Below, one piece after another: positions 1 to 64,000 of a stretch of DNA of 64,000 bases (positions are counted from its first letter, which is position 1; every line of letters starts with the position of its first letter). The notes beneath the pieces were generated by a model. The model was given only the letters and a program-made list of their open reading frames with translations, ran no database searches and was not told where the DNA came from. Source of the stretch: an uncultured Methanoregulaceae archaeon (lineage in GTDB: Archaea > Halobacteriota > Methanomicrobia > Methanomicrobiales > Methanospirillaceae); the NCBI GenBank assembly GCA_963701095.1, contig OY969564.1, positions 2,048,001 to 2,112,000 of the forward strand, read 5' to 3'. The position numbers were made by a program, and so were the translations under genes.

Positions 1-178
1 CATCGCAGGTATCCATTTTTAAAGCTCCAATAGTGTGAGAGGACAGCTCTGATGTTACTTCACTATGCTTAGTACACGTTTCCTTTTTCAACTATTAATG
101 TTGCACATAATTAGTGCCAATCCCTCCAAATCACGAGAGGAATTTTAAATATAAAAAGGAAAAAAGGGAGAAGATGGT

Positions 179-628
179 TTAAACCAGTGCACTGATTTGC
201 TGCTGGCTGGTGATTCTGCGTTCTTTCCAGACAGCTGACGCCGGTTGTTCGGGGATTCGTGCGATAGTGGCATGACGCTCCCGGCCATAAATTGCTGATC
301 TGAGAGCCAAGAGCGAAACCGTGAAGTTTCCTGCTTCAAAGAGTTCGATATTGAGGGCTTTACCGGATCCCGAAACCTGTGCAAGACCGCAAATCGTACC
401 AAGGTAGTAATTCCATTCGTGCGCAAGTATCTCGACCTGGACGACAACTTGCCTCCCGGAGATCCCCCGTGACAAATCCCCCAGTCGGATTGCATATCTG
501 GCTCCCATGACATGCAATTCCACGACCTCGTGGAGTCTGCCTTCACTATCGATCGCCCTGCATCCTGTCCGCTGGATATAACCCGCTTTCTGCATCATAC
601 ACGACCACCTTCTGTCGTAATAATGCAT
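179..628 (-). CDS. hypothetical protein
   Basis: 149-aa ORF with globular-looking composition; no recognisable motif. Confidence 0.55.
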   Translation of the reverse strand: MHYYDRRWSCMMQKAGYIQRTGCRAIDSEGRLHEVVELHVMGARYAIRLGDLSRGISGRQVVVQVEILAHEWNYYLGTICGLAQVSGSGKALNIELFEAGNFTVSLLALRSAIYGRERHATIARIPEQPASAVWKERRITSQQQISALV

Positions 629-739
629 ATTTTCAAATCACTATATAATCCGGGGCCGTGTGCAGGGTGAAAGTGAAAAGAAAGGTGGTTCGATGATTAT
701 GGCAAACCTTTCTCTCGATAGAATATCTACTTCGGACAC

Positions 740-1870
740 TTAGGCCTTTTTATCCATGCAGGCATTCAAGACGTGCTCCATAAAATGGAGCGTGCCACCT
801 ATACCAACAAGTGGGGGATATGCAAGCCGGACCTGTCCCCGGAGAGGAGGGATTATACCCAAAAACGCTCTACCGGAGCTTAACGAACGCTCGAATGACG
901 ATCCAATCACGAGATCCGGTTCGAGTACGGTGATTGTATCTCTGACTTCTTCGAGTCCGGTTAGTCTTTCTACCCGGTAATCCATGTTGGGCAGTGCAGA
1001 AGGATCATTTCGTGTACCAACAACAAGAATCTGCGCATCAAGATACCGTTTCAGTGAATCGGCAGCGAAGAGAGCATAGGAAGCGCCCGCAAATACCACC
1101 ACTCCTGGTGGATCATACCGGCGAAGAAACTTATCGCAGGAATGGATTATTCGTTCTTCTTGTTTATCAATTTCATTAAAAACGGGATCCATATTGGCGC
1201 ATGTGTACCTTGCTGCTAGTTTTTTACAGGTTTCGCGAAGGACGGGTATACCCAGGGTTCCTCCTATGTATTCACCAACACCGGATTTAAAATCCTCATT
1301 AGTTCCAACAGTCAGCTGAGACGCCCGTCCGATATTCTCGGACGTGTCCCGGCAAAATATCGTGCCTATAGGTATCATGGCAGTGTGCAGGATTCGGGAA
1401 ATTTCCTGTACATTTCCCTCATAAAACGGATCAGATAGCGAGACGCCATCAATATTAATCCCTGGTCTCCCCGGATCTGTTACTGGAGAGAGCGCAGAAA
1501 GTGCAGTATGATACCCTGTTTCCATCTCCCCGACAAATCCGGGACTGTCGACAATAATAACGTCGTTATCATCGAGCAGTGATTCTATGTCTTCACCAAG
1601 AACTGACGGTACACAGGTTGTGACAACAGCAATCCTGTTGCCTTTATTGGACAGGTCACCTATAACCTCGCGAAGCCGATTTCCAGACCCGAAAATCACC
1701 TCATTTTCAAGAATAAAGGTTCCATGCAGGGGTGCATGCAGCAGGGTCGCCGGATAATAATAGCACCCGCTGGAGCCATGGATAACGACCGTGATACCTT
1801 CAAAACCAGCGAGGCACGCCGCGGCACCAGTCATGGCACAGGGCCACAATGGCGTTATGCAATCAGGCAT
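740..1870 (-). CDS. nitrogenase component-1-like oxidoreductase subunit (short, K-like)
   Basis: WPCAMTGA...HGSSGC...TTCVPSVLGED three-Cys Fe-S motif; overlaps the upstream paralog. Confidence 0.85.
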   Translation of the reverse strand: MPDCITPLWPCAMTGAAACLAGFEGITVVIHGSSGCYYYPATLLHAPLHGTFILENEVIFGSGNRLREVIGDLSNKGNRIAVVTTCVPSVLGEDIESLLDDNDVIIVDSPGFVGEMETGYHTALSALSPVTDPGRPGINIDGVSLSDPFYEGNVQEISRILHTAMIPIGTIFCRDTSENIGRASQLTVGTNEDFKSGVGEYIGGTLGIPVLRETCKKLAARYTCANMDPVFNEIDKQEERIIHSCDKFLRRYDPPGVVVFAGASYALFAADSLKRYLDAQILVVGTRNDPSALPNMDYRVERLTGLEEVRDTITVLEPDLVIGSSFERSLSSGRAFLGIIPPLRGQVRLAYPPLVGIGGTLHFMEHVLNACMDKKA

Positions 1871-2903
1871 GAAGGACCCTCCTCCACCTGTGGAGCATTC
1901 TCCGTATACCGGTGATTCCTATGGGAGCCGTAACTGGTATCGGTACCGGGCGCCCCAAGGGTGTGATTTCGAGCATCAGGACACGAGCAACGTCATAAGC
2001 TATCTGGCTCCCTTCTGGATCCCGGGGAGAAGGAGAAAAAAAGATACCGGCGCCGGTAATATCCTCAAAATCGTCGAATGTTTCTGATGTCAGTGCGCGC
2101 TCGTCAGCAACAGCTTGCCGGGGATCTATGCTGCAGGCATCGGCAACCGATTCGAGGAAAGCGATAGTACCGGAGATCCCTACAGGAAAAGCAGGGATAT
2201 AAGGTGTCTTGAAACGTTCTTTGAGATATTCTCCAACTGGGATAAGTGATGGATCACGGAGTATATTGAGCCGCGCTGCACCGAGCGTAGCAATTTGGGT
2301 TGTAGTAAGGTCATGGACAAACCGTATATTTACGGATAGGCCAAGAAGGGAAAGTAATCGGGAGACCTCGGTGAAATTTTCGTCGACTTCATATTCCAGA
2401 TTTTTCTCTCCTATGATGTTTACTTTTCCGTTCCCCTGGGTTGGTTCTGCCATACCGGCAAGTGCGATGAGTGCATTATTGACACCAATCTGGAAAGATC
2501 CCCCAAGGAATCCGGCTGTCGGTACTACGAAAACCGGCGTTCCAGATTTCGTGCTGCATACCATCCCGACGTCATCGCCGATGGTGTCTACAATGCAGGT
2601 CGAGAGCACAAAAACAGCCCCTGGTCTGCGTGCGATTACGGTATCGAGGGCGCGGTCAAGAACTGCCTCTCCACCGAATATCACATCAGATTCCGAAAGT
2701 CCGGTTGAAATGAGCGGGGGAAGTGAGATAAAATCGTTATCGAGACTCGTGGCATGCAGGAGCGAAAAATTGTGATGCGTACATCCTCCGGGGCCGTGAA
2801 CAACGGTTATCGCGTCGCTGACATGGGTTGTTACTGTGAGTGCCCCGGTGAGGGTACACCCCGCCGACCTACATGAATTCGATAGCAAGGGCTTCAAGAT
2901 CAT
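1863..2903 (-). CDS. nitrogenase component-1-like oxidoreductase subunit (short, D-like)
   Basis: GCTLTGA...HGPGGC...[11 protein letters not shown] motif; start placed at MILKPLL and uncertain. Confidence 0.85.
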
Positions 2904-3681
2904 CAATCTCAAGCGGCGTCGGGATAGTAAATTGAGTGTTCTCCATAACCCGAGTAGCAAGATCCCGGTACACATTTGCCTGAGCGGAGTCGGGTTCGTA
3001 CTCGATCACTGTTTTACGGTTCAGCTCAGCCAGCTGCACGGAGCGATCACGGGGAATAAACTGGGTAAGATTGCTGTTTACCCGGCGGGCAAATTCAGAT
3101 ACGAGTTCTTCTTCCCGCGGCTGGTTTTTTGCATTACAGATCACTCCGGCAAGACGACACCTGCTTTTTGGCCGGGCGCTCAGGCGCAGGATCGCTTTAC
3201 AGATATTATTGGCCGCGTAAAGGGACATGAGCTCACCTGAAGTAATGAGATAAACTTCCTGCGCATATCCCTCCCTCATCGGCATAGCAAACCCCCCGCA
3301 GACAACATCGCCGAGCACATCATAGACAATAACGTCGCCCGTAAGTGTTCCAAATTTCTCCAGCAATTGAAATGTAGCGATGATCCCCCGACCGGCGCAG
3401 CCGACACCAGGCTCTGGTCCTCCAGCCTCAACACAACGGATCCTGTTAAATCCGGTGTAGACCACATCGGATGGTGTTACGAACTCGGTTCCCCGCTCCC
3501 GGACAAGATCCATCACGGTCGGAATAAACTTCCCCTGCATCAGCATACGGGTGCTATCTCGCTTGGGATCGCACCCGATCTGAAGAACATCATACCCTGC
3601 GCATGAGAGGGCTGCGGAGAGGTTTGCTGATGTTGTGGACTTTCCGATCCCTCCCTTTCCATACAGGGCGATCTGTTTCAT
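2869..3681 (-). CDS. NifH-like nitrogenase iron protein
   Basis: [11 protein letters not shown]alker [14 protein letters not shown] and [11 protein letters not shown]. Confidence 0.93.
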
Positions 3682-3819
3682 AGCCGTACTATTGGATGGT
3701 AGTTTATATTAGATCTCCCGATGTTAACAAAAGTAGATTTGTTTTTGGATCCTTTTTAAGGCAAAAACTTTGTACTCAGGCTCTTAACATAAAAAACGAA
3801 AAATATGGATTCAGCCGTA

Positions 3820-4198
3820 TTATTGCTTGTTGGTCCAGAGTCCATGAACACTGCAGAATTCCCGGGCTTTGACATTTACATCACTGATCGGGAATTCAGC
3901 ATCGGGTTTCTCCCCGTCGGAGCCACCGGATATATGCATTATTTCCTGAACGGACCTCAATCCATTGGATATAGTGTTTTTCTTCCATCGGATGGGGAAC
4001 TGATCCAACTTTGACGAGAATACCTCCCGCTGTTTTCTCGATGACCGGAACGTGCTTCTCTTTACCCTGATCAGCGGTTTTTTCCTGCTGGAGAGCCATC
4101 GGTTTCCCGCAACATACCATAGTGCCACCAGATGCTCCGACAACCATTACGGTGTTTCCGCATACTTCGCACTTGTAAACCTCGAAGAGTTTTGTCAT
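3820..4198 (-). CDS. dfx: desulfoferrodoxin / superoxide reductase (1-nt frameshift near 3910)
   Basis: YKCEVCGN...MVCCGKPM, EKHVP, PHPMEEKHYI; the C-terminal REFCSVHGLW lies in the adjacent frame. Confidence 0.9.
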
Positions 4199-4214
4199 TT
4201 TAGTTGCTCCGCCT

Positions 4215-5399
4215 TTACATGATGTTAATCTCTTTATGCTTTTTTAAGATTTCGTCTGCAAGCCTATCGAGGGCCTGCATAGTTGCTTCATCCGGCTCAC
4301 CAAGCACCATCACCGGTGGGATTACATCGACATTAACATGGTCAAGCATCTTGGTAATCATTTCAGCGCTCTTACCCCCCCATCCAAAGGAGCCAATCAC
4401 GGACGCAAACCGGGTTTTGGGCCTTAAAACATTGACAAGATATGTTGCTGAAACGACTGACGGATGAGGGCCGAAAAGGACGGTAGGTGTTGCGATAACG
4501 ATTGTAGCTGCGTCCACCAGGGAATAAGCTAATTCGCCTATATCTGTATGGGTGAGGTTGTATGGCTTGACAACAATACCCCGGGCAATAAGCGCACCGG
4601 TGAGGTGATCCACCATTTTCGCCGTGCTTCCGTGCATGGAAATATACGGTATTATTACTTCATTTTTAACCGTTTCCGATACCCACTCTTCGTAGGCGTC
4701 AAGAATAAACCGGGGGTTTCTATTGACCGGGCCGTGGCTTGGTGCAATCATAACCGGGGAGATCTTACGGACCTTCTCAACGTAACTTTTAATACTCCCA
4801 CGGAACGGCATCATGATTTCGGCATAGTACCGTTTTGCAGAACGGTACGCCCATGCATCATCTGTAATAAATAATTCGGTTGTCGCTGCATGGAATCCGA
4901 AGAGATCGCAGGAAAAAAGAATTTTATCCTCCTCAAGGAACGTGATCTGGGTTTCAGGCCAGTGCGTCCAGGGTGTAATAAAAAACCGGAGGGTCCGGTC
5001 ACCAAGCGAAAGGGTCTCGCCTTCTGTAATAATAACAAAACGTTCCTGCGGGATATGCAACAGAGCAATAAGAAGATCCCTGCATTTTGCATTCGTCACC
5101 ACTTTCGCATCCGGGTAAAATTCAAGGATCATCGGGAGGGCACCGGAGTGGTCCTGTTCGGCATGGTTGACAACGATATAATCGATGACTTCCAAGCCCA
5201 ATTTTACAAGATTCGAAATAAGATCATATTCCTTAGAAGGATCAACTGTGTCGATAAGTGCAGTTTTCTTGCTGCCCCTTATAAGATATGCATTATAACT
5301 TGTCCCTTCCGGTAATGGAATCAATTCATCGAAAATCCGCCGGTCAAAATCGTACGCCCCGACAGCATATATTCCGGTAACAAGTTCACGGGAGACCAT
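4215..5399 (-). CDS. fprA: flavodiiron protein (FprA, A-type flavoprotein)
   Basis: GTSYNAYLI, NHAEQDHSG, HWPET, SCDLFG, PSHG and a flavodoxin domain (SMHGST, GSFGWGG). Confidence 0.92.
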   Translation of the reverse strand: MVSRELVTGIYAVGAYDFDRRIFDELIPLPEGTSYNAYLIRGSKKTALIDTVDPSKEYDLISNLVKLGLEVIDYIVVNHAEQDHSGALPMILEFYPDAKVVTNAKCRDLLIALLHIPQERFVIITEGETLSLGDRTLRFFITPWTHWPETQITFLEEDKILFSCDLFGFHAATTELFITDDAWAYRSAKRYYAEIMMPFRGSIKSYVEKVRKISPVMIAPSHGPVNRNPRFILDAYEEWVSETVKNEVIIPYISMHGSTAKMVDHLTGALIARGIVVKPYNLTHTDIGELAYSLVDAATIVIATPTVLFGPHPSVVSATYLVNVLRPKTRFASVIGSFGWGGKSAEMITKMLDHVNVDVIPPVMVLGEPDEATMQALDRLADEILKKHKEINIM

Positions 5400-5475
5400 A
5401 ACAACCACCAGCATTTATCTTATATTTGAATAACCGTTTTGATATTACTCAAAAAGAAAGGAAGGACGAGGCCTC

Positions 5476-5985
5476 CTATTGAATAATTCCCCAGCCGGGA
5501 AGACCTGAATTCAACAGTACAATCTGCAGGTTGGCATAGCAGATAATCAGCGTCAGGATTAAACAGGGGACAAGGAAAAATACCGGCTTAACCGCAGACC
5601 GAAGAATTTGGAGTATTGTGCAGAACAACACAACATTGACCATCACCGTTATCACGAAAGCAAAAAAAAGCGCCTGCAAATAAAAAAAAGCAACAAACCA
5701 GAATAAGAACACCGCTAGTGTGAACAGGAAAAGATTGAACGCAGCTTTAATATCAGCATGTTTGAATCCGGCAATCCATATATAATAAAGTGAAAGGCCA
5801 AAAAGACAGAAAATGAGTATGATCCCATAAAAAACAATTAAATCCGAAGGAAGAAACCCGGGTTTTTTCAGGGTGGAGTACCACCCGGGAATAGAAGTGG
5901 TGAAGAAATAAAGAGCGATATAGCCGGGAATGAGACAGGCAACCAGAGAGGCAATAAGTTTGATAGCATGATCCCCGGATTTCAT
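5476..5985 (-). CDS. TspO/MBR family membrane protein
   Basis: WYSTLKKPGFLP motif and about five hydrophobic helices. Confidence 0.75.
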   Translation of the reverse strand: MKSGDHAIKLIASLVACLIPGYIALYFFTTSIPGWYSTLKKPGFLPSDLIVFYGIILIFCLFGLSLYYIWIAGFKHADIKAAFNLFLFTLAVFLFWFVAFFYLQALFFAFVITVMVNVVLFCTILQILRSAVKPVFFLVPCLILTLIICYANLQIVLLNSGLPGWGIIQ

Positions 5986-6090
5986 TTATAAGGGGATATT
6001 ATTTCTGTCAGAGATATAAAGATTGTTAAACTTTCTGGAGAATGGTTTTTACTCAGATTTCGGCATTACGGATTATAACAGCTGAAAAAA

Positions 6091-7074
6091 TTATGCGGTG
6101 GAATTATTGATAGTAAACGCGGAGCCTGCTGATCCCATCGTACCGTCCGTAGTTATCGCATTAACATTATACACGCCAAAGGGAGCTGTATCGGGTATTG
6201 CGAGAGTACAGCTGACAGAGGTAGAAGACGGTTCGGGGTTTGTACAGGAAACCTGTGTTAAACCGTCGGATGAAACCAAGGTAACAATTGCTACATTCCC
6301 GAGTGTTTGTCCATGAACTGTCAGCGTATACGACCCTCCCTGATTTCCACTCGTAGGATTGATACTGCTGATAACTGGTGTCGGCAATCCTATAGTAAAA
6401 GCTGTCATGGATGATCTGCCGTCGGGATTAGTTATTTTGACATTTGCCGGGCCTGCATTTACGTTATTTATATTAATTGTACCGGAAATTTGCGTGGAGG
6501 TAACCGAAACGCCTGTGGCAACGATTGGCTGGAAACCTGCCTGGACCAGCTGCAAAGTTGCTCCGTTCTGGAAATTCGTCCCGGTAAGAGTGACAGAAAC
6601 ACTCGAATCCAACGATCCTGTGGTGGGAGAAACCGCACTCACTAGTGGACCGCTTCCTGTAAGCGTGGTGGTGACCGTGGTCGGGATGGTAACTGTCGCG
6701 ACTGGTACAGATGAGACCGAAACCTGAGTAAGTAAGTCGGGATATATTTTCTCCATATCTGCCCGGGGGAAATTTTCCTGATCGCCGGTAACCTGGTTCC
6801 AGGAGCCATCAGGATTTTTCACTACTTGAACACGGGTGTACAGGTCTGAATTCGGATCATAGGAAATAATCATCCATAGGGGAGCTGATGCATTGTTTGT
6901 TACAATATCTCCCGCCGAATATTTTGATTCAGTCTGGGTAGTGACCTTTGCAATTGTCGTGGTCGTTGAGGTCGAGTCTGAACAACCGGCGAGAAAAATA
7001 CAGAGTAAAAGAATAAGAACAGACACGAGGCCATAATAAAATTTTTCGGTCATATCATACCGTTCTGCATCCAA
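6091..7074 (-). CDS. lipoprotein with two IPT/TIG Ig-like domains
   Basis: LAGC lipobox, Thr-rich linkers, repeated P-x-(V/I)-S-x-(V/I)-x-P-T-x-G...V-T-L-T-G units. Confidence 0.8.
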   Translation of the reverse strand: MDAERYDMTEKFYYGLVSVLILLLCIFLAGCSDSTSTTTTIAKVTTQTESKYSAGDIVTNNASAPLWMIISYDPNSDLYTRVQVVKNPDGSWNQVTGDQENFPRADMEKIYPDLLTQVSVSSVPVATVTIPTTVTTTLTGSGPLVSAVSPTTGSLDSSVSVTLTGTNFQNGATLQLVQAGFQPIVATGVSVTSTQISGTININNVNAGPANVKITNPDGRSSMTAFTIGLPTPVISSINPTSGNQGGSYTLTVHGQTLGNVAIVTLVSSDGLTQVSCTNPEPSSTSVSCTLAIPDTAPFGVYNVNAITTDGTMGSAGSAFTINNSTA

Positions 7075-7121
7075 ATTGATAAAAATTTTGATTAAAAAGA
7101 TAATTCTGTTCAGAACCTATC

Positions 7122-7985
7122 CTATTTTTCTGGCAATACAACCGTTCTGTAATGCCGGGAAAAATACCAATGGATTCCCGCAAGAATACCTATGACAAGG
7201 AATCCACATAAAACTACAACCGGGTTGAAGGTATTGAGATATTCCGGATCTATCCGGGTATTTAGTAGAATCATAAGACATGATGTGACAACTATAACTG
7301 TCGCATAGACATCACGGAAAGCAAAGAAAAAAAGTGCAGAAACCAGACCTGCTGCGAAGAACCCGGAAAAGATCTGCCGAAAATCCGGGCCTGTAAAAAG
7401 AATTGACATGGAAAGGGCAAAAATGAGAGCCGTTATCAGCGTTCCGGTACAGATAGAAATTATTGCTCCTCCATGGCGAACATAGGCCTGGATATGTGTC
7501 CCTATCAATACCCAGCATATCATTACCGCCGCGACAGCAGTCGGTAGGAAAAAGATAAAGAGTATTATCGCCCCCGCACGATCTGGTCCCACCGCATCTC
7601 CTGTCAAAACAAAGAACGTGTATCCGGCAAGTGCAGTAATGCCGACAGCGGTCACAGTCCGGCGTACCGATCGGAACCCGATCTGAAACATGTTGATCGC
7701 ACCCGAAAGAAAAGCTGCCTTGATTCGCAGAACAGGAACAATGATTCCCATAAGCCCACACGAAAGTACCGTGAAGAATACTAGCCCCGGAAAACTGGCT
7801 TTGGAAAAAAGATGGGGAGTTACAGCAAGAAGAAAATTCTCCAGCTGCCAGATGATTGCGATAATAAAGGGTATGATGATCAACGTCAGCGGGGAAGAAT
7901 TGCGTATCCCCCGATGGGGACCCTCTTCACCTCTTATTCCGGTATTATCCATTTTTATTCTTCCTTGAATACCCCGGATCCTCAA
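7122..7985 (-). CDS. multi-pass membrane protein
   Basis: about eight hydrophobic segments. Confidence 0.7.
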   Translation of the reverse strand: MRIRGIQGRIKMDNTGIRGEEGPHRGIRNSSPLTLIIIPFIIAIIWQLENFLLAVTPHLFSKASFPGLVFFTVLSCGLMGIIVPVLRIKAAFLSGAINMFQIGFRSVRRTVTAVGITALAGYTFFVLTGDAVGPDRAGAIILFIFFLPTAVAAVMICWVLIGTHIQAYVRHGGAIISICTGTLITALIFALSMSILFTGPDFRQIFSGFFAAGLVSALFFFAFRDVYATVIVVTSCLMILLNTRIDPEYLNTFNPVVVLCGFLVIGILAGIHWYFSRHYRTVVLPEK

Positions 7986-8030
7986 AATTATAGCCCGGGA
8001 TCACTGTACGAGACAGTGCCGGGATAGTAA

Positions 8031-8879
8031 TCACTTTGATGCTTCAAAAAAGTCGTGGATCCGGTGCATACGTTCTTCGACAGGAAGATTGCGGAGGGGG
8101 TTACGATCATTAAAAGTGGGGAGGGACTTTTCATAGAACACCCCCAATGAGATTGGTGTATCGCGGTTGTAATCCCATTCCCGTGCTTTTGCACATGCCA
8201 TAGCAAAATCACCGGCATTGTGACCTGTCAGATCGTATACTCTTTGCCCATAGTATTCAGTCATGTTGAAGAAGCTGGCGCATATCTGAAGGACATCGAT
8301 AAAGGCAAAACCTTTGTGCATAATCCCTTGCTGGATTAATTGAGCCAGCTGCGGCATCTTTCTGGTATAGCCCCGGGCGATATATGTGGCACCGCTTGCA
8401 AGCATTAATTCTAACGGATTGAAGGGATACTCAGTCGTTCCTGCCGGAGTAGATTTTCCCCGGAAACCAAGCGGAGATGTGGGCGTGTATTGCCCTGTAG
8501 TAAGGCCGTAGACCCGGTTGTTATGAACTATCATCGTAATATCGATATTCCTTTTTGCTGCAAAGATTAGGTGGTCAAGTCCCTCCGCGTACGCGTCCCC
8601 GTCACCAGCGCTGCAGAGGACCGTAAGTCGGGGATTGGCGAGTTTTATCCCGGTAGCAACCGGGATCGTTCTTCCATGTATTGCATAAACGCTGTTAATA
8701 TTGAGATAATCAGCAATCTTTGCATGACACCCGATGCCGGAGACCAGCACTACATCATCAAGAGAGTGACCCTCCTTTTCAAGGCTGGAGAGGATATCCT
8801 TGAGCGTATGCTGGATTGCGAAATTCCCACATCCTGGACACCATGTGTTCTGCACAGGAGTAATCAGATTCCGTGTCAT
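8031..8879 (-). CDS. 2-oxoacid:ferredoxin oxidoreductase beta subunit
   Basis: WCPGCG, SGIGC, GDGD...NN TPP-binding motif, YGLTTGQ. Confidence 0.93.
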   Translation of the reverse strand: MTRNLITPVQNTWCPGCGNFAIQHTLKDILSSLEKEGHSLDDVVLVSGIGCHAKIADYLNINSVYAIHGRTIPVATGIKLANPRLTVLCSAGDGDAYAEGLDHLIFAAKRNIDITMIVHNNRVYGLTTGQYTPTSPLGFRGKSTPAGTTEYPFNPLELMLASGATYIARGYTRKMPQLAQLIQQGIMHKGFAFIDVLQICASFFNMTEYYGQRVYDLTGHNAGDFAMACAKAREWDYNRDTPISLGVFYEKSLPTFNDRNPLRNLPVEERMHRIHDFFEASK

Positions 8880-10531
8880 GGTGCCACTACCTCCAGAACT
8901 TTCACAAACAGTTCATCCGGAGTAAACGGTCGACCATCATACTTGAGAATGGTTGCCCCAACCCCGTTGCCATGCTCACGGACAAGTGCCGCTAACTGGC
9001 CGGTTGCATTTTCTTCGACCGCTATCAACCGTTGTACTCCCTGGCAAGCGACAGAAAACTGCTGTTCTGGGAACGGTGACAACACAACTGGTTGAATAAC
9101 CCGCAAACCCAACCGCGCTGCAACTTCGTCACAAGCATTGCGGACCGAACCCCAACAGAGAAGGGCCGTAGTTGCACCAGCAGATCCTCTAACATTTATG
9201 CAGGGATACAGGTTCAGTTCTTCTTTGAGTTTCGCCTCTTTTTTCCGGCGTTTCTCCGTCATCTGTGTTACTATCTTCGCTTCTTCTGTAGTTATCCCCC
9301 CCTCATCATGCGCATAGCTATTCACTTTGACAATCGCATCTTTCCCGCCAGGGAAAGCGAGCGGAGATATCCCGGACGGTGTGTCGCGATATCTCAAGTA
9401 GGGAGCGTCGCCGTCCCAGAGAACGGGATCCGCTACCGGCAGATTACCAAGCTGGTTATTATCGACACTATAGGTCCCCTCTGAAAGTGTTTTATCAAGG
9501 AGAATAAATGCCGGAATCTGGTATTTCCAGGAAAGGCGGATCGCAGCCGCAGACCAGAGATAAGCCTCACCAGGATCGGCAGGCGCCGCGACAAATCGGG
9601 GAAACTCACCCTGTCCCGCATGCAGGACAAAATTAAGATCCGCCTGGCCCGTGTACGTCGGCAGGCCGGTAGATGGGCCGGTCCTCTGGGAAACTACAAT
9701 AACTATCGGGATTTCTGCCATAGCCGCAAATGAAAGTCCTTCAGTCATCAGACAAAAACCGCCCCCGGAAGATCCAATGGCAGTTCTTGCCCCGGCGACA
9801 GCGCTGCCCAGTGCCATTAGAATGACAGCAATCTCGTTCTCCGGGTGGACGACTGTTATCCCGAATCGTTCTGCATTCCCGGCAAGGAAGTGAAGTAGGG
9901 TTGAAGCAGGAGTCATTGGGTACGCAATATATGAAGAAAGCCCCCCGGCTACAAGACCGAGTCCGATTGCCTCATTACCAGAGAGAAGGCTGTGTGCCGG
10001 GCCGGGAATAGCTGATATTGGCCGGGTAGTTTTTGTCTGATCGTACGCCCTCCGGGCAATACGGCTATTCTCCTCTGCCTTAGGCATATGCAAACGAAAT
10101 ACTTCGTCGACAATTTCCCATGGAATGCCAGCAGATTTTGCAAAAGCACCAATCATTGCAGAGTTTGCGGTAATTGGTGCGGCAGATTCCTCCTTAAGAA
10201 TAGCATTTACCGAAACGTTCTGGCCGTTTTGCACTGATTTTACCAGGTCCGCATTTGCTACTACCGTGCAATCAGGGCATTGGGGGAGATGCAGGTTGAG
10301 TGTTTCCTGGTTGAGTGCCACCAGATAGTCGATATGGTTATTGTAAGCGCCGACAGGAATGTCTGCCGCACGTATCAGTGCATAATTATGTCCGCCGCGG
10401 ATAAGCGAAGGATAGTCTGTATATATATAGACATAATAGCCGAGATGGTTGAAAAGCTGGGCAATAATCGCCCCTGCATTATTGATCCCATCCCCCGCCT
10501 TGCCACCAACGATTACGGAAACCTCCTTCAT
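8876..10531 (-). CDS. 2-oxoacid:ferredoxin oxidoreductase alpha subunit (gamma-alpha fusion)
   Basis: GGKAGDG, IRGGHN, GNEA, YPMTP, ENEIA, GPSTGLPT. Confidence 0.93.
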   Translation of the reverse strand: MKEVSVIVGGKAGDGINNAGAIIAQLFNHLGYYVYIYTDYPSLIRGGHNYALIRAADIPVGAYNNHIDYLVALNQETLNLHLPQCPDCTVVANADLVKSVQNGQNVSVNAILKEESAAPITANSAMIGAFAKSAGIPWEIVDEVFRLHMPKAEENSRIARRAYDQTKTTRPISAIPGPAHSLLSGNEAIGLGLVAGGLSSYIAYPMTPASTLLHFLAGNAERFGITVVHPENEIAVILMALGSAVAGARTAIGSSGGGFCLMTEGLSFAAMAEIPIVIVVSQRTGPSTGLPTYTGQADLNFVLHAGQGEFPRFVAAPADPGEAYLWSAAAIRLSWKYQIPAFILLDKTLSEGTYSVDNNQLGNLPVADPVLWDGDAPYLRYRDTPSGISPLAFPGGKDAIVKVNSYAHDEGGITTEEAKIVTQMTEKRRKKEAKLKEELNLYPCINVRGSAGATTALLCWGSVRNACDEVAARLGLRVIQPVVLSPFPEQQFSVACQGVQRLIAVEENATGQLAALVREHGNGVGATILKYDGRPFTPDELFVKVLEVVAP

Positions 10532-10623
10532 ACACCGTCCTCTTCTTCTCTGATGTTTCCGGGAACGGTAAATATTTTGGGATAATGACGGTCTTTAAAG
10601 GTATATAATTCTGATAAAAAAGA

Positions 10624-11013
10624 TCATTTTCTGTTGATCATGCTTTCAAGCAGTGTTTTCATCTCATTTATCCGGTACGGTTTTGTCAGCCTGCCGGAAA
10701 AACCGTAGCTGGCGAAATCCTGCATGACCGGGTCATTAGTATATCCGCTTGATACAACAGCTTTTACTTCAGGATCGAATTGAAGAAGTTTTTGTATCGT
10801 CTCCTCCCCTCCCATCCCCTCAGGAATGGTAAGATCAATAATAACGAGATCGAAAGGCCGGCCCGCTTTTTTTTCCTGTGCGTACAACTCAATTGCCGCT
10901 CCGCCCTCCCGTGCAAATGCAGCATCGTACCCAAGGAACCGGAGCACCTCCCGGGAAACATCAAGAATGATCTCCTCATCATCAACCAGGAGCACTCTCC
11001 CTTTATCCGCCAT
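10624..11013 (-). CDS. stand-alone response regulator receiver
   Basis: VLLVDDE, DLVIIDLTIP, SSGY, KP motifs. Confidence 0.9.
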   Translation of the reverse strand: MADKGRVLLVDDEEIILDVSREVLRFLGYDAAFAREGGAAIELYAQEKKAGRPFDLVIIDLTIPEGMGGEETIQKLLQFDPEVKAVVSSGYTNDPVMQDFASYGFSGRLTKPYRINEMKTLLESMINRK

Positions 11014-11177
11014 GCCTTTCCCCTTTTGTTTTATACTTCACATGGGTGAACTATATATTTATCCCGTCGCAGCTTTATAGTTCTGAAATTTATCGGAGCA
11101 GGTCTTCAATCATATGCGAGGATGATTCCCGTATGGCTTAGTGCAGCTATTTTTAAAATCGTACTCTTCAGATAGAT

Positions 11178-11462
11178 TTATTTTTTGACCTTTTTCAATG
11201 ACCTCAACCTTGCTGCCTCTTCTGCATCCTGCACCCTCAACAGGAATGTTCCATGGCAGGGCTTTGTATACGGGAATATTACATAATCGCCATCAAGTCC
11301 AACGGCGATCGGAGGAACACCAATTGTGTGCACGTCAAATATCTTGAATCCGGGTTCGACATCGATTGATTCTGAAAAGTGGCTCTTGATGTACTCCCGG
11401 CACTCTTTGAACGACGCGTCGCGAATCAATATCTCGTAATTGAGCTCTTCTACGCAGCCCAT
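11178..11462 (-). CDS. DUF1894-like methanogen protein
   Basis: MGCVEELNYEI...IGVPPI...YTKPCHGTF. Confidence 0.7.
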   Translation of the reverse strand: MGCVEELNYEILIRDASFKECREYIKSHFSESIDVEPGFKIFDVHTIGVPPIAVGLDGDYVIFPYTKPCHGTFLLRVQDAEEAARLRSLKKVKK

Positions 11463-11920
11463 GGTGCCACCTCATCGATTGCTTTTTTCAACGGTAAGGG
11501 ATTGTGGACAGCTTTTGCTGCAATCTTAGTACAGGGAAAGGTTATCTGGCTGACAAGGTCTTCCTCATGCTCGCCGTAGACCAGCGTGTAGATGCGTGCC
11601 TTTGAGATTACAGCCATGGTCGCAGCATAACTGATACCTGCATCATTATGGATAAAAACAAAACACTGGTCAAAGTCCCTCTTTTTCTCGGTGATTTGAG
11701 CGACAGCGCGGTCAAGATCCATTATTTCCCCGATGTAATGCCGGTCCGGATCTGCTACGAGAAGCAAGGTATTTGCTGCCTTATTACCGGCAATAACCGG
11801 GATTATCCCCGCTGATTTGAACCGGTTAATCAGGTACAGCGCTATGCTCGTCTGGACGGGCACCTGCGGGCACCCCAACACAAAAAGAACTGTTTTTTGG
11901 GGACTGGTATCTGGACACAT
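11450..11920 (-). CDS. DUF1890-like methanogen protein
   Basis: LGCPQVPVQT, ADPDRHY, FIHNDAG, AVHNPLPL. Confidence 0.7.
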   Translation of the reverse strand: MCPDTSPQKTVLFVLGCPQVPVQTSIALYLINRFKSAGIIPVIAGNKAANTLLLVADPDRHYIGEIMDLDRAVAQITEKKRDFDQCFVFIHNDAGISYAATMAVISKARIYTLVYGEHEEDLVSQITFPCTKIAAKAVHNPLPLKKAIDEVAPWAA

Positions 11921-11999
11921 GGCCTGCTCCCGGTTATTTGTACTTATTTTTGCGCGAGGCAATAATGTTGTGTATCCTGCATGCTCACGCGGTTTTTAT

Positions 12000-12323
12000 T
12001 CAGAGATTTTCTCCGGTTTCCCGGCGTACCCAATCAAGATATGGGGCATACCCCATGGTCACGGGAAGAACAATAATTTCCGGGACATCGTAGGTATGGA
12101 GTGACTTCAGGATTTCCACCACTGTATTCGCATGGGTTTTTGTGGTTTTTGCAATCATAAGATGCTCAGGTTCATGGCAGATCCTGCCTTTCCATCGGTA
12201 AGTAGATTGAACCGGTACAATGTTAACACAAGCCACGAGCTTCCTGTTCACCAGCTGTTCTGCCATCGCTGCTGCAGTATCCGGTGCAGCAGTGCAAAGA
12301 ATCACTACAATATCCGTTGTCAT
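12000..12323 (-). CDS. cutA: divalent cation tolerance protein CutA
   Basis: LVACVN, STYRWKG, HTYDVPEII. Confidence 0.92.
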   Translation of the reverse strand: MTTDIVVILCTAAPDTAAAMAEQLVNRKLVACVNIVPVQSTYRWKGRICHEPEHLMIAKTTKTHANTVVEILKSLHTYDVPEIIVLPVTMGYAPYLDWVRRETGENL

Positions 12324-12465
12324 ATCATCGCCTTTCCAGATTTGTCTTACTCGCCACCTTTTAGCAGCTTTAGAATATTAAAGATCCTCCGGTTTTCATT
12401 CTGCCTTCGATTTATCCTTTTTGATCGTTAATTACTAGACCCTGCGATTCGCATATTTACTACCT

Positions 12466-13614
12466 ATGTACTCAACACGTATGAGCAATCTCCCTCCGTA
12501 TCTTTTTGCTCGGATTGACGAGATGAAAACAGAACAGGCAAAAAAAGGTGTTGATATCATTGACCTTGGCGTCGGCGACCCGGATCTTCCCACGCCGTCG
12601 CACATTGTTACCGCACTCTGCACCGCAGCCAAAAACCCGGAAAACCACCATTACCCCTCGTATGCCGGGATGCCCGCTTACCGGGAAGCGGTCGCCAGCT
12701 GGTACTACAAGAGGTTCGGGGTCACACTCGATGCGTTTAGGGAAACTCTGGCCCTTATGGGATCAAAGGATGGTATCACCCATATCGGGGAGGCTTTTGT
12801 AAACCCTGGTGATTACGTACTCGCCCCAAGCCCCGGCTATCCGGGATATTCGACGGGCACCCTTTTTGCTGAAGGAAAAGTTCACGAGATGCCGCTTTTA
12901 AGGAAGAATAATTTCCTTCCGGTCCTCGACGATATACCAAAGAATGTGGCGCGATCTGCAAAGCTCATGTTTATCAACTATCCCAATAATCCCACGTCAG
13001 CTGTGGCGCCGCTCTCGTTCTACCGGGAGGTGGTGGATTTTGCTACCGACAATAGCATTTTAGTAGTCTCAGATAACCCCTACTCGGAAGTGGCGTTTGA
13101 TGGCTACCGCGCTCCATCATTCCTAGAGGCAAAAGGGGCAATGGAGATAGGTGTTGAGATGCATTCGCTTTCGAAGACCTATAACATGACCGGCTGGCGA
13201 ATTGGGATGGCAGTCGGGAATGCCGAGATCCTTGCCGGTCTTGGCAGGGTCAAGACCAATGTCGATTCTGGTGTCTTCAACGCCGTTCAGTATGCTGCGA
13301 TCGCTGCGCTTTCCGGCCCGCAGGACTGTGTAAGAGAGGCCTGCGATATTTATGAGGAACGTCGTGACGTGCTGGTTTCCGGGCTTCGTGAGCTGGGTTT
13401 TGATGTACCTTCCCCGAAGGCCACTTTTTATGTCTGGATGCCGGTAAAAGACTGCATGTCCTTTGCGGCGACACTCCTGAACACTTCAGGCATTGTAGTG
13501 ACACCCGGGATTGGGTTTGGCTCTGCGGGAGAAGGATATGTGCGGTTTGCCATCACCCGGCCGGTTGAAAGAATTAAAGAGGCAATCGAACGCATGCGGA
13601 GGCTTGACCTGTGA
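12466..13614 (+). CDS. dapL: LL-diaminopimelate aminotransferase
   Basis: PLP class I motifs NYPNNPT and SLSKTYNMTGWRIG; coupled to lysA. Confidence 0.85.
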   Translation: MYSTRMSNLPPYLFARIDEMKTEQAKKGVDIIDLGVGDPDLPTPSHIVTALCTAAKNPENHHYPSYAGMPAYREAVASWYYKRFGVTLDAFRETLALMGSKDGITHIGEAFVNPGDYVLAPSPGYPGYSTGTLFAEGKVHEMPLLRKNNFLPVLDDIPKNVARSAKLMFINYPNNPTSAVAPLSFYREVVDFATDNSILVVSDNPYSEVAFDGYRAPSFLEAKGAMEIGVEMHSLSKTYNMTGWRIGMAVGNAEILAGLGRVKTNVDSGVFNAVQYAAIAALSGPQDCVREACDIYEERRDVLVSGLRELGFDVPSPKATFYVWMPVKDCMSFAATLLNTSGIVVTPGIGFGSAGEGYVRFAITRPVERIKEAIERMRRLDL

Positions 13615-14903
13615 AACTTCCCCCTCATCTCACGATAAAGAACGGGCATCTCCACATTGGCGGCCATGATTGTGTTTCCCTTGCAGAAACATATGGGACA
13701 CCTCTCTATGTGACAAGTGAAGACAGAATCCTTGACCGTTTCCGGAATTACCAGCAGGCGTTGTCTTCACGGTATTCTAAAGTTCAGGTACTTTTTGCAG
13801 CAAAGGCCAACGGCAACCTTGCCATTATGAGGGTGCTTGCACAATTGGGGGCCGGGGCCGACGTTTTTTCCAGTGGTGAACTTTTGCTTGCTCTGGAATC
13901 AGGCATACCGGCAAAAAAATTGCTTTATAACGGCAGTTCAAAAACGAAAAGTGACCTCGCTCTCGCAGTACAGCACGATGCGAAAATATCAGTCGATTCT
14001 CTCGATGAGCTTCACCAGCTTGATGGTGTGGCACGAAAAGCCGGGAAAGTTGCTGAGATCTCGTTCCGGGTCAACCCCGCACTTGATGTCCCCACCCATC
14101 CGAAAATCGCTACCGGTCTTGCCACGAGCAAGTTTGGGATTCCCCACAATCAGATCCCGGCCGCGTACGAAGAGGCACTCACCTGTAAAAATATCAAACC
14201 GGTGGGTATTCATTGCCATATCGGGTCGCAAATCCTTGATGTGGAACCATTTGCCCGTGCTGCGAAAGTGATGGTTGACATTGCCCGCGAGCTTTCCGGT
14301 ATGGGTGTGAACCTTGAGTTTCTTGACCTTGGTGGCGGTCTTGGTATACCCTATCATCACGATACCGATCCGGCACCAACGCCGGAGGACTATGCTAATG
14401 CAGTCATGCCGGTTTTCCTCGCAGGTATTAAAGCAGCCGGGATAACACCGGAACTTTGGGTAGAGCCGGGCCGGTTTCTTGTCGCTGATTCTACCCTGCT
14501 GCTCACAAGGATCAATTCGGTAAAGTCTGCCCATAAACGGTTTGCAAATGTTGATGCCGGTTTCAACCTACTTGTCAGGCCTGCGATGTACGATTCCTAT
14601 CATGAGGTGATTGTGGCAAATCGTGCTGATGCCCCATTAGTTACAGAATTTACCATCACCGGCCCCATATGCGAGACAGGTGATATTCTAGCCGCCGACC
14701 GGAAATTACCGGAGATCGCTTCCGGTGACCTTATCGCAGTACTGGATGCAGGGGCGTATGGTTATGCGATGTCCTCACAGTATAACGGCAGGCCCCGGTG
14801 CCCTGAAGTGTTGATCCATGGAAATGAAGTTGCACTCATGCGGCGCGGCGAGACTCTTGCCGACCTGACCTGTACCATGGTGCGCCCACCCTGGCATTAC
14901 TAA
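13611..14903 (+). CDS. lysA: diaminopimelate decarboxylase
   Basis: AAKAN, HCHIGSQ, DLGGG, EPGR, GPICETGD, GAYG. Confidence 0.95.
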   Translation: MKLPPHLTIKNGHLHIGGHDCVSLAETYGTPLYVTSEDRILDRFRNYQQALSSRYSKVQVLFAAKANGNLAIMRVLAQLGAGADVFSSGELLLALESGIPAKKLLYNGSSKTKSDLALAVQHDAKISVDSLDELHQLDGVARKAGKVAEISFRVNPALDVPTHPKIATGLATSKFGIPHNQIPAAYEEALTCKNIKPVGIHCHIGSQILDVEPFARAAKVMVDIARELSGMGVNLEFLDLGGGLGIPYHHDTDPAPTPEDYANAVMPVFLAGIKAAGITPELWVEPGRFLVADSTLLLTRINSVKSAHKRFANVDAGFNLLVRPAMYDSYHEVIVANRADAPLVTEFTITGPICETGDILAADRKLPEIASGDLIAVLDAGAYGYAMSSQYNGRPRCPEVLIHGNEVALMRRGETLADLTCTMVRPPWHY

Positions 14904-14918
14904 TGCGGGAGGATATCT

Positions 14919-16229
14919 GTGGTTCTCTTCCATTATGCATTAATCGACGATCTCATCACCCAGGAAGAGTTTGAACGACGCGTTGAGGAAAAAATCGAGG
15001 AGTGCGGGGATCTCCTTGATGAGCCGACCGCAGCGATGCTCGTCGTGGATGCATTAGGAAGACAGCATGTCAAAATCCGGGATCTTTCCGGGAAATCAAG
15101 TTTGTTCTGTTTTTTTGCAAAGGTACTCGATAAGACCGAGCCAAAGGAATTTGACCGAAAAGACGGTGAAAAGGGATGGGTTGCCACACTTCTTGTGGGG
15201 GATGAAACCGGGACTACCCGCATTGTGCTCTGGGACGAGAAAGCCGGAGCGGCCCTTGAGATCCAAGCTGGCGACGTAATGGAGATTATAGGGAGGCACC
15301 CGGGAAAAAAGCCCGGGAGATCTACGCACTTGCATTGCGCAAAGCGACCTGCGAAATTACCTGTTCAGCGACTTCCAGCGGGAATGGGACGGTGCTATCC
15401 TCGGAACGGATAGATATGGATGCTACCCTGATTGGTGTCGATGATCCACGGACGTTTAGTCGTCGAGACGGGACGACCGGAGTGATGACGGAATGTGTCA
15501 TTGGTGATGCCGAGGGAACGGCCCGCCTTGTGGTATGGGTACCGGATCTGCTTCGAAATGTCCCTATAGGAACTACTATCCACATTACGGGTGCAAAACC
15601 GGACCGCCGCTCATCCGGGAGAGGCTATAGCGTGGATGATACAAGTATGGTGAGTCTTTCTGATGTTAGCATTACGGTTCCCTTTACTGCACTCGGATCG
15701 ATTAGCAGGTACTGGTTTTTTTTCTGTAAAGGGAGAGGTGAAGGCTGTGCAGGAGCTTCGGTCATTTACCACGCGGGACGGAAAAATCTCGTGGGTCCGG
15801 AATATCCGTATTGGAGAGGAAAGCAATGTACTTAATGTAGTTCTCTGGGGTGAGAAGGCTCTGGTACCGGTGCATCCGGGCGATTTTGTCGAGATCTACC
15901 ATGCGGAAGCAAAGCCAGACCGGTTAGGGGATTTTGAGATGGGGGTAGGCCGGGGAAGCGTGATACGTTTTCCTCATGAAGAATCACGGGCGATCACGTT
16001 TACCGGGACGGTTATTCCCGGGAACGGGGGGATATTCATTGACAATGGAACAGAGCGGTACCTCATCGAAGGTGAGTTCCCTGCCGGGTGTGAGATGAGT
16101 ATCACGGGGACGCTGTGCGGGAGCCGCATCATTCCTGAGATTGTAGAACCGGTTGAGAAAAACATTGAACAGGTCACAAACCGCCTTGCAGTTCTTGTCG
16201 CCCGACTGGGATCCCGGGCACCGCCGTAA
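14919..16229 (+). CDS. rpa: replication protein A (multi-OB-fold ssDNA-binding protein), split by two apparent indels (~15305, ~15715)
   Basis: three consecutive ORFs each with an OB motif ([39 protein letters not shown]); directly upstream of radA. Confidence 0.8.
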
Positions 16230-16309
16230 CCTCACTTTCACCCCTCGCACGGCCTTGGGTTATATGGGTGGTGTTAAAATGTTGTTGTGCCATAGGAGAT
16301 GTACAAGAA

Positions 16310-17287
16310 ATGGCTGACAAAGCGTTAGATATAGAAGATTTACCCGGTGTCGGACCAAGCACTGCCGACAAGCTTCGTGAAGCAGGATACCTTTCTGTTG
16401 AGAGCATTGCAACCGCTTCACCTGCAGAACTTTCAGAGATCACGGAGATATCAGAAGCCACGGCAAAGAAAATCATAAAAGCGGCCCGTGAATCTGCAGA
16501 TATCGGGGGTTTCAAGACGGGAAAAGATATTTTCGAGCAGAGAAAAGACATCAGGAAACTCTCGTTCCGGGTCCCGGAACTCGACACGCTCTTAGGTGGC
16601 GGTATGGAAACCCAGGCGATCACTGAAATGTACGGTGAGTTTGGTTCCGGTAAAAGCCAGATCGTGCACCAGATGGCAGTCAACGTCCAGCTGCCTGAGG
16701 CTCAGGGAGGACTTAACGGAAGTGTCATCTATATCGATACAGAGAACACCTTCCGTCCCGAGCGTATCGAACAGATGGTAGCAGGTCTGGGTATCGATGA
16801 CGCACCCGACACACAGGAGGTTCTGGATAATATCCATATCGCCCGGGCGCATACATCAGACCACCAGATGCTCCTCGTGGAGAACTCCAGGGATCTTGCA
16901 AATGAACTTAAAGCAAGCGACAAGCCGGTGAAACTCTTTATTATCGATTCACTCACTGCACATTTCAGGTCTGAGTATGCAGGCCGGGGCACACTGGCTG
17001 CACGGCAGCAGAAACTTAACCGGCATATGCATGATCTCTTCAAGCTCATCGATGAGCACAACGCTGTTGGTCTCGTGACAAACCAGGTCATGTCCAACCC
17101 GGCTGTTTTCTTTGGCGATCCGACAAAACCTATCGGTGGAAACATTGTTGGCCACACGGCAACTTTCAGGATCTACCTGCGCAAGAGCAAAGCCGGCAAA
17201 CGCATTGCCCGTCTTGTGGACAGCCCCAACCTTCCTGAGGGTGAAGCGCCGTTTATGGTTGAAGAGGCAGGACTCAAGCCGTGTTAA
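16310..17287 (+). CDS. radA: DNA repair and recombination protein RadA
   Basis: N-terminal HhH (LPGVG), [32 protein letters not shown]. Confidence 0.96.
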
Positions 17288-17979
17288 AGGTGCTCCTGAC
17301 TGATGTGGATGGGACCATCACAGATCCCACCCGCCGGATAAATACCGAGGCGATCGCTTGTATCAGATCACTGATGGACGATGGTATTGAAGTCGTCCTT
17401 GCCAGCGGCAATACATCCTGTTTCATGGATGCACTCTGCAAGATGATTGGCACCAAGGGGACGTATATCGCAGAGAACGGGGGTGTGTACCGGATCGGGT
17501 ATACCGGTACCCTTCGTATCAACGGTGATCAAAGCATCAGCCGGACTGCCCTTGAAACCCTTCAAGCGTATTACCGGAAAAAAGGAGTTGAACTGGAACT
17601 CTATAACCCTACGAACCGGTACACGGATCTCGCATTTGCCCGGTCTGTGCCTGCCGAAGAGGTAAAACAAGTACTCGCAGGCTTACCGGTTCAGGTCATC
17701 GATACCGGGTTTGCCATCCATCTTCAGGCCGAAGGCATCAGCAAAGGGACTGCCCTTCTTGACCTTGCACATGATATGGGCATTTCTCCAACAGATTTTT
17801 TTGCCATTGGTGATGGTATCAACGATGTCCAGATGCTTGAATGGGCTGGTAAGGGTGTCACGATTGCCAATGCCCACCCGGCGACAAAAAAGGTGGCATC
17901 TGACGTTATGGAAGAAGCGTACGGGAAGGGCTTTGTTCAAGCCACAAAAAAATATAGATCTTACCTTCGCGCAAGGTAA
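17281..17979 (+). CDS. phosphoglycolate phosphatase (HAD, TA0175 type)
   Basis: DVDGTIT, ASGN, AENGG, SKG, GDGIND. Confidence 0.85.
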
Positions 17980-18215
17980 CGGTCGACTACGATATAATCC
18001 TTGATGTCTTTTACAGACTCAAAGGGGATGACCAGCAGGTTGCCATCTTCCAAAGTGTAACCTTCAGTGACAAAGGACTGGTCCGGGTGAACGATCAGAT
18101 CAAGGACCTGCCCGGAATCGAAATCAACTCTAAGGTTTTTAAGGGTCCCAATGAGCTTGCCATCGTTGCTCATGATCTTTTTTCGCGAGAGGCTGCGGGC
18201 AAAAGTACGAGTCAT
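17961..18215 (-). CDS. PRC-barrel domain protein
   Basis: DGKLIGTL...IPFESVKDIKDYIVV. Confidence 0.8.
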   Translation of the reverse strand: MTRTFARSLSRKKIMSNDGKLIGTLKNLRVDFDSGQVLDLIVHPDQSFVTEGYTLEDGNLLVIPFESVKDIKDYIVVDRYLARR

Positions 18216-18379
18216 AAAAAAAATGACGATGTATAAATATATAAAGTGTTCTGAAATGCGGGGGATAATAGGTTATTTTGAGAATTGAATCCGACTTTCT
18301 CGTTCTTTTTTCGGCCGGAGCTTGCAAATTGGCACACTCTTCTTTGGATGAATACTAAATCGATAAAGGACAGGAATTA

Positions 18380-19257
18380 TCAGACCGAAGGAAAGACCCG
18401 GATTATATCCGATTGGGTAAGGATTCCCACGGGTTTTCCGTTTTCAGTCACGACTAATCGTCCTATCTCGCGTTCCTTGAAGCGTCCGATCACATCGAAG
18501 AGTTTGATATCTGAAGGCGCTTGGATTACGTCTTTGGTCATTATTGATGGAAGGGTGTCGTCAAGAGACAATCCACGGTCAAGGGCTTTTGCAACATCAC
18601 TCATGGTTACAATACCGGCAAGGCGATTCCCGTCAAGGACCGGTGCCCCGTGGATCCGGTAAAGGCTGAAAAGGCTAACCGCATCCCGGATAGTCTGGGT
18701 GACGGAGAGCGTCTTGAGTGGGGTGCTCATGTAGGCCTTTATCGGTTGCTTGGGTAGCGAGATCATTTCGGAGGTAGCGATGAGAAGTGACTGCGTGGAC
18801 TCATCTTTCCCGAAAACCTCTCCCCGGATCAGGAGCTTGTTCACCGGTGTCGGGCCGATGGTAATTTTATCTCCAATATCGAAGATTTTGACGCTTCCGA
18901 CAAGTTTTATAACCGCGTGGCATATGTCGGGATGACAGAGTGTTGTAAAATCGATCTCCTGAACGTGTGCCCCCTTGATCTTCTCACCGTTTCGGCTGAT
19001 CGGAACATCATAATCCCCTTCAGAAACGCTCAGGTTAAGTTCCTTGTAAGCCAGCTGGGTGGGGATGTAACCACCTTTTGGGCCGGGAACGCCATCCACA
19101 AGGCCAATCGCCTTAAGGGATTGCATCTGGTTGCGAACCGTACCGGGTTCCGGAGAATGATATCAGCGATCTCCTCACCCTTTATGGAATGTGACTGCTG
19201 GTGATAGAGGGTGATAAGAGTAATGAGAATATCCTTCTGTATCAGGGACAGCTCCAT
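18380..19257 (-). CDS. HTH plus CBS-domain regulator (1-nt frameshift near 19145)
   Basis: IKGEEIADIILRNP joins MQSLKAIGLVDGVPGPKGGY; C-terminal CBS pair. Confidence 0.85.
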
Positions 19258-19305
19258 AACGATAAGACGTATCACGCTCTATGGATATATAGGTTGGAGT
19301 TTTAA

Positions 19306-20298
19306 GTGGAATTCGAACGGATGCCTACGGTACCCACTGCGGATGAGATCCTCGATAGGAGTTTCCGCAGGGCAGCAAAGAAGATGAAAGAGAAACTTAA
19401 TAAGGACCGGGCCAACGAAGAGTTCGTCCGGGCAGTTGGTGCTGCCATCCACGACAGGCTGGTATACGTCATCCGTGGATTTCCTGAGTTTGAAGAGATT
19501 CCTCAATTTTATCGTGAAATGGTTGAGATTCTCTATGGAATTGATGCCATCAAGCAATCACTTGGGGCTGTGGGCTGGGCAGCCAAACACACTAAAATGG
19601 TAGGCCATGAGATTGCTGTGCAATCCAGAAAATCGTCAGAAACGCTTGTCCTCAGGAAACGGGCGGTTGCCCGGCTCGCCTCCATGGTTCATCAGATAGA
19701 TAAGGATCTGCGGTTCTTAAATGAAGTAAGAAATACCCTACGGAAGCTTCCTCATATTGAAGATGCGTTCACTATTGTAATCGCAGGGTACCCTAACGTG
19801 GGAAAGTCCTCGTTTATCCGGCTCGTATCTTCTGCAACACCTGAGATCGCGTCATACCCGTTTACTACAAAAGGGGTAATTGTCGGCATGCGCATGGAGG
19901 GTAGAAACCGCATACAGTTTGTGGATACCCCGGGAATTCTCGATCGCCCAGCAGATGAGAGAAACCCAATAGAGCGACAGGCGCTCTCCGCAATGATAAA
20001 TGTGGCAAGCGTTATTCTCTTTATTCTCGACCCCTCTGAGCACTGCGGGTATCCTATGGAAGTGCAGTTGCATCTCCTTGCAGAAGTAAAGGAAAAGGTG
20101 AAGGTACCGCTTATCATAGTCGCCAATAAGTCAGATATCACCGTTCAGTCAGAATACCTATCAATGTCCACCGAAACACGGGATGGCGTGGATGTGGTAC
20201 TGGCACAACTGCTCCTGCACCGTAAGGATTGGGAAGAGTCACACAAAGCCAATGAGCATCCAGCCGATGAGAAACCCGAGGATTGTCCCTCCATTTAA
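19306..20298 (+). CDS. NOG1-family GTPase
   Basis: GYPNVGKSS, YPFTT, DTPGILDR, NKSD. Confidence 0.92.
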   Translation: MEFERMPTVPTADEILDRSFRRAAKKMKEKLNKDRANEEFVRAVGAAIHDRLVYVIRGFPEFEEIPQFYREMVEILYGIDAIKQSLGAVGWAAKHTKMVGHEIAVQSRKSSETLVLRKRAVARLASMVHQIDKDLRFLNEVRNTLRKLPHIEDAFTIVIAGYPNVGKSSFIRLVSSATPEIASYPFTTKGVIVGMRMEGRNRIQFVDTPGILDRPADERNPIERQALSAMINVASVILFILDPSEHCGYPMEVQLHLLAEVKEKVKVPLIIVANKSDITVQSEYLSMSTETRDGVDVVLAQLLLHRKDWEESHKANEHPADEKPEDCPSI

Positions 20299-21141
20299 CG
20301 GGGGCAGACCAGCCTGTGGCCTTCCTGACATTACAAAGTGAAGGAGGACGATAAGGCCTGCGATAGAGCCGATCATAGCCCCGAATGCAGGCAGATTAAA
20401 AAGTCCGAAATATTTCACTCCACCGGTGAATACGTTTGCTGAAACAACCAGCATTGAGGGAATGATCAGGTCTCCCATACCTATGATAAACGCGGAACGC
20501 TCCTCACCTTCACCGATCTTTCCAATTCCTTCCTTGATAAACGAATAACTGCGCTTTTTGGGTATCACAAAGAGTATTGGCGTTTTCAGATCAAGGACCC
20601 CTTCAGCAAGAGTGATCATGTGTTTGGTCTTGTAGACCGAGATCGCATCGTAAACTGCCAGAATGATAAGAAGCAGGATAACTGGGATCGTTCCGAGTGA
20701 CACACCGAAGATTGAAGCAACCCCTGCTGCAAGGAGGAGACCGAGAATATCAATGATGTACCATTCCGGGTATAAATACAAAAGCCCCGTCGCAAGAAGG
20801 GCAAGAGCTGCCATAGCCGCTACCTGGGCAAGTCCGGGTCCTATGATTATCGGGACAATGGCTGCAAATGTGTAGACAAAGGTGAAAAAAATCGAGATCC
20901 CGATTACCCAAGCGATCACATTCTTAAAGCCGTACTTAATCAAGACAAGAAGTACGGCAGTAAAACCTAAGATCATCGCAAGAAAGATGAGGGGATCAGC
21001 AAGCGACTGGGGGTTCTGGAAGGCCGAAAGGCCGGCGGCTTGGACAGGGAGCGAAAGGGCGAGCGAACCCAGCTCCACAATGACAAGGAACGCGGGCATC
21101 ACAAGAAACGGGATGAATTTTTTAACACCATTGATATCCAT
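20239..21141 (-). CDS. presenilin-family intramembrane aspartyl protease (PSH)
   Basis: LAVYDAISV, GMGD, AGLPPLN; multiple TM helices. Confidence 0.9.
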   Translation of the reverse strand: MDINGVKKFIPFLVMPAFLVIVELGSLALSLPVQAAGLSAFQNPQSLADPLIFLAMILGFTAVLLVLIKYGFKNVIAWVIGISIFFTFVYTFAAIVPIIIGPGLAQVAAMAALALLATGLLYLYPEWYIIDILGLLLAAGVASIFGVSLGTIPVILLLIILAVYDAISVYKTKHMITLAEGVLDLKTPILFVIPKKRSYSFIKEGIGKIGEGEERSAFIIGMGDLIIPSMLVVSANVFTGGVKYFGLFNLPAFGAMIGSIAGLIVLLHFVMSGRPQAGLPPLNGGTILGFLIGWMLIGFV

Positions 21142-21253
21142 GAAGATGTCTCCGAAAGGATAGTTAGCTTAATGATGTGTGCTCTCATCATCTAAATGCA
21201 TATGTTTTCCATACTTTTAACACAATTCTTATAATCTGCTGAATCACATTTCA

Positions 21254-22459
21254 GTGTACATGCGTGTCGCTGACCCCGAAGGATACCGGTATGCCACCGA
21301 GGAGAAAGTCAATCGCAGGATTGATTCCTTTCCTCCTGATGAACGTGAACTGGTAAGAGAGTACATCAATACCAGTAGAGCCCAGAAGGGTATAAAATTA
21401 GTCAGGGTTGTTGGAATTATCGCTGGTCTGAAAGCCTGGCGGGATATCATCAAAAAACCGTTTCAGAAATGGACGCGCAATGATGTTTACCAAGGTGTTA
21501 CCTTCGTACGGGACAAAAAAAATTACAAACAAAATACGTCGATCATTTACATCGCCCTTATGAAAGCGTTCCTGACATGGATGATCACGGAGAAGTATTC
21601 GAAAATTCCCCTTGAAGAGATCATTAAAATCCAGTTGCCGAAAGGCGATACTGGATCCTTCAAACCTGGCGACATTCTTACCGAAGAAGAAGTCAGGACT
21701 ATTCTCTCATGTTGCGGATCTGATCGGGACAGGGCGTTGATTGCCTTGCTCTACGATGGAGGTTTCCGCATGGTTGAAGCGGCAATGATGACCTGGGGAG
21801 ATCTCGATTTTCAGTTCGATGACAGGATCACTGCGCGTACCTCACAGAAAACCTATGTCCCCCGTGTGGTTTCCCTTATGTCTTGTAAAGAGCTGATTGC
21901 AACATGGCGCTCACATTACCCGGGCAATCCGGTAGGCGATAACCCTGTTTTTGTAACCAGGGATGGCGAACCATTTACGTACTCGACAGCCACTGAGGTT
22001 ATAAAAAGTATACGGCTTAAAGCGATCAAGAAAGGTCTCGATCCAAAGAGAATTAAATTACACCAGTTCCGACGAGCATCAATTACCCATGAGGTCAATA
22101 AGGGACGCCCGATTTCTCATATCTGTATTGAACGCTGGGGCCGGGCATATTCTCCGATGATTGAGGTATATGCAAAACCCAGTGAGCAGGACGTTCTTCG
22201 CTCAAAGATGGAAATGTTCGGCGTAGAACCCAAACGGAAATATGAGAAGCGGAAAACAGCGATGACACCGACTCAATGCCAACATTGTGGTTTTATCAAT
22301 TCACCAGAAATTGAGTTCTGCGGAAAGTGCGGGAAACCGTTGTCTGAAGAAGCATTGACTGAAATTGAAATACTCCGAAAGGAGAGAGATATGGCTTTGG
22401 ATTTGGTGAACAAAGCGTATAAGGAAGGAAAGTTGGATTTAAAAGAACTTACGAGGTAG
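21254..22459 (+). CDS. tyrosine integrase with C-terminal zinc ribbon
   Basis: RDRALIALLYDGGFR, LHQFRR, RWG, EVYA catalytic set; CQHC...CGKC. Confidence 0.9.
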   Translation: MYMRVADPEGYRYATEEKVNRRIDSFPPDERELVREYINTSRAQKGIKLVRVVGIIAGLKAWRDIIKKPFQKWTRNDVYQGVTFVRDKKNYKQNTSIIYIALMKAFLTWMITEKYSKIPLEEIIKIQLPKGDTGSFKPGDILTEEEVRTILSCCGSDRDRALIALLYDGGFRMVEAAMMTWGDLDFQFDDRITARTSQKTYVPRVVSLMSCKELIATWRSHYPGNPVGDNPVFVTRDGEPFTYSTATEVIKSIRLKAIKKGLDPKRIKLHQFRRASITHEVNKGRPISHICIERWGRAYSPMIEVYAKPSEQDVLRSKMEMFGVEPKRKYEKRKTAMTPTQCQHCGFINSPEIEFCGKCGKPLSEEALTEIEILRKERDMALDLVNKAYKEGKLDLKELTR

Positions 22460-22649
22460 TTTCATTTTTTGAAACTATTGGTATCTTTTTTATATCAAAT
22501 AAAGCATTTTAATTATATTGCATTCTCTGAATAGAATTATATCAAAAAAACAAGGATAAACAACGGGTTCGGAGGGCAATTGAGGTCACTGTACTTTCAT
22601 TCCGCACAATTATGCACATAGAATCGATGACACTGCACGCATAGACCAG

Positions 22650-22814
22650 GTGAGGCGCATTAATACACCCATCAACGAGCACCGAAATGATACAAACAAA
22701 CATCACAATTCAGGGTTTGACGAGGAATTTCAACAGACTATCATTAGTGTTATTAAGAGCGAAGAGTTTTCAGCATTTTTAGAAAAGGAAATTATCGGAA
22801 TTGCTGAGAGATAA
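22650..22814 (+). CDS. small ORF resembling the C-terminal helix of the neighbouring repressor
   Basis: GTG...TAA, 54 aa, read by hand; GFDEEFQQTIISVIK. Confidence 0.35.
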   Translation: MRRINTPINEHRNDTNKHHNSGFDEEFQQTIISVIKSEEFSAFLEKEIIGIAER

Positions 22815-23055
22815 TTTCCCTCATTAAACGCTCCAGTTCTTTTTTTACTTCCGGGTTATCCTTCATAAATGAAAGGATCGTTCCCTGCATGTTACTCTCA
22901 AACTCTTTCCGGTTTTTGTAGTATTGCAGCGCAGTATTCACCAAGTCACTAACTGACTCGAAAGGTGCTTTGTTTCCGTCTTTTGAGGCCGTCTGATACT
23001 GAACCCATTCGTCAAGATCGTTATTTATCTTGAATGATACCTGTCGTTTCACCAT
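22792..23055 (-). CDS. ribbon-helix-helix regulator (putative repressor)
   Basis: KRQVSFKIN strand followed by FESVSDLVNTALQYY helix; divergent from the early operon. Confidence 0.7.
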   Translation of the reverse strand: MVKRQVSFKINNDLDEWVQYQTASKDGNKAPFESVSDLVNTALQYYKNRKEFESNMQGTILSFMKDNPEVKKELERLMREIISQQFR

Positions 23056-23196
23056 ACCTTCTCGCCTCGTTCTTCTAAGATAATGGTACTTACATATGCG
23101 TTATTTAATAGTATCACCATTTTCCAACCTTTTCGGCATGCTTATAAGTATTAATTTCGTAAGTAAATCTACCCACCATAGAGGTGTGAATGTAAA

Positions 23197-23343
23197 ATGA
23201 GTAAACGAGCAACGATTGAACTGGGATGCAACAATGAACGCATCATTGACACGCTTATCGAAAAAGGAATTTATAAAACCAAAATTGAGGCGATTCGTGC
23301 TGCAGTACGTGAACATGGAACGAAGTATGGAGTCCCCGCATGA
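23197..23343 (+). CDS. small RHH/CopG-like regulator (Cro-like position)
   Basis: GAGGTG RBS; MSKRATIEL...IIDTLIEKGIYKTKIEAIRAAVRE (48 aa, below the ORF-track cutoff). Confidence 0.7.
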   Translation: MSKRATIELGCNNERIIDTLIEKGIYKTKIEAIRAAVREHGTKYGVPA

Positions 23344-23492
23344 CCGAAGCAGTACCGAAATATATCAGCCGGGCTGCGATGGATGCATTTGAAAAAGAGG
23401 ACCCTGCCGGAGCACGGTTAATCGTAGCATTTGGTCTGGTCAAGATTATCGGAGAAAATGGTGACCGGCATGGAAGCAAAAACGGAATTTAA
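23340..23492 (+). CDS. small viral hypothetical protein
   Basis: ATGA overlap with the previous gene; MTEAVPKYISRAAMDAFEKEDP. Confidence 0.5.
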   Translation: MTEAVPKYISRAAMDAFEKEDPAGARLIVAFGLVKIIGENGDRHGSKNGI

Positions 23493-23790
23493 AGGCGCCC
23501 CGACCCCACAGCCTGCAAGCATCGCGGGAGAGGGAAGCGCCGGTATAGTATCTGAACAAAAGAAGAAATATGTACGCTCAACCTGCCTCCGGTGCTGGCA
23601 GAAAGTCATTATCGCGTGGAAAAAGGGCGATTACCTGAAGAACAAGAAATGCCCCCTCTGTGGAGGAAGGTTAATGGGTAAGGTGCCAGTCAATAAGAGA
23701 GATCCCTATCCTGGCGAACCAAGGGGGCGAGTGATGACCCCTACCCCTTTCCTTCGTGTCGAATCAGAAAACGGGGGAGTTTCGATTTGA
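23470..23790 (+). CDS. viral zinc-finger protein
   Basis: CLRC...CPLC. Confidence 0.6.
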   Translation: MEAKTEFKGAPTPQPASIAGEGSAGIVSEQKKKYVRSTCLRCWQKVIIAWKKGDYLKNKKCPLCGGRLMGKVPVNKRDPYPGEPRGRVMTPTPFLRVESENGGVSI

Positions 23791-23800
23791 TTTTTTCCAA

Positions 23801-23824
23801 TTATGTTATGTTATGTTATGTTAC
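23801..23824. repeat. (TTATG)x4 tandem repeat
   Basis: ttatgttatgttatgttatgttac. Confidence 0.9.
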
Positions 23825-23866
23825 TCGTACCGGTACGCTAAGAGAGAGAAAGAGAGTGGTGCTGAA

Positions 23867-24331
23867 ATGATTCGGACCACAGTCTATCTCGATCAGGATT
23901 ACGAGGATCTTAAACCCCTCCTCAAGCGCCGGGGAGTGACTAATTTTTCTGAGGTCTGCCGGGATCTCATTATGTTCCTGATAGGCGATGGGGAAACAGA
24001 ACTCACCAAGACGCAGATACGGGAGCTCACAAGCCAGTTTGCCAAAATGAAACTTGCCGAACTGCAAAAACAGCAGAAGATAACCGGAGCGACCGAAGAG
24101 GAAAAGCAGAAGATCGACGCATTCCGGGCAAAGCGGATGGCCAAGATCATCGAATCGGTAAAGGTAGAATCCTCTCGCATAGGCACCGACCGGTTCAAGC
24201 GATACCTGGATGATCCGTATGGTGACTATGCAATCATCCAGGACGACATTATTGCTGCGGTATCTCAGGCTTCCGGGTATCAGGTAAATCTTGCGGACCT
24301 CATCCAGGCATTCAAGGCAGTATCATCATGA
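23867..24331 (+). CDS. viral protein with RHH-like N-terminus
   Basis: MIRTTVYLD...NFSEVCRDLI. Confidence 0.6.
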   Translation: MIRTTVYLDQDYEDLKPLLKRRGVTNFSEVCRDLIMFLIGDGETELTKTQIRELTSQFAKMKLAELQKQQKITGATEEEKQKIDAFRAKRMAKIIESVKVESSRIGTDRFKRYLDDPYGDYAIIQDDIIAAVSQASGYQVNLADLIQAFKAVSS

Positions 24332-24795
24332 CCCGGTCGTGGCCTGTCTCTCCAGATGCGAAGGAGTCCCGCCGGGGCGCTCGTATCAAGAACGCGAAGA
24401 AAACCGTTATCGATGGGATACTGTTTGCGTCACGTATGGAATCCCGGCGATATGTCGAGCTTAAGAAACTGAAAGCGGCTGGTGTCGTGACTAAAATCGA
24501 GTGCCAGCCGGTATTTGAACTCCAACCGGCGTACCGGAAATGCTGCGACGTGACATATAACGCCGAAGATGCGCCGTTCCTTTATAAAAAAGGTATCTGC
24601 GAGTGTTGCGGGAAGAAGATGCCGATAATCAAAGCGATCCGGTATGTTGCCGATTTCCGTGTGACCTATGCAGATGGCAGGGTAGAGATTGAAGATGTAA
24701 AAGGCCATGAAACCGAAATTTTCAAGATCAAGAAAAAGATCCTGGAATGCAGGTATCCGGAGATCACGCTTAAAGTAGTAACGAAGGTGCGGTGA
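24328..24795 (+). CDS. DUF1064-family PD-(D/E)xK nuclease
   Basis: IDGILFAS..E..RY, YVADF, IEDVKG; Cys-rich insertion. Confidence 0.82.
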   Translation: MTRSWPVSPDAKESRRGARIKNAKKTVIDGILFASRMESRRYVELKKLKAAGVVTKIECQPVFELQPAYRKCCDVTYNAEDAPFLYKKGICECCGKKMPIIKAIRYVADFRVTYADGRVEIEDVKGHETEIFKIKKKILECRYPEITLKVVTKVR

Positions 24796-25321
24796 TGTCG
24801 CACCAGCGCAAAGGGGATTACAAAACCCAGAAGGATGAGTGGGAAACCCCGGACTGGCTCTTTGCATTACTTGATCGGGAGTTTAATTTCAGGGTGGATG
24901 CAGCCGCTCGTAAACACAACACAAAGACCGGACTATATTTTGAGGATGCGATTTCTGTGGACTGGGCACATCAAGGGGGAATTGACCCAGCTATTTCCTT
25001 AATCCTCCCTACAGTGTCGGGAATATCAACCGGTTCATGAAGAAAGCCTACAAGGAATCTTTGAAGGGTGCGGTAGTCGTTTGCCTCGTACCAGTCGCAT
25101 CAGATACCCGGTGGTGGCATGATTACGTCATGCATGCGCAGGAGATCCGGTTTATCCGGGGCCGGGTGAAGTTCATCGGCTATGATGAGCATGGAAAACA
25201 GATCCAGAACTCTCCGACATTCTCTTCGTGTGTGGTGATCTTCAAACAGGAACGGCGTCAGGACTGGGAAAACCCAAGAATCGGCGAAACCATCCTGCAA
25301 CCCCGGAAGGTGCCAGCGTGA
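24792..25321 (+). CDS. phage-type DNA N6-adenine methyltransferase (frameshift near 24980)
   Basis: DEWETP...VDAAA, then FLNPPYS and LVPVASDTRWW...FIRGRVKF in the next frame. Confidence 0.85.
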
Positions 25322-25500
25322 GTCTTTGGATCCTGATTGACGGGCGCCGGGAACACATCTGGAGAGCCGGACAGATCAAGGACGAACGGGAAAAGAAACG
25401 ATGGGTGAAGGACATAGAGAACTTTAACAGGATGGAGGGATACCCGCTCCGTCGGGTCGTGGTATCGCGGGATGAAGTCATTGTGGCCGGGGTGGAGTAA
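25318..25500 (+). CDS. small viral hypothetical protein
   Basis: GTG start overlapping the methyltransferase stop. Confidence 0.45.
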   Translation: MSLWILIDGRREHIWRAGQIKDEREKKRWVKDIENFNRMEGYPLRRVVVSRDEVIVAGVE

Positions 25501-25646
25501 TGACCGTCCAATGCATCCGCTGCCCTCGCGCAGTTGATGACCCCGTGCCGGCATCATGGCTGGAGAAGTTCCCGGAACTCGCCGGGATGTGTAAGCACTG
25601 TGCTACGGAATATGTTGGTGCGAGGATAGCAGAGGGAATGGAATGA
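25500..25646 (+). CDS. small CxxC-CxxC viral protein
   Basis: MTVQCIRC...MCKHC; TAATG coupling. Confidence 0.5.
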   Translation: MTVQCIRCPRAVDDPVPASWLEKFPELAGMCKHCATEYVGARIAEGME

Positions 25647-25658
25647 ACCGGCAACGGA

Positions 25659-25904
25659 ATGGACGTTCAGGGGAGTGAGTGCATAGTGAGTGAGGAGACA
25701 GAATTCAATTGGGGACGTTCACGGAGCAAGAAAGCAAAATATGTCCATCTTTTTATCAATGGAAAAGCCAGCTGCGGACAAGGGCCAAGGATGGACTTGC
25801 AAAACGATGACTGGGACCCCAATAATCCCGAAACATGCCCACACTGCAAGGAATATTATGCCTGGCTAAAAAAGGGATTTCACCGCGTTCCAGAGTACAC
25901 TTAG
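25659..25904 (+). CDS. small viral hypothetical protein (H/C-rich)
   Basis: VHLF...SCG...CPHC. Confidence 0.5.
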   Translation: MDVQGSECIVSEETEFNWGRSRSKKAKYVHLFINGKASCGQGPRMDLQNDDWDPNNPETCPHCKEYYAWLKKGFHRVPEYT

Positions 25905-25914
25905 ATTAATTATT

Positions 25915-26724
25915 TCAAAAAAAATCAGATAGAGAAGAGTTTATATTTTTTATCTTTTTTGGCGGGTAATATACACCTATCAATAACCAATTATTCCACT
26001 TGCTTTCTGTCCCCATATAAAAATAAATATCTCGTTTTGTGAGCTCGTCAAAATATTTTTGTTTGACCTTCGCAAAGCAGTTATCCAATCCATATTTATC
26101 CCGCATCTTTCTCCACAGTTCACCCAGTTCCCAATCTTCACACATCATGTTATGATCTTTACATCGATCATCACAACATCTGAAATGATACCCCATCCAA
26201 TAAGGAATATATTCTAATGGTGACTTGTAATCTCCACAAAGTGTGGTTTGTCTTCCGGTGATTAATTCCTTCTCCCAATCCCTGCATGCACCACGATCTT
26301 TTTTATAAAAATCAAAAATTCGATTGGGTTTGATCAATCCTAAGGATGTTCCATCCTCTTCAGATCGCTCTATCAAGTCTTCAACTGATTTATTCAGGAG
26401 AGGAAGGATAATTTTATTTCGTGCATCCCAATCAATGGGGCTTTTAGAGAGGGACTCATCAACTATTTCTATGGTATCTGGTTTTATTTTGTGGCTTTCC
26501 TTTCTTTGGTATTTTTCATGTTCTTTTGATTTTTGTGCTTCTACTTCAATCCAAATGTATCTTTTAAATTGTTTATGAGGCGGGAGCTTGCGAAAAGGTA
26601 CTGGATACATCCTTATCCAGTTTCCTTCGTCGGTTATACCTGCCACACATACTGTTTCTTCATATTTTTCACTTAAATTTGGATACGCCTTAACAGTAAC
26701 AAAAACTTTAACTTTTTTCCACAT
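25915..26724 (-). CDS. conserved DUF488-associated protein (probable OB-fold)
   Basis: VKAYP..S.KY.ETVCVAG...WIRMYPVPFR, SLGLIKP, DWELG; AT-rich. Confidence 0.65.
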   Translation of the reverse strand: MWKKVKVFVTVKAYPNLSEKYEETVCVAGITDEGNWIRMYPVPFRKLPPHKQFKRYIWIEVEAQKSKEHEKYQRKESHKIKPDTIEIVDESLSKSPIDWDARNKIILPLLNKSVEDLIERSEEDGTSLGLIKPNRIFDFYKKDRGACRDWEKELITGRQTTLCGDYKSPLEYIPYWMGYHFRCCDDRCKDHNMMCEDWELGELWRKMRDKYGLDNCFAKVKQKYFDELTKRDIYFYMGTESKWNNWLLIGVYYPPKKIKNINSSLSDFF

Positions 26725-26783
26725 ACTTCCCTTTAAAGCGAATAATAATAAATTCTTCGAGTATTAGAGAATTTTTAACCGTC

Positions 26784-27827
26784 TTATAAATCAATTCTTT
26801 CTTTAAATTCACCGGTTGCTAATATCAAGTTTGCCAAAATATGCCTATGGCAATGTATTTTCTGATCTCTAGTTGGTTTGGCATGCTTTTCCATACACAT
26901 TAAAACGGTCTTGCCGTTACTTTTTATTTCATCCACAAATTTCTTGAAGTCCATTTCTTTCTCAGTATGCCATTTGTAATATTTTTCAAGACATTCTATA
27001 GGAATAGCTCCATCCTTGTATGGGTTTTGCCATTCATATGGAATCCCAAGATCGGGACGGTGCTCGTATTTTATTTTGGCTCTATCCAATTCCCTTGCTA
27101 GAATGGATTTATTAAAATCTGGTTTATATTGAGATTCTGCTGAGAATCGAACGTCTATCAGACGTACGATACCATTATTTTTGAGTATCTCAATGAACTG
27201 TTGAATTTCTTTCCCCTCATAGCCGATTGTATAAATTGTATTATTGAGGAAACGATCTCTTTCCCTTCTTGCATCCTCCTCATTAGTTATATTCTTTGAT
27301 TTTAATATTTTTAATAACACGGGCTGTGCTGATTTCTCAAGCGATGAAATAATTAGTGCTATTGAGTTGCTTATGCTGCCATCAGCCAACGCCTTAGCTA
27401 CGGTTTCATGTAAATCTAAAGCCAGTTGTACCCTGCTATTTACCCAAGTGTGGCTTTTACCAACTTTTTCTGCTATTGCAGCACCTGATAATTTAGTGGT
27501 CTCCATTATTGCTTTTAAAACTCGCCCCTGTTCAACCTGACTCATTTCTTGCCTAAGCAGGTTGGTTTTGATGCTGAGAAACATTGCATCAAGATCACTG
27601 AGGTCTTTCACAGTGGCTTCAATCTCCTTCCATCCGAGTTCTTTAGCTGCTTGGACTCGGTTGTGTCCACCAATTAATTCATACCCTTCTCCCTTGGGTC
27701 TTACGAGGATCGGATTCCACTGACCATCTTCTTTAAGACTTTCTCTTAATTCACTGATGTACTCAGGATCGAGTTTTTCACGAACAGTAAAAGTCGTATC
27801 ATCAATTTTGCTTATTTTTATCTTCAC
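26784..27827 (-). CDS. ParB/Srx-HTH-DUF488 fusion protein
   Basis: SLKEDGQWNPILVR...GGHNRVQA, HTH, then IYTIGYEG, LIDVR, LMCME...CHR. Confidence 0.88.
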   Translation of the reverse strand: MKIKISKIDDTTFTVREKLDPEYISELRESLKEDGQWNPILVRPKGEGYELIGGHNRVQAAKELGWKEIEATVKDLSDLDAMFLSIKTNLLRQEMSQVEQGRVLKAIMETTKLSGAAIAEKVGKSHTWVNSRVQLALDLHETVAKALADGSISNSIALIISSLEKSAQPVLLKILKSKNITNEEDARRERDRFLNNTIYTIGYEGKEIQQFIEILKNNGIVRLIDVRFSAESQYKPDFNKSILARELDRAKIKYEHRPDLGIPYEWQNPYKDGAIPIECLEKYYKWHTEKEMDFKKFVDEIKSNGKTVLMCMEKHAKPTRDQKIHCHRHILANLILATGEFKERIDL

Positions 27828-27871
27828 TGATCATCACCTAAAAATTGTTTTTGAGTTTTTTATGATTCATC

Positions 27872-28087
27872 TTATTTATTTACCTTCCAAGTAATATTAC
27901 CACTCGTTTTTTCTCTGATCAATCCTATGTCCCTCTCCATCCATTTAACCCAAGTATTGTTTGGCACTTTTTGAGGGAAATTTGCTCTCGTTTTTATCTC
28001 ACTCCAAGTGAGTCCCCGAGGATTTGTTATTAACAGATCTTTTATCTTTTCTTTAAACGTTTCATACGTCATTTTCTCTTCTTTCAT
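27872..28087 (-). CDS. small winged-helix-like protein
   Basis: KIKDLL...GLTWSEIK pattern; first gene of the cassette. Confidence 0.55.
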   Translation of the reverse strand: MKEEKMTYETFKEKIKDLLITNPRGLTWSEIKTRANFPQKVPNNTWVKWMERDIGLIREKTSGNITWKVNK

Positions 28088-28369
28088 TCTCAGCTGCCCC
28101 TTATATTTTTACTTTTAGATACTTCCCCCAAATATAAATGAGTTTTCTTTAGTTCTTTTTACACTCTTTTCGATAATCTTCTACGACGTTAATTTTATGG
28201 GAATATTTCAGTAAGGATTTTTGCATTTAGGGATAAATCGTGGCTTCTCCTGGGCTAGTGCTATCCATTCACACCCACCCTCCCGTACCCTCATTGACCG
28301 TCCTGAACCTCACCTATCGTTTATCTCAGTCCCGCAGCCATTTTCCTTTGTATTTCCCGCAAGTATGCG

Positions 28370-28840
28370 GTGAAGGACACGTGCACTATGCCAGACAACG
28401 GAATGTCAGCCGATATCCTCGGCCTGTTTTTCGGTCAGTACAACTCCGCAGAAGGTGAGACTGACCCCAGTACCGATCTCACGATTGCAAAATCAGATCT
28501 CCTCGGTCTTGGTTCCGAACGCCTCATTGTAGGCCGGTACGCATGGAAAAACTCAACCAACCACACGCCATCCCTCGTCTGCCAGGTGGCAATCGACGGG
28601 CTTCCAATCATATCTGATTATGGCGGTGCAAACATCTGGGCCTCAGGTCGTGCCGGAACCATCGATGAAGTGGTATTTCAGTATCCCAACACCGCAAAAG
28701 CTCTCTCGCTTGGCAAACACACCGTCACCATCACGCCCGGTGTCCATTATGGCGTTCTGGGCGCCCAGAACACCTTCGGTATCGGTTTCCCGGCAACATC
28801 CTGGTTCACCCCCAGGACGTTCAGCATCACGTTAGTGTAA
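28370..28840 (+). CDS. viral hypothetical protein (beta-rich)
   Basis: 156-aa ORF with virus-like codon usage. Confidence 0.6.
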   Translation: MKDTCTMPDNGMSADILGLFFGQYNSAEGETDPSTDLTIAKSDLLGLGSERLIVGRYAWKNSTNHTPSLVCQVAIDGLPIISDYGGANIWASGRAGTIDEVVFQYPNTAKALSLGKHTVTITPGVHYGVLGAQNTFGIGFPATSWFTPRTFSITLV

Positions 28841-28843
28841 ATC

Positions 28844-29311
28844 ATGCCCCTTTCACCCGATAAGATCGGCAATGGTGTAGCCGGGATAGATTTCGACCCG
28901 TATGCCGGGCAGGAAGACAGCCCGTTTCTGCCTAACCCGCTCGTCCTGCTCTGTTTCCTCATCGGACAAGTGTACCCACCGGCCATGGACTGGATGGGAT
29001 ACTTTCCCCCTCACAATTACCGCCAGTGGCACATCGTCGAACAGGCGCTCGCGGCAGGCTGGAACAATGGCGCCATCAAGAGAGGTGTCGTTCCTGCCAT
29101 TCCAACGTGCCCGATCCTCTGGCAGGACGTTTCCCACTACTGGAACTTCGGCGGTATTGTCGGGATCCTTGCCTATGAGCTGGTTGCATACATCCGCGTT
29201 GTTATGGTCATCGTCGGGCTCCTGCTACTCGTGCACTGGAATACCCTCACGCCCCAGAAAGCGCTCACGATCATCCTGCAGCAGTTCGGGATCGTGGTGC
29301 CTACGTCATAA
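28844..29311 (+). CDS. viral membrane protein
   Basis: C-terminal hydrophobic segments. Confidence 0.6.
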   Translation: MPLSPDKIGNGVAGIDFDPYAGQEDSPFLPNPLVLLCFLIGQVYPPAMDWMGYFPPHNYRQWHIVEQALAAGWNNGAIKRGVVPAIPTCPILWQDVSHYWNFGGIVGILAYELVAYIRVVMVIVGLLLLVHWNTLTPQKALTIILQQFGIVVPTS

Positions 29312-29327
29312 GAATATGAACACCATC

Positions 29328-29421
29328 GGGTCTGTGTTTGCTGCCGTCTGGACGCTGTTCCATGGTACGGGTGCAAAGCTCTTACACCTTCAAGGGTGCG
29401 GTTCGTTCCGCCACAGATCCA
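29328..29421 (+). ncRNA. tRNA-like multibranch structured RNA
   Basis: GGGTCTGTG/CACAGATCC closing stem, GCGG-TTCGTT-CCGC T-arm-like hairpin, two internal hairpins. Confidence 0.5.
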
Positions 29422-29498
29422 TGCCCGGTGTTGCCGGTGGTTTGGTCACCAGCCGGCCGCCCGGGACAACTAACGACAATGCCTTTGCACATCCTCTA

Positions 29499-29528
29499 TC
29501 CGGCGGTTGTTCACCTCCTCCCGCCGGA
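29499..29528 (+). ncRNA. hairpin exposing an anti-Shine-Dalgarno sequence
   Basis: TCCGGCGG/CCGCCGGA stem; loop contains TCACCTCCT. Confidence 0.4.
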
Positions 29529-29532
29529 ATGT

Positions 29533-29608
29533 GCCACTGAAGCACCTGCTGGCTCGGTGCGTTCAGCCTGTAACTGAAAGGGCGCAGGTTCGATTCCTGC
29601 CAGTGGCT
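29533..29608 (+). tRNA. tRNA-Thr(UGU), atypical
   Basis: acceptor GCCACTG/CAGTGGC+T, D stem GCAC/GTGC, anticodon arm TTCAG-CCTGTAA-CTGAA, T arm GCAGG-TTCGATT-CCTGC. Confidence 0.8.
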
Positions 29609-29612
29609 TTCC

Positions 29613-29765
29613 ATGCGAACACGATTCTGTAGAGAGTGTGGGGAAACGTTCGAGGCGGTTGACGATAACGACTGGCTCTGCAAGAAATGTCTGCTCGCGG
29701 GATTCCGCGTATTATCCCAGGATACCAGAAAAATCGCCAGGAAAGAAGAGGTTCCGAACCAATGA
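29613..29765 (+). CDS. small zinc-finger protein
   Basis: MRTRFCRECG...LCKKC; ATGA overlap with the next gene. Confidence 0.55.
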   Translation: MRTRFCRECGETFEAVDDNDWLCKKCLLAGFRVLSQDTRKIARKEEVPNQ

Positions 29766-30373
29766 AAAACCCGTTAAAAGAAGAACCTGTGCCTGCCGGT
29801 GTGGGTAAAATCCTGCTGACGCATCTCATCCCGGATCCAAAGAACCCGCGTAAAGATCTTAAAAAAGGCGATCCGGAATTTGAGAAGATCACCACGTCCC
29901 TTGAAAAGTTCGGACAACTCGATCCGATCATCTTCAATACCCGTACCCGGAAGGTGCTCGGCGGTCATCAGCGGTTGAAAGTCCTCGCATCAAACGGATA
30001 TACGGAACTTAACACGTTTACGGTAGGGGCATACACCTGGGCATTTGCAGAGACCGATCTTGCAGAACTCTCACCATCGGAAGAAAACGCTGCTAATATC
30101 GCCCTGAATAAAGCGCAAGGCGACTGGAACGTGGACCAGCTCCTGATCAATCTCCAGGATCTTAAAGCCGAGGGAATGCTCGAGGTCTCCGGGTTTGATG
30201 AAAAGGAGTTCGAGAAATTAAAAAAGAAACTGGGAGAACCCGAAGATTCCAGCGACACCTCCCTGAAATCCGCGTTTGAAGTCATTATCGAGTGTGCTAA
30301 CGAAAGCGAACAGGAACAGGCGTATAACGAGCTCGTAGAGGCCGGGTACAAATGCCGCGTTTTGACATTGTAA
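29762..30373 (+). CDS. ParB-like N-terminal domain protein
   Basis: PDPKNPRK...SLEKFGQLDPII...GGHQRLKVL...NIALNK. Confidence 0.85.
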   Translation: MKNPLKEEPVPAGVGKILLTHLIPDPKNPRKDLKKGDPEFEKITTSLEKFGQLDPIIFNTRTRKVLGGHQRLKVLASNGYTELNTFTVGAYTWAFAETDLAELSPSEENAANIALNKAQGDWNVDQLLINLQDLKAEGMLEVSGFDEKEFEKLKKKLGEPEDSSDTSLKSAFEVIIECANESEQEQAYNELVEAGYKCRVLTL

Positions 30374-31437
30374 AGAAAACGGAAGCTGCCGGAACGTTCA
30401 AGGTTGAACAGGTAAAGGGCGCCTTCGATCTCCAGACATCTACCATCCAGGAGCATTTTGCCGGCGACATTGCCATTGAAGGTAAAGACTGGAACATCGG
30501 CCTGATTGTAGGCCGGAGCGGAACAGGGAAAACCACAATCGCAAAAGAATGCTTCACTGATGCCTACATAGCGCCAAACGATTATAGCCTGGCTGCAATC
30601 GTGGATCAGATGCCGAATGGACTTTCCTATGCTGAAATCACGCACATGTTCACGGCTGTAGGTTTTTCATCACCTCCTTCATGGCTGAAACCATACGCGG
30701 TACTGAGCAATGGGGAACAGATGCGGGTCGACCTCGCCAGGGCCCTTTTGGAAGAGCGCGAGTTGATAGTGTTCGATGAGTTTACGAGCGTGGTAGACCG
30801 GGACGTTGCGAAAGTCTGCTCTCTGGCGGTCAGTAAAGCCGTCCGAAAGATGGGTAAAAAGTTTGTCGCCGTTTCCTGTCACGATGATATCATTGCATGG
30901 TTGCAACCTGATTGGCTCTACGATACCAATCAGCAGACGTTTTCCTTTCGGGACGGCCACGAAAAACGCCCTGAAATCACGGTTGACGTATTCGACACCC
31001 ACAGAAACGCAAAGCTATGGAAGGTTTTTGCGAAGTATCACTATCTGAATACCGAGATTAAAAGGGGCACGGACACGTTTGTAGGCTGTATCAATAATGA
31101 ACCTGTAGCCTTCTGCGCTGTCAGGCATTTTCCTCACCCGATGAATCCCAGGATAAAGATGGTTCACCGGCTGGTTGTCCTGCCGGATTACCAGGGAATA
31201 GGTATAGGCACCCGGTTCCTGGGATTTGTTGCTGACCTGTATAAGAAAAAGGGATTTGCCGTTCGCCTGGTTACTTCCCAGGTGTCGCTTATCAATTCCC
31301 TGGAAAAACACGGCTGGCGGTTGAAATCGTTCGGCCACCAGGCTAAAGTAAAGAAGGCTGGACTAAAACATCTGAAAAAAACGAACAGTAACCGCAGGAT
31401 TACCGCATCGTTCAAATATACTGGGGGGATTAATTGA
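30352..31437 (+). CDS. ABC-ATPase-GNAT acetyltransferase fusion
   Basis: GRSGTGKTT, LSNGEQMR, VFDEFTS, then HRLVVLPDYQGIGIG acetyl-CoA motif. Confidence 0.88.
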   Translation: MPRFDIVKKTEAAGTFKVEQVKGAFDLQTSTIQEHFAGDIAIEGKDWNIGLIVGRSGTGKTTIAKECFTDAYIAPNDYSLAAIVDQMPNGLSYAEITHMFTAVGFSSPPSWLKPYAVLSNGEQMRVDLARALLEERELIVFDEFTSVVDRDVAKVCSLAVSKAVRKMGKKFVAVSCHDDIIAWLQPDWLYDTNQQTFSFRDGHEKRPEITVDVFDTHRNAKLWKVFAKYHYLNTEIKRGTDTFVGCINNEPVAFCAVRHFPHPMNPRIKMVHRLVVLPDYQGIGIGTRFLGFVADLYKKKGFAVRLVTSQVSLINSLEKHGWRLKSFGHQAKVKKAGLKHLKKTNSNRRITASFKYTGGIN

Positions 31438-31952
31438 CCAAAAAGAAATCCCCGTCTGAAAAAACGGGAAAAAGGGGTCGTCCGCCCGCATTTAAACCCG
31501 AATTTCACTCTAAATTAGTACTCGAACTCGCAGAGCAGGGAAAGACCAATGCCGAGATCGCCGAAGGCATGGGAATATCAACCGGGACTTTGTGGGCTTG
31601 GGCTAAGAAATATCCTGAATTTCTAAGCGCCCTAAAGACCGGCAAGGAGGAAACCGACAAAGCGGCAGTGAAGACCCTCTTACAGCGTGCGATGGGATAC
31701 ACGACGACCGAAAAGAAAGTTATCCAGAATCCCGACGGCTCCACTCGTAAAGAAATTACGGAAAAATTCGTTGCTCCCGATACAACCGCCTTAATATTCT
31801 GGCTCAAGAACCGCCAGCCACAGGATTGGCGCGACAAGCACGAACAGGAGATCACCGGGAAAGAAGGTGTTCCATTATCAGGGCTCATGATCCCGCCCGA
31901 ATCGTTAAAAGACGTTGGTGATCTCCTCGCCAGAAAAAAGGAGCGAAAATAA
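31434..31952 (+). CDS. terminase small subunit
   Basis: RGRPP, HTH, PDTTALIFWLKNRQPQDWRDK. Confidence 0.85.
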   Translation: MTKKKSPSEKTGKRGRPPAFKPEFHSKLVLELAEQGKTNAEIAEGMGISTGTLWAWAKKYPEFLSALKTGKEETDKAAVKTLLQRAMGYTTTEKKVIQNPDGSTRKEITEKFVAPDTTALIFWLKNRQPQDWRDKHEQEITGKEGVPLSGLMIPPESLKDVGDLLARKKERK

Positions 31953-31953
31953 A

Positions 31954-32205
31954 ATGTCAGATACCAAAAACCTGGAACTCGAAAATGCAATGAAAATGCT
32001 AGACGAACTCAAACGGCACGATCCTGTCATCCAGCGGGGCCGGAGCGGGGAACTGATTTCCGCTTTTAAAATCTTCTGGGACTCGCACCCCACCGAACAG
32101 GTATTTTCCCGGCAGACCGACGGCTTGCTTTTCACGAACAGGATGGTTTATTACATGCATCTGCATCCCCTGCCGCTTCAGGAACAACCAAAGAAAGGGA
32201 AGTGA
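31954..32205 (+). CDS. viral hypothetical protein
   Basis: ORF coupled within the packaging operon. Confidence 0.5.
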   Translation: MSDTKNLELENAMKMLDELKRHDPVIQRGRSGELISAFKIFWDSHPTEQVFSRQTDGLLFTNRMVYYMHLHPLPLQEQPKKGK

Positions 32206-32534
32206 GCTGTCTCGTGAGTTTCAATGCCGATGCCCAGACCCTTGCTGATAAATACGGTATGGCGGTTAAAGAGATCCGGCTTATCGGGAAAGACGGGAAA
32301 CTATCTGATATCATAAAACCAGGTTATACGCCGAAAGGTTTTCTGACCATGGATTTCACGCGGATGCCGCTGAACAAGGATTTCTCTGATTTCACCGAAC
32401 GGTATAGGACCACGCTTCAGGAAGTCCGCATTATCTACCTCAATGGATGCGGCGCTTCCCAGTTCTTTCCGGCAGGCACACCGGACAAGGTTGTATTTAA
32501 CGCGAACATTCCTCCGGATGAGTTAAAACCGTAA
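32202..32534 (+). CDS. viral hypothetical protein
   Basis: GTGA overlap; 110 aa. Confidence 0.55.
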   Translation: MSCLVSFNADAQTLADKYGMAVKEIRLIGKDGKLSDIIKPGYTPKGFLTMDFTRMPLNKDFSDFTERYRTTLQEVRIIYLNGCGASQFFPAGTPDKVVFNANIPPDELKP

Positions 32535-32570
32535 CGTAATCCGGCTCATTGTCCCCAGTGATTTTATTGA

Positions 32571-34099
32571 ATGGCAGCCCGTACGATGTCCGATTCTGAT
32601 TATCAAAAATGCGTGACAGCTCAAACGAAGGGTATCCTTGTCAGTTCGTGCCGATGTTTTATCTTCCACATTTTTAATTATGTGATCGAACCACATCACG
32701 AGAACATCCTCGCCCACGTTGAGAGCTACCCGTTGACCCTTGACCTTGCTCCGAGAGGGTCAGGGAAAAGCCGGATTGTAACGATAGGCTATGCGGCGTG
32801 GCGGGCAATCGTGGACCCGGACATCCGTATCCTCATCCTCAGCGACACAGATGATCACGCAGTCCGGTTCCTCAATACCATAAAGACCGCCCTGCATCAG
32901 CATCCTCTTATTAAACAGCATTTCGGCCCGGTCGAGGGCGATAAGTGGACGGATCACCAGATCGTTCTTGCCGGCAGAAAGAAGATCCTTACCGAAGCCA
33001 CGATTACCGCCTTGGGTGCATATTCCGGGGCGGTCACGTCAGGACACTATGACCTTATCATCTGCGATGACCTGGTGAACTTCGAGAACAGCCGGACAGA
33101 AGGTGGCCGGGCCCGGATGCTCGAATGGTTCAAACAGACCCTTCTGCCGACACTGATACCGGGGGAGAGCTGCACGTTGTCGGCACCCGGTACCATTTTC
33201 TCGATCTTTACCAGATCATGATTGACGAGCTCAAATACGATACCAAAATCCAGCGGGCAATCATCCAGACCGAAGACGGCGAACATTCGATCTGGGAAGA
33301 GTATATGCCGCTTCTTGACCGGTGCGATGCGGTGACCGGTAAAAAAACCGAGGGGCTCAAAACCATCCAGGAAAACCTGGGCCCGGTTGTGTTCAATCTC
33401 CAGTACCAGAACGATGCCGAACTCATGAAGAAAGGCAGTATCTTTGAATATGACTGGTTCCGCTGGTACGAGATGGAAACACGGGAAGATGGCAGCCTGT
33501 GGATTCTCCGGTCGGACATGGCGCCGGTCGCGGTCAGCAAACTTACGATCTATGCGGGAGTAGACCCAAGCATCGGAGAAGGTGACCAGAGTGATTTCTT
33601 CTCGGTCTGCGTGATAGGCGTCGACCGTTTCACGAAAGAGATCTTTGTGCTCGATATTTTCAAAGGCCGGCTTTCGTACGATAACCGGGCCCGGATCGTG
33701 GATGCGAAGTACCAGCAATGGCATCCGTCTATTATCGGCATAGAAGATGTGGCCTTCCAGAAGGAATTCGTCCAGAGGGTACGGCAGACATTCCCCTATA
33801 TCAGGGTCAAGGAGATAAAAACAACGAAAGATAAGGTCAGCCGGGCGTATGGCCGGAGTGGCCTCGTCCAGAATGGTAAAGTTTTCGTTAAGAAAGGGAT
33901 GGCTGATTTTGTTGAAGAATTGTGCATTATGCCGGACGGCGCCCACGATGACCAGTTCGACGCATTTGATTTTGCCGTCGCGGTATCCGAGTCTGCGCAG
34001 GGTGGTGCAAAGAGTACACCGCTCCCGGGTTCAGGGAAATGGACGGGCGGCATGAAAACCGGTGAATGTGAACCGATCTGGAAGCAATTGTACAGGTGA
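32571..34099 (+). CDS. terminase large subunit (frameshift in G-run near 33165)
   Basis: APRGSGKS, LIICDD, VVGTRYH, AGVDPS, HDDQFDA. Confidence 0.92.
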
Positions 34100-34102
34100 A
34101 CG

Positions 34103-35764
34103 ATGGGTATTCTGAATAAAGTGAAAAAAGCGACTGCGGCTGGTCTCGGCACATTCTCTCGTGTCATGAAGGCACCCAGCTACAGTGAAGAGATAGAAGC
34201 GGATCTTGCGTACCGGCGCCGTGTTGCACTGCGTAAAAGTAGCCGGTACTCTGATTCGCTCAACAAATACGAGGTCACATCCGTAGACCAGGCACGGGCA
34301 TTGAATATACGTGCCAACCAGCTCATGCATGACCCTATGCGACGGGCGATCTATTCGGTCAATTCCTACATGAACATCTTCGGGATTCCCCGCCCGACCT
34401 TCTGGAAAGCCGATAATGACCGCCTTGCCCGGAACGCCATCTATGCCGTATGCGAGAAACGGATTATGGATACGGTTGAGACGGTCGAATGGGATGTCAC
34501 CGATGCCAATAAGGAAAGCGTCCAATCAGCCGTCCAATTCCTTAAAAAACCCAACCCGCAGCAGACATTCCAGATCCTTCTTAAACAGACTATCCCGGAT
34601 CTCCTGCGCTACGATCAGGCGTGTTGGGTCAAGACCCGGTCGATTGCCGGTAAGATTCTCGAACTGAAAGCATACAGTGGTCCGGAATTCTGGATCGAGG
34701 TCGATAACCATTTCAATGAAATCATGGGGCAATACGGCCTTTCCTATTTTGGTCCCTGGTCACACGGGTATGTGAAACGGTACTGGCAGCATTCAAAACC
34801 CGGTATCTACATTCCTTTCGCGCCAAAAGATGTCTGTTTCCTGATGATGTATCCCCGTGCGGATTCTATTTACGGGACGGATTTCATCCAGCAGATCCGG
34901 TGGCAGCTCGAATACCTCATCGATAGCACCAAAGCCGCCGGGATGACCTTTGCGAACGGTGTTGGGCCCTCAATGGTATGGAAACATCCTGACCTTAACA
35001 GCATCGAACAGCTGGAAGAGCGTGGGATGGAAGTCGAGCTCGAAAACAAAGGCCCGGAGAATTTCGGCAATATCCTTCACCTTATCGGGCAGGAAGATAT
35101 CAGCACCATTTTCCCTGAGCTCATGAACATGCAATGGCTCGAAGGCCAGAAGTTGATCTCGTCGATTGTCTGGGCGATGTTCGGGTTTTCTGCGTCTGAA
35201 TTCACCGGGGACGATGTTAATCGTGCGACCGCTTATATCAACCAGAATATCACTAAAAGCAAGATGCTGGCTCCGCTTCTCCGGCATCTCGAAACAGTCA
35301 TCAACGATGAAGTCCTGCCCGAACTCGATGGCTATCAGGAAGGCTGGACGTTTGCGTTCAAACCGGTTATCGAACTCGACGATAAGATCAAGGAAATGCA
35401 ATATCTCCAGACGCAGGCCCAGGTCGTAAAATCATACGTGGATATGAATGTCCCATTGGAAGAGGCTATGCGGCTCGCGGAAGTCGAGGAAGAGCATATC
35501 ACTTCGGTTACAACCGCCATGAATACTGTGAATCAGAAGGATTCGATGGAAGCAGCATACCACCGATTGCTTCAGGCCAACAACCTGCCGCCCAATCCGG
35601 GAATAGCATCCGCACCAGATGAAACATACCAGAAGCCTCTTGCTGATCCCGGCGTAGCGCCACCATCGGGCCCACACCGGGAGGGATATCAGGGAATTGC
35701 CGAGACTGACAGTGGCAGACCGGAGGATGACGGGCAGACCAATAAGAAGCCTATCGGACGTTGA
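34103..35764 (+). CDS. portal protein (HK97-like)
   Basis: follows terL; KKPNPQQT, IYGTD, FANG.GP, LAPLLRHLE..IN. Confidence 0.85.
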   Translation: MGILNKVKKATAAGLGTFSRVMKAPSYSEEIEADLAYRRRVALRKSSRYSDSLNKYEVTSVDQARALNIRANQLMHDPMRRAIYSVNSYMNIFGIPRPTFWKADNDRLARNAIYAVCEKRIMDTVETVEWDVTDANKESVQSAVQFLKKPNPQQTFQILLKQTIPDLLRYDQACWVKTRSIAGKILELKAYSGPEFWIEVDNHFNEIMGQYGLSYFGPWSHGYVKRYWQHSKPGIYIPFAPKDVCFLMMYPRADSIYGTDFIQQIRWQLEYLIDSTKAAGMTFANGVGPSMVWKHPDLNSIEQLEERGMEVELENKGPENFGNILHLIGQEDISTIFPELMNMQWLEGQKLISSIVWAMFGFSASEFTGDDVNRATAYINQNITKSKMLAPLLRHLETVINDEVLPELDGYQEGWTFAFKPVIELDDKIKEMQYLQTQAQVVKSYVDMNVPLEEAMRLAEVEEEHITSVTTAMNTVNQKDSMEAAYHRLLQANNLPPNPGIASAPDETYQKPLADPGVAPPSGPHREGYQGIAETDSGRPEDDGQTNKKPIGR

Positions 35765-35902
35765 ACATATTGGGATTTTATGGGATTATAAATGGGTGCG
35801 AATTCGGCGAAATCTCAAGGTATGGGGGGATTAGGCTCCGTAGTTCGTTTTAATCACTCGTATCAGCTAAACTTATCTGATAGTTCATAATATTACTGTT
35901 CA

Positions 35903-38464
35903 ATGGTAGAGAATAAACCTGAAACTATAATAGAGACTTTTGAATCAAAGGTGAAAAAACTTGACGACACAATTACGGAAGATGTGACCGCATTAAAAGC
36001 AAATAAAAATCAGACTATAACCAAAATAACAAATATTAATGAAAAAATCAACTCCGAACACGTCCAATTTAAACAAGTCCTAATCAAAAACGGCGAAAAT
36101 TTTAAAATAGATCTTGGAAAAAGATATAATCTTTATCTTAAAAAGACCGCCTCTGTTAAAGAAAAACTCACAACGGTATCGACGCGACTCTTTAATTCTC
36201 AATACTTCGCAATTTGTGTTCTGTTACTAAGTATTATATTTTTTTTGACACATTTACCTTCGATTTCTGATGTATTTCAAAATTCAGTTATTAATGGGAT
36301 TATTCCGGTTTTACTTGTTTTCACTATTATCAGTTTTGTAATTTTCACTCGCGAAACGTTTAAAAAAATCAATGAAGTAAATCCTGAACCTATTGAGGAT
36401 TTAACTACGGATTTAAATGGCGTTGAATTTGAAGATGTGAGCGTTTATGATTTTAAGGAAGATATCATTGAACAAAAACGGAGCACAGATCAACTAATTT
36501 CTTCAGCACAATCGGCGTTAGATATCATCCTATATAAAATTCCTATGTACAAAGATTATGTTGAAGATGAACATTTTAGGAGAAAATGGGAACTTGGGTG
36601 TGATGAGTACCAGAATGCTTTGAAGTTTTTTGGCTTAAATTATAAGGTTCAATTTCAAAAACTTAAGGATAAGCCGAATATTGACTCAAAAAGAGTTGAT
36701 GATTCGATATTAGATTCACACATTCTTAGTGATGTTTCAATGACTCTGAACATATCGTCTGCAATTGTTCAGATCTTAGTTCAATATTATCGAGGGAACA
36801 ACGCTCAAATTCTCTGGGAGGAAATTAAAAAGGATACATACAAATTTCAGTTGTTATCTCATACGTTATACAACTCAAATCAGATAGATATCGATAGATT
36901 GAGATTATCTGAAACAGATTTTCAAAATATTATCTTAAAAACAAAAGAGTTCAGTATTAGCCAGATCTCTAAAAATTCATCATTATTTGTTCAAATAAAG
37001 TTAAAACTCGAAAATTATGAAAAAATATTAATTGAAAATGAGATACCGCTAGAAAAGACGACTGATTTTGATGAATTAATCAATTCAATTAATTTCAACC
37101 AGACCTTTGAAAAGAATTTTTTAAATGTACTCTCTCATAAAATCATTCCGATTCTCCCGGTCGAACAAACTCAAGCATACGAAAAAGCGATTATTGCAAT
37201 TTTGCTTAACGATGAAATACTATTCAAAGATATAGTATGTAAAGATGCTAAAGATGATGATACTGTTCTTGTTTTAATGACATATCACGAGATGTTGCGA
37301 GAAAGAAAAGAAAATAAGCAAGTATTCAAATTGAATGATTTATTAGTCAATTTGCATATATTGGAATCAACTAAAGAAAGAATTCAAACCGAAGTTGAAC
37401 TAAAGAATCGTTTTGTTTATTTCAAGAATGATTTGTCTCGTGGTTTTTGGTGGGATGACGGATTATCATTACAACGGAAAATGTTTGATGATCTAAAACA
37501 GGATTTCAGTCAAAAAATCGATAAATTAGATAGGTCTATAATTATTACAAAATTATTTGAAAAAACCTTTACAGAAATTAATATCAATACAGTTGATAAG
37601 GCCATTGATGCGAATTTATTTTCGACTTATCTAATACTCACAAGCGCCAGTAAAGGGCACCTACTTCCTTTTTTGGATCCAATTAGTATAAGAAATCCTG
37701 ATAAGACAAAAAAAGATTTTTCAGAATTAAAGACATACGAGAAAAAATATGGAATAACCTTAATAAAGGACGGTAAGCCGAAATATGATTTCACGAATTA
37801 TTCAACTAGGACAAGAATAGGTGTTCTCCCGCGAAATACAAATTTTTTAGCCTTCGTTCAAGAAATGAAAGATGATGTCAACAAAATTTTGCAAGCCGAA
37901 TCCCAATTTGCTGAAGAAGAAATGGAAGATATTGGATTGGCTATTATTCGCGTAACGCCATCAAAATATAGTTTCGGTTTACTTGATGATGAGATTGAGA
38001 AAAGCAGTAATGTAAGAACAAAAGATTTACATATTGCAAAAATTATCGCAATTTTAGCTAAAGATTATACTTCGAATTCGGAGCAATATCTTATGTCCGC
38101 ATTCGACGGAAAGATAAACCTAACAGAAATTTTTAATCAATTGTCAATCTTTGAATTGATTCCAGCAAAAGAAATGGATCTCTCTCCAGAATATGAAGGA
38201 TTTTTAAAAAGTGATAGCCTAAAAAAGGCTATTTTAGCTTCCCTAAAGAAAGAGGGGATATCCAGTATTAAGGTATTATCAAAAACCGTTAGAAGCAATA
38301 AAGAAAATCATATATTTTTGAAATCTATAATTAGCGAAGCAATTGTTGATGAATATTTTAAAAGAAAAGGTGTAACGATTCAAACGTCCCGATTGAATTT
38401 TTTAATGAGCGAATTAATGAAATCACTTGATTCCATTGCCGAGTTGATGGAAAATTTATCCTGA
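35903..38464 (+). CDS. large AT-rich hypothetical protein with coiled coil and two TM helices
   Basis: 853 aa; hydrophobic segments near residues 100-150; AT-rich. Confidence 0.75.
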   Translation: MVENKPETIIETFESKVKKLDDTITEDVTALKANKNQTITKITNINEKINSEHVQFKQVLIKNGENFKIDLGKRYNLYLKKTASVKEKLTTVSTRLFNSQYFAICVLLLSIIFFLTHLPSISDVFQNSVINGIIPVLLVFTIISFVIFTRETFKKINEVNPEPIEDLTTDLNGVEFEDVSVYDFKEDIIEQKRSTDQLISSAQSALDIILYKIPMYKDYVEDEHFRRKWELGCDEYQNALKFFGLNYKVQFQKLKDKPNIDSKRVDDSILDSHILSDVSMTLNISSAIVQILVQYYRGNNAQILWEEIKKDTYKFQLLSHTLYNSNQIDIDRLRLSETDFQNIILKTKEFSISQISKNSSLFVQIKLKLENYEKILIENEIPLEKTTDFDELINSINFNQTFEKNFLNVLSHKIIPILPVEQTQAYEKAIIAILLNDEILFKDIVCKDAKDDDTVLVLMTYHEMLRERKENKQVFKLNDLLVNLHILESTKERIQTEVELKNRFVYFKNDLSRGFWWDDGLSLQRKMFDDLKQDFSQKIDKLDRSIIITKLFEKTFTEININTVDKAIDANLFSTYLILTSASKGHLLPFLDPISIRNPDKTKKDFSELKTYEKKYGITLIKDGKPKYDFTNYSTRTRIGVLPRNTNFLAFVQEMKDDVNKILQAESQFAEEEMEDIGLAIIRVTPSKYSFGLLDDEIEKSSNVRTKDLHIAKIIAILAKDYTSNSEQYLMSAFDGKINLTEIFNQLSIFELIPAKEMDLSPEYEGFLKSDSLKKAILASLKKEGISSIKVLSKTVRSNKENHIFLKSIISEAIVDEYFKRKGVTIQTSRLNFLMSELMKSLDSIAELMENLS

Positions 38465-38643
38465 TAGAATCTCCATATTTTGGGAAGTTTGAGGTTTTAA
38501 TATCAATATTTGGCTACAACCCTGTCGGAATTCAATGAAAAGTGATATCGTCGTAAGACGTCAATGATAACAAATTGAAAGTCCAAAAAGGCAATAGAAC
38601 CTTATTGATTTCCATCCATCTATCAACGTAACAAAAACATAAA

Positions 38644-41600
38644 ATGGAAAAGATAGATTTAACGGCAAACAAACTTCAAAATAACAATAGTCCACAGGGA
38701 GATATATCTTCAATGTCTAATGACCTGACCTTTATCACCAACGAAAATAACAGGACGTTATATGACCGGTTTAATACACTTATCAATAACACTTCTCTTT
38801 TTGATTGTCTTGTTGGGTATTTTTTCACAAGTGGTTTCAATAAAATATATCGTTCATTAGAGAATACAGAGAAGATTCGTATTCTCATTGGCATCAGCAC
38901 GAACCCACAGACGTATAAATTGATTCAAAATGCACAGCAACAGCAAAGACTGGTTTCCGATTATGAAGTAAAGGAAACCTATAGTCAATCTATTGTGCAG
39001 GAATTTGACGAGTCTCCAGATAATTCCGATGTTGAGACTGGCGCGAAAAAATTTGTTGACTGGATCCTTTCAAAAAAACTCGAAGTTCGTGCATATCCCA
39101 CGGAAAAAATTCACGCTAAAGTCTATATCATGACCTTTAAACAGGGTTCGGTTGATGTTGGCCGGGTTATCACAGGTTCAAGTAATTTCACAGAAGCAGG
39201 TTTACAGCACAATCTTGAATTTAATGTGGAACTGAAGGATCGCAGAGACTATGAATACGCCCTTGAAATGTTCAATAAATTGTGGGCCGAATCAGTGGAT
39301 GTCTCGGAGAAATATGTTGAGACGATCAAAACAAAAACTTGGCTGAATGATGAGATTAAACCCTATGAACTCTACCTGAAACTATTGTATGAATATTTCA
39401 AGGACCGTCTTCTCCTCGATAGTTACGAATTGGAACAGGGCATTATTCCTGACAACTTCATGGATCTCAAATATCAGCGAGATGCGGTTCAGGATGCCAA
39501 ACAGATCCTCGAATCATATGGCGGAGTTTTTATTTCTGATGTTGTCGGTCTTGGTAAAACCTACACGACAACGCTTCTTGCCCGAGAACTAGACGGCAGG
39601 TCTCTAGTAGTAGCCCCTCCCGGATTACTTGACCGGAATAACCCGGGTTCCTGGCCAAATGCATTTGGAGAATTCGGTGTCAGGCAGGGAGAATTTGAAT
39701 CAATCGGGAAGCTCGACTCAATAATTGAGAACGGGGTTGATCGTTTCAAGAATGTAATTATTGATGAATCACATGCATTCAGAAATGAAGAAACCCAGAG
39801 ATATGAAAAACTCGCCCAGATATGTAAGGGGAAACGGGTTATTCTCGTATCTGCCACACCGCTGAATAATACCCCCCAGGACATTGTTGCCCAAATCAAG
39901 CTCTTTCAGGATGGACACAAATCCACCCTACCTAATCCGATTGTGAAGGACCTTGATGCGTATTTTGGAAAGCTCCAAAGACGGCTTGACAACGTAAACC
40001 GGAAGGAAAATCCGAAAGAATACATCAAGATAATGCAAGAAAATTCTGCAGAAATCCGAAAAAATGTTCTTGATTATCTGATGGTGAGAAGGACTAGAAC
40101 CGTTATTGAAAAATATTACAAGAGCGATCTTCGGGTTCAGGGTCTGAAATTCCCCAAGGTCGACGATCCCAAACCCGTGTACTACAATTTTGAAAAAGAT
40201 GTTGAACTTGCATTTAATGAATCGTTGAAATTGATTACTAAATCTCTCAAGTACAGTCGATATACTCCCCTTTTATATCTTAAAAAGATTGACCAGCGCG
40301 AACGAATGGGTCAGATAAATATGGGAAGGTTCATGAAGGTCCTTCTTTTGAAAAGACTGGAGAGCAGTCAATATGCATTCAAGATGTCAATCGGCCGATT
40401 TATCCATTCATATGAACGGGTAATCGAAGAATATGAAAAAGGCTTTGTCTATGTCAGCCGAGATTATGCCCAGAAAATTTTTGATCTTCTTGAGAGCGGG
40501 AGTTATGAGATAATCGAGAAGATGATCGATGAAGATCGTGCTACAAAATATGCCATTGACCAGTTTGATGAATCGCTGATAAGTGATTTAAAAAGCGATC
40601 TCGATGTCCTGAAAAAAATTAGGGGATTGTGGGAAACGATCACTATTGATCCTAAACTTGAAGAGTTCAAGAGACTTCTTGCCAAAGATAAAATCCTGAA
40701 GGAAAACAAACTCCTGGTATTCACCGAAGCAATGGAAACGGCAGAGTACCTTGAGAAGAAACTCAAATCCGAAGCATTTTCTGGAGCTGGAGTACGGTAT
40801 TTCTCCGGTACTGAAGGAACGACCAACAGAAATGAAATCATCCGGAATTTTGATGCGACGTCGCGGAATCAAAGAGATGATTTCCGAATCCTGATAACAA
40901 CCGATGTTCTTTCCGAAGGAATGAACCTGAACCGGTCGAATGTAGTGATTAATTATGATATCCCCTGGAATCCGGTCCGGATGATGCAGCGGGTCGGTCG
41001 TATTAACCGCGTGGCTAAGCGATTGCCCTATGACACAATTCATACGTACAACTTTTTCCCGACTGGTAATATTGAAGAAGAGATCGGCCTGGAATCTGCA
41101 GCAGAAGCAAAAATAGAAGCATTTATCGAAATGCTGGGAGACGATGCCCCACTCCTTCTAGATGAGGAGGTAAAATCCCATGAATCACTATTCAAGAAAT
41201 TGAATTCCCGGGAAATCATTGTTGGTGAAGAAGAGGATGACCTGGAGCTTGCGTATCTTCAGGAAATCCGAAAAGTCAGGGATGAAGAAAAGGAATTATT
41301 TGATAAGATCAAGAAACTTCCAAAGAAGGCCCGTTCCTGCAAAAAATCTGATATTGATGGAGTTATCACATTTTTAAGACGCGGGGATATGAGTAAATTT
41401 TATCTTAACGATAAAAACTCAGTTAAAGAAGTTGATTTTGTTATCGCTGCAGGGCAGGCGAAAACCCAGAAAAATACAAAACGTTGTCCGCTTTCCGAAT
41501 CGTTCTACACATTACTCGAAGCAAACAAAAAAGCGTTTGATATTGTTTTTCATTTCGATGAACTGGGACTGGGGCATGCTGCAGCCAGTACTGCAGAGGG

Positions 41601-41889
41601 AAAAGTCGACCGACGACTTAGGGCCATAGACAAGAAGCCCCTGGTTGAAGAGGACGAGGAATATCTCAAACAGGTATTTGGTTTGATTGAACGTGGCGCT
41701 ATACCGAAAAATACGATCAAACGAATCTGGGATAAGATAAAGGATGAGGATAATTCTCTCAAAATCGTGTCAGTATTGAAACTCAATCTACCGGAAGCAT
41801 ATTTCTCGGAGACCTATTCGGTTGATAAAATGTCAAGGATGGGTAAAAAAGAAGTAATTCTTTCAATGGAGCTGGTATCACATGGATGA
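38644..41889 (+). CDS. PLD(HKD)-nuclease / SNF2-like helicase fusion
   Basis: HAKVY...GSSNFT; DVVGLGKT, IDESH, SATP, SEGMNL, QRVGRINR; start may be 38713. Confidence 0.9.
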   Translation: MEKIDLTANKLQNNNSPQGDISSMSNDLTFITNENNRTLYDRFNTLINNTSLFDCLVGYFFTSGFNKIYRSLENTEKIRILIGISTNPQTYKLIQNAQQQQRLVSDYEVKETYSQSIVQEFDESPDNSDVETGAKKFVDWILSKKLEVRAYPTEKIHAKVYIMTFKQGSVDVGRVITGSSNFTEAGLQHNLEFNVELKDRRDYEYALEMFNKLWAESVDVSEKYVETIKTKTWLNDEIKPYELYLKLLYEYFKDRLLLDSYELEQGIIPDNFMDLKYQRDAVQDAKQILESYGGVFISDVVGLGKTYTTTLLARELDGRSLVVAPPGLLDRNNPGSWPNAFGEFGVRQGEFESIGKLDSIIENGVDRFKNVIIDESHAFRNEETQRYEKLAQICKGKRVILVSATPLNNTPQDIVAQIKLFQDGHKSTLPNPIVKDLDAYFGKLQRRLDNVNRKENPKEYIKIMQENSAEIRKNVLDYLMVRRTRTVIEKYYKSDLRVQGLKFPKVDDPKPVYYNFEKDVELAFNESLKLITKSLKYSRYTPLLYLKKIDQRERMGQINMGRFMKVLLLKRLESSQYAFKMSIGRFIHSYERVIEEYEKGFVYVSRDYAQKIFDLLESGSYEIIEKMIDEDRATKYAIDQFDESLISDLKSDLDVLKKIRGLWETITIDPKLEEFKRLLAKDKILKENKLLVFTEAMETAEYLEKKLKSEAFSGAGVRYFSGTEGTTNRNEIIRNFDATSRNQRDDFRILITTDVLSEGMNLNRSNVVINYDIPWNPVRMMQRVGRINRVAKRLPYDTIHTYNFFPTGNIEEEIGLESAAEAKIEAFIEMLGDDAPLLLDEEVKSHESLFKKLNSREIIVGEEEDDLELAYLQEIRKVRDEEKELFDKIKKLPKKARSCKKSDIDGVITFLRRGDMSKFYLNDKNSVKEVDFVIAAGQAKTQKNTKRCPLSESFYTLLEANKKAFDIVFHFDELGLGHAAASTAEGKVDRRLRAIDKKPLVEEDEEYLKQVFGLIERGAIPKNTIKRIWDKIKDEDNSLKIVSVLKLNLPEAYFSETYSVDKMSRMGKKEVILSMELVSHG

Positions 41890-44800
41890 AGTACGGGCAA
41901 AAAATCTTCTTGAAACGGTTTTTAATTCAAAATTTACTCACAAAAATTTTGAGGATTTTATTGTCAATCTGCTAAATAGTGTAAAAATCAACCAAATTAA
42001 TTACAATTCCTTTATTGTTGGAAATACCGATTTTGAAAACTTTATTCAGGTTCTGGATTATTTTGGCACTTATAAAGATCCCTCGGGAAAAACAGCCGAT
42101 ATTCTTGCAGTAAAACTGACCCGGGATAATTCAAAGATTCGTGCCCGGGTAAAGCAAAGGAATATCATCGCAAACTGGCTGAAAAAATCAAATCATAATT
42201 GTGCTCTCGTAGCTTTTTATGACGATACCGAAGACTGGCGTTTTTCCTTTGTTGAACTTGAACTAAAGACCGGACGAGACGAAGAAGGAAATGTAAAAGA
42301 TTTCCAGATTTTAAGTCCTGCCCGGCGATTATCATTCCTTGTTGGGAAGAATGAGCCGAACCACACTTGTAAAAAATACCTACTCCCTCTTCTTGCCAAT
42401 GATACGACACTACCAGATCTGGATACCATCAGATCTGCATTCAGCATTGAGAGTGTCAGCAAAGAATTCTTTGAGAAATATAAGGAACTATACGACGCAC
42501 TTGTGAAATCACTTAAAGAAGTAATTGCTCAGGATCAGGAAATCAAAGAGGAATTCAAAAACAAAAATGTCGATGTAAGCGAATTTGCCAAGAAACTCCT
42601 GGGTCAGATTGTTTTCATTTATTTTCTTCAGAAGAAAGGTTGGCTTGGCGTTCCGCGAAAGGGAAAATGGGGTGAAGGGCGAAAGGACTTTTTACGTGCT
42701 GTCTTCGATGGCGAATTTGGGAAATATGATAATTTTTTCAATGATGTTCTTGAGCCATTATTCTACAATGCTTTTGCCAACAGCGAACGAGATAACGCAT
42801 ATTATGACAAATTTGATTGCAGGATCCCGTTCCTGAATGGTGGCCTGTTTGAACCCGTCGGGGGATATGACTGGGTAAATACCGATATCGATCTTGATAA
42901 TGATATATTCAAAAAAATCTTCGATACCTTTGACGAGTTTAATTTTACCATTAAGGAAGATGAACCCCTTGAAAAAGAGGTGGCTGTCGACCCGGAAATG
43001 CTTGGAAAAATCTTCGAGAACCTACTGGAAGACAATCTGCGGAAGGGGTATGGCGCCTTTTACACCCCACGTGAGATCGTTCATTATATGTGCCAGGAGA
43101 CTCTGGTGAATTATCTTGCTGATAATTCCACCTTGAAACGTGAGGTAATCGATGCACTTATCCGAAAAGGGAACTCGGTTCTTGAAATTAAAGATTATAT
43201 GTTCCCATTAGGGAAACATGCAAAGACACTCGACAAACTCTTGAAAGAAATTCGTATTGTTGACCCGGCCGTAGGAAGCGGAGCGTTCCCTGTCGGATTA
43301 CTATCCGAAATTGTAAATGCACGAATGATTCTTGGTGAATTTGCAAACAACCAGAACCTTTCACCTTACGACCTTAAACGCGAAACAATCGAAAATTGCC
43401 TATATGGCGTGGACATTGATGCCGGAGCTGTTGATATTGCAAAATTGCGATTCTGGCTTGCTCTTGTTATCGATGAAGATAACGAGGACGAAATTGAACC
43501 TCTACCGAATCTCGAACAAAAAATCATGTGTGGTGATTCCCTGCTTGAGAGTTTTAAGGGTATTCATTTGTTCGATGAAGAAATATTCGAAAAATCAAAC
43601 CAGATAAAATTCCAAATTGATGAAATTGATAATCAAATTGCGATTCTCAACGAAGAAATAGATGCAACTGTATTTGGAAAGACCAGCGTTGACATTGTTC
43701 AGAAGATTGAAAAACTGAAAAAAGAAAAAACAAAATTGCTTGAACAAAAATCAAAAGAGGACCAAGTGACTGTCCTTGAAGGTAGTAAATTCGGTGGTTC
43801 TGGGGCACGGTTACGCTTGAAGGAACTAAGAAAGTCTCCAGAGTGAATTCTTTGATGAGACTATTAAATCCAAAAAAGAAAAACTTCGTAAAGAAATTGA
43901 TCACCTCGAATGGAAATTTATTGAAGATGCTTTGAAAGCAGACGGGCAGAATGACACCGCCGCTGAGACTGTTAAAGAACTCAAGAAAAAAAGAAGTAAG
44001 CCATTCTTTTTATGGAAGTTATACTTCAGTGAAGTATTTGCGGAGAAAGGCAGTTTTGATATTGTAATTGGTAATCCACCTTACGTCCAGATTCAAGGTA
44101 TGCAGGAGGAGTATAAACTTGCTCTTGAAAATGAGAATTATACAACTTTTGCCAGAACTGGCGATCTGTATTGTCTCTTTTACGAACGAGGGTATAAGCT
44201 TTCAAAAGGAGGGGGGCAGACTGCACTCATCACTTCGAATAGTTGGATGAGAGCTGCATATGGAGAAAAATTACGTAAATTTTTAAAAATTAATACAAAA
44301 CCAGAAATTTTGATTGATTTTTCCGATAATCAAATGTTCGAATCTGCGATAGTAAATACAAATGTATTAGTTTTCAGTAAATCTCCACAAAACTGCGATT
44401 ATTCCTTTTATTATACAATTGCTGAAGGGGATTTAAGAGGAAAAGATCTATCCGGATATATAAGCCACCATCGCAAAGAAATTGAGCTTAGTGAGTTAGA
44501 AGAATCGGGATGGACACTTGCGAGTAATAAAGTGCTTGATTTTAAGCGAAAGATTGAGAGCATAGGGACTCCATTAAAAGAATGGGATATCTGTGTCAAT
44601 AGAGGAGTTACAACTGGATTAGTTGATGCATTTATTATTGATGAGGATACTAAAAAAGAGTTGATAAGAAAGGATCCAAAAAGTTCTGATATTATTAAAC
44701 CTCTCATCCGTGGGAGAGATGTTCAGAAATATCGTAATAATTGGGAAAATTTATATTTAATCTGTACTTTTCCTTCATTAAAAATTGATATCGACACTTA

Positions 44801-45365
44801 TCCAGCAATAAAAGATTATTTGAAATCGTTTGGTAAAAAAATCGAACAAACCGGTGAAGAATTTTTGGATAATGAGGGAAAAAAGAGAAAAAGTCGAAAA
44901 AAAACATCTCACAAATGGTTTGAGGTTCAAGACAGTACATCCTATTGGAAAGAGTTTCAGAAAGAGAAATTATTCTGGATTGATTTGGTCGATAACGGTC
45001 GTTTTTCATACGATTCAGATGAGATGTTCGCTGAAAATACTGCATATATAATGACTGGAGAATCGATAAAATATCTTGTCGCGATACTAAATTCAAAATT
45101 GATAAATTACTACTTCAGCTTAATTTGTGCCACATCGGGTATGGGAACAAATAGATGGATAAAAATTTATGTCATGGAATTACCTATTCCCAAAATCACC
45201 GATATGGCACAACAACCGTTCGTAAAATTGGTTGATATCATTTTACGGAAGAAAGGGGGTGGCGAAAACACTAAAATGGATGAGGATGAACTCGACAGGC
45301 TTGTCTATAAATTATATGGTTTGAATAATGATGAAATTGCAATTGTAGAGGAATATAACAATTAA
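41882..45365 (+). CDS. Eco57I/type IIG-like adenine methyltransferase with TRD (frameshift near 43830)
   Basis: PFLNGGLF, FYTPRE, DPAVGSGAF, GNPPY, TaqI-C-like end. Confidence 0.88.
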
Positions 45366-45421
45366 TTCAAATTTTTTGCGGTATCGTTCATCATCTCCCT
45401 GAATCCATTATCTCTTCAGAA

Positions 45422-45460
45422 TGCCCCTATATAATCACCCAATCCTGAATACCTGATATC
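45422..45460 (+). promoter_or_regulatory. putative viral late promoter, copy 1
   Basis: TGCCCCTATATAAT, 25 nt before the ATG at 45461. Confidence 0.5.
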
Positions 45461-45841
45461 ATGTCAGGAAGCGCTATCATCGAGGATCAATTAGGAAATC
45501 CATTAGGGAACATTGGCGAGATAAGCGTCATCAATGGATCGCTGTCTGGTTCAACGGTGCCATTGCTCGTTGCAGGAGATTATGGTTCATCTGTACAACC
45601 ATTCCTTCGGAAGTATCCCCAGCTGGCATTCCAGTTTTCATCGTCCGTTTCCGGAGGCCAGTTATCCGTCGTTTTTACCAACGGTGCAACGCAAAGAATC
45701 TTCCTGCTGGGTGCGACCTATGCAACCGCAGGCGTCCTTCAATCAGGAACCGTTATTGTGCCTGTAGGATTTACAGTTAACTTCTACTATTCAGGTATTA
45801 CCGGCAACTATGATCTAACGGTTCGTGAGATCGGGCCGTGA
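45461..45841 (+). CDS. viral hypothetical (possible virion) protein
   Basis: G/S/T/V-rich, preceded by the late-promoter motif. Confidence 0.6.
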   Translation: MSGSAIIEDQLGNPLGNIGEISVINGSLSGSTVPLLVAGDYGSSVQPFLRKYPQLAFQFSSSVSGGQLSVVFTNGATQRIFLLGATYATAGVLQSGTVIVPVGFTVNFYYSGITGNYDLTVREIGP

Positions 45842-45926
45842 TAACTCCCACGACCAAAGCCATGAGTTTTTGCTGATTTAATTATAAAAGAAACTGATAA
45901 ATTCTCATTTTCAAAAGGTATTTGTT

Positions 45927-46454
45927 ATGAGACAACTCGGCTCACTTGAATCCGCATCTAATGATGTTCTGAAGGATGCGCGAAATCTTTTGACGAGTCT
46001 GCGCAATCATACGATGCACGAACCTGCTACAGTAGCCGAAGCCATAAAAAATCTTAAGCATATTCGGCAAGACACTGCAGAACTCTTAAACCAAATACAA
46101 CATGAGTATTCAATTATTCAAGCCGCAAAATGGCTTCAAGTCAATAATCCTGCGCTAATAGATGCGTCATGGAAATGGAATCCTAGACAGACGGGCGGTT
46201 CCAATGAGCCTGATCTTGCAGTTTATCGTCAAAACAATATTATTATCTCGGCAGAAATTACAACATCGGCAATTCCGCAGGGTGAAATCGATAAACGGAT
46301 GCGGGACACTTTGGAGAAACTTAGCAGAATGCAAGGAGAAAAATTTTATTTTGTGCTCACAGAAAAAATGAGACAACGAGCTCAAACAAAAATTACAAAA
46401 AATGGATGGAATATTCATATTGTTTTAATAAAGGGCGAGAATCAATCTTTATAA
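45927..46454 (+). CDS. PD-(D/E)xK-like cargo protein
   Basis: EPDLAV...AEITTS pattern; AT-rich. Confidence 0.5.
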   Translation: MRQLGSLESASNDVLKDARNLLTSLRNHTMHEPATVAEAIKNLKHIRQDTAELLNQIQHEYSIIQAAKWLQVNNPALIDASWKWNPRQTGGSNEPDLAVYRQNNIIISAEITTSAIPQGEIDKRMRDTLEKLSRMQGEKFYFVLTEKMRQRAQTKITKNGWNIHIVLIKGENQSL

Positions 46455-46608
46455 ATCCAAAGGATCTGAAAAAGATCATTTCGATGAGTATCAAATTCTA
46501 TTATGTCAATTTCCGATCAAAATGATCGGAATTTTAGCCAGTTATGCCGGAATCATCCCATCGATTCCCTGACGCGACGCAATTCAACTTTTTTCAGAGG
46601 CATCGAGA

Positions 46609-46647
46609 TGCCCCTATATTATGAATTGCCTCCAGACTCGGTAATCA
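46609..46647 (+). promoter_or_regulatory. putative viral late promoter, copy 2
   Basis: TGCCCCTATATTATGAATTGCCTCCAGACTCGGTAATCA-ATG. Confidence 0.6.
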
Positions 46648-47830
46648 ATGCCTCGCACTGCAGGACCAGGTCACCAGATACGTAAGGGCGGAAAACAGCT
46701 TTTTGCTTTTGACCTCAAGGTTCTCGACGATTCCACGCGGAAAGTGTGTGGCATCGCTACCGGGCCGGATCTAGATCGGGAAAACGAGATGATCCTGAAA
46801 AAGGCCATCGAAAAGGCATTGCCGGATTTCATGATGCTCCCGATCATGCATCTTGACCACACGGAACGTCCGGTCGGATGGTTCACCAAGGCAGAATTTC
46901 ATGGCAACGATCTCTATGTCGAAGCCTGTGTCAAACCGACAGCAGACTGTGATGAGTTCTGGCAGGATGTCAGGAAAGCATCTGCCGACGGCAAACCGTT
47001 CCAGTTCTCCATTTTTGGTGATCGGGTAGCATGCACACCGTCATGTGCACTCCACCCGGATGATCCGAAACGGCATGCTGAACCCTGCATCACCAAAGCA
47101 CTGAAACTTTATTCTATCTCGATCTGCCAACCTGGCACCGCAATCAATCCCAACACGTTTGCGGAGGTCATGAAGGCCATGAACTCAGGTTCAGCAATGA
47201 TCCATCCGACAACGGACGGCACATATCCCAAAAAGGACGGTATTATGGAAAAAACCGACGATGAAAACGAGAAATCACCCGGTGAGCATCAGACCCCGAT
47301 AAAGGATGCAAGCGACGGTCCTGACCGTGACAATCAGGGATCAGAAGAACAACCCAGCGAGAATGGCGCTATGCAGCCGGTGATCGATCTGCTCACCCAA
47401 GTCGTAGAGAGAATACAATCCCTGGAAAGTTCGCTCGGCCTGTATAAATCGGAAACGAAACCCGGAAACGAAGATGAAGAAAAACCCGGTGAGACCCCTG
47501 ACGATAAGGATAATGACACCGATGATAAGGAGCAGGTCAGGAAATGCCCCTTACCACCGGCACAGAAGGCAGCGACCGTGACAGACACCACCATCACCAA
47601 AGCCGTTCTCGGCAGGATTGAAAAAGCTGAAGGCAGGATGACCGAGATCGAGATGAGACTCGACCGGATTGAAAAGAGTACCGCAAAGGGACCCGATGTG
47701 ATCCTCGTCGATCCGGTCATGAATAAGGCAATGGAACAGACCGCCGATAAAGACGGGATGAATCCGATTGTGAAATCAGCCGGGGCCGAACAGACTCAGC
47801 AATTTCGAGAAACTTTTCCACGGACGGTAA
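46648..47830 (+). CDS. prohead protease plus scaffold region
   Basis: GIAT..DLDRENE, MHLDH..RPVG, FSIFG, SISIC...AINP; acidic coiled-coil tail. Confidence 0.82.
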
Positions 47831-47835
47831 TGCAA

Positions 47836-49149
47836 ATGTCAGCAATAGTGAAATCTACAGGGTTCGGCTCCCTTCCGGGGTTGAACATCGGTGTGCGTGA
47901 AGCACGCTCCCGGGCACGCCAGTATTGGGGGCCCGGCGTTGAGGAAGGCGATGTGATCTATGATGTGCAGGCAATCCAGAAGGCCGCCCAAGCGGGCATG
48001 ATCGAAGCAATCGAGCAGGACCCGCGTGCAGCCATCATGATCCCGCTGGTCGAGCTGGTCTCCCCGTCCCAGGTACGGAAAGCCGTATTCGATAACACCT
48101 ACGGTATGGAGGGGTTCAAGAAAGATCTCAAGAAAGCCCAGCAGGACTTCATCAGTGAGATCGATGCCCAGCTCAGGACATCCACGATGAAGAAAGCAAC
48201 CAGCACCGCCAGCGTCCCGAACCTGATGCACAACTACTCCGATGAGGAAGTTGTCATGCTGTTCAAGAAGATCTACCCGGCGCAGGCTTTGATCCCGGTC
48301 GAGGCAAATCACGGTAAAGTAGCCCAGTGGGATGCTATCACGGAAACCGGTGCCGGTACCGCATTCTTCGGCGGCGAAGATCCCAATACGCCGGAATCCG
48401 ATATGACGGACGCGATCCGCACGGCGACCACGAAGATCATGTATACCTTCTTCCGTATCACGAAGATGGCAAAAGTCGCAGGCCAGACCCAGTACCCGGC
48501 CCGTGACCTCGTATCAATCCGCACACTTGCGGCAAACGAGATGATCCGGAACCTGCGTGAACGGTCGATCATCGGCGTAACCCGTGACGTGACCAATACC
48601 GATCCACAGTATGCCAGTGCCCAGGCACTTGAATACGACGGTCTCCAGGCACTTATCACCAACAACACCACCGCACCGCTCTACCAGACCTATGCCGGCG
48701 GCACAGCAACCCTCGACAAGATCAAACCGTTCCTGGACGAGACGATCCGGCTCATGGTCCGGCACGGCAGATATCCCAACCTCGCACTCTGTGACTGGAA
48801 GACCTTTGGTATCATCGGGCGCGGTCTCAATGAATTCTGGAGAACGGAACAGGTCAAGGCGACCGAGTTCGGTTTCGGTAAGGTGGATATTATCACGCCG
48901 ATAGGTCAGATCCCACTCGTCCCGATCACCTTTATGCCGACGAGTACCGGCAACAACGGCAGTATCATGGTTCTTGATACATCGGTTCTCGCCCGGCGTG
49001 TGCTCTGGGGTGACACCTATGAGGAACTTGCCAACCTGAACACTTCGCAGAGAGGCGTCATCTCGGCCGCTGAAGTGCTCATCGACAAATCGGACAGCAA
49101 TGGGACCAACAGCCTCCAGGGAGGCGTATGGGGAATCACCATACCGTGA
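47836..49149 (+). CDS. major capsid protein (HK97 fold)
   Basis: position after the protease; EMIRNLRERSIIG, YDGL; in frame with the protease as assembled. Confidence 0.8.
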   Translation: MSAIVKSTGFGSLPGLNIGVREARSRARQYWGPGVEEGDVIYDVQAIQKAAQAGMIEAIEQDPRAAIMIPLVELVSPSQVRKAVFDNTYGMEGFKKDLKKAQQDFISEIDAQLRTSTMKKATSTASVPNLMHNYSDEEVVMLFKKIYPAQALIPVEANHGKVAQWDAITETGAGTAFFGGEDPNTPESDMTDAIRTATTKIMYTFFRITKMAKVAGQTQYPARDLVSIRTLAANEMIRNLRERSIIGVTRDVTNTDPQYASAQALEYDGLQALITNNTTAPLYQTYAGGTATLDKIKPFLDETIRLMVRHGRYPNLALCDWKTFGIIGRGLNEFWRTEQVKATEFGFGKVDIITPIGQIPLVPITFMPTSTGNNGSIMVLDTSVLARRVLWGDTYEELANLNTSQRGVISAAEVLIDKSDSNGTNSLQGGVWGITIP

Positions 49150-49158
49150 GGTGGAATT

Positions 49159-49698
49159 ATGTCAGCAAGTCAGATCTCTAAGCTTTTTAACCTGCAGTAC
49201 GTGATGCCGATTGCAATCAAGGTCATGAAGGCCGCACAGAACGATTGGGTCAATATCGGGAAACCGGGTATGATCGTAAAGGGTATTCTCAGCGCAGACC
49301 TTGATACCTTCAGCCTGGGAACCAGCGTTCAGGAACCCAATACCTACGGCCCCGGACTCATCAATAACGCCGGTAACCCGTATGGCGCGACCGATACCGT
49401 GATCGCCGTCAATGGTATGCTCGCTGATGGTGTGTATCCCCGCATCACCCCGTATCTCATCGCGACCAGCAGCGGCGAGATCCTTGAAGTGACGCAGGAT
49501 TCGGCACCACTGGCTGTAGCGGCAAACCTGACCGTCAAACGCGGCCGGTATGGAACGACGGCTACCGGTACCGGTCTCGCAAACGGGAACCGCATTTCGA
49601 TCCTGAACCAGATTGTCCTTTCATCTACCTCAGTCGGGATGGTCACCGGGATTGTGCAGCCCATTGGTGATGACAGCGGTATCAATGCATTTGTGTGA
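49159..49698 (+). CDS. virion structural protein
   Basis: GAGGTG RBS; GEILEVT...LTVKRGRYGTTA. Confidence 0.65.
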   Translation: MSASQISKLFNLQYVMPIAIKVMKAAQNDWVNIGKPGMIVKGILSADLDTFSLGTSVQEPNTYGPGLINNAGNPYGATDTVIAVNGMLADGVYPRITPYLIATSSGEILEVTQDSAPLAVAANLTVKRGRYGTTATGTGLANGNRISILNQIVLSSTSVGMVTGIVQPIGDDSGINAFV

Positions 49699-49711
49699 GG
49701 TGGCCTGAACC

Positions 49712-50472
49712 ATGACCACCATTTCACCGTTGCACAACTGCCAGGGCGTCAAGGCAATGGCGAGCGGGTCCCAGATTGGCGGCACGACCATTACCACCGG
49801 CTCCGGTTCCCGGCCGGAGTTGTGGTAGCGGTCACTATCGGCGACCTGTATATCGACCAGGCCAACGGCATCCTCTATCAGGCTACCGCTACTGGAACAG
49901 CCAACTGGATTGCCCTGTCTTCACTGTCATCTATTCCCTCCGGGACCACGATTGGCGGCACCGGGTTCAATACCGGAAGCGGTACGCCAAAAGGCGTTGT
50001 CACGCCTGCCCGTATCGACGACCTGTATTTTGATTACACCAATGGCGTACTCTGGATGGCGAGCGGTACGACCAATATGAGCTGGTCAGTCGTTGCAACG
50101 AGTACACCTGACCTCCAGACATATGCAGGAAACATTACCCTTGCACAGATCCAGGCCGGTGTCGTCCTGGTTCCTAATATGGCCGGGTATACCATCACAC
50201 CTATCCGGTACAAGATCATCGTCAAGGGAACTGCTGGAGGTTCTGGGAACCTTGTCCTTCAGGACACAAACGCCACCCCGGTTGTGATTACAACTATCGC
50301 CGAGGCTTCACTTGCCGGGATCCTCACTTCGGAAGTAGCGGCCACGGGTAAAACAGATGGTGCCGGTATGTGTGCTCCATTGACTACCGGAAAGGGCATC
50401 CAGATCCCGGCCACTGCCACGCTTACGACCCTTACCGGTATCTTCGTAGTGATCGATTACCAGCTCAATTAA
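49712..50472 (+). CDS. virion structural protein with two ~50-aa repeats (frameshift near 49810)
   Basis: IGGT...TGSG.P.GVV...I.DLY.D..NG.L occurs twice. Confidence 0.65.
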
Positions 50473-50483
50473 ACGAGGTTCCC

Positions 50484-51203
50484 GTGACCTACCTTACCCA
50501 GAGTGATGTAGAATCCACCGGCGGAGGATACTGCTATTCAGATTTCAGGCAGTCCGGCAGCGTTATGACTGCCGCCCAGTGGCAGCTCTATTGCGGGGAA
50601 CTTATCGCTGCGATAGACTCTGCCATTAACCACTACTGCCGTGTTCCTTCGTTCGAGATCAACACCTACACCGAGCTGTATGATGGGCGGGGGCCTACGG
50701 GAGATCGGGGAGAATACCTGCCGAGAGACAGGTTGTTCCTCCTTCGGCAACAGCCGGTAGTCTCATTAGTCAGTGTTTCAGAAAACATCAACGATCCCTC
50801 CGATCCGATTGCATGGACTCCTCGGGTACTCCGTACTACGACTTCTCCGACCGGGGGAGCAGATTTTGAACTCCTGGTACGGGGAACGTCCCTGTCGTAT
50901 ATCTTTTTCTGGAACAATATCCCGGCAAAAGGCCGGAATAATGTGCAAATAGTCTATACGGCCGGGTATGCTGTGGGTTCCGAACTTTTGAACGATATCC
51001 AGTTTATCGCCATGCAGATCGCGGATAACCTGCTCGGACGGAAGAAGAGATACCAGGAAGCAAATGCTGCCCGCCAGTCATCAACCAAAGATTCCACCGA
51101 TATGTTCAGGATGGACGCGAACGGCGCGATCTTTACTGAAGATATCCGGTTGCAGCTCGACAAGTACCGGCGGCAGCGTACCGGAGGTTCAGCATGGCGG
51201 TAG
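50484..51203 (+). CDS. head-tail adaptor
   Basis: AINHYC, ELYDG, QPVVSLVSV, VQIVYTAGY. Confidence 0.75.
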   Translation: MTYLTQSDVESTGGGYCYSDFRQSGSVMTAAQWQLYCGELIAAIDSAINHYCRVPSFEINTYTELYDGRGPTGDRGEYLPRDRLFLLRQQPVVSLVSVSENINDPSDPIAWTPRVLRTTTSPTGGADFELLVRGTSLSYIFFWNNIPAKGRNNVQIVYTAGYAVGSELLNDIQFIAMQIADNLLGRKKRYQEANAARQSSTKDSTDMFRMDANGAIFTEDIRLQLDKYRRQRTGGSAWR

Positions 51204-51469
51204 AGGGCGAAATCCTGACGTTTACCCGTATCGATCTCGAAAATCTCCGGGAAATGATGACGACGGTAAAAACGCTCTATGAAAAGCTCGATACGCTGGG
51301 AAAAGGCATTGCTGCATGTCAGGCAAACTGTAAAGAACATCGTGACAAGGTTGATGGCCGGGTCAAAACGCTGGAAACCCAACAGAATCGCTGGATAGGA
51401 CGCGATGGTGTCATTCTCATCATCGTGCCTTTGATAATCTCGCTCATAGGTTGGTGGGTGTTCCGCTGA
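51194..51469 (+). CDS. small coiled-coil protein with C-terminal TM helix
   Basis: RVKTLE followed by a hydrophobic tail. Confidence 0.6.
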   Translation: MAVEGEILTFTRIDLENLREMMTTVKTLYEKLDTLGKGIAACQANCKEHRDKVDGRVKTLETQQNRWIGRDGVILIIVPLIISLIGWWVFR

Positions 51470-51915
51470 TGGATGACCGGCGTATCATCAGGGATATCGT
51501 GACCGGAGAGGTCGATATTGACGTTCTCCAGGACAGGATCCTCAAAGTATTTACTGACGAGATCAACGCCGCGATGGTGAAAGATACTCCGGGTGATATG
51601 AAATGGAGCGAACGACTCATCGGCAGGCACCAGGTCGAATTCTCAAATAACGCCAGGTATCTCCCCTTCCTTATCTCCGGTACTGGCCTCTACGGTCCCA
51701 GGCACCAGATGATCTGCGCCAAAGGCATGAGCGGACGAAACCCCGGGCACGTCCATGTCATGGCATGGAAACCACGTGGCGGCGGCGATATGATATTCAG
51801 GAGATGCTCTCGCGGGATTCGCCCACGTCCTTTCACCTGTATCGAGACCGGGGTCGCGGATGCAATCTCGGCATTAACCTCATTGTTCGCGGAGGCTGAT
51901 CGTGTCATCAGCTGA
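51469..51915 (+). CDS. HK97 gp10-like tail completion protein
   Basis: TPG, YLPFLISGTG, GIRPRPF. Confidence 0.65.
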   Translation: MDDRRIIRDIVTGEVDIDVLQDRILKVFTDEINAAMVKDTPGDMKWSERLIGRHQVEFSNNARYLPFLISGTGLYGPRHQMICAKGMSGRNPGHVHVMAWKPRGGGDMIFRRCSRGIRPRPFTCIETGVADAISALTSLFAEADRVIS

Positions 51916-52351
51916 CGCCATTAACGGTATTGTCGATGCGATTATCTCCCGCATCACGTCGAATTTTACCTCGTTGGGGATCACGACGATAACCGAGACC
52001 GATCAGGAGCCGCAGTATATCAATCCCGGAACGGCCTACATCATTCCTTTCGTTGAGGGAAAGGACATGATCAAGATTTTCAACGGTGGCGAACAGCACA
52101 ATTACCCGATCAATCTCATCGGATTCTACAAGTATGCTGATATCCCAACGGGTCTGCGTCCGGTTCGTTCGTACGGGCTGACCGCACTCGACCTGTTCAC
52201 CCGGAAAAATGCGACCCTCACCCACACCGTAAACAGCACAACCTATGGCTCGGAAGTCGTCGGGGCGACGCTCGAAGTCGGATACTGGCGGGTTGGAGAT
52301 TACATCATGCATATGTGGACCTTGCAGCTGCAAATGCAACAGATTATGTGA
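51902..52351 (+). CDS. tail terminator-like protein
   Basis: size and position before the tail tube gene. Confidence 0.55.
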   Translation: MSSADAINGIVDAIISRITSNFTSLGITTITETDQEPQYINPGTAYIIPFVEGKDMIKIFNGGEQHNYPINLIGFYKYADIPTGLRPVRSYGLTALDLFTRKNATLTHTVNSTTYGSEVVGATLEVGYWRVGDYIMHMWTLQLQMQQIM

Positions 52352-52368
52352 AAAATTGAGGTAAAACA

Positions 52369-52824
52369 ATGACTTCACCACTTATGGATACCTTTTTCGG
52401 GAATCGCGGAATGATCAGTATCGGATCGGCTTCTCCCTGTGCCGTCTTCAAGGGCATTGAGATTACGCCCAAGAGCGACGTCGTGAAGCTGTATGGCGGC
52501 GGATCAATTCTCTGGGCAGATGTTGCCCGGCATAGTTTCTCGGTCACTGTCAAAATCAAGACCGCGAAGTTCGATGTTGGTCTCAGCACATCATTCATGT
52601 ACCAGATTATCAATCCGGGCACTGGCGGCGGGACGGTTGGTGATACCAATGCTGTTCAATTCTTCACCGTTGTAGCCGTGGCTACCGGTTCTAATGGTAC
52701 TATTGTCCGGCAGACCGTTACCAACGTGTATTTCGAAAGCATACCTGGTGGTCTCCCGGAAAACGATTGGTGGACTCCTGAATTCTCCGGTGAGGGACAG
52801 ACCATCGTCTATGCAAATTCGTGA
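52369..52824 (+). CDS. major tail tube protein
   Basis: GAGGT RBS, beta-rich 151 aa, precedes the chaperone. Confidence 0.7.
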   Translation: MTSPLMDTFFGNRGMISIGSASPCAVFKGIEITPKSDVVKLYGGGSILWADVARHSFSVTVKIKTAKFDVGLSTSFMYQIINPGTGGGTVGDTNAVQFFTVVAVATGSNGTIVRQTVTNVYFESIPGGLPENDWWTPEFSGEGQTIVYANS

Positions 52825-52833
52825 GGTAATTCG

Positions 52834-53289
52834 ATGGATGTAACCGCTGAACTGGCCAAGAAGGATGAGCTCGACCGACAAACAGAACTCAAAAACAGTG
52901 CAATGGAAGACCTGATCCGTTCTTCCGGTGAAAAATGTATCACCATTGAGCATAACGGCAAGGAGATTAAAATCCGGCCTGCATTCCCGCGCAAAGTCCG
53001 GAAACTGGTAACCGGTTTGGCGTCGAAGTACAAAGATATTGATCTCGATGCAATCAAAGCCGGATCCCCGGCAAAATCTGATATTGAACAGATGCCGGGG
53101 TTTTCTGACGACAGTGACGAAACCCTGTACGAAATCTTGGCTGTGGTGTGTCTGGCGCCTTACAACGAAGCTGCTGCGTGGCGATATTTTGATGAGAACA
53201 CCGGGGAAGCCGAGATTGTGTTCAAGAAAGCCCAAGCGGCAATTCAGGAGGCCCAGGCCGCTGCCGTTGCCTTTCGCAAAGAGTCCTAG
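52834..53289 (+). CDS. tail assembly chaperone (G)
   Basis: between tube and tape measure; ends GCC TTT CGC AAA GAG TCC TAG. Confidence 0.72.
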   Translation: MDVTAELAKKDELDRQTELKNSAMEDLIRSSGEKCITIEHNGKEIKIRPAFPRKVRKLVTGLASKYKDIDLDAIKAGSPAKSDIEQMPGFSDDSDETLYEILAVVCLAPYNEAAAWRYFDENTGEAEIVFKKAQAAIQEAQAAAVAFRKES

Positions 53290-53431
53290 AGGGCAAGCAC
53301 TCGCTGAACTCTGTGTCATCACCGGAAAAATGCCTAACGAGTTAGGTCATATCGATCCTTTTGACGAAGGATTCATGATCGCTGCATTAACGGAAAGGCA
53401 CAACAAACAAGTGAAAAATGCCGGATTATGA
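53273..53431 (+). CDS. +1-frame extension of the tail chaperone (T part of GT)
   Basis: FAKSPRGQALAELCVITGKMPNELG..., entered via TTT-CGC. Confidence 0.65.
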   Translation, partial: FAKSPRGQALAELCVITGKMPNELGHIDPFDEGFMIAALTERHNKQVKNAGL

Positions 53432-53553
53432 CCCTGTTAACTTGTTATGTAACGATCAATTTTCCAACCACTGAAAAAAATTCTCGATCCCTCACCAAGT
53501 TAACTGATCCAATCTTCATAATTGTTTTATAAGTTTGATATCTATTCTTCCAT

Positions 53554-54321
53554 ATGACGTTAGAAATTGATAACGGAGTTGTTATTTATTTAGATGCTCT
53601 CGGTATTTCGAAATACACAGATACTGCCCAATTTTTGGATTTTATTTGTGAAATCAAAAAAATGAAAATTAGAGCCCAATATGTTTGGAACAAATGGAAG
53701 GATAAATTCGAAAAAGAAGAAGTCATGTTGCCTGATCCCAAAATCGCTATTTTCCAAGATTCCATTATAATTTGTTTCCCAGATAAAGTGAAAAAAGACA
53801 ATACTTTGCATAATTTTTTTGCCGCTCAAAATTGGTTAATGGCTGCTTATTTCGTAGCAATAGAAAAGGGATTATTTTTTCGTGGTGCAATCTCTTGTGG
53901 TGAATATATTTATGATGAAACCGAGGGAGGAATAGCGGTTTTGGGAGCACCAGTTGTCGAAGCGATCAATTATGAGAAAAAAGGTGATTGGATCGGTGTA
54001 ATTCAAACAGATTATTTTCAGGAACAATATATGAAGGCTCTAGTCCAGTATGCTTCTGCTCATAAACTGGATTTAGAAGATGTCGTTCAAGGATACAATC
54101 GATTTTATGTCAAATATGAGGTTCCAATAAAAGATAATAGAAAATCAGAACATTATGTTGTAAATTGGCCGACAATTTGGAAAAGTGTCGGAACCGATAT
54201 ATTAAAAACATTCCTCACAAAAGCTCGTGACGAAACTGAAAATGGCGAAGACAAGAAAAAATATGATAATACCATTGATTTCGTAAAATATTGTGAAAAG
54301 CATCGCTTCTTTTTGCAATAG
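53554..54321 (+). CDS. class III nucleotidyl-cyclase-like protein
   Basis: YLDALG, FQDSII, FRGAISCG, LGAPVVEA; AT-rich. Confidence 0.6.
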   Translation: MTLEIDNGVVIYLDALGISKYTDTAQFLDFICEIKKMKIRAQYVWNKWKDKFEKEEVMLPDPKIAIFQDSIIICFPDKVKKDNTLHNFFAAQNWLMAAYFVAIEKGLFFRGAISCGEYIYDETEGGIAVLGAPVVEAINYEKKGDWIGVIQTDYFQEQYMKALVQYASAHKLDLEDVVQGYNRFYVKYEVPIKDNRKSEHYVVNWPTIWKSVGTDILKTFLTKARDETENGEDKKKYDNTIDFVKYCEKHRFFLQ

Positions 54322-54352
54322 TTGGCGCTGGACGAGCACTTTTATACATTTT

Positions 54353-55606
54353 CTACATTCGTGATGCGACTATATCCGCATAGGGCTGAGCATCGCTTAT
54401 AGACAATGTATTGTAAAGGCTGCCAATTCCACCTTCTCCATATTGAATGGTTACAATAACATTAGCCTTTCTAAATATCACATAAGCCGAATCTTCTGAA
54501 ACATATCCGAAACCCTCATCCCCTTCATTTACAGATTCGACCTTATAATCCGTAACCTTCGCCTTTGTTTGATCATATGACGTCACGGCATCAGCAATTG
54601 AAGAATTTTCTTGAATGGTTTGGTACACCGTATATGCCGATGAAATTCCTTGAACTTGAACAAACTCACTATTGTAGGAATTTCCCGTGGTTTTGGGTTC
54701 TGATAAGACTTTCCATCCAGTCGGAAGATCATTAATTGTCAATGCCATCGAAGCGGGACTATTTGTTATTACCGTTTCTGAAGAACTACCACTCGATGAA
54801 GAACCATTTACTGCTCCCGGATGTGAGGCAAAATAACCAAAAATGATCAGAATTAATAGAAAAAATGCCACACCTATGATTGCTATTCCGAGTTTTGAGC
54901 CGGATTTTCTGCCAACATTATTCTGAATGTGGGGTTGATTGTGGTAATTATCATCTCCCTCCACATCGCCACTGTTGATTCTAACAGCCGCATGATATGC
55001 GTCATACATGCTATATATCCATATTATGAACAATGGAATGATCCCGATGGCAATTATACATAAAATTGCTGAAAAAAATGCGAGCACAAATAAAACAATT
55101 CCCTTTTTCCATTGGTCTGTGTAGCACTGTCCTGCACCGGGAATGAAAAATGAAACCAATACCGCCAAAAAGGGACTTTTTTCTTTCAGTATAATGCGAT
55201 TCTGTTTTCTCTCTGACTTTTCAATCTTATTGGGAACAGACACTCTCGGAGTAGGAGATCCCTTGAGATACGCGCCACAGGAATTACAGTAATACCTCCC
55301 TGCTTCGACAATTGCTCCGCATTCAGGACAGGCATTCCCGTTAATTGTAGATTGGCGCTTTACATTCTGTTCCGACACTGGTTGTTTCGCTACGGGGGGT
55401 GAATTTACAGGTTGATATATCGGCAACGGTGAACCACAGACGTTACAAAATAAAGATTCCCCTCGTAAAATTTTTGCACCACATTTCGGACAAAAGGTAT
55501 TATCTTGTCTCGGAATGCTTTCTGTTAATTTCGTCCCACATTTATTGCAAAACATCGATTGGTCATCAATCGGCTGTGTTCCACATTTGGGGCAGATTTT
55601 TACCAT
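54353..55606 (-). CDS. zinc-ribbon membrane protein with extracellular C-terminal domain
   Basis: three double-CxxC ribbons, KSPFLA..S.FIPGAGQ.Y TM2-like segment, a further TM helix. Confidence 0.8.
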   Translation of the reverse strand: MVKICPKCGTQPIDDQSMFCNKCGTKLTESIPRQDNTFCPKCGAKILRGESLFCNVCGSPLPIYQPVNSPPVAKQPVSEQNVKRQSTINGNACPECGAIVEAGRYYCNSCGAYLKGSPTPRVSVPNKIEKSERKQNRIILKEKSPFLAVLVSFFIPGAGQCYTDQWKKGIVLFVLAFFSAILCIIAIGIIPLFIIWIYSMYDAYHAAVRINSGDVEGDDNYHNQPHIQNNVGRKSGSKLGIAIIGVAFFLLILIIFGYFASHPGAVNGSSSSGSSSETVITNSPASMALTINDLPTGWKVLSEPKTTGNSYNSEFVQVQGISSAYTVYQTIQENSSIADAVTSYDQTKAKVTDYKVESVNEGDEGFGYVSEDSAYVIFRKANVIVTIQYGEGGIGSLYNTLSISDAQPYADIVASRM

Positions 55607-55728
55607 TAAATCACATGGGAACTTCAGTTGTCTATATGATTAATATTTTGTTTTTTAATTGATTCTCTTTATAGAATACATAGAACCCGATATACGAAGT
55701 CGTTTAATTTCTTTAAAGATCCCCACAT

Positions 55729-55767
55729 TGCCCTATATTATGAATTATCTTTAGATTCGGTAACAGG
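55729..55767 (+). promoter_or_regulatory. putative viral late promoter, copy 3
   Basis: TGCCCTATATTATGAATTATCTTTAGATTCGGTAACAGG-ATG. Confidence 0.6.
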
Positions 55768-56823
55768 ATGCCGGATTATAACGTGAAAGTTGTCGTGGAC
55801 GTGCAGGGCAAGAAAGTCATGGATGAGCTAGCGAAAAGCGCTGGCGACAAATCCAAATCCCTCAGCGGTGCCATCGGTTCTGCGACTGCTGATGTTTCGA
55901 AAGGCAAAGATATCGGATCGGTTTTTGCGACATTGATTAAGGCGATCATGCCTCTCACAGCGGTTTTAGGGGTGGGGGTCGGTTTACTGACTTTAGCAGT
56001 TGGCAATTCCAAAATCCTTAATTCAATCTTTGGAACTATCGGGAAACTGCTCGGCTTCCTCGTCGATATTATCCTGTTACCCTTAATGCCGTTCTTTATC
56101 CAGCTCGTGAATTTCATGTACCAGATGATCCTCGCGTTCCGGGCATTTACCAAGAACCTGAGCGGGCAGGGTGCGATTGCATTCCTTGTCAGTATGGCCC
56201 TTCTTGGACCAGCCGGATGGCTTGAGTCTCTCATTATCGCATGGCTCGCCAGTTCTAACAGCCCCCTCAAAGGTGCGCTTAATTTCACTCTCGGAATCCT
56301 GCAAGGTGTCGGCGGCTGGCTCTGGTCGGTCGGTCAATGGATCTGGGGTGCTGGGGGCAAAGTAGTGAACAGCGCGATATCGGTTTTAATCAATATCGGT
56401 TCCGCGATCACCGGGTTTTTGAGCGGCATTACGTCGCTGGGGTCAACCATCCTGCAATGGATCTTTGGCCTTGTCACCCCGCAAAACACCTCGCTCACCT
56501 TAAACTTCATCGCAAACCTCGTAGGCGATGCATGGACTACGCTTTCCAATCTTGCACATGCCGGGGTCTCGTTCATTTCAAACGGGCTCAGCCAACTCGG
56601 CCTGAACCTCCCGTCGCTTGATTCCGGGGGTGCCGTCATGCAGACCGGTGTTGCCGTAGTGCACAAGGGAGAGACGTACAGCGGCGTGAATGGGAACGTG
56701 AACACCGGCGGTGGAGGAAACACGTATAATTTCTATTACCAGGGGACGTTCAAATCGGACAGCGACCTTTTCAACTGGTTCATGCAGCAGATGCGCCAAC
56801 AGGGCCGGGGGCTTAAACTGTGA
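55768..56823 (+). CDS. tail tape measure protein (short)
   Basis: amphipathic G/A/W-periodic helices; C-terminal LPSLDSGG.V..TG.AVVHKGE. Confidence 0.78.
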   Translation: MPDYNVKVVVDVQGKKVMDELAKSAGDKSKSLSGAIGSATADVSKGKDIGSVFATLIKAIMPLTAVLGVGVGLLTLAVGNSKILNSIFGTIGKLLGFLVDIILLPLMPFFIQLVNFMYQMILAFRAFTKNLSGQGAIAFLVSMALLGPAGWLESLIIAWLASSNSPLKGALNFTLGILQGVGGWLWSVGQWIWGAGGKVVNSAISVLINIGSAITGFLSGITSLGSTILQWIFGLVTPQNTSLTLNFIANLVGDAWTTLSNLAHAGVSFISNGLSQLGLNLPSLDSGGAVMQTGVAVVHKGETYSGVNGNVNTGGGGNTYNFYYQGTFKSDSDLFNWFMQQMRQQGRGLKL

Positions 56824-57248
56824 CGTATGTCTGCACGCTCCGGAATTCTACCGGTTCCGTTGTGGTGAATTTCAATAATACCTATTATGAGGGCGACGGC
56901 CCGCAGCTGTCGCTGGTCAATGATGTCGCAGTCCTGGACGCCCCGTATGATGCCAACGGGAATACCCAAAGCCTCCTGACCGATCTCAAATACTGCACCG
57001 ATCAGTGGACGCTCCGGGGACAATTCAAAGACGGCCTGGGAAACCTTGACTGGAACACACCGGGCTCGACCAATGCGGAAAAACTGCTTGCATTATTCAA
57101 GCTCGAGATTGTTCCCTTAACGCTCACGTGGCCGGTAGCGACAAAAACCCAGACCTGCACAATATTCCGGCTCACTATCGGGGAACAAGGCGCCTATGGG
57201 AATACGGTGACCTTTGATATCGGGTTACAGATGGTGGCAGGGACGTAA
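56820..57248 (+). CDS. distal tail protein-like
   Basis: position after the tape measure; beta-rich. Confidence 0.55.
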   Translation: MTYVCTLRNSTGSVVVNFNNTYYEGDGPQLSLVNDVAVLDAPYDANGNTQSLLTDLKYCTDQWTLRGQFKDGLGNLDWNTPGSTNAEKLLALFKLEIVPLTLTWPVATKTQTCTIFRLTIGEQGAYGNTVTFDIGLQMVAGT

Positions 57249-57263
57249 ATTGAGGGAATTTCT

Positions 57264-59839
57264 ATGACGATCACGGTTAATTTTGACAGTTTACCTAGGA
57301 CGATCTATGCTGAACCGGGAAGTACAGTAAGTGTCCGGTGTGTGGACCAGAGCGCGACAACCAACGGCGTTATCAATCAATGGCGGTGGTGGCTGAATAA
57401 TCCGCAGATATTCACGACAGATAGTTCAGGTACGAATCTCCGGATAACCGGTGGAAGCACCTATTTTGCGGTCGGGGACACGGTTATTCTCAGCACGACC
57501 AACGCACTCCCGAGCGGGTTAAATTTCCTCAGTACAGCCTACTATGTCAAAACGGCGAGCTATTACGGGATCACCCTTTCCCTTACTCCGGGGGGTTCAA
57601 CGGTAACGTACACTCCAGGTACAGGATCGGGTACCTTTCTCGTCCAGATGGGGAGCAATTTACAGAATCCCACTTTTCCGTTTAGGAATATTGTGCCGGG
57701 AACCGTCGGGGTCTCACTGAGCGTGAATGATTCCGGGGGTACCGGATGGACTACGCTCACGCAATCAGCGCAGATCGTTATCCAGACCGGAGACTATGCA
57801 CCACCTTCACACCTTTCCGCATGCGGGAATATCTCCATTTTTGTGTACGAGCGGTCATCACAACCCTCTCCGAAATCGACCTGCATCTGCCGGGGCCCGA
57901 CCACGGCAAGCAACCTCTTTTTCCAAAACCTCTGGATGGAGGGTGCGATCACCAAAGCCGGAAGGGCTACCTTCGATATCGTGAACGGCGGGAACGCGAC
58001 AGCCAATGAGATCGACCTTTTTGAGTCCACTACGGTAGGCACCTACAAGAATATCGCCGTGGTGGCAGGATTTGATGTCATCTGGTCCGGGAAGATCACG
58101 GTTGCGACAAAAGAGCTTAAGAGCCAACCGGGATCTGCCAAACAACGGGCGGTGTATCACTGCCAGGCCGATTCTGATATTTACAAACTCCAGGACTGGA
58201 ATATCGCTACCCCGGCAACCGTGACCGGCCAGACTCCAGGGCAGATTGTCGCGGATATCCTTGCCCTTAATCCCGGAGAACCGGATTTCATCGGGGGATA
58301 CCGGGGCGGTTTTATCGATAAATCCGGTCTGAAAATGCAGATGGCACTGACGAGTGCCGATAAATATACCGCATTCTCCCAGCTTATGGCTGCCGTCGAT
58401 TTTGATTGGCGGACCCGCATGGAAACGATGCTGTTCCAGTACGCAACCTTCGATGGAACGGGTACGGTAACGATCGCTTCCGCCGGCCTTACTGCGGGAG
58501 CACTGGTCGGGCAATGGCTTTTATTCCCGACCAATTATTGTCGCAGCGCAGGAGCATTTTCAAACCAGAATATGATTGGAATTCTGTCGTGGGGTATTAT
58601 CACCGCAAATACGGCAACGACTATTACCGCGACACTCACTAATCCTGCTGCCATCCCGCTTGGCAACGATAATTGCCTTGTTGTGAACGTCCCGCGTCTG
58701 GACTTTTCCAGCGACCTTACTGAACCTACTGCCGTCAGGACATTCACCAATAATGTGGATGCGGTGCAGTTCGCCGACTCTTCTAACAAAACCAATTTGT
58801 TCACGAAAGTTACCGTGCAGGGTCAGGATGCAATTACCGGGCTGATGACCTCGGCAAGTATTGCCGCCGTTACACCATTTAATAATGCAAAATCCTCGTT
58901 CACCAACGCCTCTTTTATCACCTATAAGACGATGGGGTATGTCTACAGTCAGGACGGTACCTATCTCTATTTAGAGGGTTGGGATTGGGCGTTGCCTATC
59001 ACCGGGGATACCTATATCACCGTTCTCTTTCCGAGTACAAGTGGCGCAGGTGGGGGTTCAGCTAAAATATCTGCAACATCGCAGATTGTGATGGGGAACC
59101 AGAAAGTGACCAAAGTTTCCTTTACTGCCAACTGGGGCTTCCAGGTATCTCCAGGTACCATTGCGTTTTTATCAGGATATTTCCCCAACTATGCCACAGG
59201 ATCGTTTGGACTTTGTATTTTCGTGAAAAGTTACGCGGATCTCGGGTTTACTATCAACGGACCTAACCCTACCGTGAAAATCGGTGACGATATATTGACC
59301 TCAGTTACCGGACCGGGTGCGGTACAAACGCACTGTATGGCGATTATATCGTTCTGACTGAGCCCGTTGCAACAGCATTACCGATTGCGCATTATCCCGG
59401 GTGTATTGTCTGGAATGCATCGGCATATAATGAGACAAGCGCTGCAGCAGGTTCCCCGGTGCAAGTTCACGGGATTATAAATAACAATCTTGCGGGAGCC
59501 GCAGGGACATCCAAGTCAAATTTTGAAGTATTGGCCTGTAGTACGCTTATCCAGGGATGCGAGTATTACCAGCAATCTACAATGGTCGTCGGTTTTTTCA
59601 ATTATACTCTGTTCCGTGTTCGGGATGGCGCCCAGATTATGACCTATGCATTTATCCGGGAGGGCCAACGAATCACTATTATTCCCTACACCGGTGCAAC
59701 CCCGGTAGATCGCCAGGTTATTATCTGGGATTTCGACGCGAATATGATGCAGGTCTCTCTCACTCTCGGCGATTACCCCCATTCTGTGTACAACACGATT
59801 GCCAAGACCCTTTCAGCGACCCAGAACCCGGTAAATTGA
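57264..59839 (+). CDS. tail tip / baseplate hub protein (frameshift near 59320)
   Basis: PKD-like N-terminus, VIWSGKI, FTKVTVQG; reading continues into the 59459 ORF ending VSLTLGD. Confidence 0.72.
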
Positions 59840-59881
59840 CCGGAAAAATCTATTTATCATCGTTTTTTAAATACTGAAGTA

Positions 59882-60226
59882 ATGGTCAGAAGGTCAAAAA
59901 AATTTAGATATTCGTTAAATAATAGTCAGTTATGTCCTATGGGAATTGTAGATTCCTGGGATTTCCTTCTTATTCACCCTCTTGTAAAAAAATATCTTCT
60001 GGAACAAAAAAGCCAAGACCCTCAAAGGAGAATGCCGTATAGTGTATCGACGACAAAGGTTCTGGATTATATTGATGAAAATCCCACCATGAAAAGCCAC
60101 CGGATTGTCAGGATGGAATGGTGCATAAACCATTCCCTGCGGGAATTCGGTTATCGTAAGGACTCTGTGGCGGGTCGGTCGTACTCGCTGACGAATATCG
60201 GCGTGATTGTACCGGTAACCGCATAA
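59882..60226 (+). CDS. hypothetical protein
   Basis: 114-aa ORF. Confidence 0.45.
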   Translation: MVRRSKKFRYSLNNSQLCPMGIVDSWDFLLIHPLVKKYLLEQKSQDPQRRMPYSVSTTKVLDYIDENPTMKSHRIVRMEWCINHSLREFGYRKDSVAGRSYSLTNIGVIVPVTA

Positions 60227-60277
60227 AAGAATGCTGATCCTATCTTCACAAAATCTCGTGAAATACTTATCAACAAA

Positions 60278-60787
60278 TTACTTTTTTCTTTTCTGAAAAA
60301 CCTTTGAAATATTTCGATTCAATGCTTCAACTGCATCTTCGGAAAGAGGCAAATTTATTTCTGTTACAATTTCATCTTCGGTTTCCGAATCAATCAAACG
60401 TCGTGATGTAATTTTAAATTTTGCAGTTCCATGAAATTCTCTTTTTTGTCTGGATTTTAGTATAGTTATCATAAGTTCGACAACGGATTTCACTAAGACA
60501 ATTGATGCTGTACCTAACCCGAGGTAAATAATAATTTCTGGACCACTTTCATGACATTCCAAAACAAATTTTTCATTATTCTGTTCGATTAAGACTGCAC
60601 CTTCATTTTTAATCGGCCCAGCTGGAAAGATGAACTCATTTATTTCGCCCCATGTTCCCGGCCAATGATCAAAGCAACAACAACCACCGTTCGAGGGAGA
60701 AATTTTTATGGAAATGTAATCTGTGTAATTTTCAGGTGTATTCAACAATTGGATCGCGATATCCAAATTTCTTTTTAGGCTAGCCAT
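60278..60787 (-). CDS. AT-rich hypothetical cargo protein
   Basis: GGCCCFDHW, HESGPEI, one hydrophobic helix. Confidence 0.6.
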   Translation of the reverse strand: MASLKRNLDIAIQLLNTPENYTDYISIKISPSNGGCCCFDHWPGTWGEINEFIFPAGPIKNEGAVLIEQNNEKFVLECHESGPEIIIYLGLGTASIVLVKSVVELMITILKSRQKREFHGTAKFKITSRRLIDSETEDEIVTEINLPLSEDAVEALNRNISKVFQKRKK

Positions 60788-60857
60788 TATGTTACCTTCG
60801 ATTGTTAAATTAATCGCAAACTCATGAGCAGATTAATTTTTCCCTCCGATCAGAGTC

Positions 60858-61530
60858 TTAGAATAGCCCCTTTAATCTCTCAATCAAATGCTCATCATCG
60901 GCTTCCGGCTTGTTCACCCGTTCCGACACCGGGTACGCTTCCATTCTCTCGGCCGGATACTGCGCAAGGATCCGGTTGATATCTTCAGAAGGAATCGGAT
61001 CGCGGGATGACCATTGTATCTCGTCATCCTGCCGGAGAATTACTGGCATCCGGTCATGGAGAGGGGCAACCAATTCGTTGGCAGCGGTCGTGATGATCGT
61101 ATACGTCTGGAGGATTGTTCCCGCAGGATTGCTCCAGATATCGTAAAGCCCGGCAAAGCTGAAAAACCGGGTCGTCTTTTACGTGGATATAGAAAGGAAC
61201 TTTGTGACCGGCCTCTTTTTTCCATTCAAAGAACCCGCTCGCTGGCACGAGACAGCGTCGTGATTTCAGGAGATCCCGGAACATCGGTTTCTCTGTGAGA
61301 TTTTCTGACCTGGCATTGATGGGCCGGTGCGTCTCCGTAATGTCTTTTGCCCAGTGCGGAACAAGCCCCCACTGCATCATTACTACTTCTGCCCGCTCGT
61401 GAGCAACGATAACCGGATTCGTGCTGCCGGGGGCAATATTGAAATGAGACCGGAAACCGAGGGTAGGATCTAGGAGTCGGAATCTCCCGCAGAGATCATC
61501 AATACACCAAAGCGAGTACCGGCCACACAT
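60858..61530 (-). CDS. SRAP (HMCES/YedK-like) abasic-site protein, two apparent indels
   Basis: MCGRY N-terminus, FNIAP, WGLVP, INARSE, GFFEW, HDRMPVIL. Confidence 0.9.
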
Positions 61531-61575
61531 GATAACCGTTCATTCTCTTACGGGATTAAAAACAATTGGACTTTG

Positions 61576-61890
61576 CTAAGCTTGTTTAAGAAGGAAGAAC
61601 TCCCGCCTTTTCTTCCAATCACGTGCAAGATTTTTGAACTTTTTTTTGCGCTCAGGGTCTTTAATCTGTTTGATAAAATCCGGACAGGTTACACGGTCCA
61701 TAGAATCGCATACCCGTTGATAATCTCGTTTTACCTCCTCCCATTTACGAAGCAGGGCATCCTGTTTACGTTGGAGCTCATCCAATTCTTCTCGGCGTTG
61801 CTTCTGTTCTGATTGGAGGTAAAGAAGTTGGAAGTCATGTAAAGCCAATTCTCTTCGAATCTCCGGAAAGTTATAATCGACCAATATCAC
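61576..61890 (-). CDS. small coiled-coil hypothetical protein
   Basis: 104 aa, highly charged helical composition. Confidence 0.5.
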   Translation of the reverse strand: MILVDYNFPEIRRELALHDFQLLYLQSEQKQRREELDELQRKQDALLRKWEEVKRDYQRVCDSMDRVTCPDFIKQIKDPERKKKFKNLARDWKKRREFFLLKQA

Positions 61891-62044
61891 TCACCCGAAA
61901 CAATCTTTTCTTTTATTGTAAATACAACAAACACTTTCACACCGCTCAGGGCCGGATCTTTATTCCCTTCAGTGCAGCAGGGATCCGGTGCTATGCAAAT
62001 CAAGATCCTCGACCACCCGTACCATGACACACAGGAGAAGGATC

Positions 62045-63989
62045 GTGTGGATCCTTGACTCCGCGTACCGGGACCGTGGTATTGATCTGTGGACAAATGA
62101 CGGTACCGTAACAAAAACCCATTACGATTACCAGCCGCCTTTTTACGTCCACTTCCACGACCCTCACGCTCACCATGAGATGATCGAAGCACTGGAAGAG
62201 CGGTACGGTGCGGAGGAGTGCACCATCAAAACCATCTTTGGCGAACTCCCCGGGTTTGCGGTCACTGCAGGCCGGGATGTGGCCGAAGCGATAGAACGTC
62301 AGGCACAGTTCGACATCGATATCTTCAACGTGGACGTGCGCCGGGACCAGCGGTTCATGGCCGAACGTGGAATCTTCCCGTGTGAGGGTGATGGTGATGA
62401 CCGGTTTTCCCCGGAGATTACACATAATCTTACCGTAATGGAGATTAGCATCCAGGGCAACCCGGCACTCTCCTCGCAGTTCACGGAAATTGAAGTAAAG
62501 GGGATCCACACAGAACGGCTCACCGGTGAAAACCAGGAAGTCCTAGCGGCACTCTTCGGGCTCGTCAGTTCTCTTGACCCTGAGGTAATCCTCATGCCGG
62601 ATGCCGATACCTGGATGCCGAAGATCCGGAAACTGGCAAAACAATATGATCTGGTCATGCCTTTCTCGCGGAACGGCAAGTACCGGCAGATGGATGCCCG
62701 CTCGTACTGGAGTTACGGCAGAATGGAACACAAGGAATCCGCACTCATTCCGGACGGGCGTATCCTGATCGATACCGAACAATCGTTCGTGTACCGTGAA
62801 GGCGGTTTGGAAGCAGGACCTCATGGCCGCCCGGCTTGCAGGGCTCTCGCCGAACTTAGCGTCCCGGTTCACGCCCGGAACGCTCATCAGCAGCTACGAA
62901 GTCTACGAAGCAGTAAAACAAGGGATTGCAGTGCCGTTCCGCAAAAGGGATCCGGAGCAGAGCCGTAAGCTTTCAGTTCTACAGGCCGCCGACCGGGGCG
63001 GTATGATGTATCAGCCGAAGCCAGGGACGTTTGAGAATGTTGAGGAGATCGATTACACCTCCATGTATCCCTCCATCATCGTAAAAGCGAACCTCTCTCC
63101 GGAAACGGTCGGGCATCAGGAGCGTGTGGGATTCCTTCCCGCTGTGCTCAAGCCGCTGCTCGATCTCCGTATCAAGACCAAGCGACTCAAGAAGACCGAT
63201 CCACGGTTTGCCGGTACGGATGCAATTCTCAAGTGGATGCTCGTCACCTGCTTTGGGTACACAGGCTACAAGAATGCAAAGTTCGGTAGAATCGAAGTGC
63301 ATGAAGGGATCACAGGCCGTTCCAGGGAAATCTTGATACAGACCAAGGATATTGCCGAGAAGATGGATTTCCGGGTACTGCACGGGATTGTTGACTGCCT
63401 CTGGGTACAGGGATCACCGATCAAAGCACTCAAGGAACGGGTCGAGCGTGAAACCGATCTGCTCCTTGAGGTTGACCACTTCGATTGGATCGTCTTCCTC
63501 CCTCTCGCGGATGGTTTTGGAGCCTATAACCGGTATTACGGCAGGCAACCAGATGGCAGTATCAAGGTTCGGGGGATTGCCGCCAGAAGGCATGATACGG
63601 CGGAATACGTGCGCGAGATGCAGCGCCGGATGCTGGATGTCATGGCCCGGGCAAAAACAATCACAGAACTCAAAGCGACACAGGATGAAGTAACAGCGAT
63701 TTACCGGGAAACGATAAACAACCTACCGGCAGCGGACCCAAAGGAAATGATGATCAACCGCCGGATTAGCCGGCTCACATATGCGCACCGGTGCATTGAA
63801 GGTGCAGCAGTTCAGGCGCATCGGGATCATGGGATGGAGATTGCTCCCGGCATGAAGATCCAGTACGTGGTGACCGATGCTCAGCGATACAAGGTGGAAC
63901 CTTCTTGGCGCGCGTCATCGTTTGATCTTGGGTATTACAGGGAATTGATCGATAAGGCATATGCTGAGATCAAGTTTGCATTTTCCTAA
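62045..63989 (+). CDS. family B DNA polymerase, PolB2-type (frameshift near 62815)
   Basis: [29 protein letters not shown] in place of YGDTDS; AGGAG RBS before GTG. Confidence 0.85.
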
Positions 63990-64000
63990 ATGGCTCCGTA

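Follow-up and report, generated by a model that had tools for sequence, protein, structure and literature searches.

What does a three-gene cassette do for the integrated archaeal virus that carries it? The cassette lies in a window of 64,000 nucleotides (the whole stretch of DNA analysed here) from an uncultured Methanoregulaceae archaeon (assembly GCA_963701095.1, contig OY969564.1, positions 2,048,001-2,112,000 of the forward strand). This 64-kb window holds a head-tail virus integrated in the genome of a methanogen-like archaeon, with the provirus integrase at 21254-22459. A first-pass annotation of the DNA, made from the letters alone, had described three linked minus-strand genes in an AT-rich block inserted between early and late viral genes. 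Our scan of the window ORFs agrees: the integrase and the early DUF1064 and Dam-like genes lie upstream of the cassette, and the terminase, portal and capsid genes lie downstream. The cassette itself comprises three intact minus-strand genes of 71, 347 and 269 aa, here called genes C, A and B, with intergenic gaps of 44 nt (C-A) and 59 nt (A-B). The GC content of the block is 0.29-0.45 over ~25.9-28.25 kb, versus 0.49-0.59 in the flanks (Table 1).

Table 1. Features of the cassette and its surrounding block, in window coordinates.
Feature	Position	Strand	Basis
Gene C, 71-aa, probable DNA-binding or regulatory module	27872-28087	-	ORF, homology to DUF488 fusions
Gene A, 347-aa ParB_N - HTH_ParB - DUF488 fusion	26784-27827	-	ORF, Pfam, TIGR00180, PADLOC
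ParB_N (ParB/Srx NTP-binding fold), gene A residues 2-90, GGHNR box	27558..27824	-	PF02195 E 4e-17
HTH_ParB, ParB-type helix-turn-helix, gene A residues 94-180	27288..27548	-	PF17762 E 1.6e-7
DUF488, presumed enzyme domain, gene A residues 208-334	26826..27206	-	PF04343 E 2.3e-18
Gene B, 269-aa tandem-OB (DuOB-like) protein, Cys/His cluster	25915-26724	-	ORF, PADLOC, PHROG, fold
Presumed cassette promoter, AT-rich (inferred)	28088..28250	-	GC 0.32-0.37 and sequence
Low-GC cargo block, variable slot of the integrated element	25900..28250	no strand	Composition, L085 homology edge, sister elements

Comparison with related DNA places the block in a variable position of the element. Window positions 25899-28055 have a 90.3% identical counterpart in a metagenome contig (L085) whose flank differs, the homology stopping 16 nt beyond the gene B stop codon. 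The genome also holds two sister elements (L179 and L180), which have backbone genes in common with the provirus and carry different low-GC cargo at the cassette slot. In one of them, this cargo consists of a GmrSD_N protein, which matches NsnA (E 8.6e-72) and PD-T4-2_A (E 4.6e-55), together with a RiboL-PSP HEPN gene and a GGDEF/Cas10-palm gene; in the other, it is a DUF4238 gene. An HKD+Snf2 helicase and a split type IIG restriction-modification (R-M) gene lie in another AT-rich island of the provirus that harbors the cassette. The cassette is single-copy in the source genome. Across the phylum it was found in 3 of 401 genomes, source included, and in none of the 11 others of the genus. Among 60 genomes of the family, no related provirus DNA was found outside the source genome. 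A search for att repeats and for a parS-like palindrome or repeat gave nothing convincing. An SRAP fragment is present elsewhere in the window, at 61054-61530.

Gene A is the most complex of the three proteins. Its score against TIGR00180 is 117 bits (cut-off 58.45), and its DUF488 domain reaches 67.4 bits (Pfam cut-off 22.2). The motifs that the first reading had picked out, GGHNR, IYTIGYEG, DVR, C-x-E (as MCxE) and CHR, are all readable in the translation and conserved among relatives. More specifically, R16, G54, H55, R57 and N89 are invariant across 31 aligned ParB-HTH-DUF488 fusions, and G-Y, D-x-R, S, Y, G, Y, C-x-E and C-H-R across 43 DUF488 domains, gene A included. Homologues of gene A number 224, and all three Pfam domains occur in 117/120 among the matches listed. 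With a further 184 relatives of the fusion in metagenomes, the architecture is widespread in archaea.

Structures of Spo0J, ParB and Noc in the PDB match gene A across ParB_N and HTH, with E values from 1e-24 to 1e-12. GERRxR and ENLQR are the names of the ParB nucleotide-box motifs; residues of these boxes are tied to CTP hydrolysis, and they are changed in gene A. In the alignment with Spo0J (1vz0), GERRxR corresponds to G-H-N-R-V-Q, ENLQR to T-N-L-L-R and QPR to T-V-R, so that only the G, one R, the N and the R of the two named boxes are retained. Clamp cycling in gene A may therefore differ from the canonical cycle or be absent. The canonical C-terminal dimerisation domain of ParB is missing, and DUF488 stands at the C-terminus. 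An archaeal protein of the ParB-HTH-DUF488 type binds CTP by DRaCALA, as stated in the available sections of Kaljevic et al. 2025 (bioRxiv 10.1101/2025.10.10.680097 / PNAS, PMC12704722).

The AlphaFold2 model of the DUF488 domain has a pLDDT of 92.5. A fold search with it returned tetrapyrrole-methylase N-domains (Z 8.3-6.8) and PTP-fold phosphatases (Z 7.4-6), scores that are middling and not decisive. The DUF488 cysteine terminates a strand and CHR begins the next helix, with a spacing of C-x9-R or longer, versus C-x5-R in PTP. Foldseek gave no match for the model at E<=1e-3, and a PDB sequence search with the DUF488 part gave none at E<=1.

Gene B matches phrog_25907 (E 3.3e-51) and belongs to a family with the ETVCVAG / WIRxYP signature, which returned 512 matches in one search and 2830 representatives at E<=1e-3 in another. 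C26, C183, H191 and D197-W198-E199 are invariant in the homologue alignment. The AlphaFold2 model (pLDDT 88) resembles RPA70, archaeal RPA, Teb1, CST, TEBP and HIN-200 in Foldseek, where the best rows combine probabilities of 0.94-1.0 with low TM-scores (0.22-0.35). Judged by this predicted fold, gene B is a tandem-OB protein, in line with the OB-like partner originally proposed. Among five scanned gene B homologues (50-57% identical), three pass the cut-off of 27 bits for the DuOB family PF22557 (P0002 32.7, P0007 31.8 and P0009 36.1) and two fall under it; gene B itself has no match to PF22557 at E<=0.1. Its sole match in a PDB sequence search was at chance level (E 0.056), and a literature search on 'DuOB', judged by titles, returned nothing on the PF22557 domain. 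Complex prediction for the DUF488 domain and gene B gave ipSAE values of 0.01 and 0.00 which, coming without controls, bear neither way on an interaction.

The smallest gene, C, had been labelled a winged helix-turn-helix (wHTH) protein. This label found no confirmation: gene C has no Pfam family, its profile matched nothing in the PDB at E<=10, and the language-model leads are weak (0.86-0.87 to HTH_5, FUR and DUF2582 clusters). At seven loci, gene C matches residues ~52-121 of 265-267-aa DUF488 proteins (E 1e-29 to 5e-34), and because it is fused to DUF488 in these other lineages, the homology identifies it as a true part of the system. Homologues also occur as separate small ORFs (L010, L041 and L039), and in 5 of 22 homologues a MazE/AbrB domain precedes the gene C homology. 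A homologue stands upstream in 13/80 ParB-DUF488 loci; in the other locus set gene C is present in only 10/80. Gene C is probably a DNA-binding or regulatory module, to go by these relatives. A candidate likeness between gene C and the N-terminal region of Methanothrix-type M19A, a DUF488 protein discussed below, was rejected (hhalign probability 0.1).

Linkage between DUF488 and gene B is strong from both directions: the genes are co-conserved, and the frequent adjacency of ETVCVAG/WIRxYP proteins to DUF488, put forward in the first-pass annotation, holds up well. In gene B-centred genome loci, an adjacent DUF488 gene was found in 75/80 (71 upstream, 4 downstream), and 72 of these 75 partners are without ParB. 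Conversely, gene B is present in 59/80 fusion-centred metagenome loci, directly downstream on the same strand in 51 of these; seven of the 80 are without gene B despite at least 900 nt on both sides. The possibility that neighbours of such B-less fusions (L104, L117) are divergent forms of gene B was examined and rejected (hhalign probability <1). Five IMG/VR contigs carry gene B, each with DUF488 directly upstream, and of 87 pattern matches to the ParB-HTH-DUF488 fusion in IMG/VR, none was confirmed. In addition, the pair occurs in five temperate Gordonia phages (seven records), where gp42 is a DUF488 gene and gp43 a homologue of gene B; both lie between integrase and immunity repressor, and gp43 abuts the repressor gene.

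The gene copies are found mostly in archaeal cellular chromosomes, and some are embedded in host R-M operons; the pairs at L048 and L060, for example, lie inside type I R-M operons. PADLOC matches of R-M or defence type (E<=1e-5) occur within two genes of the pair in 15/37 scanned loci, a raw count that carries no background rate, and the other 22/37 have no defence-type neighbour within that distance. At locus L041, beside a type IIG R-M gene, gene C and gene B accompany a ParB-HTH-ASCH protein. This suggests that the C-terminal modules are exchangeable.

As far as homology goes, the core of the cassette is a widespread DUF488 and double-OB pair, here with ParB_N-HTH fused before DUF488 and gene C split off. 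We consider it somewhat more probable than all other outcomes taken together that the cassette is accessory 'moron' cargo of the provirus with a role in defence or superinfection exclusion, shielding the lysogen from mobile DNA or from other viruses. This reading is favored because of the match to the catalogued candidate PDC-M19, the linkage of the genes, the defence neighbours, the cargo slot, the second island, the Gordonia phages, the patchy mobility and the precedents for ParB-type sensors. The earlier proposal of a provirus-borne module for defence or DNA-damage sensing is supported as regards provirus cargo, with defence the best-supported role, and finds no support as regards abasic (AP) sites and a catalytic cysteine. 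Mechanistically, the ParB_N-HTH part would bind CTP and DNA as a DNA-loading or sensing module, comparable to those of GmrSD and SspE, while gene B may bind ssDNA or DNA ends that become exposed when a genome invades or replicates. DUF488, via its invariant Cys/Glu/Cys-His-Arg cluster, would then act chemically on a nucleic acid or nucleotide. Gene C could serve as a DNA-binding regulator or adaptor, as the MazE/AbrB and DUF488 fusions of other lineages suggest.

A bolder proposal, to which we give a rather low probability, is that ParB-X + double-OB cassettes (X being DUF488 or ASCH) form a distinct class of NTP-gated, DNA-scanning immunity in archaea and their viruses. In such a class, a CTP-switched ParB would load onto DNA, an RPA-like partner would report exposed single strands or ends of an invader, and a swappable C-terminal module of novel chemistry, such as the Cys/His/Arg site of DUF488, would disable that invader. 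Temperate viruses of archaea and actinobacteria would use it for superinfection exclusion.

Carriage by a virus would in principle fit counter-defence or genome maintenance equally well. Maintenance of the element itself would have the ParB-HTH part bind a viral site for partition, silencing or replication control, in the manner of KorB or Noc, with gene B as its single-stranded DNA-binding protein (SSB). The case for it draws on the full TIGR00180-type ParB_N and HTH of gene A, with its close PDB matches, on the resemblance of gene B to RPA-type ssDNA binders, and on two loci (L117 and L119) close to a primase-like gene. DUF488 genes also lie in a replication-related neighbourhood of Methanoperedens plasmids, according to the available portion of that study (PMC9674854). 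We nevertheless regard maintenance as unlikely: the scan of 59 window ORFs gave no ParA/CbiA-type partner, no conspicuous parS-like repeat was seen, and the element has integrated into the genome and carries an integrase. Nearly all DUF488 partners of gene B do without ParB, two sister elements manage without the cassette, and the block is compositionally foreign and on the opposite strand. Counter-defence, in which the proteins would shield viral DNA or remove a mark or nucleotide signal of host immunity, is in keeping with the viral carriers (the provirus, the IMG/VR contigs and the Gordonia phages). A phosphatase-like fold, if DUF488 has one, could destroy a signalling nucleotide, and the ASCH swap fits modified-base recognition, a property of the PUA-like superfamily to which ASCH belongs. 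Yet most copies reside in archaeal chromosomes, some within host R-M operons, and IMG/VR holds very few (0 of the fusion, 5 of gene B). A place next to the integrase or repressor is typically that of genes expressed in the lysogen, as in actinobacteriophages, and counter-defence appears improbable to us.

Small, tightly linked and mobile genes are likewise expected of toxin-antitoxin or addiction modules. Gene C would then act as an antitoxin or autorepressor that binds DNA, and A, B or both would be toxic when freed; such a module would stabilise the cargo, whether or not it also aborts infection. The MazE/AbrB domain, of antitoxin type, before the gene C homology points this way, as does one Gordonia phage record that tentatively names the DUF488 gene a toxin (Pfam shows DUF488 alone). 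Against this, gene C is absent from most loci, profile searches of the cassette matched no known toxin family, and in many lineages DUF488 itself is fused to domains resembling C or AbrB, which is unusual for an antitoxin and its toxin. We give this explanation the same small chance as counter-defence. Least probable is the originally suggested damage or abasic-site sensor, in which a catalytic cysteine of DUF488 would crosslink or process AP sites. The invariant cysteines of DUF488 and the ssDNA-binder-like partner are compatible with it, but no paper listed as mentioning DUF488 supports the proposed link to abasic DNA. No SOS or repair genes are linked in the window and the scanned loci, and the distribution, being patchy and mobile, is not that of housekeeping genes. 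AP-site chemistry belongs to SRAP (PF02586), whose fold differs from that of DUF488, and the suggestion looks like a confusion with that family.

Defence cargo, if this reading is true, would give DUF488 a role and extend ParB-type nucleotide switches to archaeal immunity. DUF488 is a large family with no assigned function, and its fixed double-OB partnership sits in defence catalogues as an untested entry. The present analysis adds that the pair rides in a swappable slot of sister proviruses that hold recognisable defence cargo, that the small upstream gene C is, by homology, truly part of the system, and that the pair sits beside the immunity repressor in temperate Gordonia phages that are in culture. 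In these phages, function could first be tested in a tractable laboratory setting.

The architecture had been described as unlike any named system. By profile match, the pair corresponds to the catalogued candidate PDC-M19, and the fusion is in print (Kaljevic et al.); the architecture is therefore not unnamed. The novelty of the cassette falls accordingly, though PDC-M19 is itself an untested candidate, one of 145 PADLOC PDCs in the available text of Payne et al. 2024 (bioRxiv 10.1101/2024.01.29.577857), which chose them for embedding in BREX, DISARM or type I R-M loci. A literature search for 'PDC-M19' gave no match. Gene B matches M19B (PDLC04508) at E 1.5e-66, its residues 4-258 covering profile positions 3-264 of 269, and gene A residues 184-342 match M19A (PDLC04505) at E 2.6e-25, in the DUF488 part only. 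As in PDC-M19, the DUF488 gene comes first and gene B follows directly on the same strand, an arrangement that recurs in 71/80 gene B-centred loci. In contrast, gene A covers only positions 137-288 of 294 of the M19A profile and has ParB_N and HTH where the N-terminal region of M19A would be, and a separate 71-aa gene precedes it.

The fusions of Kaljevic et al. (PMC12704722) share the ParB-CTPase - HTH - DUF488 order of gene A; the available sections of that paper report CTP binding and do not discuss a partner gene or function. The L041 cassette has gene C, the ParB-HTH scaffold and the gene B partner in common with ours and differs in that ASCH replaces DUF488. Canonical ParB, Noc and KorB CTP clamps likewise possess ParB_N and HTH, whereas our cassette is without ParA and gene A is without the C-terminal dimerisation domain and has altered GERRxR and ENLQR boxes. 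The predicted gene B fold has two OB domains, resembling RPA70, Teb1, CST and HIN-200, and some of its homologues match DuOB; gene B has its own invariant Cys/His and EDWE motifs. Finally, the available part of PMC12065111 reports that NTPase domains of the ParB superfamily sense DNA in GmrSD and SspE, and that they also occur in PD-T4-2, Dazbog and Menshen. Compared with the DUF262 sensors GmrSD, SspE, NsnA and PD-T4-2_A, gene A has a canonical ParB_N/HTH_ParB instead of DUF262, its effector is DUF488 instead of HNH or another nuclease, and an OB partner is present. Their layout agrees with that of gene A: an NTP-binding domain of the ParB fold precedes one that binds DNA, and an effector is coupled to them. 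One member of this class also fills the slot of our cassette in a sister element.

The window covers a stretch of the chromosome of a methanogen-like archaeon, followed by an integrated head-tail virus. Among the genes of the first part (0-21 kb), Pfam identifies RadA, NOG1, DUF1890, pyruvate:ferredoxin oxidoreductase and nitrogenase-like genes. Within the provirus, the cassette genes C, A and B are separated by gaps of only 44 nt (C-A) and 59 nt (A-B), and the stop codon of the convergent gene at 25659-25904 lies 10 nt away from that of B. GC content is 0.29-0.45 across ~25.9-28.25 kb, compared to 0.49-0.59 in both flanks. The reading frames, their strand and the GC drop therefore bear out, in place and content, the first-pass annotation of an AT-rich, opposite-strand operon at this position.

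Features of the provirus and of the three-gene cassette, in window positions
Feature	Position	Strand or location	Basis
Integrase	21254-22459	provirus	Pfam
DUF1064 and Dam-like methylase in two pieces		early genes of provirus	Pfam
B	25915-26724	opposite to virus genes	ORF, 269 aa
A	26784-27827	opposite to virus genes	ORF, 347 aa
C	27872-28087	opposite to virus genes	ORF, 71 aa
Terminase nuclease domain	33125-34099	provirus	Pfam
Portal gene	34103-35764	provirus	Pfam
SU10-type capsid gene	46648-49149	provirus	Pfam

Several other features of the element were recorded. The Dam-like N6-adenine methylase (PF05869) is divided between ORFs 24792-25040 and 25037-25321, which overlap in different frames, and is either a frameshifted or a two-part gene. 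A 56-nt direct repeat (46589-46644 and 55708-55763, 71% identical, common CCCTATATTATGAATT core) has one copy directly upstream of the capsid gene and the other directly upstream of the gene at 55768; it may represent a repeated viral promoter element. A 158-aa ORF at 61054-61530 is a short or truncated SRAP (SOS-response-associated peptidase) gene, its profile match being limited to positions 1-131 of 214. The search for repeats returned no att repeat.

Protein A is a fusion of ParB_N (residues 2-90, E 4e-17), HTH_ParB (94-180, E 1.6e-7) and DUF488 (208-334, E 2.3e-18) by Pfam. NCBIfam classes it as a ParB/RepB/Spo0J domain protein, scoring 117 bits where 58.45 are required, and solved Spo0J, ParB and Noc chains align with the first 190 residues of A (E 4e-24 to 2e-12). 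The canonical ParB boxes are named GERRxR, ENLQR and QPR; in this alignment, A presents G54-H55-N56-R57-V-Q, T-N89-L-L-R92 and T-V-R16 at the respective positions. Residues R16, G54, H55, R57 and N89 are invariant across 31 fusions, and the predicted nucleotide pocket is a conserved variant, not a decayed one.

The DUF488 domain was modeled as a three-layer alpha/beta fold (pLDDT 92.5). Invariant across 43 such domains are G-Y, D-x-R, S, Y, G, Y, C-x-E and C-H-R, with the first cysteine at a strand end and CHR at the start of the next helix of the model. Foldseek returned no match at E<=1e-3. A wider structural search gave tetrapyrrole-methylase N-domains (Z 8.3-6.8) and many PTP-fold cysteine phosphatases, including RNA 5'-phosphatases (Z 7.4-6), which is not decisive, as Z values of 6-8.3 are frequent between unrelated alpha/beta folds. 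PTPs have a Cys-to-Arg spacing of x5, whereas here it is at least x9. The reading as a cysteine-dependent, possibly phosphatase-like enzyme is a lead and not a finding; our search of literature mentioning DUF488 returned no assigned function.

Protein B itself has no Pfam match; of five homologues scanned (50-57% identity), three score above the threshold of DuOB ('dual OB-containing domain'). It matches phrog_25907 with an E-value of 3.3e-51. Its model (pLDDT 88) resembles RPA70, archaeal RPA, Teb1-AB, CST, the Oxytricha telomere end-binding protein and HIN-200, with probabilities of 0.94-1.0 in the best rows and low TM-scores of 0.22-0.35; B is predicted to be a tandem-OB protein. C26, C183, H191 and D197-W198-E199 are invariant, and these residues, together with other conserved cysteines close by, suggest a metal site. 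At E<=1e-3 the family has 2830 representatives in a set of 1.84 billion, of which 1801 remain at E<=1e-10. Because this B is nearest to B proteins of lineages in which C is fused (50-57% identity), while many B proteins beside other ParB fusions give much poorer matches to that profile (E 1e-10 to 1e-20), the cassette looks to have been put together from exchangeable modules.

No family was found for C in Pfam or by profile against the PDB; a language-model atlas links it to winged-helix-type clusters at 0.86-0.87, as leads only. C shares homology (E 1e-29 to 5e-34) with residues ~52-121 of 265-267-aa DUF488 proteins at seven Micrarchaeota-type loci; in these proteins the stretch is fused, with a MazE/AbrB-like domain on its N-terminal side and DUF488 after it. 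L010, L041 and L039 have it as a small ORF of its own, and a homologue precedes 13 of 80 fusion loci. This pattern of fusion and fission ties C to the system, as an optional part.

To assess linkage, 80 loci were kept from 275 relatives of B in species-representative genomes, mostly archaea (Micrarchaeota, Thermoplasmata, Methanothrix, Methanoregula and Asgard lineages) with a few bacteria. A DUF488 gene is adjacent in 75 of them, directly upstream in 71 and downstream in four. Among the other five, B stands at a contig end in L058, L065 and L079, L016 lacks DUF488 within its mere 915 nt upstream, and L041 has the order C, ParB_N-HTH-ASCH, B. ParB is found on just three of the 75 DUF488 partners (L044, L057, L074), the rest carrying other N-terminal regions of ~60-140 residues. 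Conversely, 80 loci were kept from 184 metagenome relatives of the fusion: B is present in 59 (51 downstream on the same strand, five upstream, three on the other strand), 14 have flanks too short to judge, and seven have no B despite at least 900 nt on each side. By profile comparison at L104 and L117, the genes beside such B-less fusions are not divergent B proteins. Three tandem B paralogues accompany a single ParB-HTH-DUF488 gene in L074 (1788-5821; recorded as Promethearchaeia) and the metagenome contig L099 (1798-5840).

The same genome holds two sister elements (G000 96000-110000 and 790000-802000), whose backbone genes share 47-86% amino-acid identity with this provirus. The common backbone comprises homologues of 22792-23055, 23431-23790, 23756-24331, 24328-24795, 25659-25904, 29687-30373 and 30352-31437. 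In the interval from the early block to the 29687/30352 homologues, the sisters have cargo of their own, with a GC content of 0.30-0.32: a single 403-aa DUF4238 gene in one, and a GmrSD_N/DUF262 protein (NsnA profile, E 8.6e-72; PD-T4-2_A, E 4.6e-55) with a RiboL-PSP HEPN gene and a GGDEF/Cas10-palm gene in the other. DUF262 proteins belong to the ParB-superfamily NTPases; PMC12065111 reports that they sense modified phage DNA in GmrSD and SspE and form part of PD-T4-2, Dazbog and Menshen. The cassette thus sits in a variable cargo slot that, in at least one case, holds cargo of a recognised defence type instead; the slot looks like a cargo hotspot of an archaeal virus family. A tRNA-Thr(TGT) at 29533-29608 lies within the element, between cassette and late genes; the sister-element stretches examined contain no tRNA.

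The stretch between portal and capsid genes of this provirus holds a second AT-rich island (~35.9-46.4 kb; 35903-46454, GC 0.30-0.44). Besides an 853-aa protein without family, the island encodes a PLD/HKD+Snf2 helicase, which matches PADLOC C3a139 at E 2e-46, and a possibly broken type IIG R-M gene: of its two ORFs, 41882-43846 corresponds to the front of profile PDLC03596 and 43932-45365 to its end.

The pair of DUF488 and B genes also occurs on five IMG/VR contigs and in five cultured temperate Gordonia phages (7 records). In the phages, gp42 is a DUF488 gene of 150 aa, and gp43 is the B homologue, 30.5% identical across 97% of B. The two are located in the interval from the integrase (gp39) to the immunity repressor (gp44), with gp43 abutting the repressor gene. 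In actinobacteriophages, the integrase-repressor region is the site of lysogen-expressed defence genes. The depositor's tentative 'HipA toxin' label on gp42 of phage Nymphadora (L170, 33833-35130) was set aside; Pfam gives the DUF488 domain only.

Among 401 genomes of the phylum, three carry the fusion, counting the present one, whereas the 11 other genomes of the genus do not; DUF488 and B are each single-copy here. A metagenome contig shares 90.3% DNA identity over 25899-28055, and its homology ends 16 nt past the B stop, the remaining 194 nt being unrelated. The cassette therefore travels as one unit. Up to two genes away from the pair (37 loci, 148 proteins, PADLOC E<=1e-5, leaving out HTH-only matches and a weak Cas4 match), R-M or defence-type matches occur in 15 of 37 loci, a count without matched control and thus suggestive only. 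Among them are type I, II and IIG R-M parts, PtuB, SduA, Vsr and PDC-S09, and in L048 and L060 the pair lies within type I R-M operons. At the Micrarchaeota-type loci L001, L002, L003, L012, L040, L064 and L066 (~3850-5110, minus strand), an opposite-strand gene of ~400 aa adjoins the pair; all three scanned copies (L001, L064, L012) match a DDE transposase, and two (L001, L064) also a SWIM zinc finger. A type II methylase lies one gene further out in L001, L002 and L003, and L012 has a large methylase on the other side.

The best-supported explanation, which we consider on balance probable, is that the cassette is lysogen-protecting cargo, a ParB-fused member of the kind of PDC-M19, a PADLOC phage-defence candidate of a DUF488-type gene (M19A) and a B-type gene (M19B). 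By analogy, the ParB_N-HTH part would act as a nucleotide-gated DNA-binding or sensing part, B would bind single strands or ends, and DUF488 would be the chemical effector, exchangeable with ASCH. The same ParB and OB folds could instead serve element maintenance or genome handling, which we regard as unlikely. An addiction or toxin-antitoxin type module is improbable, and a counter-defence role for this provirus cargo is equally so. The idea in the first-pass annotation that DUF488 acts on abasic sites seems very improbable. The window newly contributes the placement in a provirus cargo slot, the link between the small gene C and the system, and the Gordonia phage parallel as a practical route to a first experiment.

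The architecture had initially not been recognised as a named system, and a PADLOC check had been proposed. The region does match a catalogued candidate, PDC-M19, B matching PDC-M19B (E 1.5e-66) and the DUF488 part of A matching PDC-M19A (E 2.6e-25, profile positions 137-288 of 294), with weaker matches of the latter part to PDC-M45B and PDC-M45C. PDC systems form a set of 145 candidates that Payne et al. (bioRxiv 10.1101/2024.01.29.577857) selected for being embedded in BREX, DISARM or type I R-M loci. The 'M' presumably denotes multi-gene, going by the name alone, and a literature search for 'PDC-M19' gave no match. The fusion itself is in print: in Kaljevic et al. (bioRxiv 10.1101/2025.10.10.680097; PNAS, PMC12704722), a 'DUF488-HTH' fusion of archaea is among five ParB-fold proteins binding CTP. 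The cassette is a further member of a catalogued but uncharacterised kind with a widespread architecture. Compared with PDC-M19, B is matched over its full length by M19B, whereas the M19A match to A is confined to the DUF488 part.

Follow-up and report, generated by a model that had tools for sequence, protein, structure and literature searches.

A conserved tRNA-like RNA upstream of the packaging genes of an archaeal provirus: a candidate t-element for mRNA punctuation

Organization of the locus

The window, i.e. the whole 64-kb stretch of DNA that was analyzed, contains a tailed-virus provirus and belongs to an archaeal genome that encodes McrA and harbors intron-bearing genes for tRNA-Trp and tRNA-Met. 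Within the provirus, a gap of 301 nt (29312-29612) is framed by a 155-aa ORF and a small ORF with a zinc-ribbon-like CxxC...CxxC pattern, and 242 of these 301 nt are covered by structures (Table 1). The gap starts with a tRNA-like four-way junction, here called element 1, which is followed by a GC-rich interrupted hairpin, a hairpin whose loop resembles the anti-Shine-Dalgarno (anti-SD) sequence, and a tRNA-Thr(UGU) gene. All four structures proposed in the original prediction were recovered at the same positions. Folded as a whole, the 301 nt reach a z score of -2.44, with 3 of 100 shuffles equally good.

The 50-aa zinc-ribbon-like ORF opens the packaging-side operon. Its stop codon overlaps the start of the ParB-like gene at 29762 as ATGA, and the genes further downstream encode a protein that combines a P-loop ATPase and a GNAT domain in one chain (phrog_11143), the terminase subunits TerS and TerL, and the portal. 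Upstream, an AT-rich spacer between divergently oriented genes (27828-28369) is a likely candidate for the promoter region.

Table 1. Genes and RNA features around the 301-nt gap of the provirus
Feature	Coordinates	Strand	Remarks
Integrase	21254-22459		
DUF1064 resolvase-like gene	24328-24795		
phrog_25907 and ParB/DUF488 pair	25915-27827	-	low GC
Two unannotated ORFs	28370-29311		
Upstream ORF	28844-29311	+	155 aa; no family match; stop 16 nt 5' of element 1
Element 1, tRNA-like four-way-junction RNA	29328-29421	+	covariance model, nine-copy alignment
GC-rich interrupted hairpin	29424-29465	not assigned by folding	begins 3 nt past element 1
Hairpin with anti-SD-like loop	29499-29528	not assigned by folding	window-specific
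tRNA-Thr(UGU)	29533-29608	+	ARAGORN, Rfam tRNA
TTCC spacer	29609-29612	+	tRNA 3' end to ATG
Zinc-ribbon-like CxxC...CxxC ORF	29613-29765	+	50 aa; without Shine-Dalgarno; opens packaging-side operon
ParB-like gene (phrog_620/498)	29762-30373	+	
ATPase+GNAT gene (phrog_11143)	30352-31437		
TerS	31434-31952		
TerL	32571-34099		in two frames
Portal	34103-35764		

Structure and conservation of element 1

The tRNA-like fold claimed for element 1 in the original prediction is its minimum free energy (MFE) structure, a four-way junction, and is validated by compensatory changes in eight further copies. By energy, the signal of the element alone is weak (MFE z -2.18; 4 of 200 shuffles equally good). 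Its acceptor-like stem is GC-rich and comprises 7 bp (29328-29334 with 29414-29420), extended in the window by 29335-29336 with 29412-29413. U8 comes next, and G9 pairs with the C directly after arm C. Arm A (29337-29377) measures about 40 nt and stacks three helices, interrupted by conserved internal loops; its GUGUUU and CUGCCGUCUGG stretches are invariant in eight of the nine known copies, and the tandem GCC(U)GCCG / CGGCACGGC repeats allow pairing in two registers. Arm B (29379-29396) has a variable stem of 3-5 bp and a loop that is not conserved either (UCAC, GUUCG, UUAA, or 8-9 nt with CACCUUC); like the tip of arm A, it varies freely in length and sequence. The T-like arm C (29398-29411) consists of 4 bp and, in eight of nine copies, a 6-nt UUCRNN loop, which counts 7 nt only in the copy of another genome of the genus (G337). 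The discriminator base (29421) is A in seven copies and C in two (L039 and L040). Acceptor stem, G9-C pair, and arm C together form 12 stacked bp, as in tRNA, an arrangement supported by covariation. Element 1 accordingly keeps what defines a t-element, a non-canonical cloverleaf with the acceptor stem stacked on the T-arm.

Nine distinct copies were collected, four from the host genome, one from G337, and four from viral or metagenome contigs. When the 301 nt were compared with the host genome by BLAST, two extra copies of 29328-29421 emerged with 74% identity; a further one, which brings the host total to four, was noticed on visual inspection of the sequence upstream of a ParB-like paralogue. 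A first pattern scan of IMG/VR yielded one real copy among four stretches, and a scan of metagenomes four among seven, of which one duplicates the IMG/VR copy. None of the four stretches from a scan of GTDB genomes proved real: two from Bradyrhizobium and one from Blastocatellia score 12.8-15.3 bits, and a third Bradyrhizobium stretch is unmatched at E<=1. The covariance model R1, built from five copies, scores the host, IMG/VR, and metagenome copies at 81-103 bits (81.6 bits for the window element) and also finds the divergent copy in G337 (37.1 bits).

The original prediction had named covariation across related proviruses among its checks, and compensatory pairs are indeed present. In the nine-copy alignment, which was fitted to the model and whose sequences are mutually related, 97.4% of cells hold standard pairs, as against 36-53% when the partners are slid by 1-3 columns. 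Changes on both sides affect 10 of the 26 pairs and occur in every one of the five helices, and 15 cells retain pairing in this way; the observed covariation score is not reached by any of 500 shuffles. RNAalifold, run on an unfitted MAFFT alignment, returns the same acceptor stem and arms A, B, and C, with the other register inside arm A. Since the G.U and U.G pairs of element 1 are mismatches on the minus strand, the RNA is assigned to the plus strand. Element 1 is a conserved structured plus-strand RNA family outside Rfam: a search of three copies against Rfam 15 at E<=10 produced only noise, far below the gathering scores.

The family is rare. R1 detects it in 2 of 108 genomes of the genus (the host and G337) and in 1 of 151 genomes of an order-wide draw, namely the host itself. 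BLAST also gave matches in 4 of 60 relatives, which a closer look showed to be coding sequence or chance similarity. The element is absent from eight IMG/VR loci with a phrog_11143 homologue (46-61% identical), even with filters off, and from the single locus that a TerS-based search retrieved. A 16-nt pattern of the G337 type occurs in more than 120 stretches of IMG/VR, and none of the 81 loci searched (80 plus L053) matches model R2. The eight distant phrog_11143 loci resemble AT-rich bacterial phages.

Several other identities were considered for element 1 and rejected. A conserved protein ORF across the element, counter-evidence named in the original prediction, was looked for and is ruled out by indels: plus-strand frames are open in eight of nine copies of this short, GC-rich element, but single-base indels fall within conserved blocks, and the copies vary in length (81, 85, 87, 90, 90, 91, 91, 92, and 94 nt), so that no reading frame can be conserved. 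The flanking ORFs, moreover, end before the element and begin after it. Canonical tRNAs possess a D-arm of 3-4 bp, an anticodon arm with a 5-bp stem and a 7-nt loop carrying U33, and a 7-nt T-loop; in element 1, an anticodon loop is absent, its place being taken by arm B, a 40-nt arm occupies the position of the D-arm, and the T-loop counts 6 nt in eight of nine copies. Over 29200-29750, the Rfam tRNA model (gathering 29 bits) has no match at E<=10 besides tRNA-Thr. ARAGORN leaves element 1 blank by default and calls a tRNA of 91-94 nt, with mismatched or poor arms, only at the 70% threshold; its tmRNA mode finds none. The best non-self match of R1 in the host genome is tRNA-Val(TAC), with 19.5 bits and an E value of 0.63.

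An intron hidden in arm A was rejected as well. The bulge-helix-bulge motif comprises two 3-nt bulges on opposite strands with a 4-bp helix between them, and splicing leaves a 7-nt anticodon loop. Arm A presents a 4-5 nt 3' bulge, a 5-bp helix, and a 3-nt 5' bulge; splicing with the geometry of the host tRNA-Trp would leave a 9-nt loop, and the would-be anticodon GCC is lost in G337. A G3.U70 identity as recognized by AlaRS does not apply either, the wobble being located at pair 1, 2, or 3 depending on the copy.

Hairpins and tRNA-Thr downstream of element 1

The GC-rich hairpin pairs as originally described and folds with -27.5 kcal/mol (z -3.10; 1 of 200 shuffles equally good). The second hairpin has an 8-bp stem (z -4.54; 0 of 200 shuffles equally good) and a 14-nt loop. 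The claim of an anti-SD-like loop holds: the loop contains UCACCUCCU, which is identical to 9 nt of the host 16S rRNA 3' end, located at genome position 1953890. The minus-strand sequence of either hairpin folds just as well; both are real inverted repeats, and folding assigns them neither a strand nor a role at the RNA level. The element is also followed by a hairpin in G337 and in a host copy (L002), similarly placed and with a similar opening (CCCG/CCCC), but without detectable sequence homology to the GC hairpin of the window. For the segment 29422-29612 (hairpins plus tRNA-Thr), no homologues were found in the phage collection, and 200 other genomes of the family gave just T-arm matches of 28-31 nt, in 6 genomes; the anti-SD loop hairpin has no sequence relatives in the family genomes or the phage collection. 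Antisense targets in the host genome were found neither for the anti-SD loop nor for the conserved 12-mer of arm A. The host CRISPR repeat is unrelated to the hairpins and mimicry of it is rejected; no support was found for the earlier suggestion that the RNAs serve as anti-defence decoys.

CU-rich CACCUCC-like motifs, which resemble the 16S 3' end, occur at several loci just upstream of the element; the long arm B loops and the window hairpin at 29499-29528 contain them as well.

The predicted tRNA is corroborated by two programs. ARAGORN reports a cloverleaf, tRNA-Thr(tgt), as the single tRNA of the 64-kb window, and the full Rfam tRNA model (1-71) matches it with 48.7 bits (gathering 29). 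G1-C72, C2-G71, C3-G70, and U73 agree with three host tRNA-Thr genes, and the rest is just distantly like the host tRNA-Thr(UGU). A 23-nt pattern of this tRNA had no matches in IMG/VR. Viral tRNAs are usually explained by codon supplementation. ACA codons, however, are rarer in the provirus (10.5 per 1000 in 13 ORFs) than in the host (16.1 per 1000 in 876 long ORFs), and ACG has a slightly larger share (0.30 vs 0.20), so that codon supply does not convincingly explain why the tRNA is there. Moreover, its anticodon loop reads CCUGUAA, with C33 in place of U33. The translation takeover envisaged in the original prediction finds no support in these data, the codons of tRNA-Thr(UGU) not being enriched in the provirus overall. 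By score, the gene looks as ordinary as other tRNA genes of phages and viruses, from which it differs by C33, by a 3' end abutting an ORF, and by the unsupported codon supply.

Gene context of the copies

At six loci, the element itself ends 4-5 nt before an ATG, with the spacers TTGAC (L003 and L037), TTCC (L024 and L039), TTCAC (L007), and TTAC (L040). This ATG opens a conserved 49-aa Cys-rich ORF without a Shine-Dalgarno sequence, and the ParB-like gene that follows carries its own GAGGT. The window shows the same TTCC before the ORF as L024 and L039, but it is the tRNA-Thr that abuts it; the 187 nt from 29422 to 29608 (hairpin, spacer, hairpin, tRNA) read as a probable insertion between the element and TTCC-ATG. 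G337 displays this layout independently: the order is element, GC hairpin, a hairpin-rich spacer of 280 nt, a tRNA (50.4 bits) whose 15-nt anticodon-loop region reads as a 9-bp stem, TTCA, and an ATG that opens a 63-aa Cys-rich ORF, followed by TerS, TerL, and portal.

The cluster lies within an mRNA operon, and its 3' boundary is found 4-5 nt from the start codon of a small Cys-rich ORF at eight of nine loci, which are related by descent and amount to about three independent configurations. The boundary is formed by the element at six of them and by a tRNA in the window and G337, i.e. the same spacing recurs with three different RNAs and three different small ORFs. The small ORF is succeeded by the ParB-like gene, phrog_11143, and TerS, or directly by TerS, TerL, and portal. 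A boundary fixed so near to the start codon points to the formation of an mRNA end rather than to a function of the RNAs in their own right. The ninth copy, L002, belongs to the host genome and lies outside a provirus-like module, in surroundings that resemble a defence island with AbiEi/AbiEii and Schlafen-AlbA2 genes. Here, the element is followed by a hairpin and a DUF6009-like ORF, with the AbiEi/AbiEii pair at a distance of 1.4 kb.

A U directly follows the discriminator in all 11 cases (nine elements and two viral tRNAs), as it does in 43 of 48 host tRNA calls. CCA is encoded in none of the nine copies and in neither viral tRNA. The U trailer, the lack of an encoded CCA, and the minihelix of acceptor and T-arm fit substrates of RNase P and tRNase Z. 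The host genome contains an RNase P RNA of the archaeal type (209.6 bits) and an RNase Z homologue. No run of at least four T, the archaeal terminator signal, is present in 29312-29612, which makes read-through from the upstream genes plausible; taken together with the likely upstream promoter, this suggests that the operon transcript probably includes the RNAs. The polycistronic precursor of the original prediction stands in part: co-transcription fits the anatomy (no T-run, host enzymes, U trailers), whereas a free-standing small-RNA operon does not.

Proposed mechanism and alternative explanations

Element 1 and tRNA-Thr may be t-elements that are cut by RNase P and tRNase Z, punctuate the operon, and yield a near-leaderless mRNA, a reading to which we give an even chance of being correct. 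It builds on the structure, the strand, the position, the tRNA-like flanks, and the lack of a terminator, and it predicts transcription through the cluster, the cleavages, and leaderless translation. Both RNAs, lying within one polycistronic viral transcript, would act as tRNA-type processing signals: the 5' end of each would be generated by host RNase P and the 3' end by tRNase Z, which would cleave right after the discriminator base. The upstream message would thereby be detached and the small RNAs set free. The downstream mRNA would be left with a 5' end 4-5 nt before the SD-less AUG of the Cys-rich ORF. In most relatives, the tRNA-like element would do the punctuation alone; in the window and G337, a tRNA gene would have taken the position next to the ORF, with the element upstream and then the hairpin. 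The two viral tRNAs deviate, by C33 and by the 15-nt loop region, at places where a decoding tRNA should not and a processing signal may.

Several observations speak against the t-element reading. The 6-nt loop of arm C departs from the canonical T-loop and a 40-nt arm sits in the D position, which may weaken the case for a tRNA-type substrate. For a cleavage signal, the sequence of arm A is conserved more strongly than necessary, which hints at an additional function or a partner protein. In the window, L002, and G337, the element precedes a hairpin and so cannot define the 5' end of the ORF there; the window element is nevertheless well kept (81.6 bits). Furthermore, a leader of 4-5 nt is near-leaderless only, and methanogen mRNAs are mostly leadered.

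The excess conservation of arm A would also suit a tRNA mimic acting in trans, in which the released, anticodon-less element would bind or titrate a factor, from host or virus, that recognizes acceptor and T-arm, be it a defence toxin, a tRNA-modifying or CCA-adding enzyme, or the neighboring ATPase-GNAT protein; adjacency to the ORF would then reflect genome compaction. Such a role, possible but doubtful, agrees with the retention of the element in the window and G337, where a tRNA holds the ORF-proximal place, with the neighboring phrog_11143 protein that joins a P-loop ATPase with a GNAT domain, and with the L002 copy outside a provirus-like module, 1.4 kb from AbiEi/AbiEii. AbiEii-family enzymes act on tRNA 3' ends. 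A pure trans role, however, does not predict the constant spacing of 4-5 nt at six element loci and before two unrelated tRNAs. Arm B and the arm A tip vary freely, the acceptor G.U has no fixed position and hence no conserved aminoacylation identity, and the conserved 12-mer lacks a host antisense target. In a more specific form, which we regard as quite improbable, the excised element would be a stable decoy or sponge that captures host factors attacking or inspecting the acceptor ends of tRNAs, with AbiEii/MenT-type nucleotidyltransferase toxins as one candidate; the virus would make this mimic as the packaging genes switch on, so that processing would couple counter-defence to late expression.

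The short and fixed distance to an AUG without SD is likewise what an uncleaved cis-regulatory 5'-UTR would show. The four-way junction would then stay on the mRNA and control or promote initiation, as an operator for the zinc-ribbon, ParB-like, or terminase protein, with the conserved internal loops of arm A as a potential protein site, or as a tRNA-shaped device for ribosome loading. We consider this unlikely. The same place is held in the window and G337 by genuine tRNA folds (48.7 and 50.4 bits), which are normally excised and would both need to escape processing, and neither the L002 copy nor the window element stands beside an AUG. At the level of DNA, the inverted repeats might serve as a pac/cos site, a replication origin, or an integrase attachment site; they lie within 2.1 kb upstream of TerS, and the hairpins fold equally on both strands. 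This explanation is very improbable, as the changes on both sides in 15 cells and the strand-specific wobbles fit a single-stranded plus-sense molecule. In addition, no host tRNA offers an identical stretch as attB (best 19.5 bits), the integrase is 7 kb away, and a terminase is absent near the L002 copy. A decaying, functionless tRNA pseudogene accompanied by chance hairpins in a GC-rich spacer could account for the weak resemblance to tRNA (ARAGORN at the 70% threshold only) and for hairpins without homologues. It is disfavored as extremely improbable, given compensatory changes across nine copies in all five helices at loci between which the neighboring ParB-like protein has diverged to 48-51% identity.

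Comparison with known systems

In mitochondrial tRNA punctuation, excision of intergenic tRNAs leaves mRNAs that begin at the AUG or directly beside it. That system belongs to an animal organelle and uses canonical, if reduced, decoding tRNAs, whereas element 1 is devoid of an anticodon arm. Searches of the open-access literature revealed neither tRNA-like elements described from archaeal viruses nor a prokaryotic virus in which tRNAs direct the formation of mRNA 5' ends. Judged from its sequence, element 1 would extend the already known principle of t-elements and tRNA punctuation, and the RNA family itself appears to be previously undescribed. If the cuts occur, a methanogen virus would form the 5' end of its packaging mRNA by tRNA-type punctuation, for which a tRNA-like RNA built for the purpose and ordinary tRNA genes would be interchangeable. 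Haloarchaeal rRNA and plant mitochondria already exemplify the t-element principle, which would then reach archaeal viruses and translation starts, and viruses would have a second reason, besides codon supply, for keeping tRNA genes. A compact natural cassette (about 85-94 nt plus TTCC-ATG) would furthermore become available for defined ends of mRNAs or guide RNAs in methanogens. The RNA family, absent from Rfam, can be described now with nine sequences, a covariance model, and a supported structure.

The t-elements of Haloferax are cut by RNase P and tRNase Z (PMC4326828), and tRNase Z cleavage of a tRNA-like structure upstream of the Haloferax 5S rRNA makes the 5S 5' end (PMC4326828; PMC3296008). 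The Haloferax volcanii t-elements resemble element 1 in being archaeal tRNA-like folds that do not decode. They are chromosomal and serve rRNA, whereas element 1 is viral and found 4-5 nt before a protein start codon, and its cleavage is a prediction.

In Arabidopsis mitochondria, t-elements and real tRNAs adjoining genes form mRNA 5' and 3' ends via RNase Z or RNase P (PMC1920247). Plant mitochondria use tRNAs and t-elements interchangeably (PMC1920247), like the window in comparison with its relatives. The plant mRNA ends are mostly tens to hundreds of nt from the ATG, and the system is organellar, not viral. The plant t-elements keep an 11-nt T-arm motif, GGTTCRANYCC (PMC1920247), which the window does not reproduce, its 10-nt GGTTCGTTCC being one base short. 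The other copies carry GGTTCAYYCC-like 10-mers, and G337 has GGCTCACTGCC.

Sequence context of the tRNA-like elements

The coordinates of the individual features are compiled in the table. In five of the six loci where the tRNA-like element ends 4-5 nt before the ATG of a small Cys-rich ORF (L003, L007, L037, L039, and L040), CU-rich motifs (AUCACCUCC, AUCUCCUCC, and AUCACCUUC) recur in the 20 nt ahead of the element and are also found at 29513-29521 of the window. These motifs are similar to the 3'-terminal sequence of the host's 16S rRNA, and their sense is always the same as that of the element.

Two more provirus-like modules, located at about 98-108 kb and about 787-808 kb of the host contig (G000:C1), are related to the provirus of the window, with protein identities of 77% for DUF1064, 81% for phrog_11143, and 48-51% for the ParB-like protein. 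Each of them harbors its own copy of the element. The non-proviral copy in the host genome lies 1.4-4 kb downstream of a gene for a Schlafen/AlbA_2 protein and an AbiEi/AbiEii toxin-antitoxin pair.

The viral tRNA that accompanies a divergent element copy in another genome of the same genus (L052) is designated Ile(aat) by ARAGORN. Its anticodon-stem arms are separated by 15 nt; this region can be read as a stem of 9 bp closed by a UUAAUGU loop, and normal decoding by this tRNA is unlikely.

Genome organization of the provirus and selected host loci

A low-GC island (35900-46500; 30-40% GC vs about 50%) falls within the stretch that separates the portal gene from the head-tail adaptor gene (50370-51203). 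In appearance, it is a restriction/defence cassette that has become integrated in the provirus. The GC content of a second patch (25915-27827) is 36%, and its genes run against the orientation of the remaining provirus.

TerL is represented by two overlapping ORFs in differing frames, both of which match phrog_38 in a profile search, on successive segments of the profile. This split could reflect programmed slippage, but also a frameshift or an error in sequencing. The match to the best host RNase Z homologue is split into two neighboring segments with a slight overlap (profile positions 1-150, 159.3 bits; 147-296, 134.2 bits), suggesting that this gene contains a frameshift or was misassembled. 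The host contig also carries a CRISPR array.

Features of the provirus, the host contig (G000:C1), and element-bearing loci
Feature	Location	Strand	Remark
Phrog_25907 and ParB-N/HTH/DUF488 fusion	window 25915-27827	minus	second low-GC patch
TerL	window 32571-34099		ORFs 32571-33221 and 33125-34099
853-aa ORF	window, inside 35900-46500		low-GC island; no match
PLD-nuclease/SNF2-helicase protein	window 38644-41889		low-GC island; phrog_26785
Two methyltransferase-like ORFs	window 41882-45365		low-GC island
CRISPR array	G000:C1:147509-151404		one repeat word, present at least 20 times
Schlafen/AlbA_2 protein and AbiEi/AbiEii pair	L048 (surroundings of the non-proviral copy) 5112-7847; G000:C1 about 405-408 kb
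RNase Z homologue	G000:C1:873607-874489	minus
Viral tRNA	L052 (G337:C185) 3423-3504	minus	50.4 bits

Follow-up and report, generated by a model that had tools for sequence, protein, structure and literature searches.

A rare family of tRNA-like RNAs in proviruses of methanogens

Described tRNA-like elements and the host of the window

Enzymes that process the ends of tRNAs read a 7-bp acceptor-like stem, U8, a stacked T-arm-like hairpin, the discriminator, and the trailer. RNase P cleavage at mascRNA, which lies at the 3′ end of MALAT1, and at the t-elements of plant mitochondrial mRNAs generates the 3′ terminus of the preceding RNA and frees a small tRNA-shaped RNA. The tRNA-like domains of tmRNA and of the bacterial Y RNA YrlA are acceptor/T-arm mimics without an anticodon, and a 9/4 geometry is found in archaeal and eukaryal tRNA-Sec. 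To our knowledge, archaea have no tmRNA, and the RNAs of archaeal viruses are almost unexplored; a full-text literature search found no conserved tRNA-like noncoding RNA family described for methanogen viruses. The family reported here likewise places a tRNA-like fold directly after a functional RNA or open reading frame (ORF), as mascRNA and the plant mitochondrial t-elements do, but those are eukaryotic or organellar, the mascRNA cloverleaf keeps a small anticodon loop, and there is no sequence relation between them and our family.

We regard the archaeal t-element as the closest functional analogy. According to excerpts of one report, Haloferax volcanii carries a tRNA-like t-element upstream of 5S rRNA that is cut by RNase P and tRNase Z, and this element has already been used to release crRNAs (PMC4326828). 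As far as these excerpts go, the Haloferax element and the RNA described here are both non-decoding tRNA-like structures within a longer archaeal transcript, and cutting of the former defines the ends of neighboring RNAs (PMC4326828). The two differ, in a comparison made by description only, in that the RNA reported here is virus borne and has a four-way junction, a conserved 14-bp arm, and a 6-nt T-like loop.

We refer to the whole 64,000-nucleotide stretch analyzed as the window; it comprises bases 2,048,001 to 2,112,000 of a single 2.63-Mb contig (86% complete, GC content of 48% overall). The tRNA-Trp and tRNA-Met genes of the host contain introns, which identifies it as an archaeon, and a match to McrA in the host genome (231 bits) identifies it as a methanogen. 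Its genome also holds the enzymes of tRNA end processing: an archaeal RNase P RNA (209.6 bits), an RNase Z homologue, and an archaeal CCA-adding enzyme. The RNase Z match (genome positions 873607 to 874489, − strand) consists of two adjacent pieces in separate open frames, a split that a frameshift or a fault in the assembly may explain.

Host genes (RadA, a NOG1-type GTPase) extend to about 20.3 kb of the window, and a head-tailed provirus runs from an integrase gene at 21254 onward, with genes for a DUF1064 protein, a ParB-like protein, an ATPase-GNAT protein, small and large terminases, a portal, and an SU10-type capsid. The RNA under study is located some 8 kb into this provirus. The first two genes of a rightward block precede it, and the small terminase gene follows 2 kb downstream. 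A search of the window for att-like direct repeats gave nothing convincing, and no repeat of the RNA was present at the provirus ends. The ParB-like and ATPase-GNAT pair ahead of the small terminase (29687 to 31437) is common to many bacterial phages, Oenococcus and Streptococcus phages among them, at about 50% protein identity. Between portal and capsid lies a block of low GC content (30 to 40%; 35900 to 46500) that encodes a PLD+SNF2 helicase and pieces of an Eco57I-like methylase and is probably a defense or restriction-modification cassette carried in the provirus.

Fold, covariation, and membership of the family

The RNA in the window, here called W, is 94 nt long (29328..29421, + strand, as are all window features described below) and forms a four-way junction with a terminal unpaired A. 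Its acceptor-like helix 1 pairs GGGTCTGTG (29328-29336) with CACAGATCC (29412-29420) over 9 bp, one G.T pair included; the family core of this helix is 7 bp, and T8 and G9 are also paired in W. Helix 2, a long interrupted hairpin with a variable apical loop, occupies 29337..29377 and is the arm with the highest sequence conservation. It is followed by helix 3 (29378..29397), a short hairpin of variable length whose loop in W contains CACCUUC, and by helix 4 (29398..29411), a T-arm-like hairpin in which GCGG (29398-29401) pairs with CCGC (29408-29411) around the 6-nt loop TTCGTT (29402-29407), UUCGUU in the RNA and UUCRNN across the family. The 3′ strand of helix 1 with the discriminator-like A at 29421 (29412..29421) was placed by fold and covariation.

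All elements of the fold that the initial annotation had drawn at 29328 to 29421 are present in the sequence, and RNAfold returned the same junction at −36.8 kcal/mol, versus −29.3 kcal/mol for the reverse strand. One part was redrawn: in place of the short ACCT/GGGT hairpin proposed there, homology pairs GCTC (29378-29381) with GGGT (29394-29397). Shuffled versions of W folded at a mean of −28.9 kcal/mol (SD, 3.6; z = −2.18), and 4 of 200 folded equally well, so that the fold of W alone, without its homologues, is weak evidence. The concern raised at the outset, that shuffled sequence might fold as well, therefore keeps some weight for W by itself, where the separation is modest, but the homologues keep compensatory changes across 10 members.

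The search for homologues, for which the initial annotation had proposed cmsearch, yielded 10 distinct members with compensating changes: four in the genome that carries W, five on metagenome or IMG/VR contigs, and one divergent member, L050. The four genome copies, found by BLAST and the covariance model, are all on the + strand (copy A at 105812, copy B at 409247, copy C at 796716, and W) and score 72 to 104 bits; W itself matches the two covariance models at 75.5 bits (R1) and 71.6 bits (R2). The proviruses of A, C, and W are related and carry the RNA at the same place. The five distinct metagenome members came from pattern scans followed by model scoring, with 16 stretches examined, and two of them also occur in IMG/VR. 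L050 (49.5 bits) was reached by a search with the protein encoded upstream; L069 is the same contig. A 72-nt cousin, L054 (20.4 bits), sits at the orthologous place behind two syntenic genes and has a mere 4-bp hairpin at the helix 2 site. Members are 81 to 94 nt long, and in comparisons of W and B with the others, the RNA is 61 to 79% identical where the flanks are at the random level.

The covariance model had no match in 150 other genomes of the taxonomic family or in 150 of the order (samples that partly overlap), and no near or distant DNA match was present in the phage and Escherichia coli collections. A pattern scan of genome contigs returned five stretches, none of them a member (the best, L031, at 14.5 bits); a first viral pattern scan returned four, three of which were chance matches; and a looser viral scan returned 22, with L069 as the sole member. 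Among relatives of the ATPase-GNAT gene, one of nine loci had the RNA, several flanks being too short to judge. Contig L049, whose upstream protein is 72% identical, has no such RNA. The only match in L051 scores 15 bits and has neither the expected strand nor the expected location, and the L051 spacer does not fold better than shuffled sequence (z = −0.57). Contigs from four metagenome runs, all at depths under 5, were also compared over 29250 to 29660. In one low-depth X2 contig, the 94-nt RNA carries 2 changes, the preceding 78 nt carry 7, and 14 are listed for the following 37 nt; a second X2 contig carries 3 changes in the RNA and 1 upstream of it. On this sequence evidence, the RNA belongs to a new and rare family of tRNA-like elements carried by proviruses of methanogens.

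We then evaluated the pairing across members in an alignment that was itself fitted to the covariance model, a circumstance under which the following counts are to be read. Over four helices and 31 pairs, 97.4% of 302 cells were paired in the 10 distinct members; 7 of the 31 pairs had changed on both sides, and none of 500 shuffles was as good. Sliding the partners by 1 to 3 columns lowered the pairing to 39 to 52%. Helices 1, 2, and 4 were also recovered by RNAalifold from a structure-blind MAFFT alignment, and separate minimum free energy folds gave the same junction in W and in four of the five other core members folded; L050 folds otherwise. In helix 1, pairs 4:98 and 6:96 changed on both sides, as did 4 of the 14 pairs of helix 2, where copy C and L050 each preserve the pairing through compensating changes; pair 61:76 of helix 3 is UA in five members, CG in four, and UG in one. 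Helix 4 is invariant in all 10 members, five of which had been found with a pattern that demanded its letters, which bears on this invariance. All 10 members keep a U.G pair of helix 2 (columns 23:44), and another G.U pair on the + strand occurs in 6 of 10. These conserved U.G and G.U pairs indicate an RNA transcribed from the + strand and speak against a palindrome at the DNA level.

From 5′ to 3′, the consensus comprises a 7-bp acceptor-like stem, U8, a G9 that is paired with C, the 14-bp interrupted hairpin with its variable loop, a short hairpin of variable length, the GCGG/CCGC hairpin with loop UUCRNN, the acceptor 3′ strand, and one unpaired base (C in L020 and L023, A in the other eight members). 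Eight members have a 7-bp stem, a bulged U8, the single G9-C pair, and then the 4-bp T-like stem. The G9-C pair is kept in all 10, and W and L050 alone have the U8-A pair. The T-like loop is 6 rather than 7 nt long, an A at the position equivalent to A58 is present in 2 of 10 members, and no partner resembling the GG of a D loop was evident in the members.

These features set the family apart from known RNA classes, as the initial annotation had surmised when it judged that the fold matched none of them fully. ARAGORN found nothing at any family member, and none of the 4,227 Rfam models matched one (E ≤ 10 for the window, E ≤ 5 for 12 loci); in the same Rfam run, a true tRNA 112 nt downstream of W scored 48.7 bits, and at gathering scores it was the sole Rfam match of the window. 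ARAGORN reported that tRNA, tRNA-Thr(UGU) at 29533-29608, as the only one in the window and nothing at 29328-29421. The description of W as a virus-borne tRNA-like RNA stands; W lies inside a head-tailed provirus, and the acceptor/T mimic is kept across the 10 members. So does the statement that it lacks a canonical anticodon arm: the 10 members share no anticodon-like loop. That the element might be simply one degenerate tRNA is countered by the compensating changes with which 10 distinct members keep their non-tRNA arms.

Several known classes were considered as candidates and rejected. A decoding tRNA was set aside because no loop is conserved in length or sequence and there is hence no anticodon; the apical loops of helices 2 and 3 range from 4 to 15 nt and differ in sequence among the 10 members. 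W and L050 resemble tRNA-Sec in their 9- plus 4-bp stems, their length of about 90 nt, and an extra arm, but the other 8 of 10 members are not 9/4, with a gap at the column of the U8-A pair, and the family has neither a conserved 7-nt UCA loop nor a long D stem of 6 to 7 bp nor an Rfam match. The 9/4 geometry, which had been emphasized at the outset, is therefore a feature of two members only and does not define the family. A search for tmRNA with ARAGORN found none, and the 81- to 94-nt RNA contains no ORF; compared with tmRNA and YrlA, the family has no tag ORF, pseudoknots, Ro-binding stem, or Rfam match. The acceptor G.U pair wanders among positions 1, 2, and 3, and G3.U70 occurs in W alone (1 of 10), which leaves the tmRNA-like or alanine-identity reading unsupported by the family. 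Coding was rejected in turn: the lengths differ by non-multiples of three, and the GTG at RNA positions 7 to 9 is in frame with the next ATG in three of seven A-type loci, which is the chance level. No feature hinted at stop-codon read-through or at a SECIS or PYLIS element.

Placement between genes and flanking sequence

The RNA starts 7 to 21 nt after an upstream stop codon in 11 of 11 loci. In the window, this stop ends a 155-amino-acid ORF with a hydrophobic C-terminal part (28844..29311) and lies 16 nt before the RNA. The protein, which had no usable match in Protein Atlas, is 57% identical to its counterpart at L050 and 32% identical to that of copy C, and the upstream membrane-protein gene stays linked to the RNA down to 30 to 32% protein identity. 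No TATA-like box was seen by eye at the usual upstream distance. This arrangement leaves no room for a promoter of its own, so the RNA is probably transcribed as part of an operon. A search for RNA runs containing the stretch returned none.

Downstream, the next ATG follows 4 to 5 nt past the RNA end in six of seven A-type loci and 17 nt past it in L015; the 4- to 5-nt gap of the A-type loci contains no Shine-Dalgarno-like sequence. All 11 loci have T as the first base of the trailer, and so do 43 of 48 host tRNA genes. The RNA stands away from the start codon in copy B (62 nt), in L050 (a hairpin and a U-run), and in W, where 111 nt and a tRNA intervene. The 111-nt spacer of W (29422..29532) is structured (−45 kcal/mol, z = −2.5) into two hairpins, the second of which (29499-29528) has UCACCUCCUC in its loop. 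The stretch after the RNA in L050 (3036 to 3110), a long hairpin followed by UUUU, shares the blocks CGGGACAAC and GUUGUUCACCUC with this spacer.

After the spacer in W comes the canonical virus-borne tRNA-Thr(UGU) (29533..29608), followed by TTCC-ATG, the same junction that stands behind copy C of the RNA. The tRNA is very unlike the host tRNA-Thr(UGU), and its T loop, TTCGATT, looks bacterial. Four nucleotides after it begins a small Cys-rich ORF of 50 amino acids (29613..29765) with no Pfam or PHROG match. Two further observations concern contigs of the same virus group. In L051, ARAGORN reports an 85-nt tRNA-Glu(CUC) at 3379 to 3463, also followed by TTCC-ATG and missed by the Rfam tRNA model, which may be another atypical tRNA-like gene of the group. 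In L049, a relative without the RNA, a T-arm-like hairpin (CCGG-UUCACGA-CCGG, 3000 to 3040) stands directly before the ATG of the ParB-like gene.

The RNA and its flanks also contain a motif, CACCU[CU]C, similar to the 3′ terminus of the host's 16S rRNA. The 2,479 nt around the RNAs (11 loci, −30 to +120) hold 11 copies, a density of 4.4 per kb; elsewhere in these loci the density is 0.28 per kb, and genome-wide it is 0.13 per kb. The motif is about 16-fold denser near the RNA than in the remainder of the loci; the motif was picked after the data had been seen and the loci are related, so the enrichment is a lead and not a result. Its sites are the leader just before G1, the helix 3 loop, and the loop of the downstream hairpin, and an exact copy is absent from L015 and L050.

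Copy B differs from the other genome copies in its setting. It lies outside any recognizable provirus, in an accessory island (genome positions 403900 to 416300; L044, 4600 to 17000) that encodes a Mutator transposase, Schlafen/AlbA_2, AbiEi/AbiEii, and a run of ORFans. Its context shares no protein with the other contexts, and the gene after it has one weak relative among 220 genomes of the family.

Proposed processing and competing explanations

We tentatively favor the interpretation that the RNA is a tRNA-derived, non-decoding viral t-element that would be excised by RNase P and tRNase Z, a proposal that draws on the archaeal analogy and to which we give somewhat less than an even chance. 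The family keeps the 7-bp acceptor-like stem, U8, the T-arm-like hairpin stacked on it, the discriminator, and the U-initial trailer. Helices 1 and 4 are contiguous, the decoding parts are absent, and ORFs lie tight on both sides, which is the structural pattern of a t-element. In the proposed sequence of events, a long conserved hairpin and a short variable one would have taken the place of the D and anticodon arms, and the RNA would be cotranscribed within the rightward viral operon, directly after the membrane-protein gene. Cleavage by host RNase P at G1 and by tRNase Z behind the discriminator would give an upstream mRNA, a small tRNA-shaped RNA, and a downstream mRNA; the CCA-adding enzyme could then tail the released small RNA. 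In the A-type clade, and in that clade only, the downstream mRNA would start 4 to 5 nt before the AUG and thus be nearly leaderless. Four points weigh on the other side. The 6-nt loop, the A58 equivalent in only 2 of 10 members, and the missing GG partner mean that the tRNA elbow contacted by RNase P may not form; in W, L050, and copy B the RNA does not adjoin a start codon; the location of copy B outside a recognizable provirus counts against a viral t-element; and the long arm, being the best conserved part, suggests a further or different function than that of a bare cutting signal.

That last point leads to the possibility that the small RNA is itself the product, a trans-acting tRNA mimic whose long arm, together with the anti-Shine-Dalgarno-like motif beside it, would engage a factor of the host or the virus; such an RNA could act as a decoy for tRNA-targeting defense enzymes or as a translation regulator. 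We consider this possible but rather unlikely. It overlaps the t-element interpretation and differs from it only in the target of selection. Helix 2 as the most conserved arm, with compensating changes in copy C and L050, speaks for it, as do the 61 to 79% identity of the RNA in W and B versus the others despite random-level flanks, the AbiEi/AbiEii and Schlafen/AlbA_2 genes in the island of copy B, and the roughly 16-fold denser CACCU[CU]C motif around the RNA. However, that motif was chosen post hoc in related loci, no partner gene recurs in all contexts (copy B shares no protein with the rest), and L054 has only its 4-bp hairpin in place of helix 2. The constant distance of 7 to 21 nt from the upstream stop in 11 of 11 loci would also suit a structure that stays uncut in the operon transcript and works in cis, either as a 3′ stabilizer of the membrane-protein mRNA or as a translation or termination gate before the packaging genes, and the long hairpin and UUUU after the RNA in L050 fit such a role. 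We think this improbable, because a stabilizer or terminator needs no acceptor/T design, U8, or discriminator, and a run of at least three U residues directly after the RNA is present in only 2 of 11 loci.

Two readings without an RNA function fare worse. The reading as a tRNA gene in decay, or as a tRNA fragment of the attP type that serves the integrase, has a precedent in halovirus HF2, also an archaeal tailed virus with a poorly folding tRNA-like gene, which is read as attP in the excerpts of its description (PMC8707807). Acceptor ends of the family match host tRNA-Val at up to 17 of 18 positions compared. According to those same excerpts, however, the HF2 gene adjoins the integrase gene and matches the 3′ parts of host tRNAs (PMC8707807), whereas the family RNA is intact deep in proviruses and covaries as RNA: W lies about 8 kb inside an integrated provirus, where a used attP would have been split to the ends, the compensating changes and conserved G.U pairs point to selection on RNA pairing, and all four copies in one genome keep the non-tRNA arms. 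This explanation is accordingly very unlikely. We give even less credence to a site acting at the DNA level near the packaging genes, such as a pac/cos site or a sequence bound by the ParB-like protein. The small terminase gene 2 kb downstream and the nearby ParB-like gene would suit it, but the conserved U.G and G.U pairs are A.C mismatches on the other strand, the helices are bulged and covary as RNA, copy B has no packaging genes nearby, and eight of nine loci with the same ATPase-GNAT gene show no element in the flank, several of these flanks being short.

If the RNA is indeed cut by RNase P and tRNase Z, as the t-element interpretation proposes, it would represent "tRNA punctuation" as it occurs naturally in a virus of archaea and would show how a polycistronic viral transcript is split and how a nearly leaderless late mRNA could arise. 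Methanogen genetics would also gain a small, naturally occurring module with which to release RNAs. The non-tRNA arm, being conserved, points to a possible second function. One extension, which we regard as doubtful, is that the excised, CCA-tailed RNA is a stable viral effector that would act on host translation or tRNA surveillance via its long arm and the CACCUCC motifs; it might be a decoy for tRNA-modifying toxins of the AbiEii/MenT kind or a Shine-Dalgarno sponge. Were this true, copy B, beside AbiE in a host island, would be a captured countermeasure.
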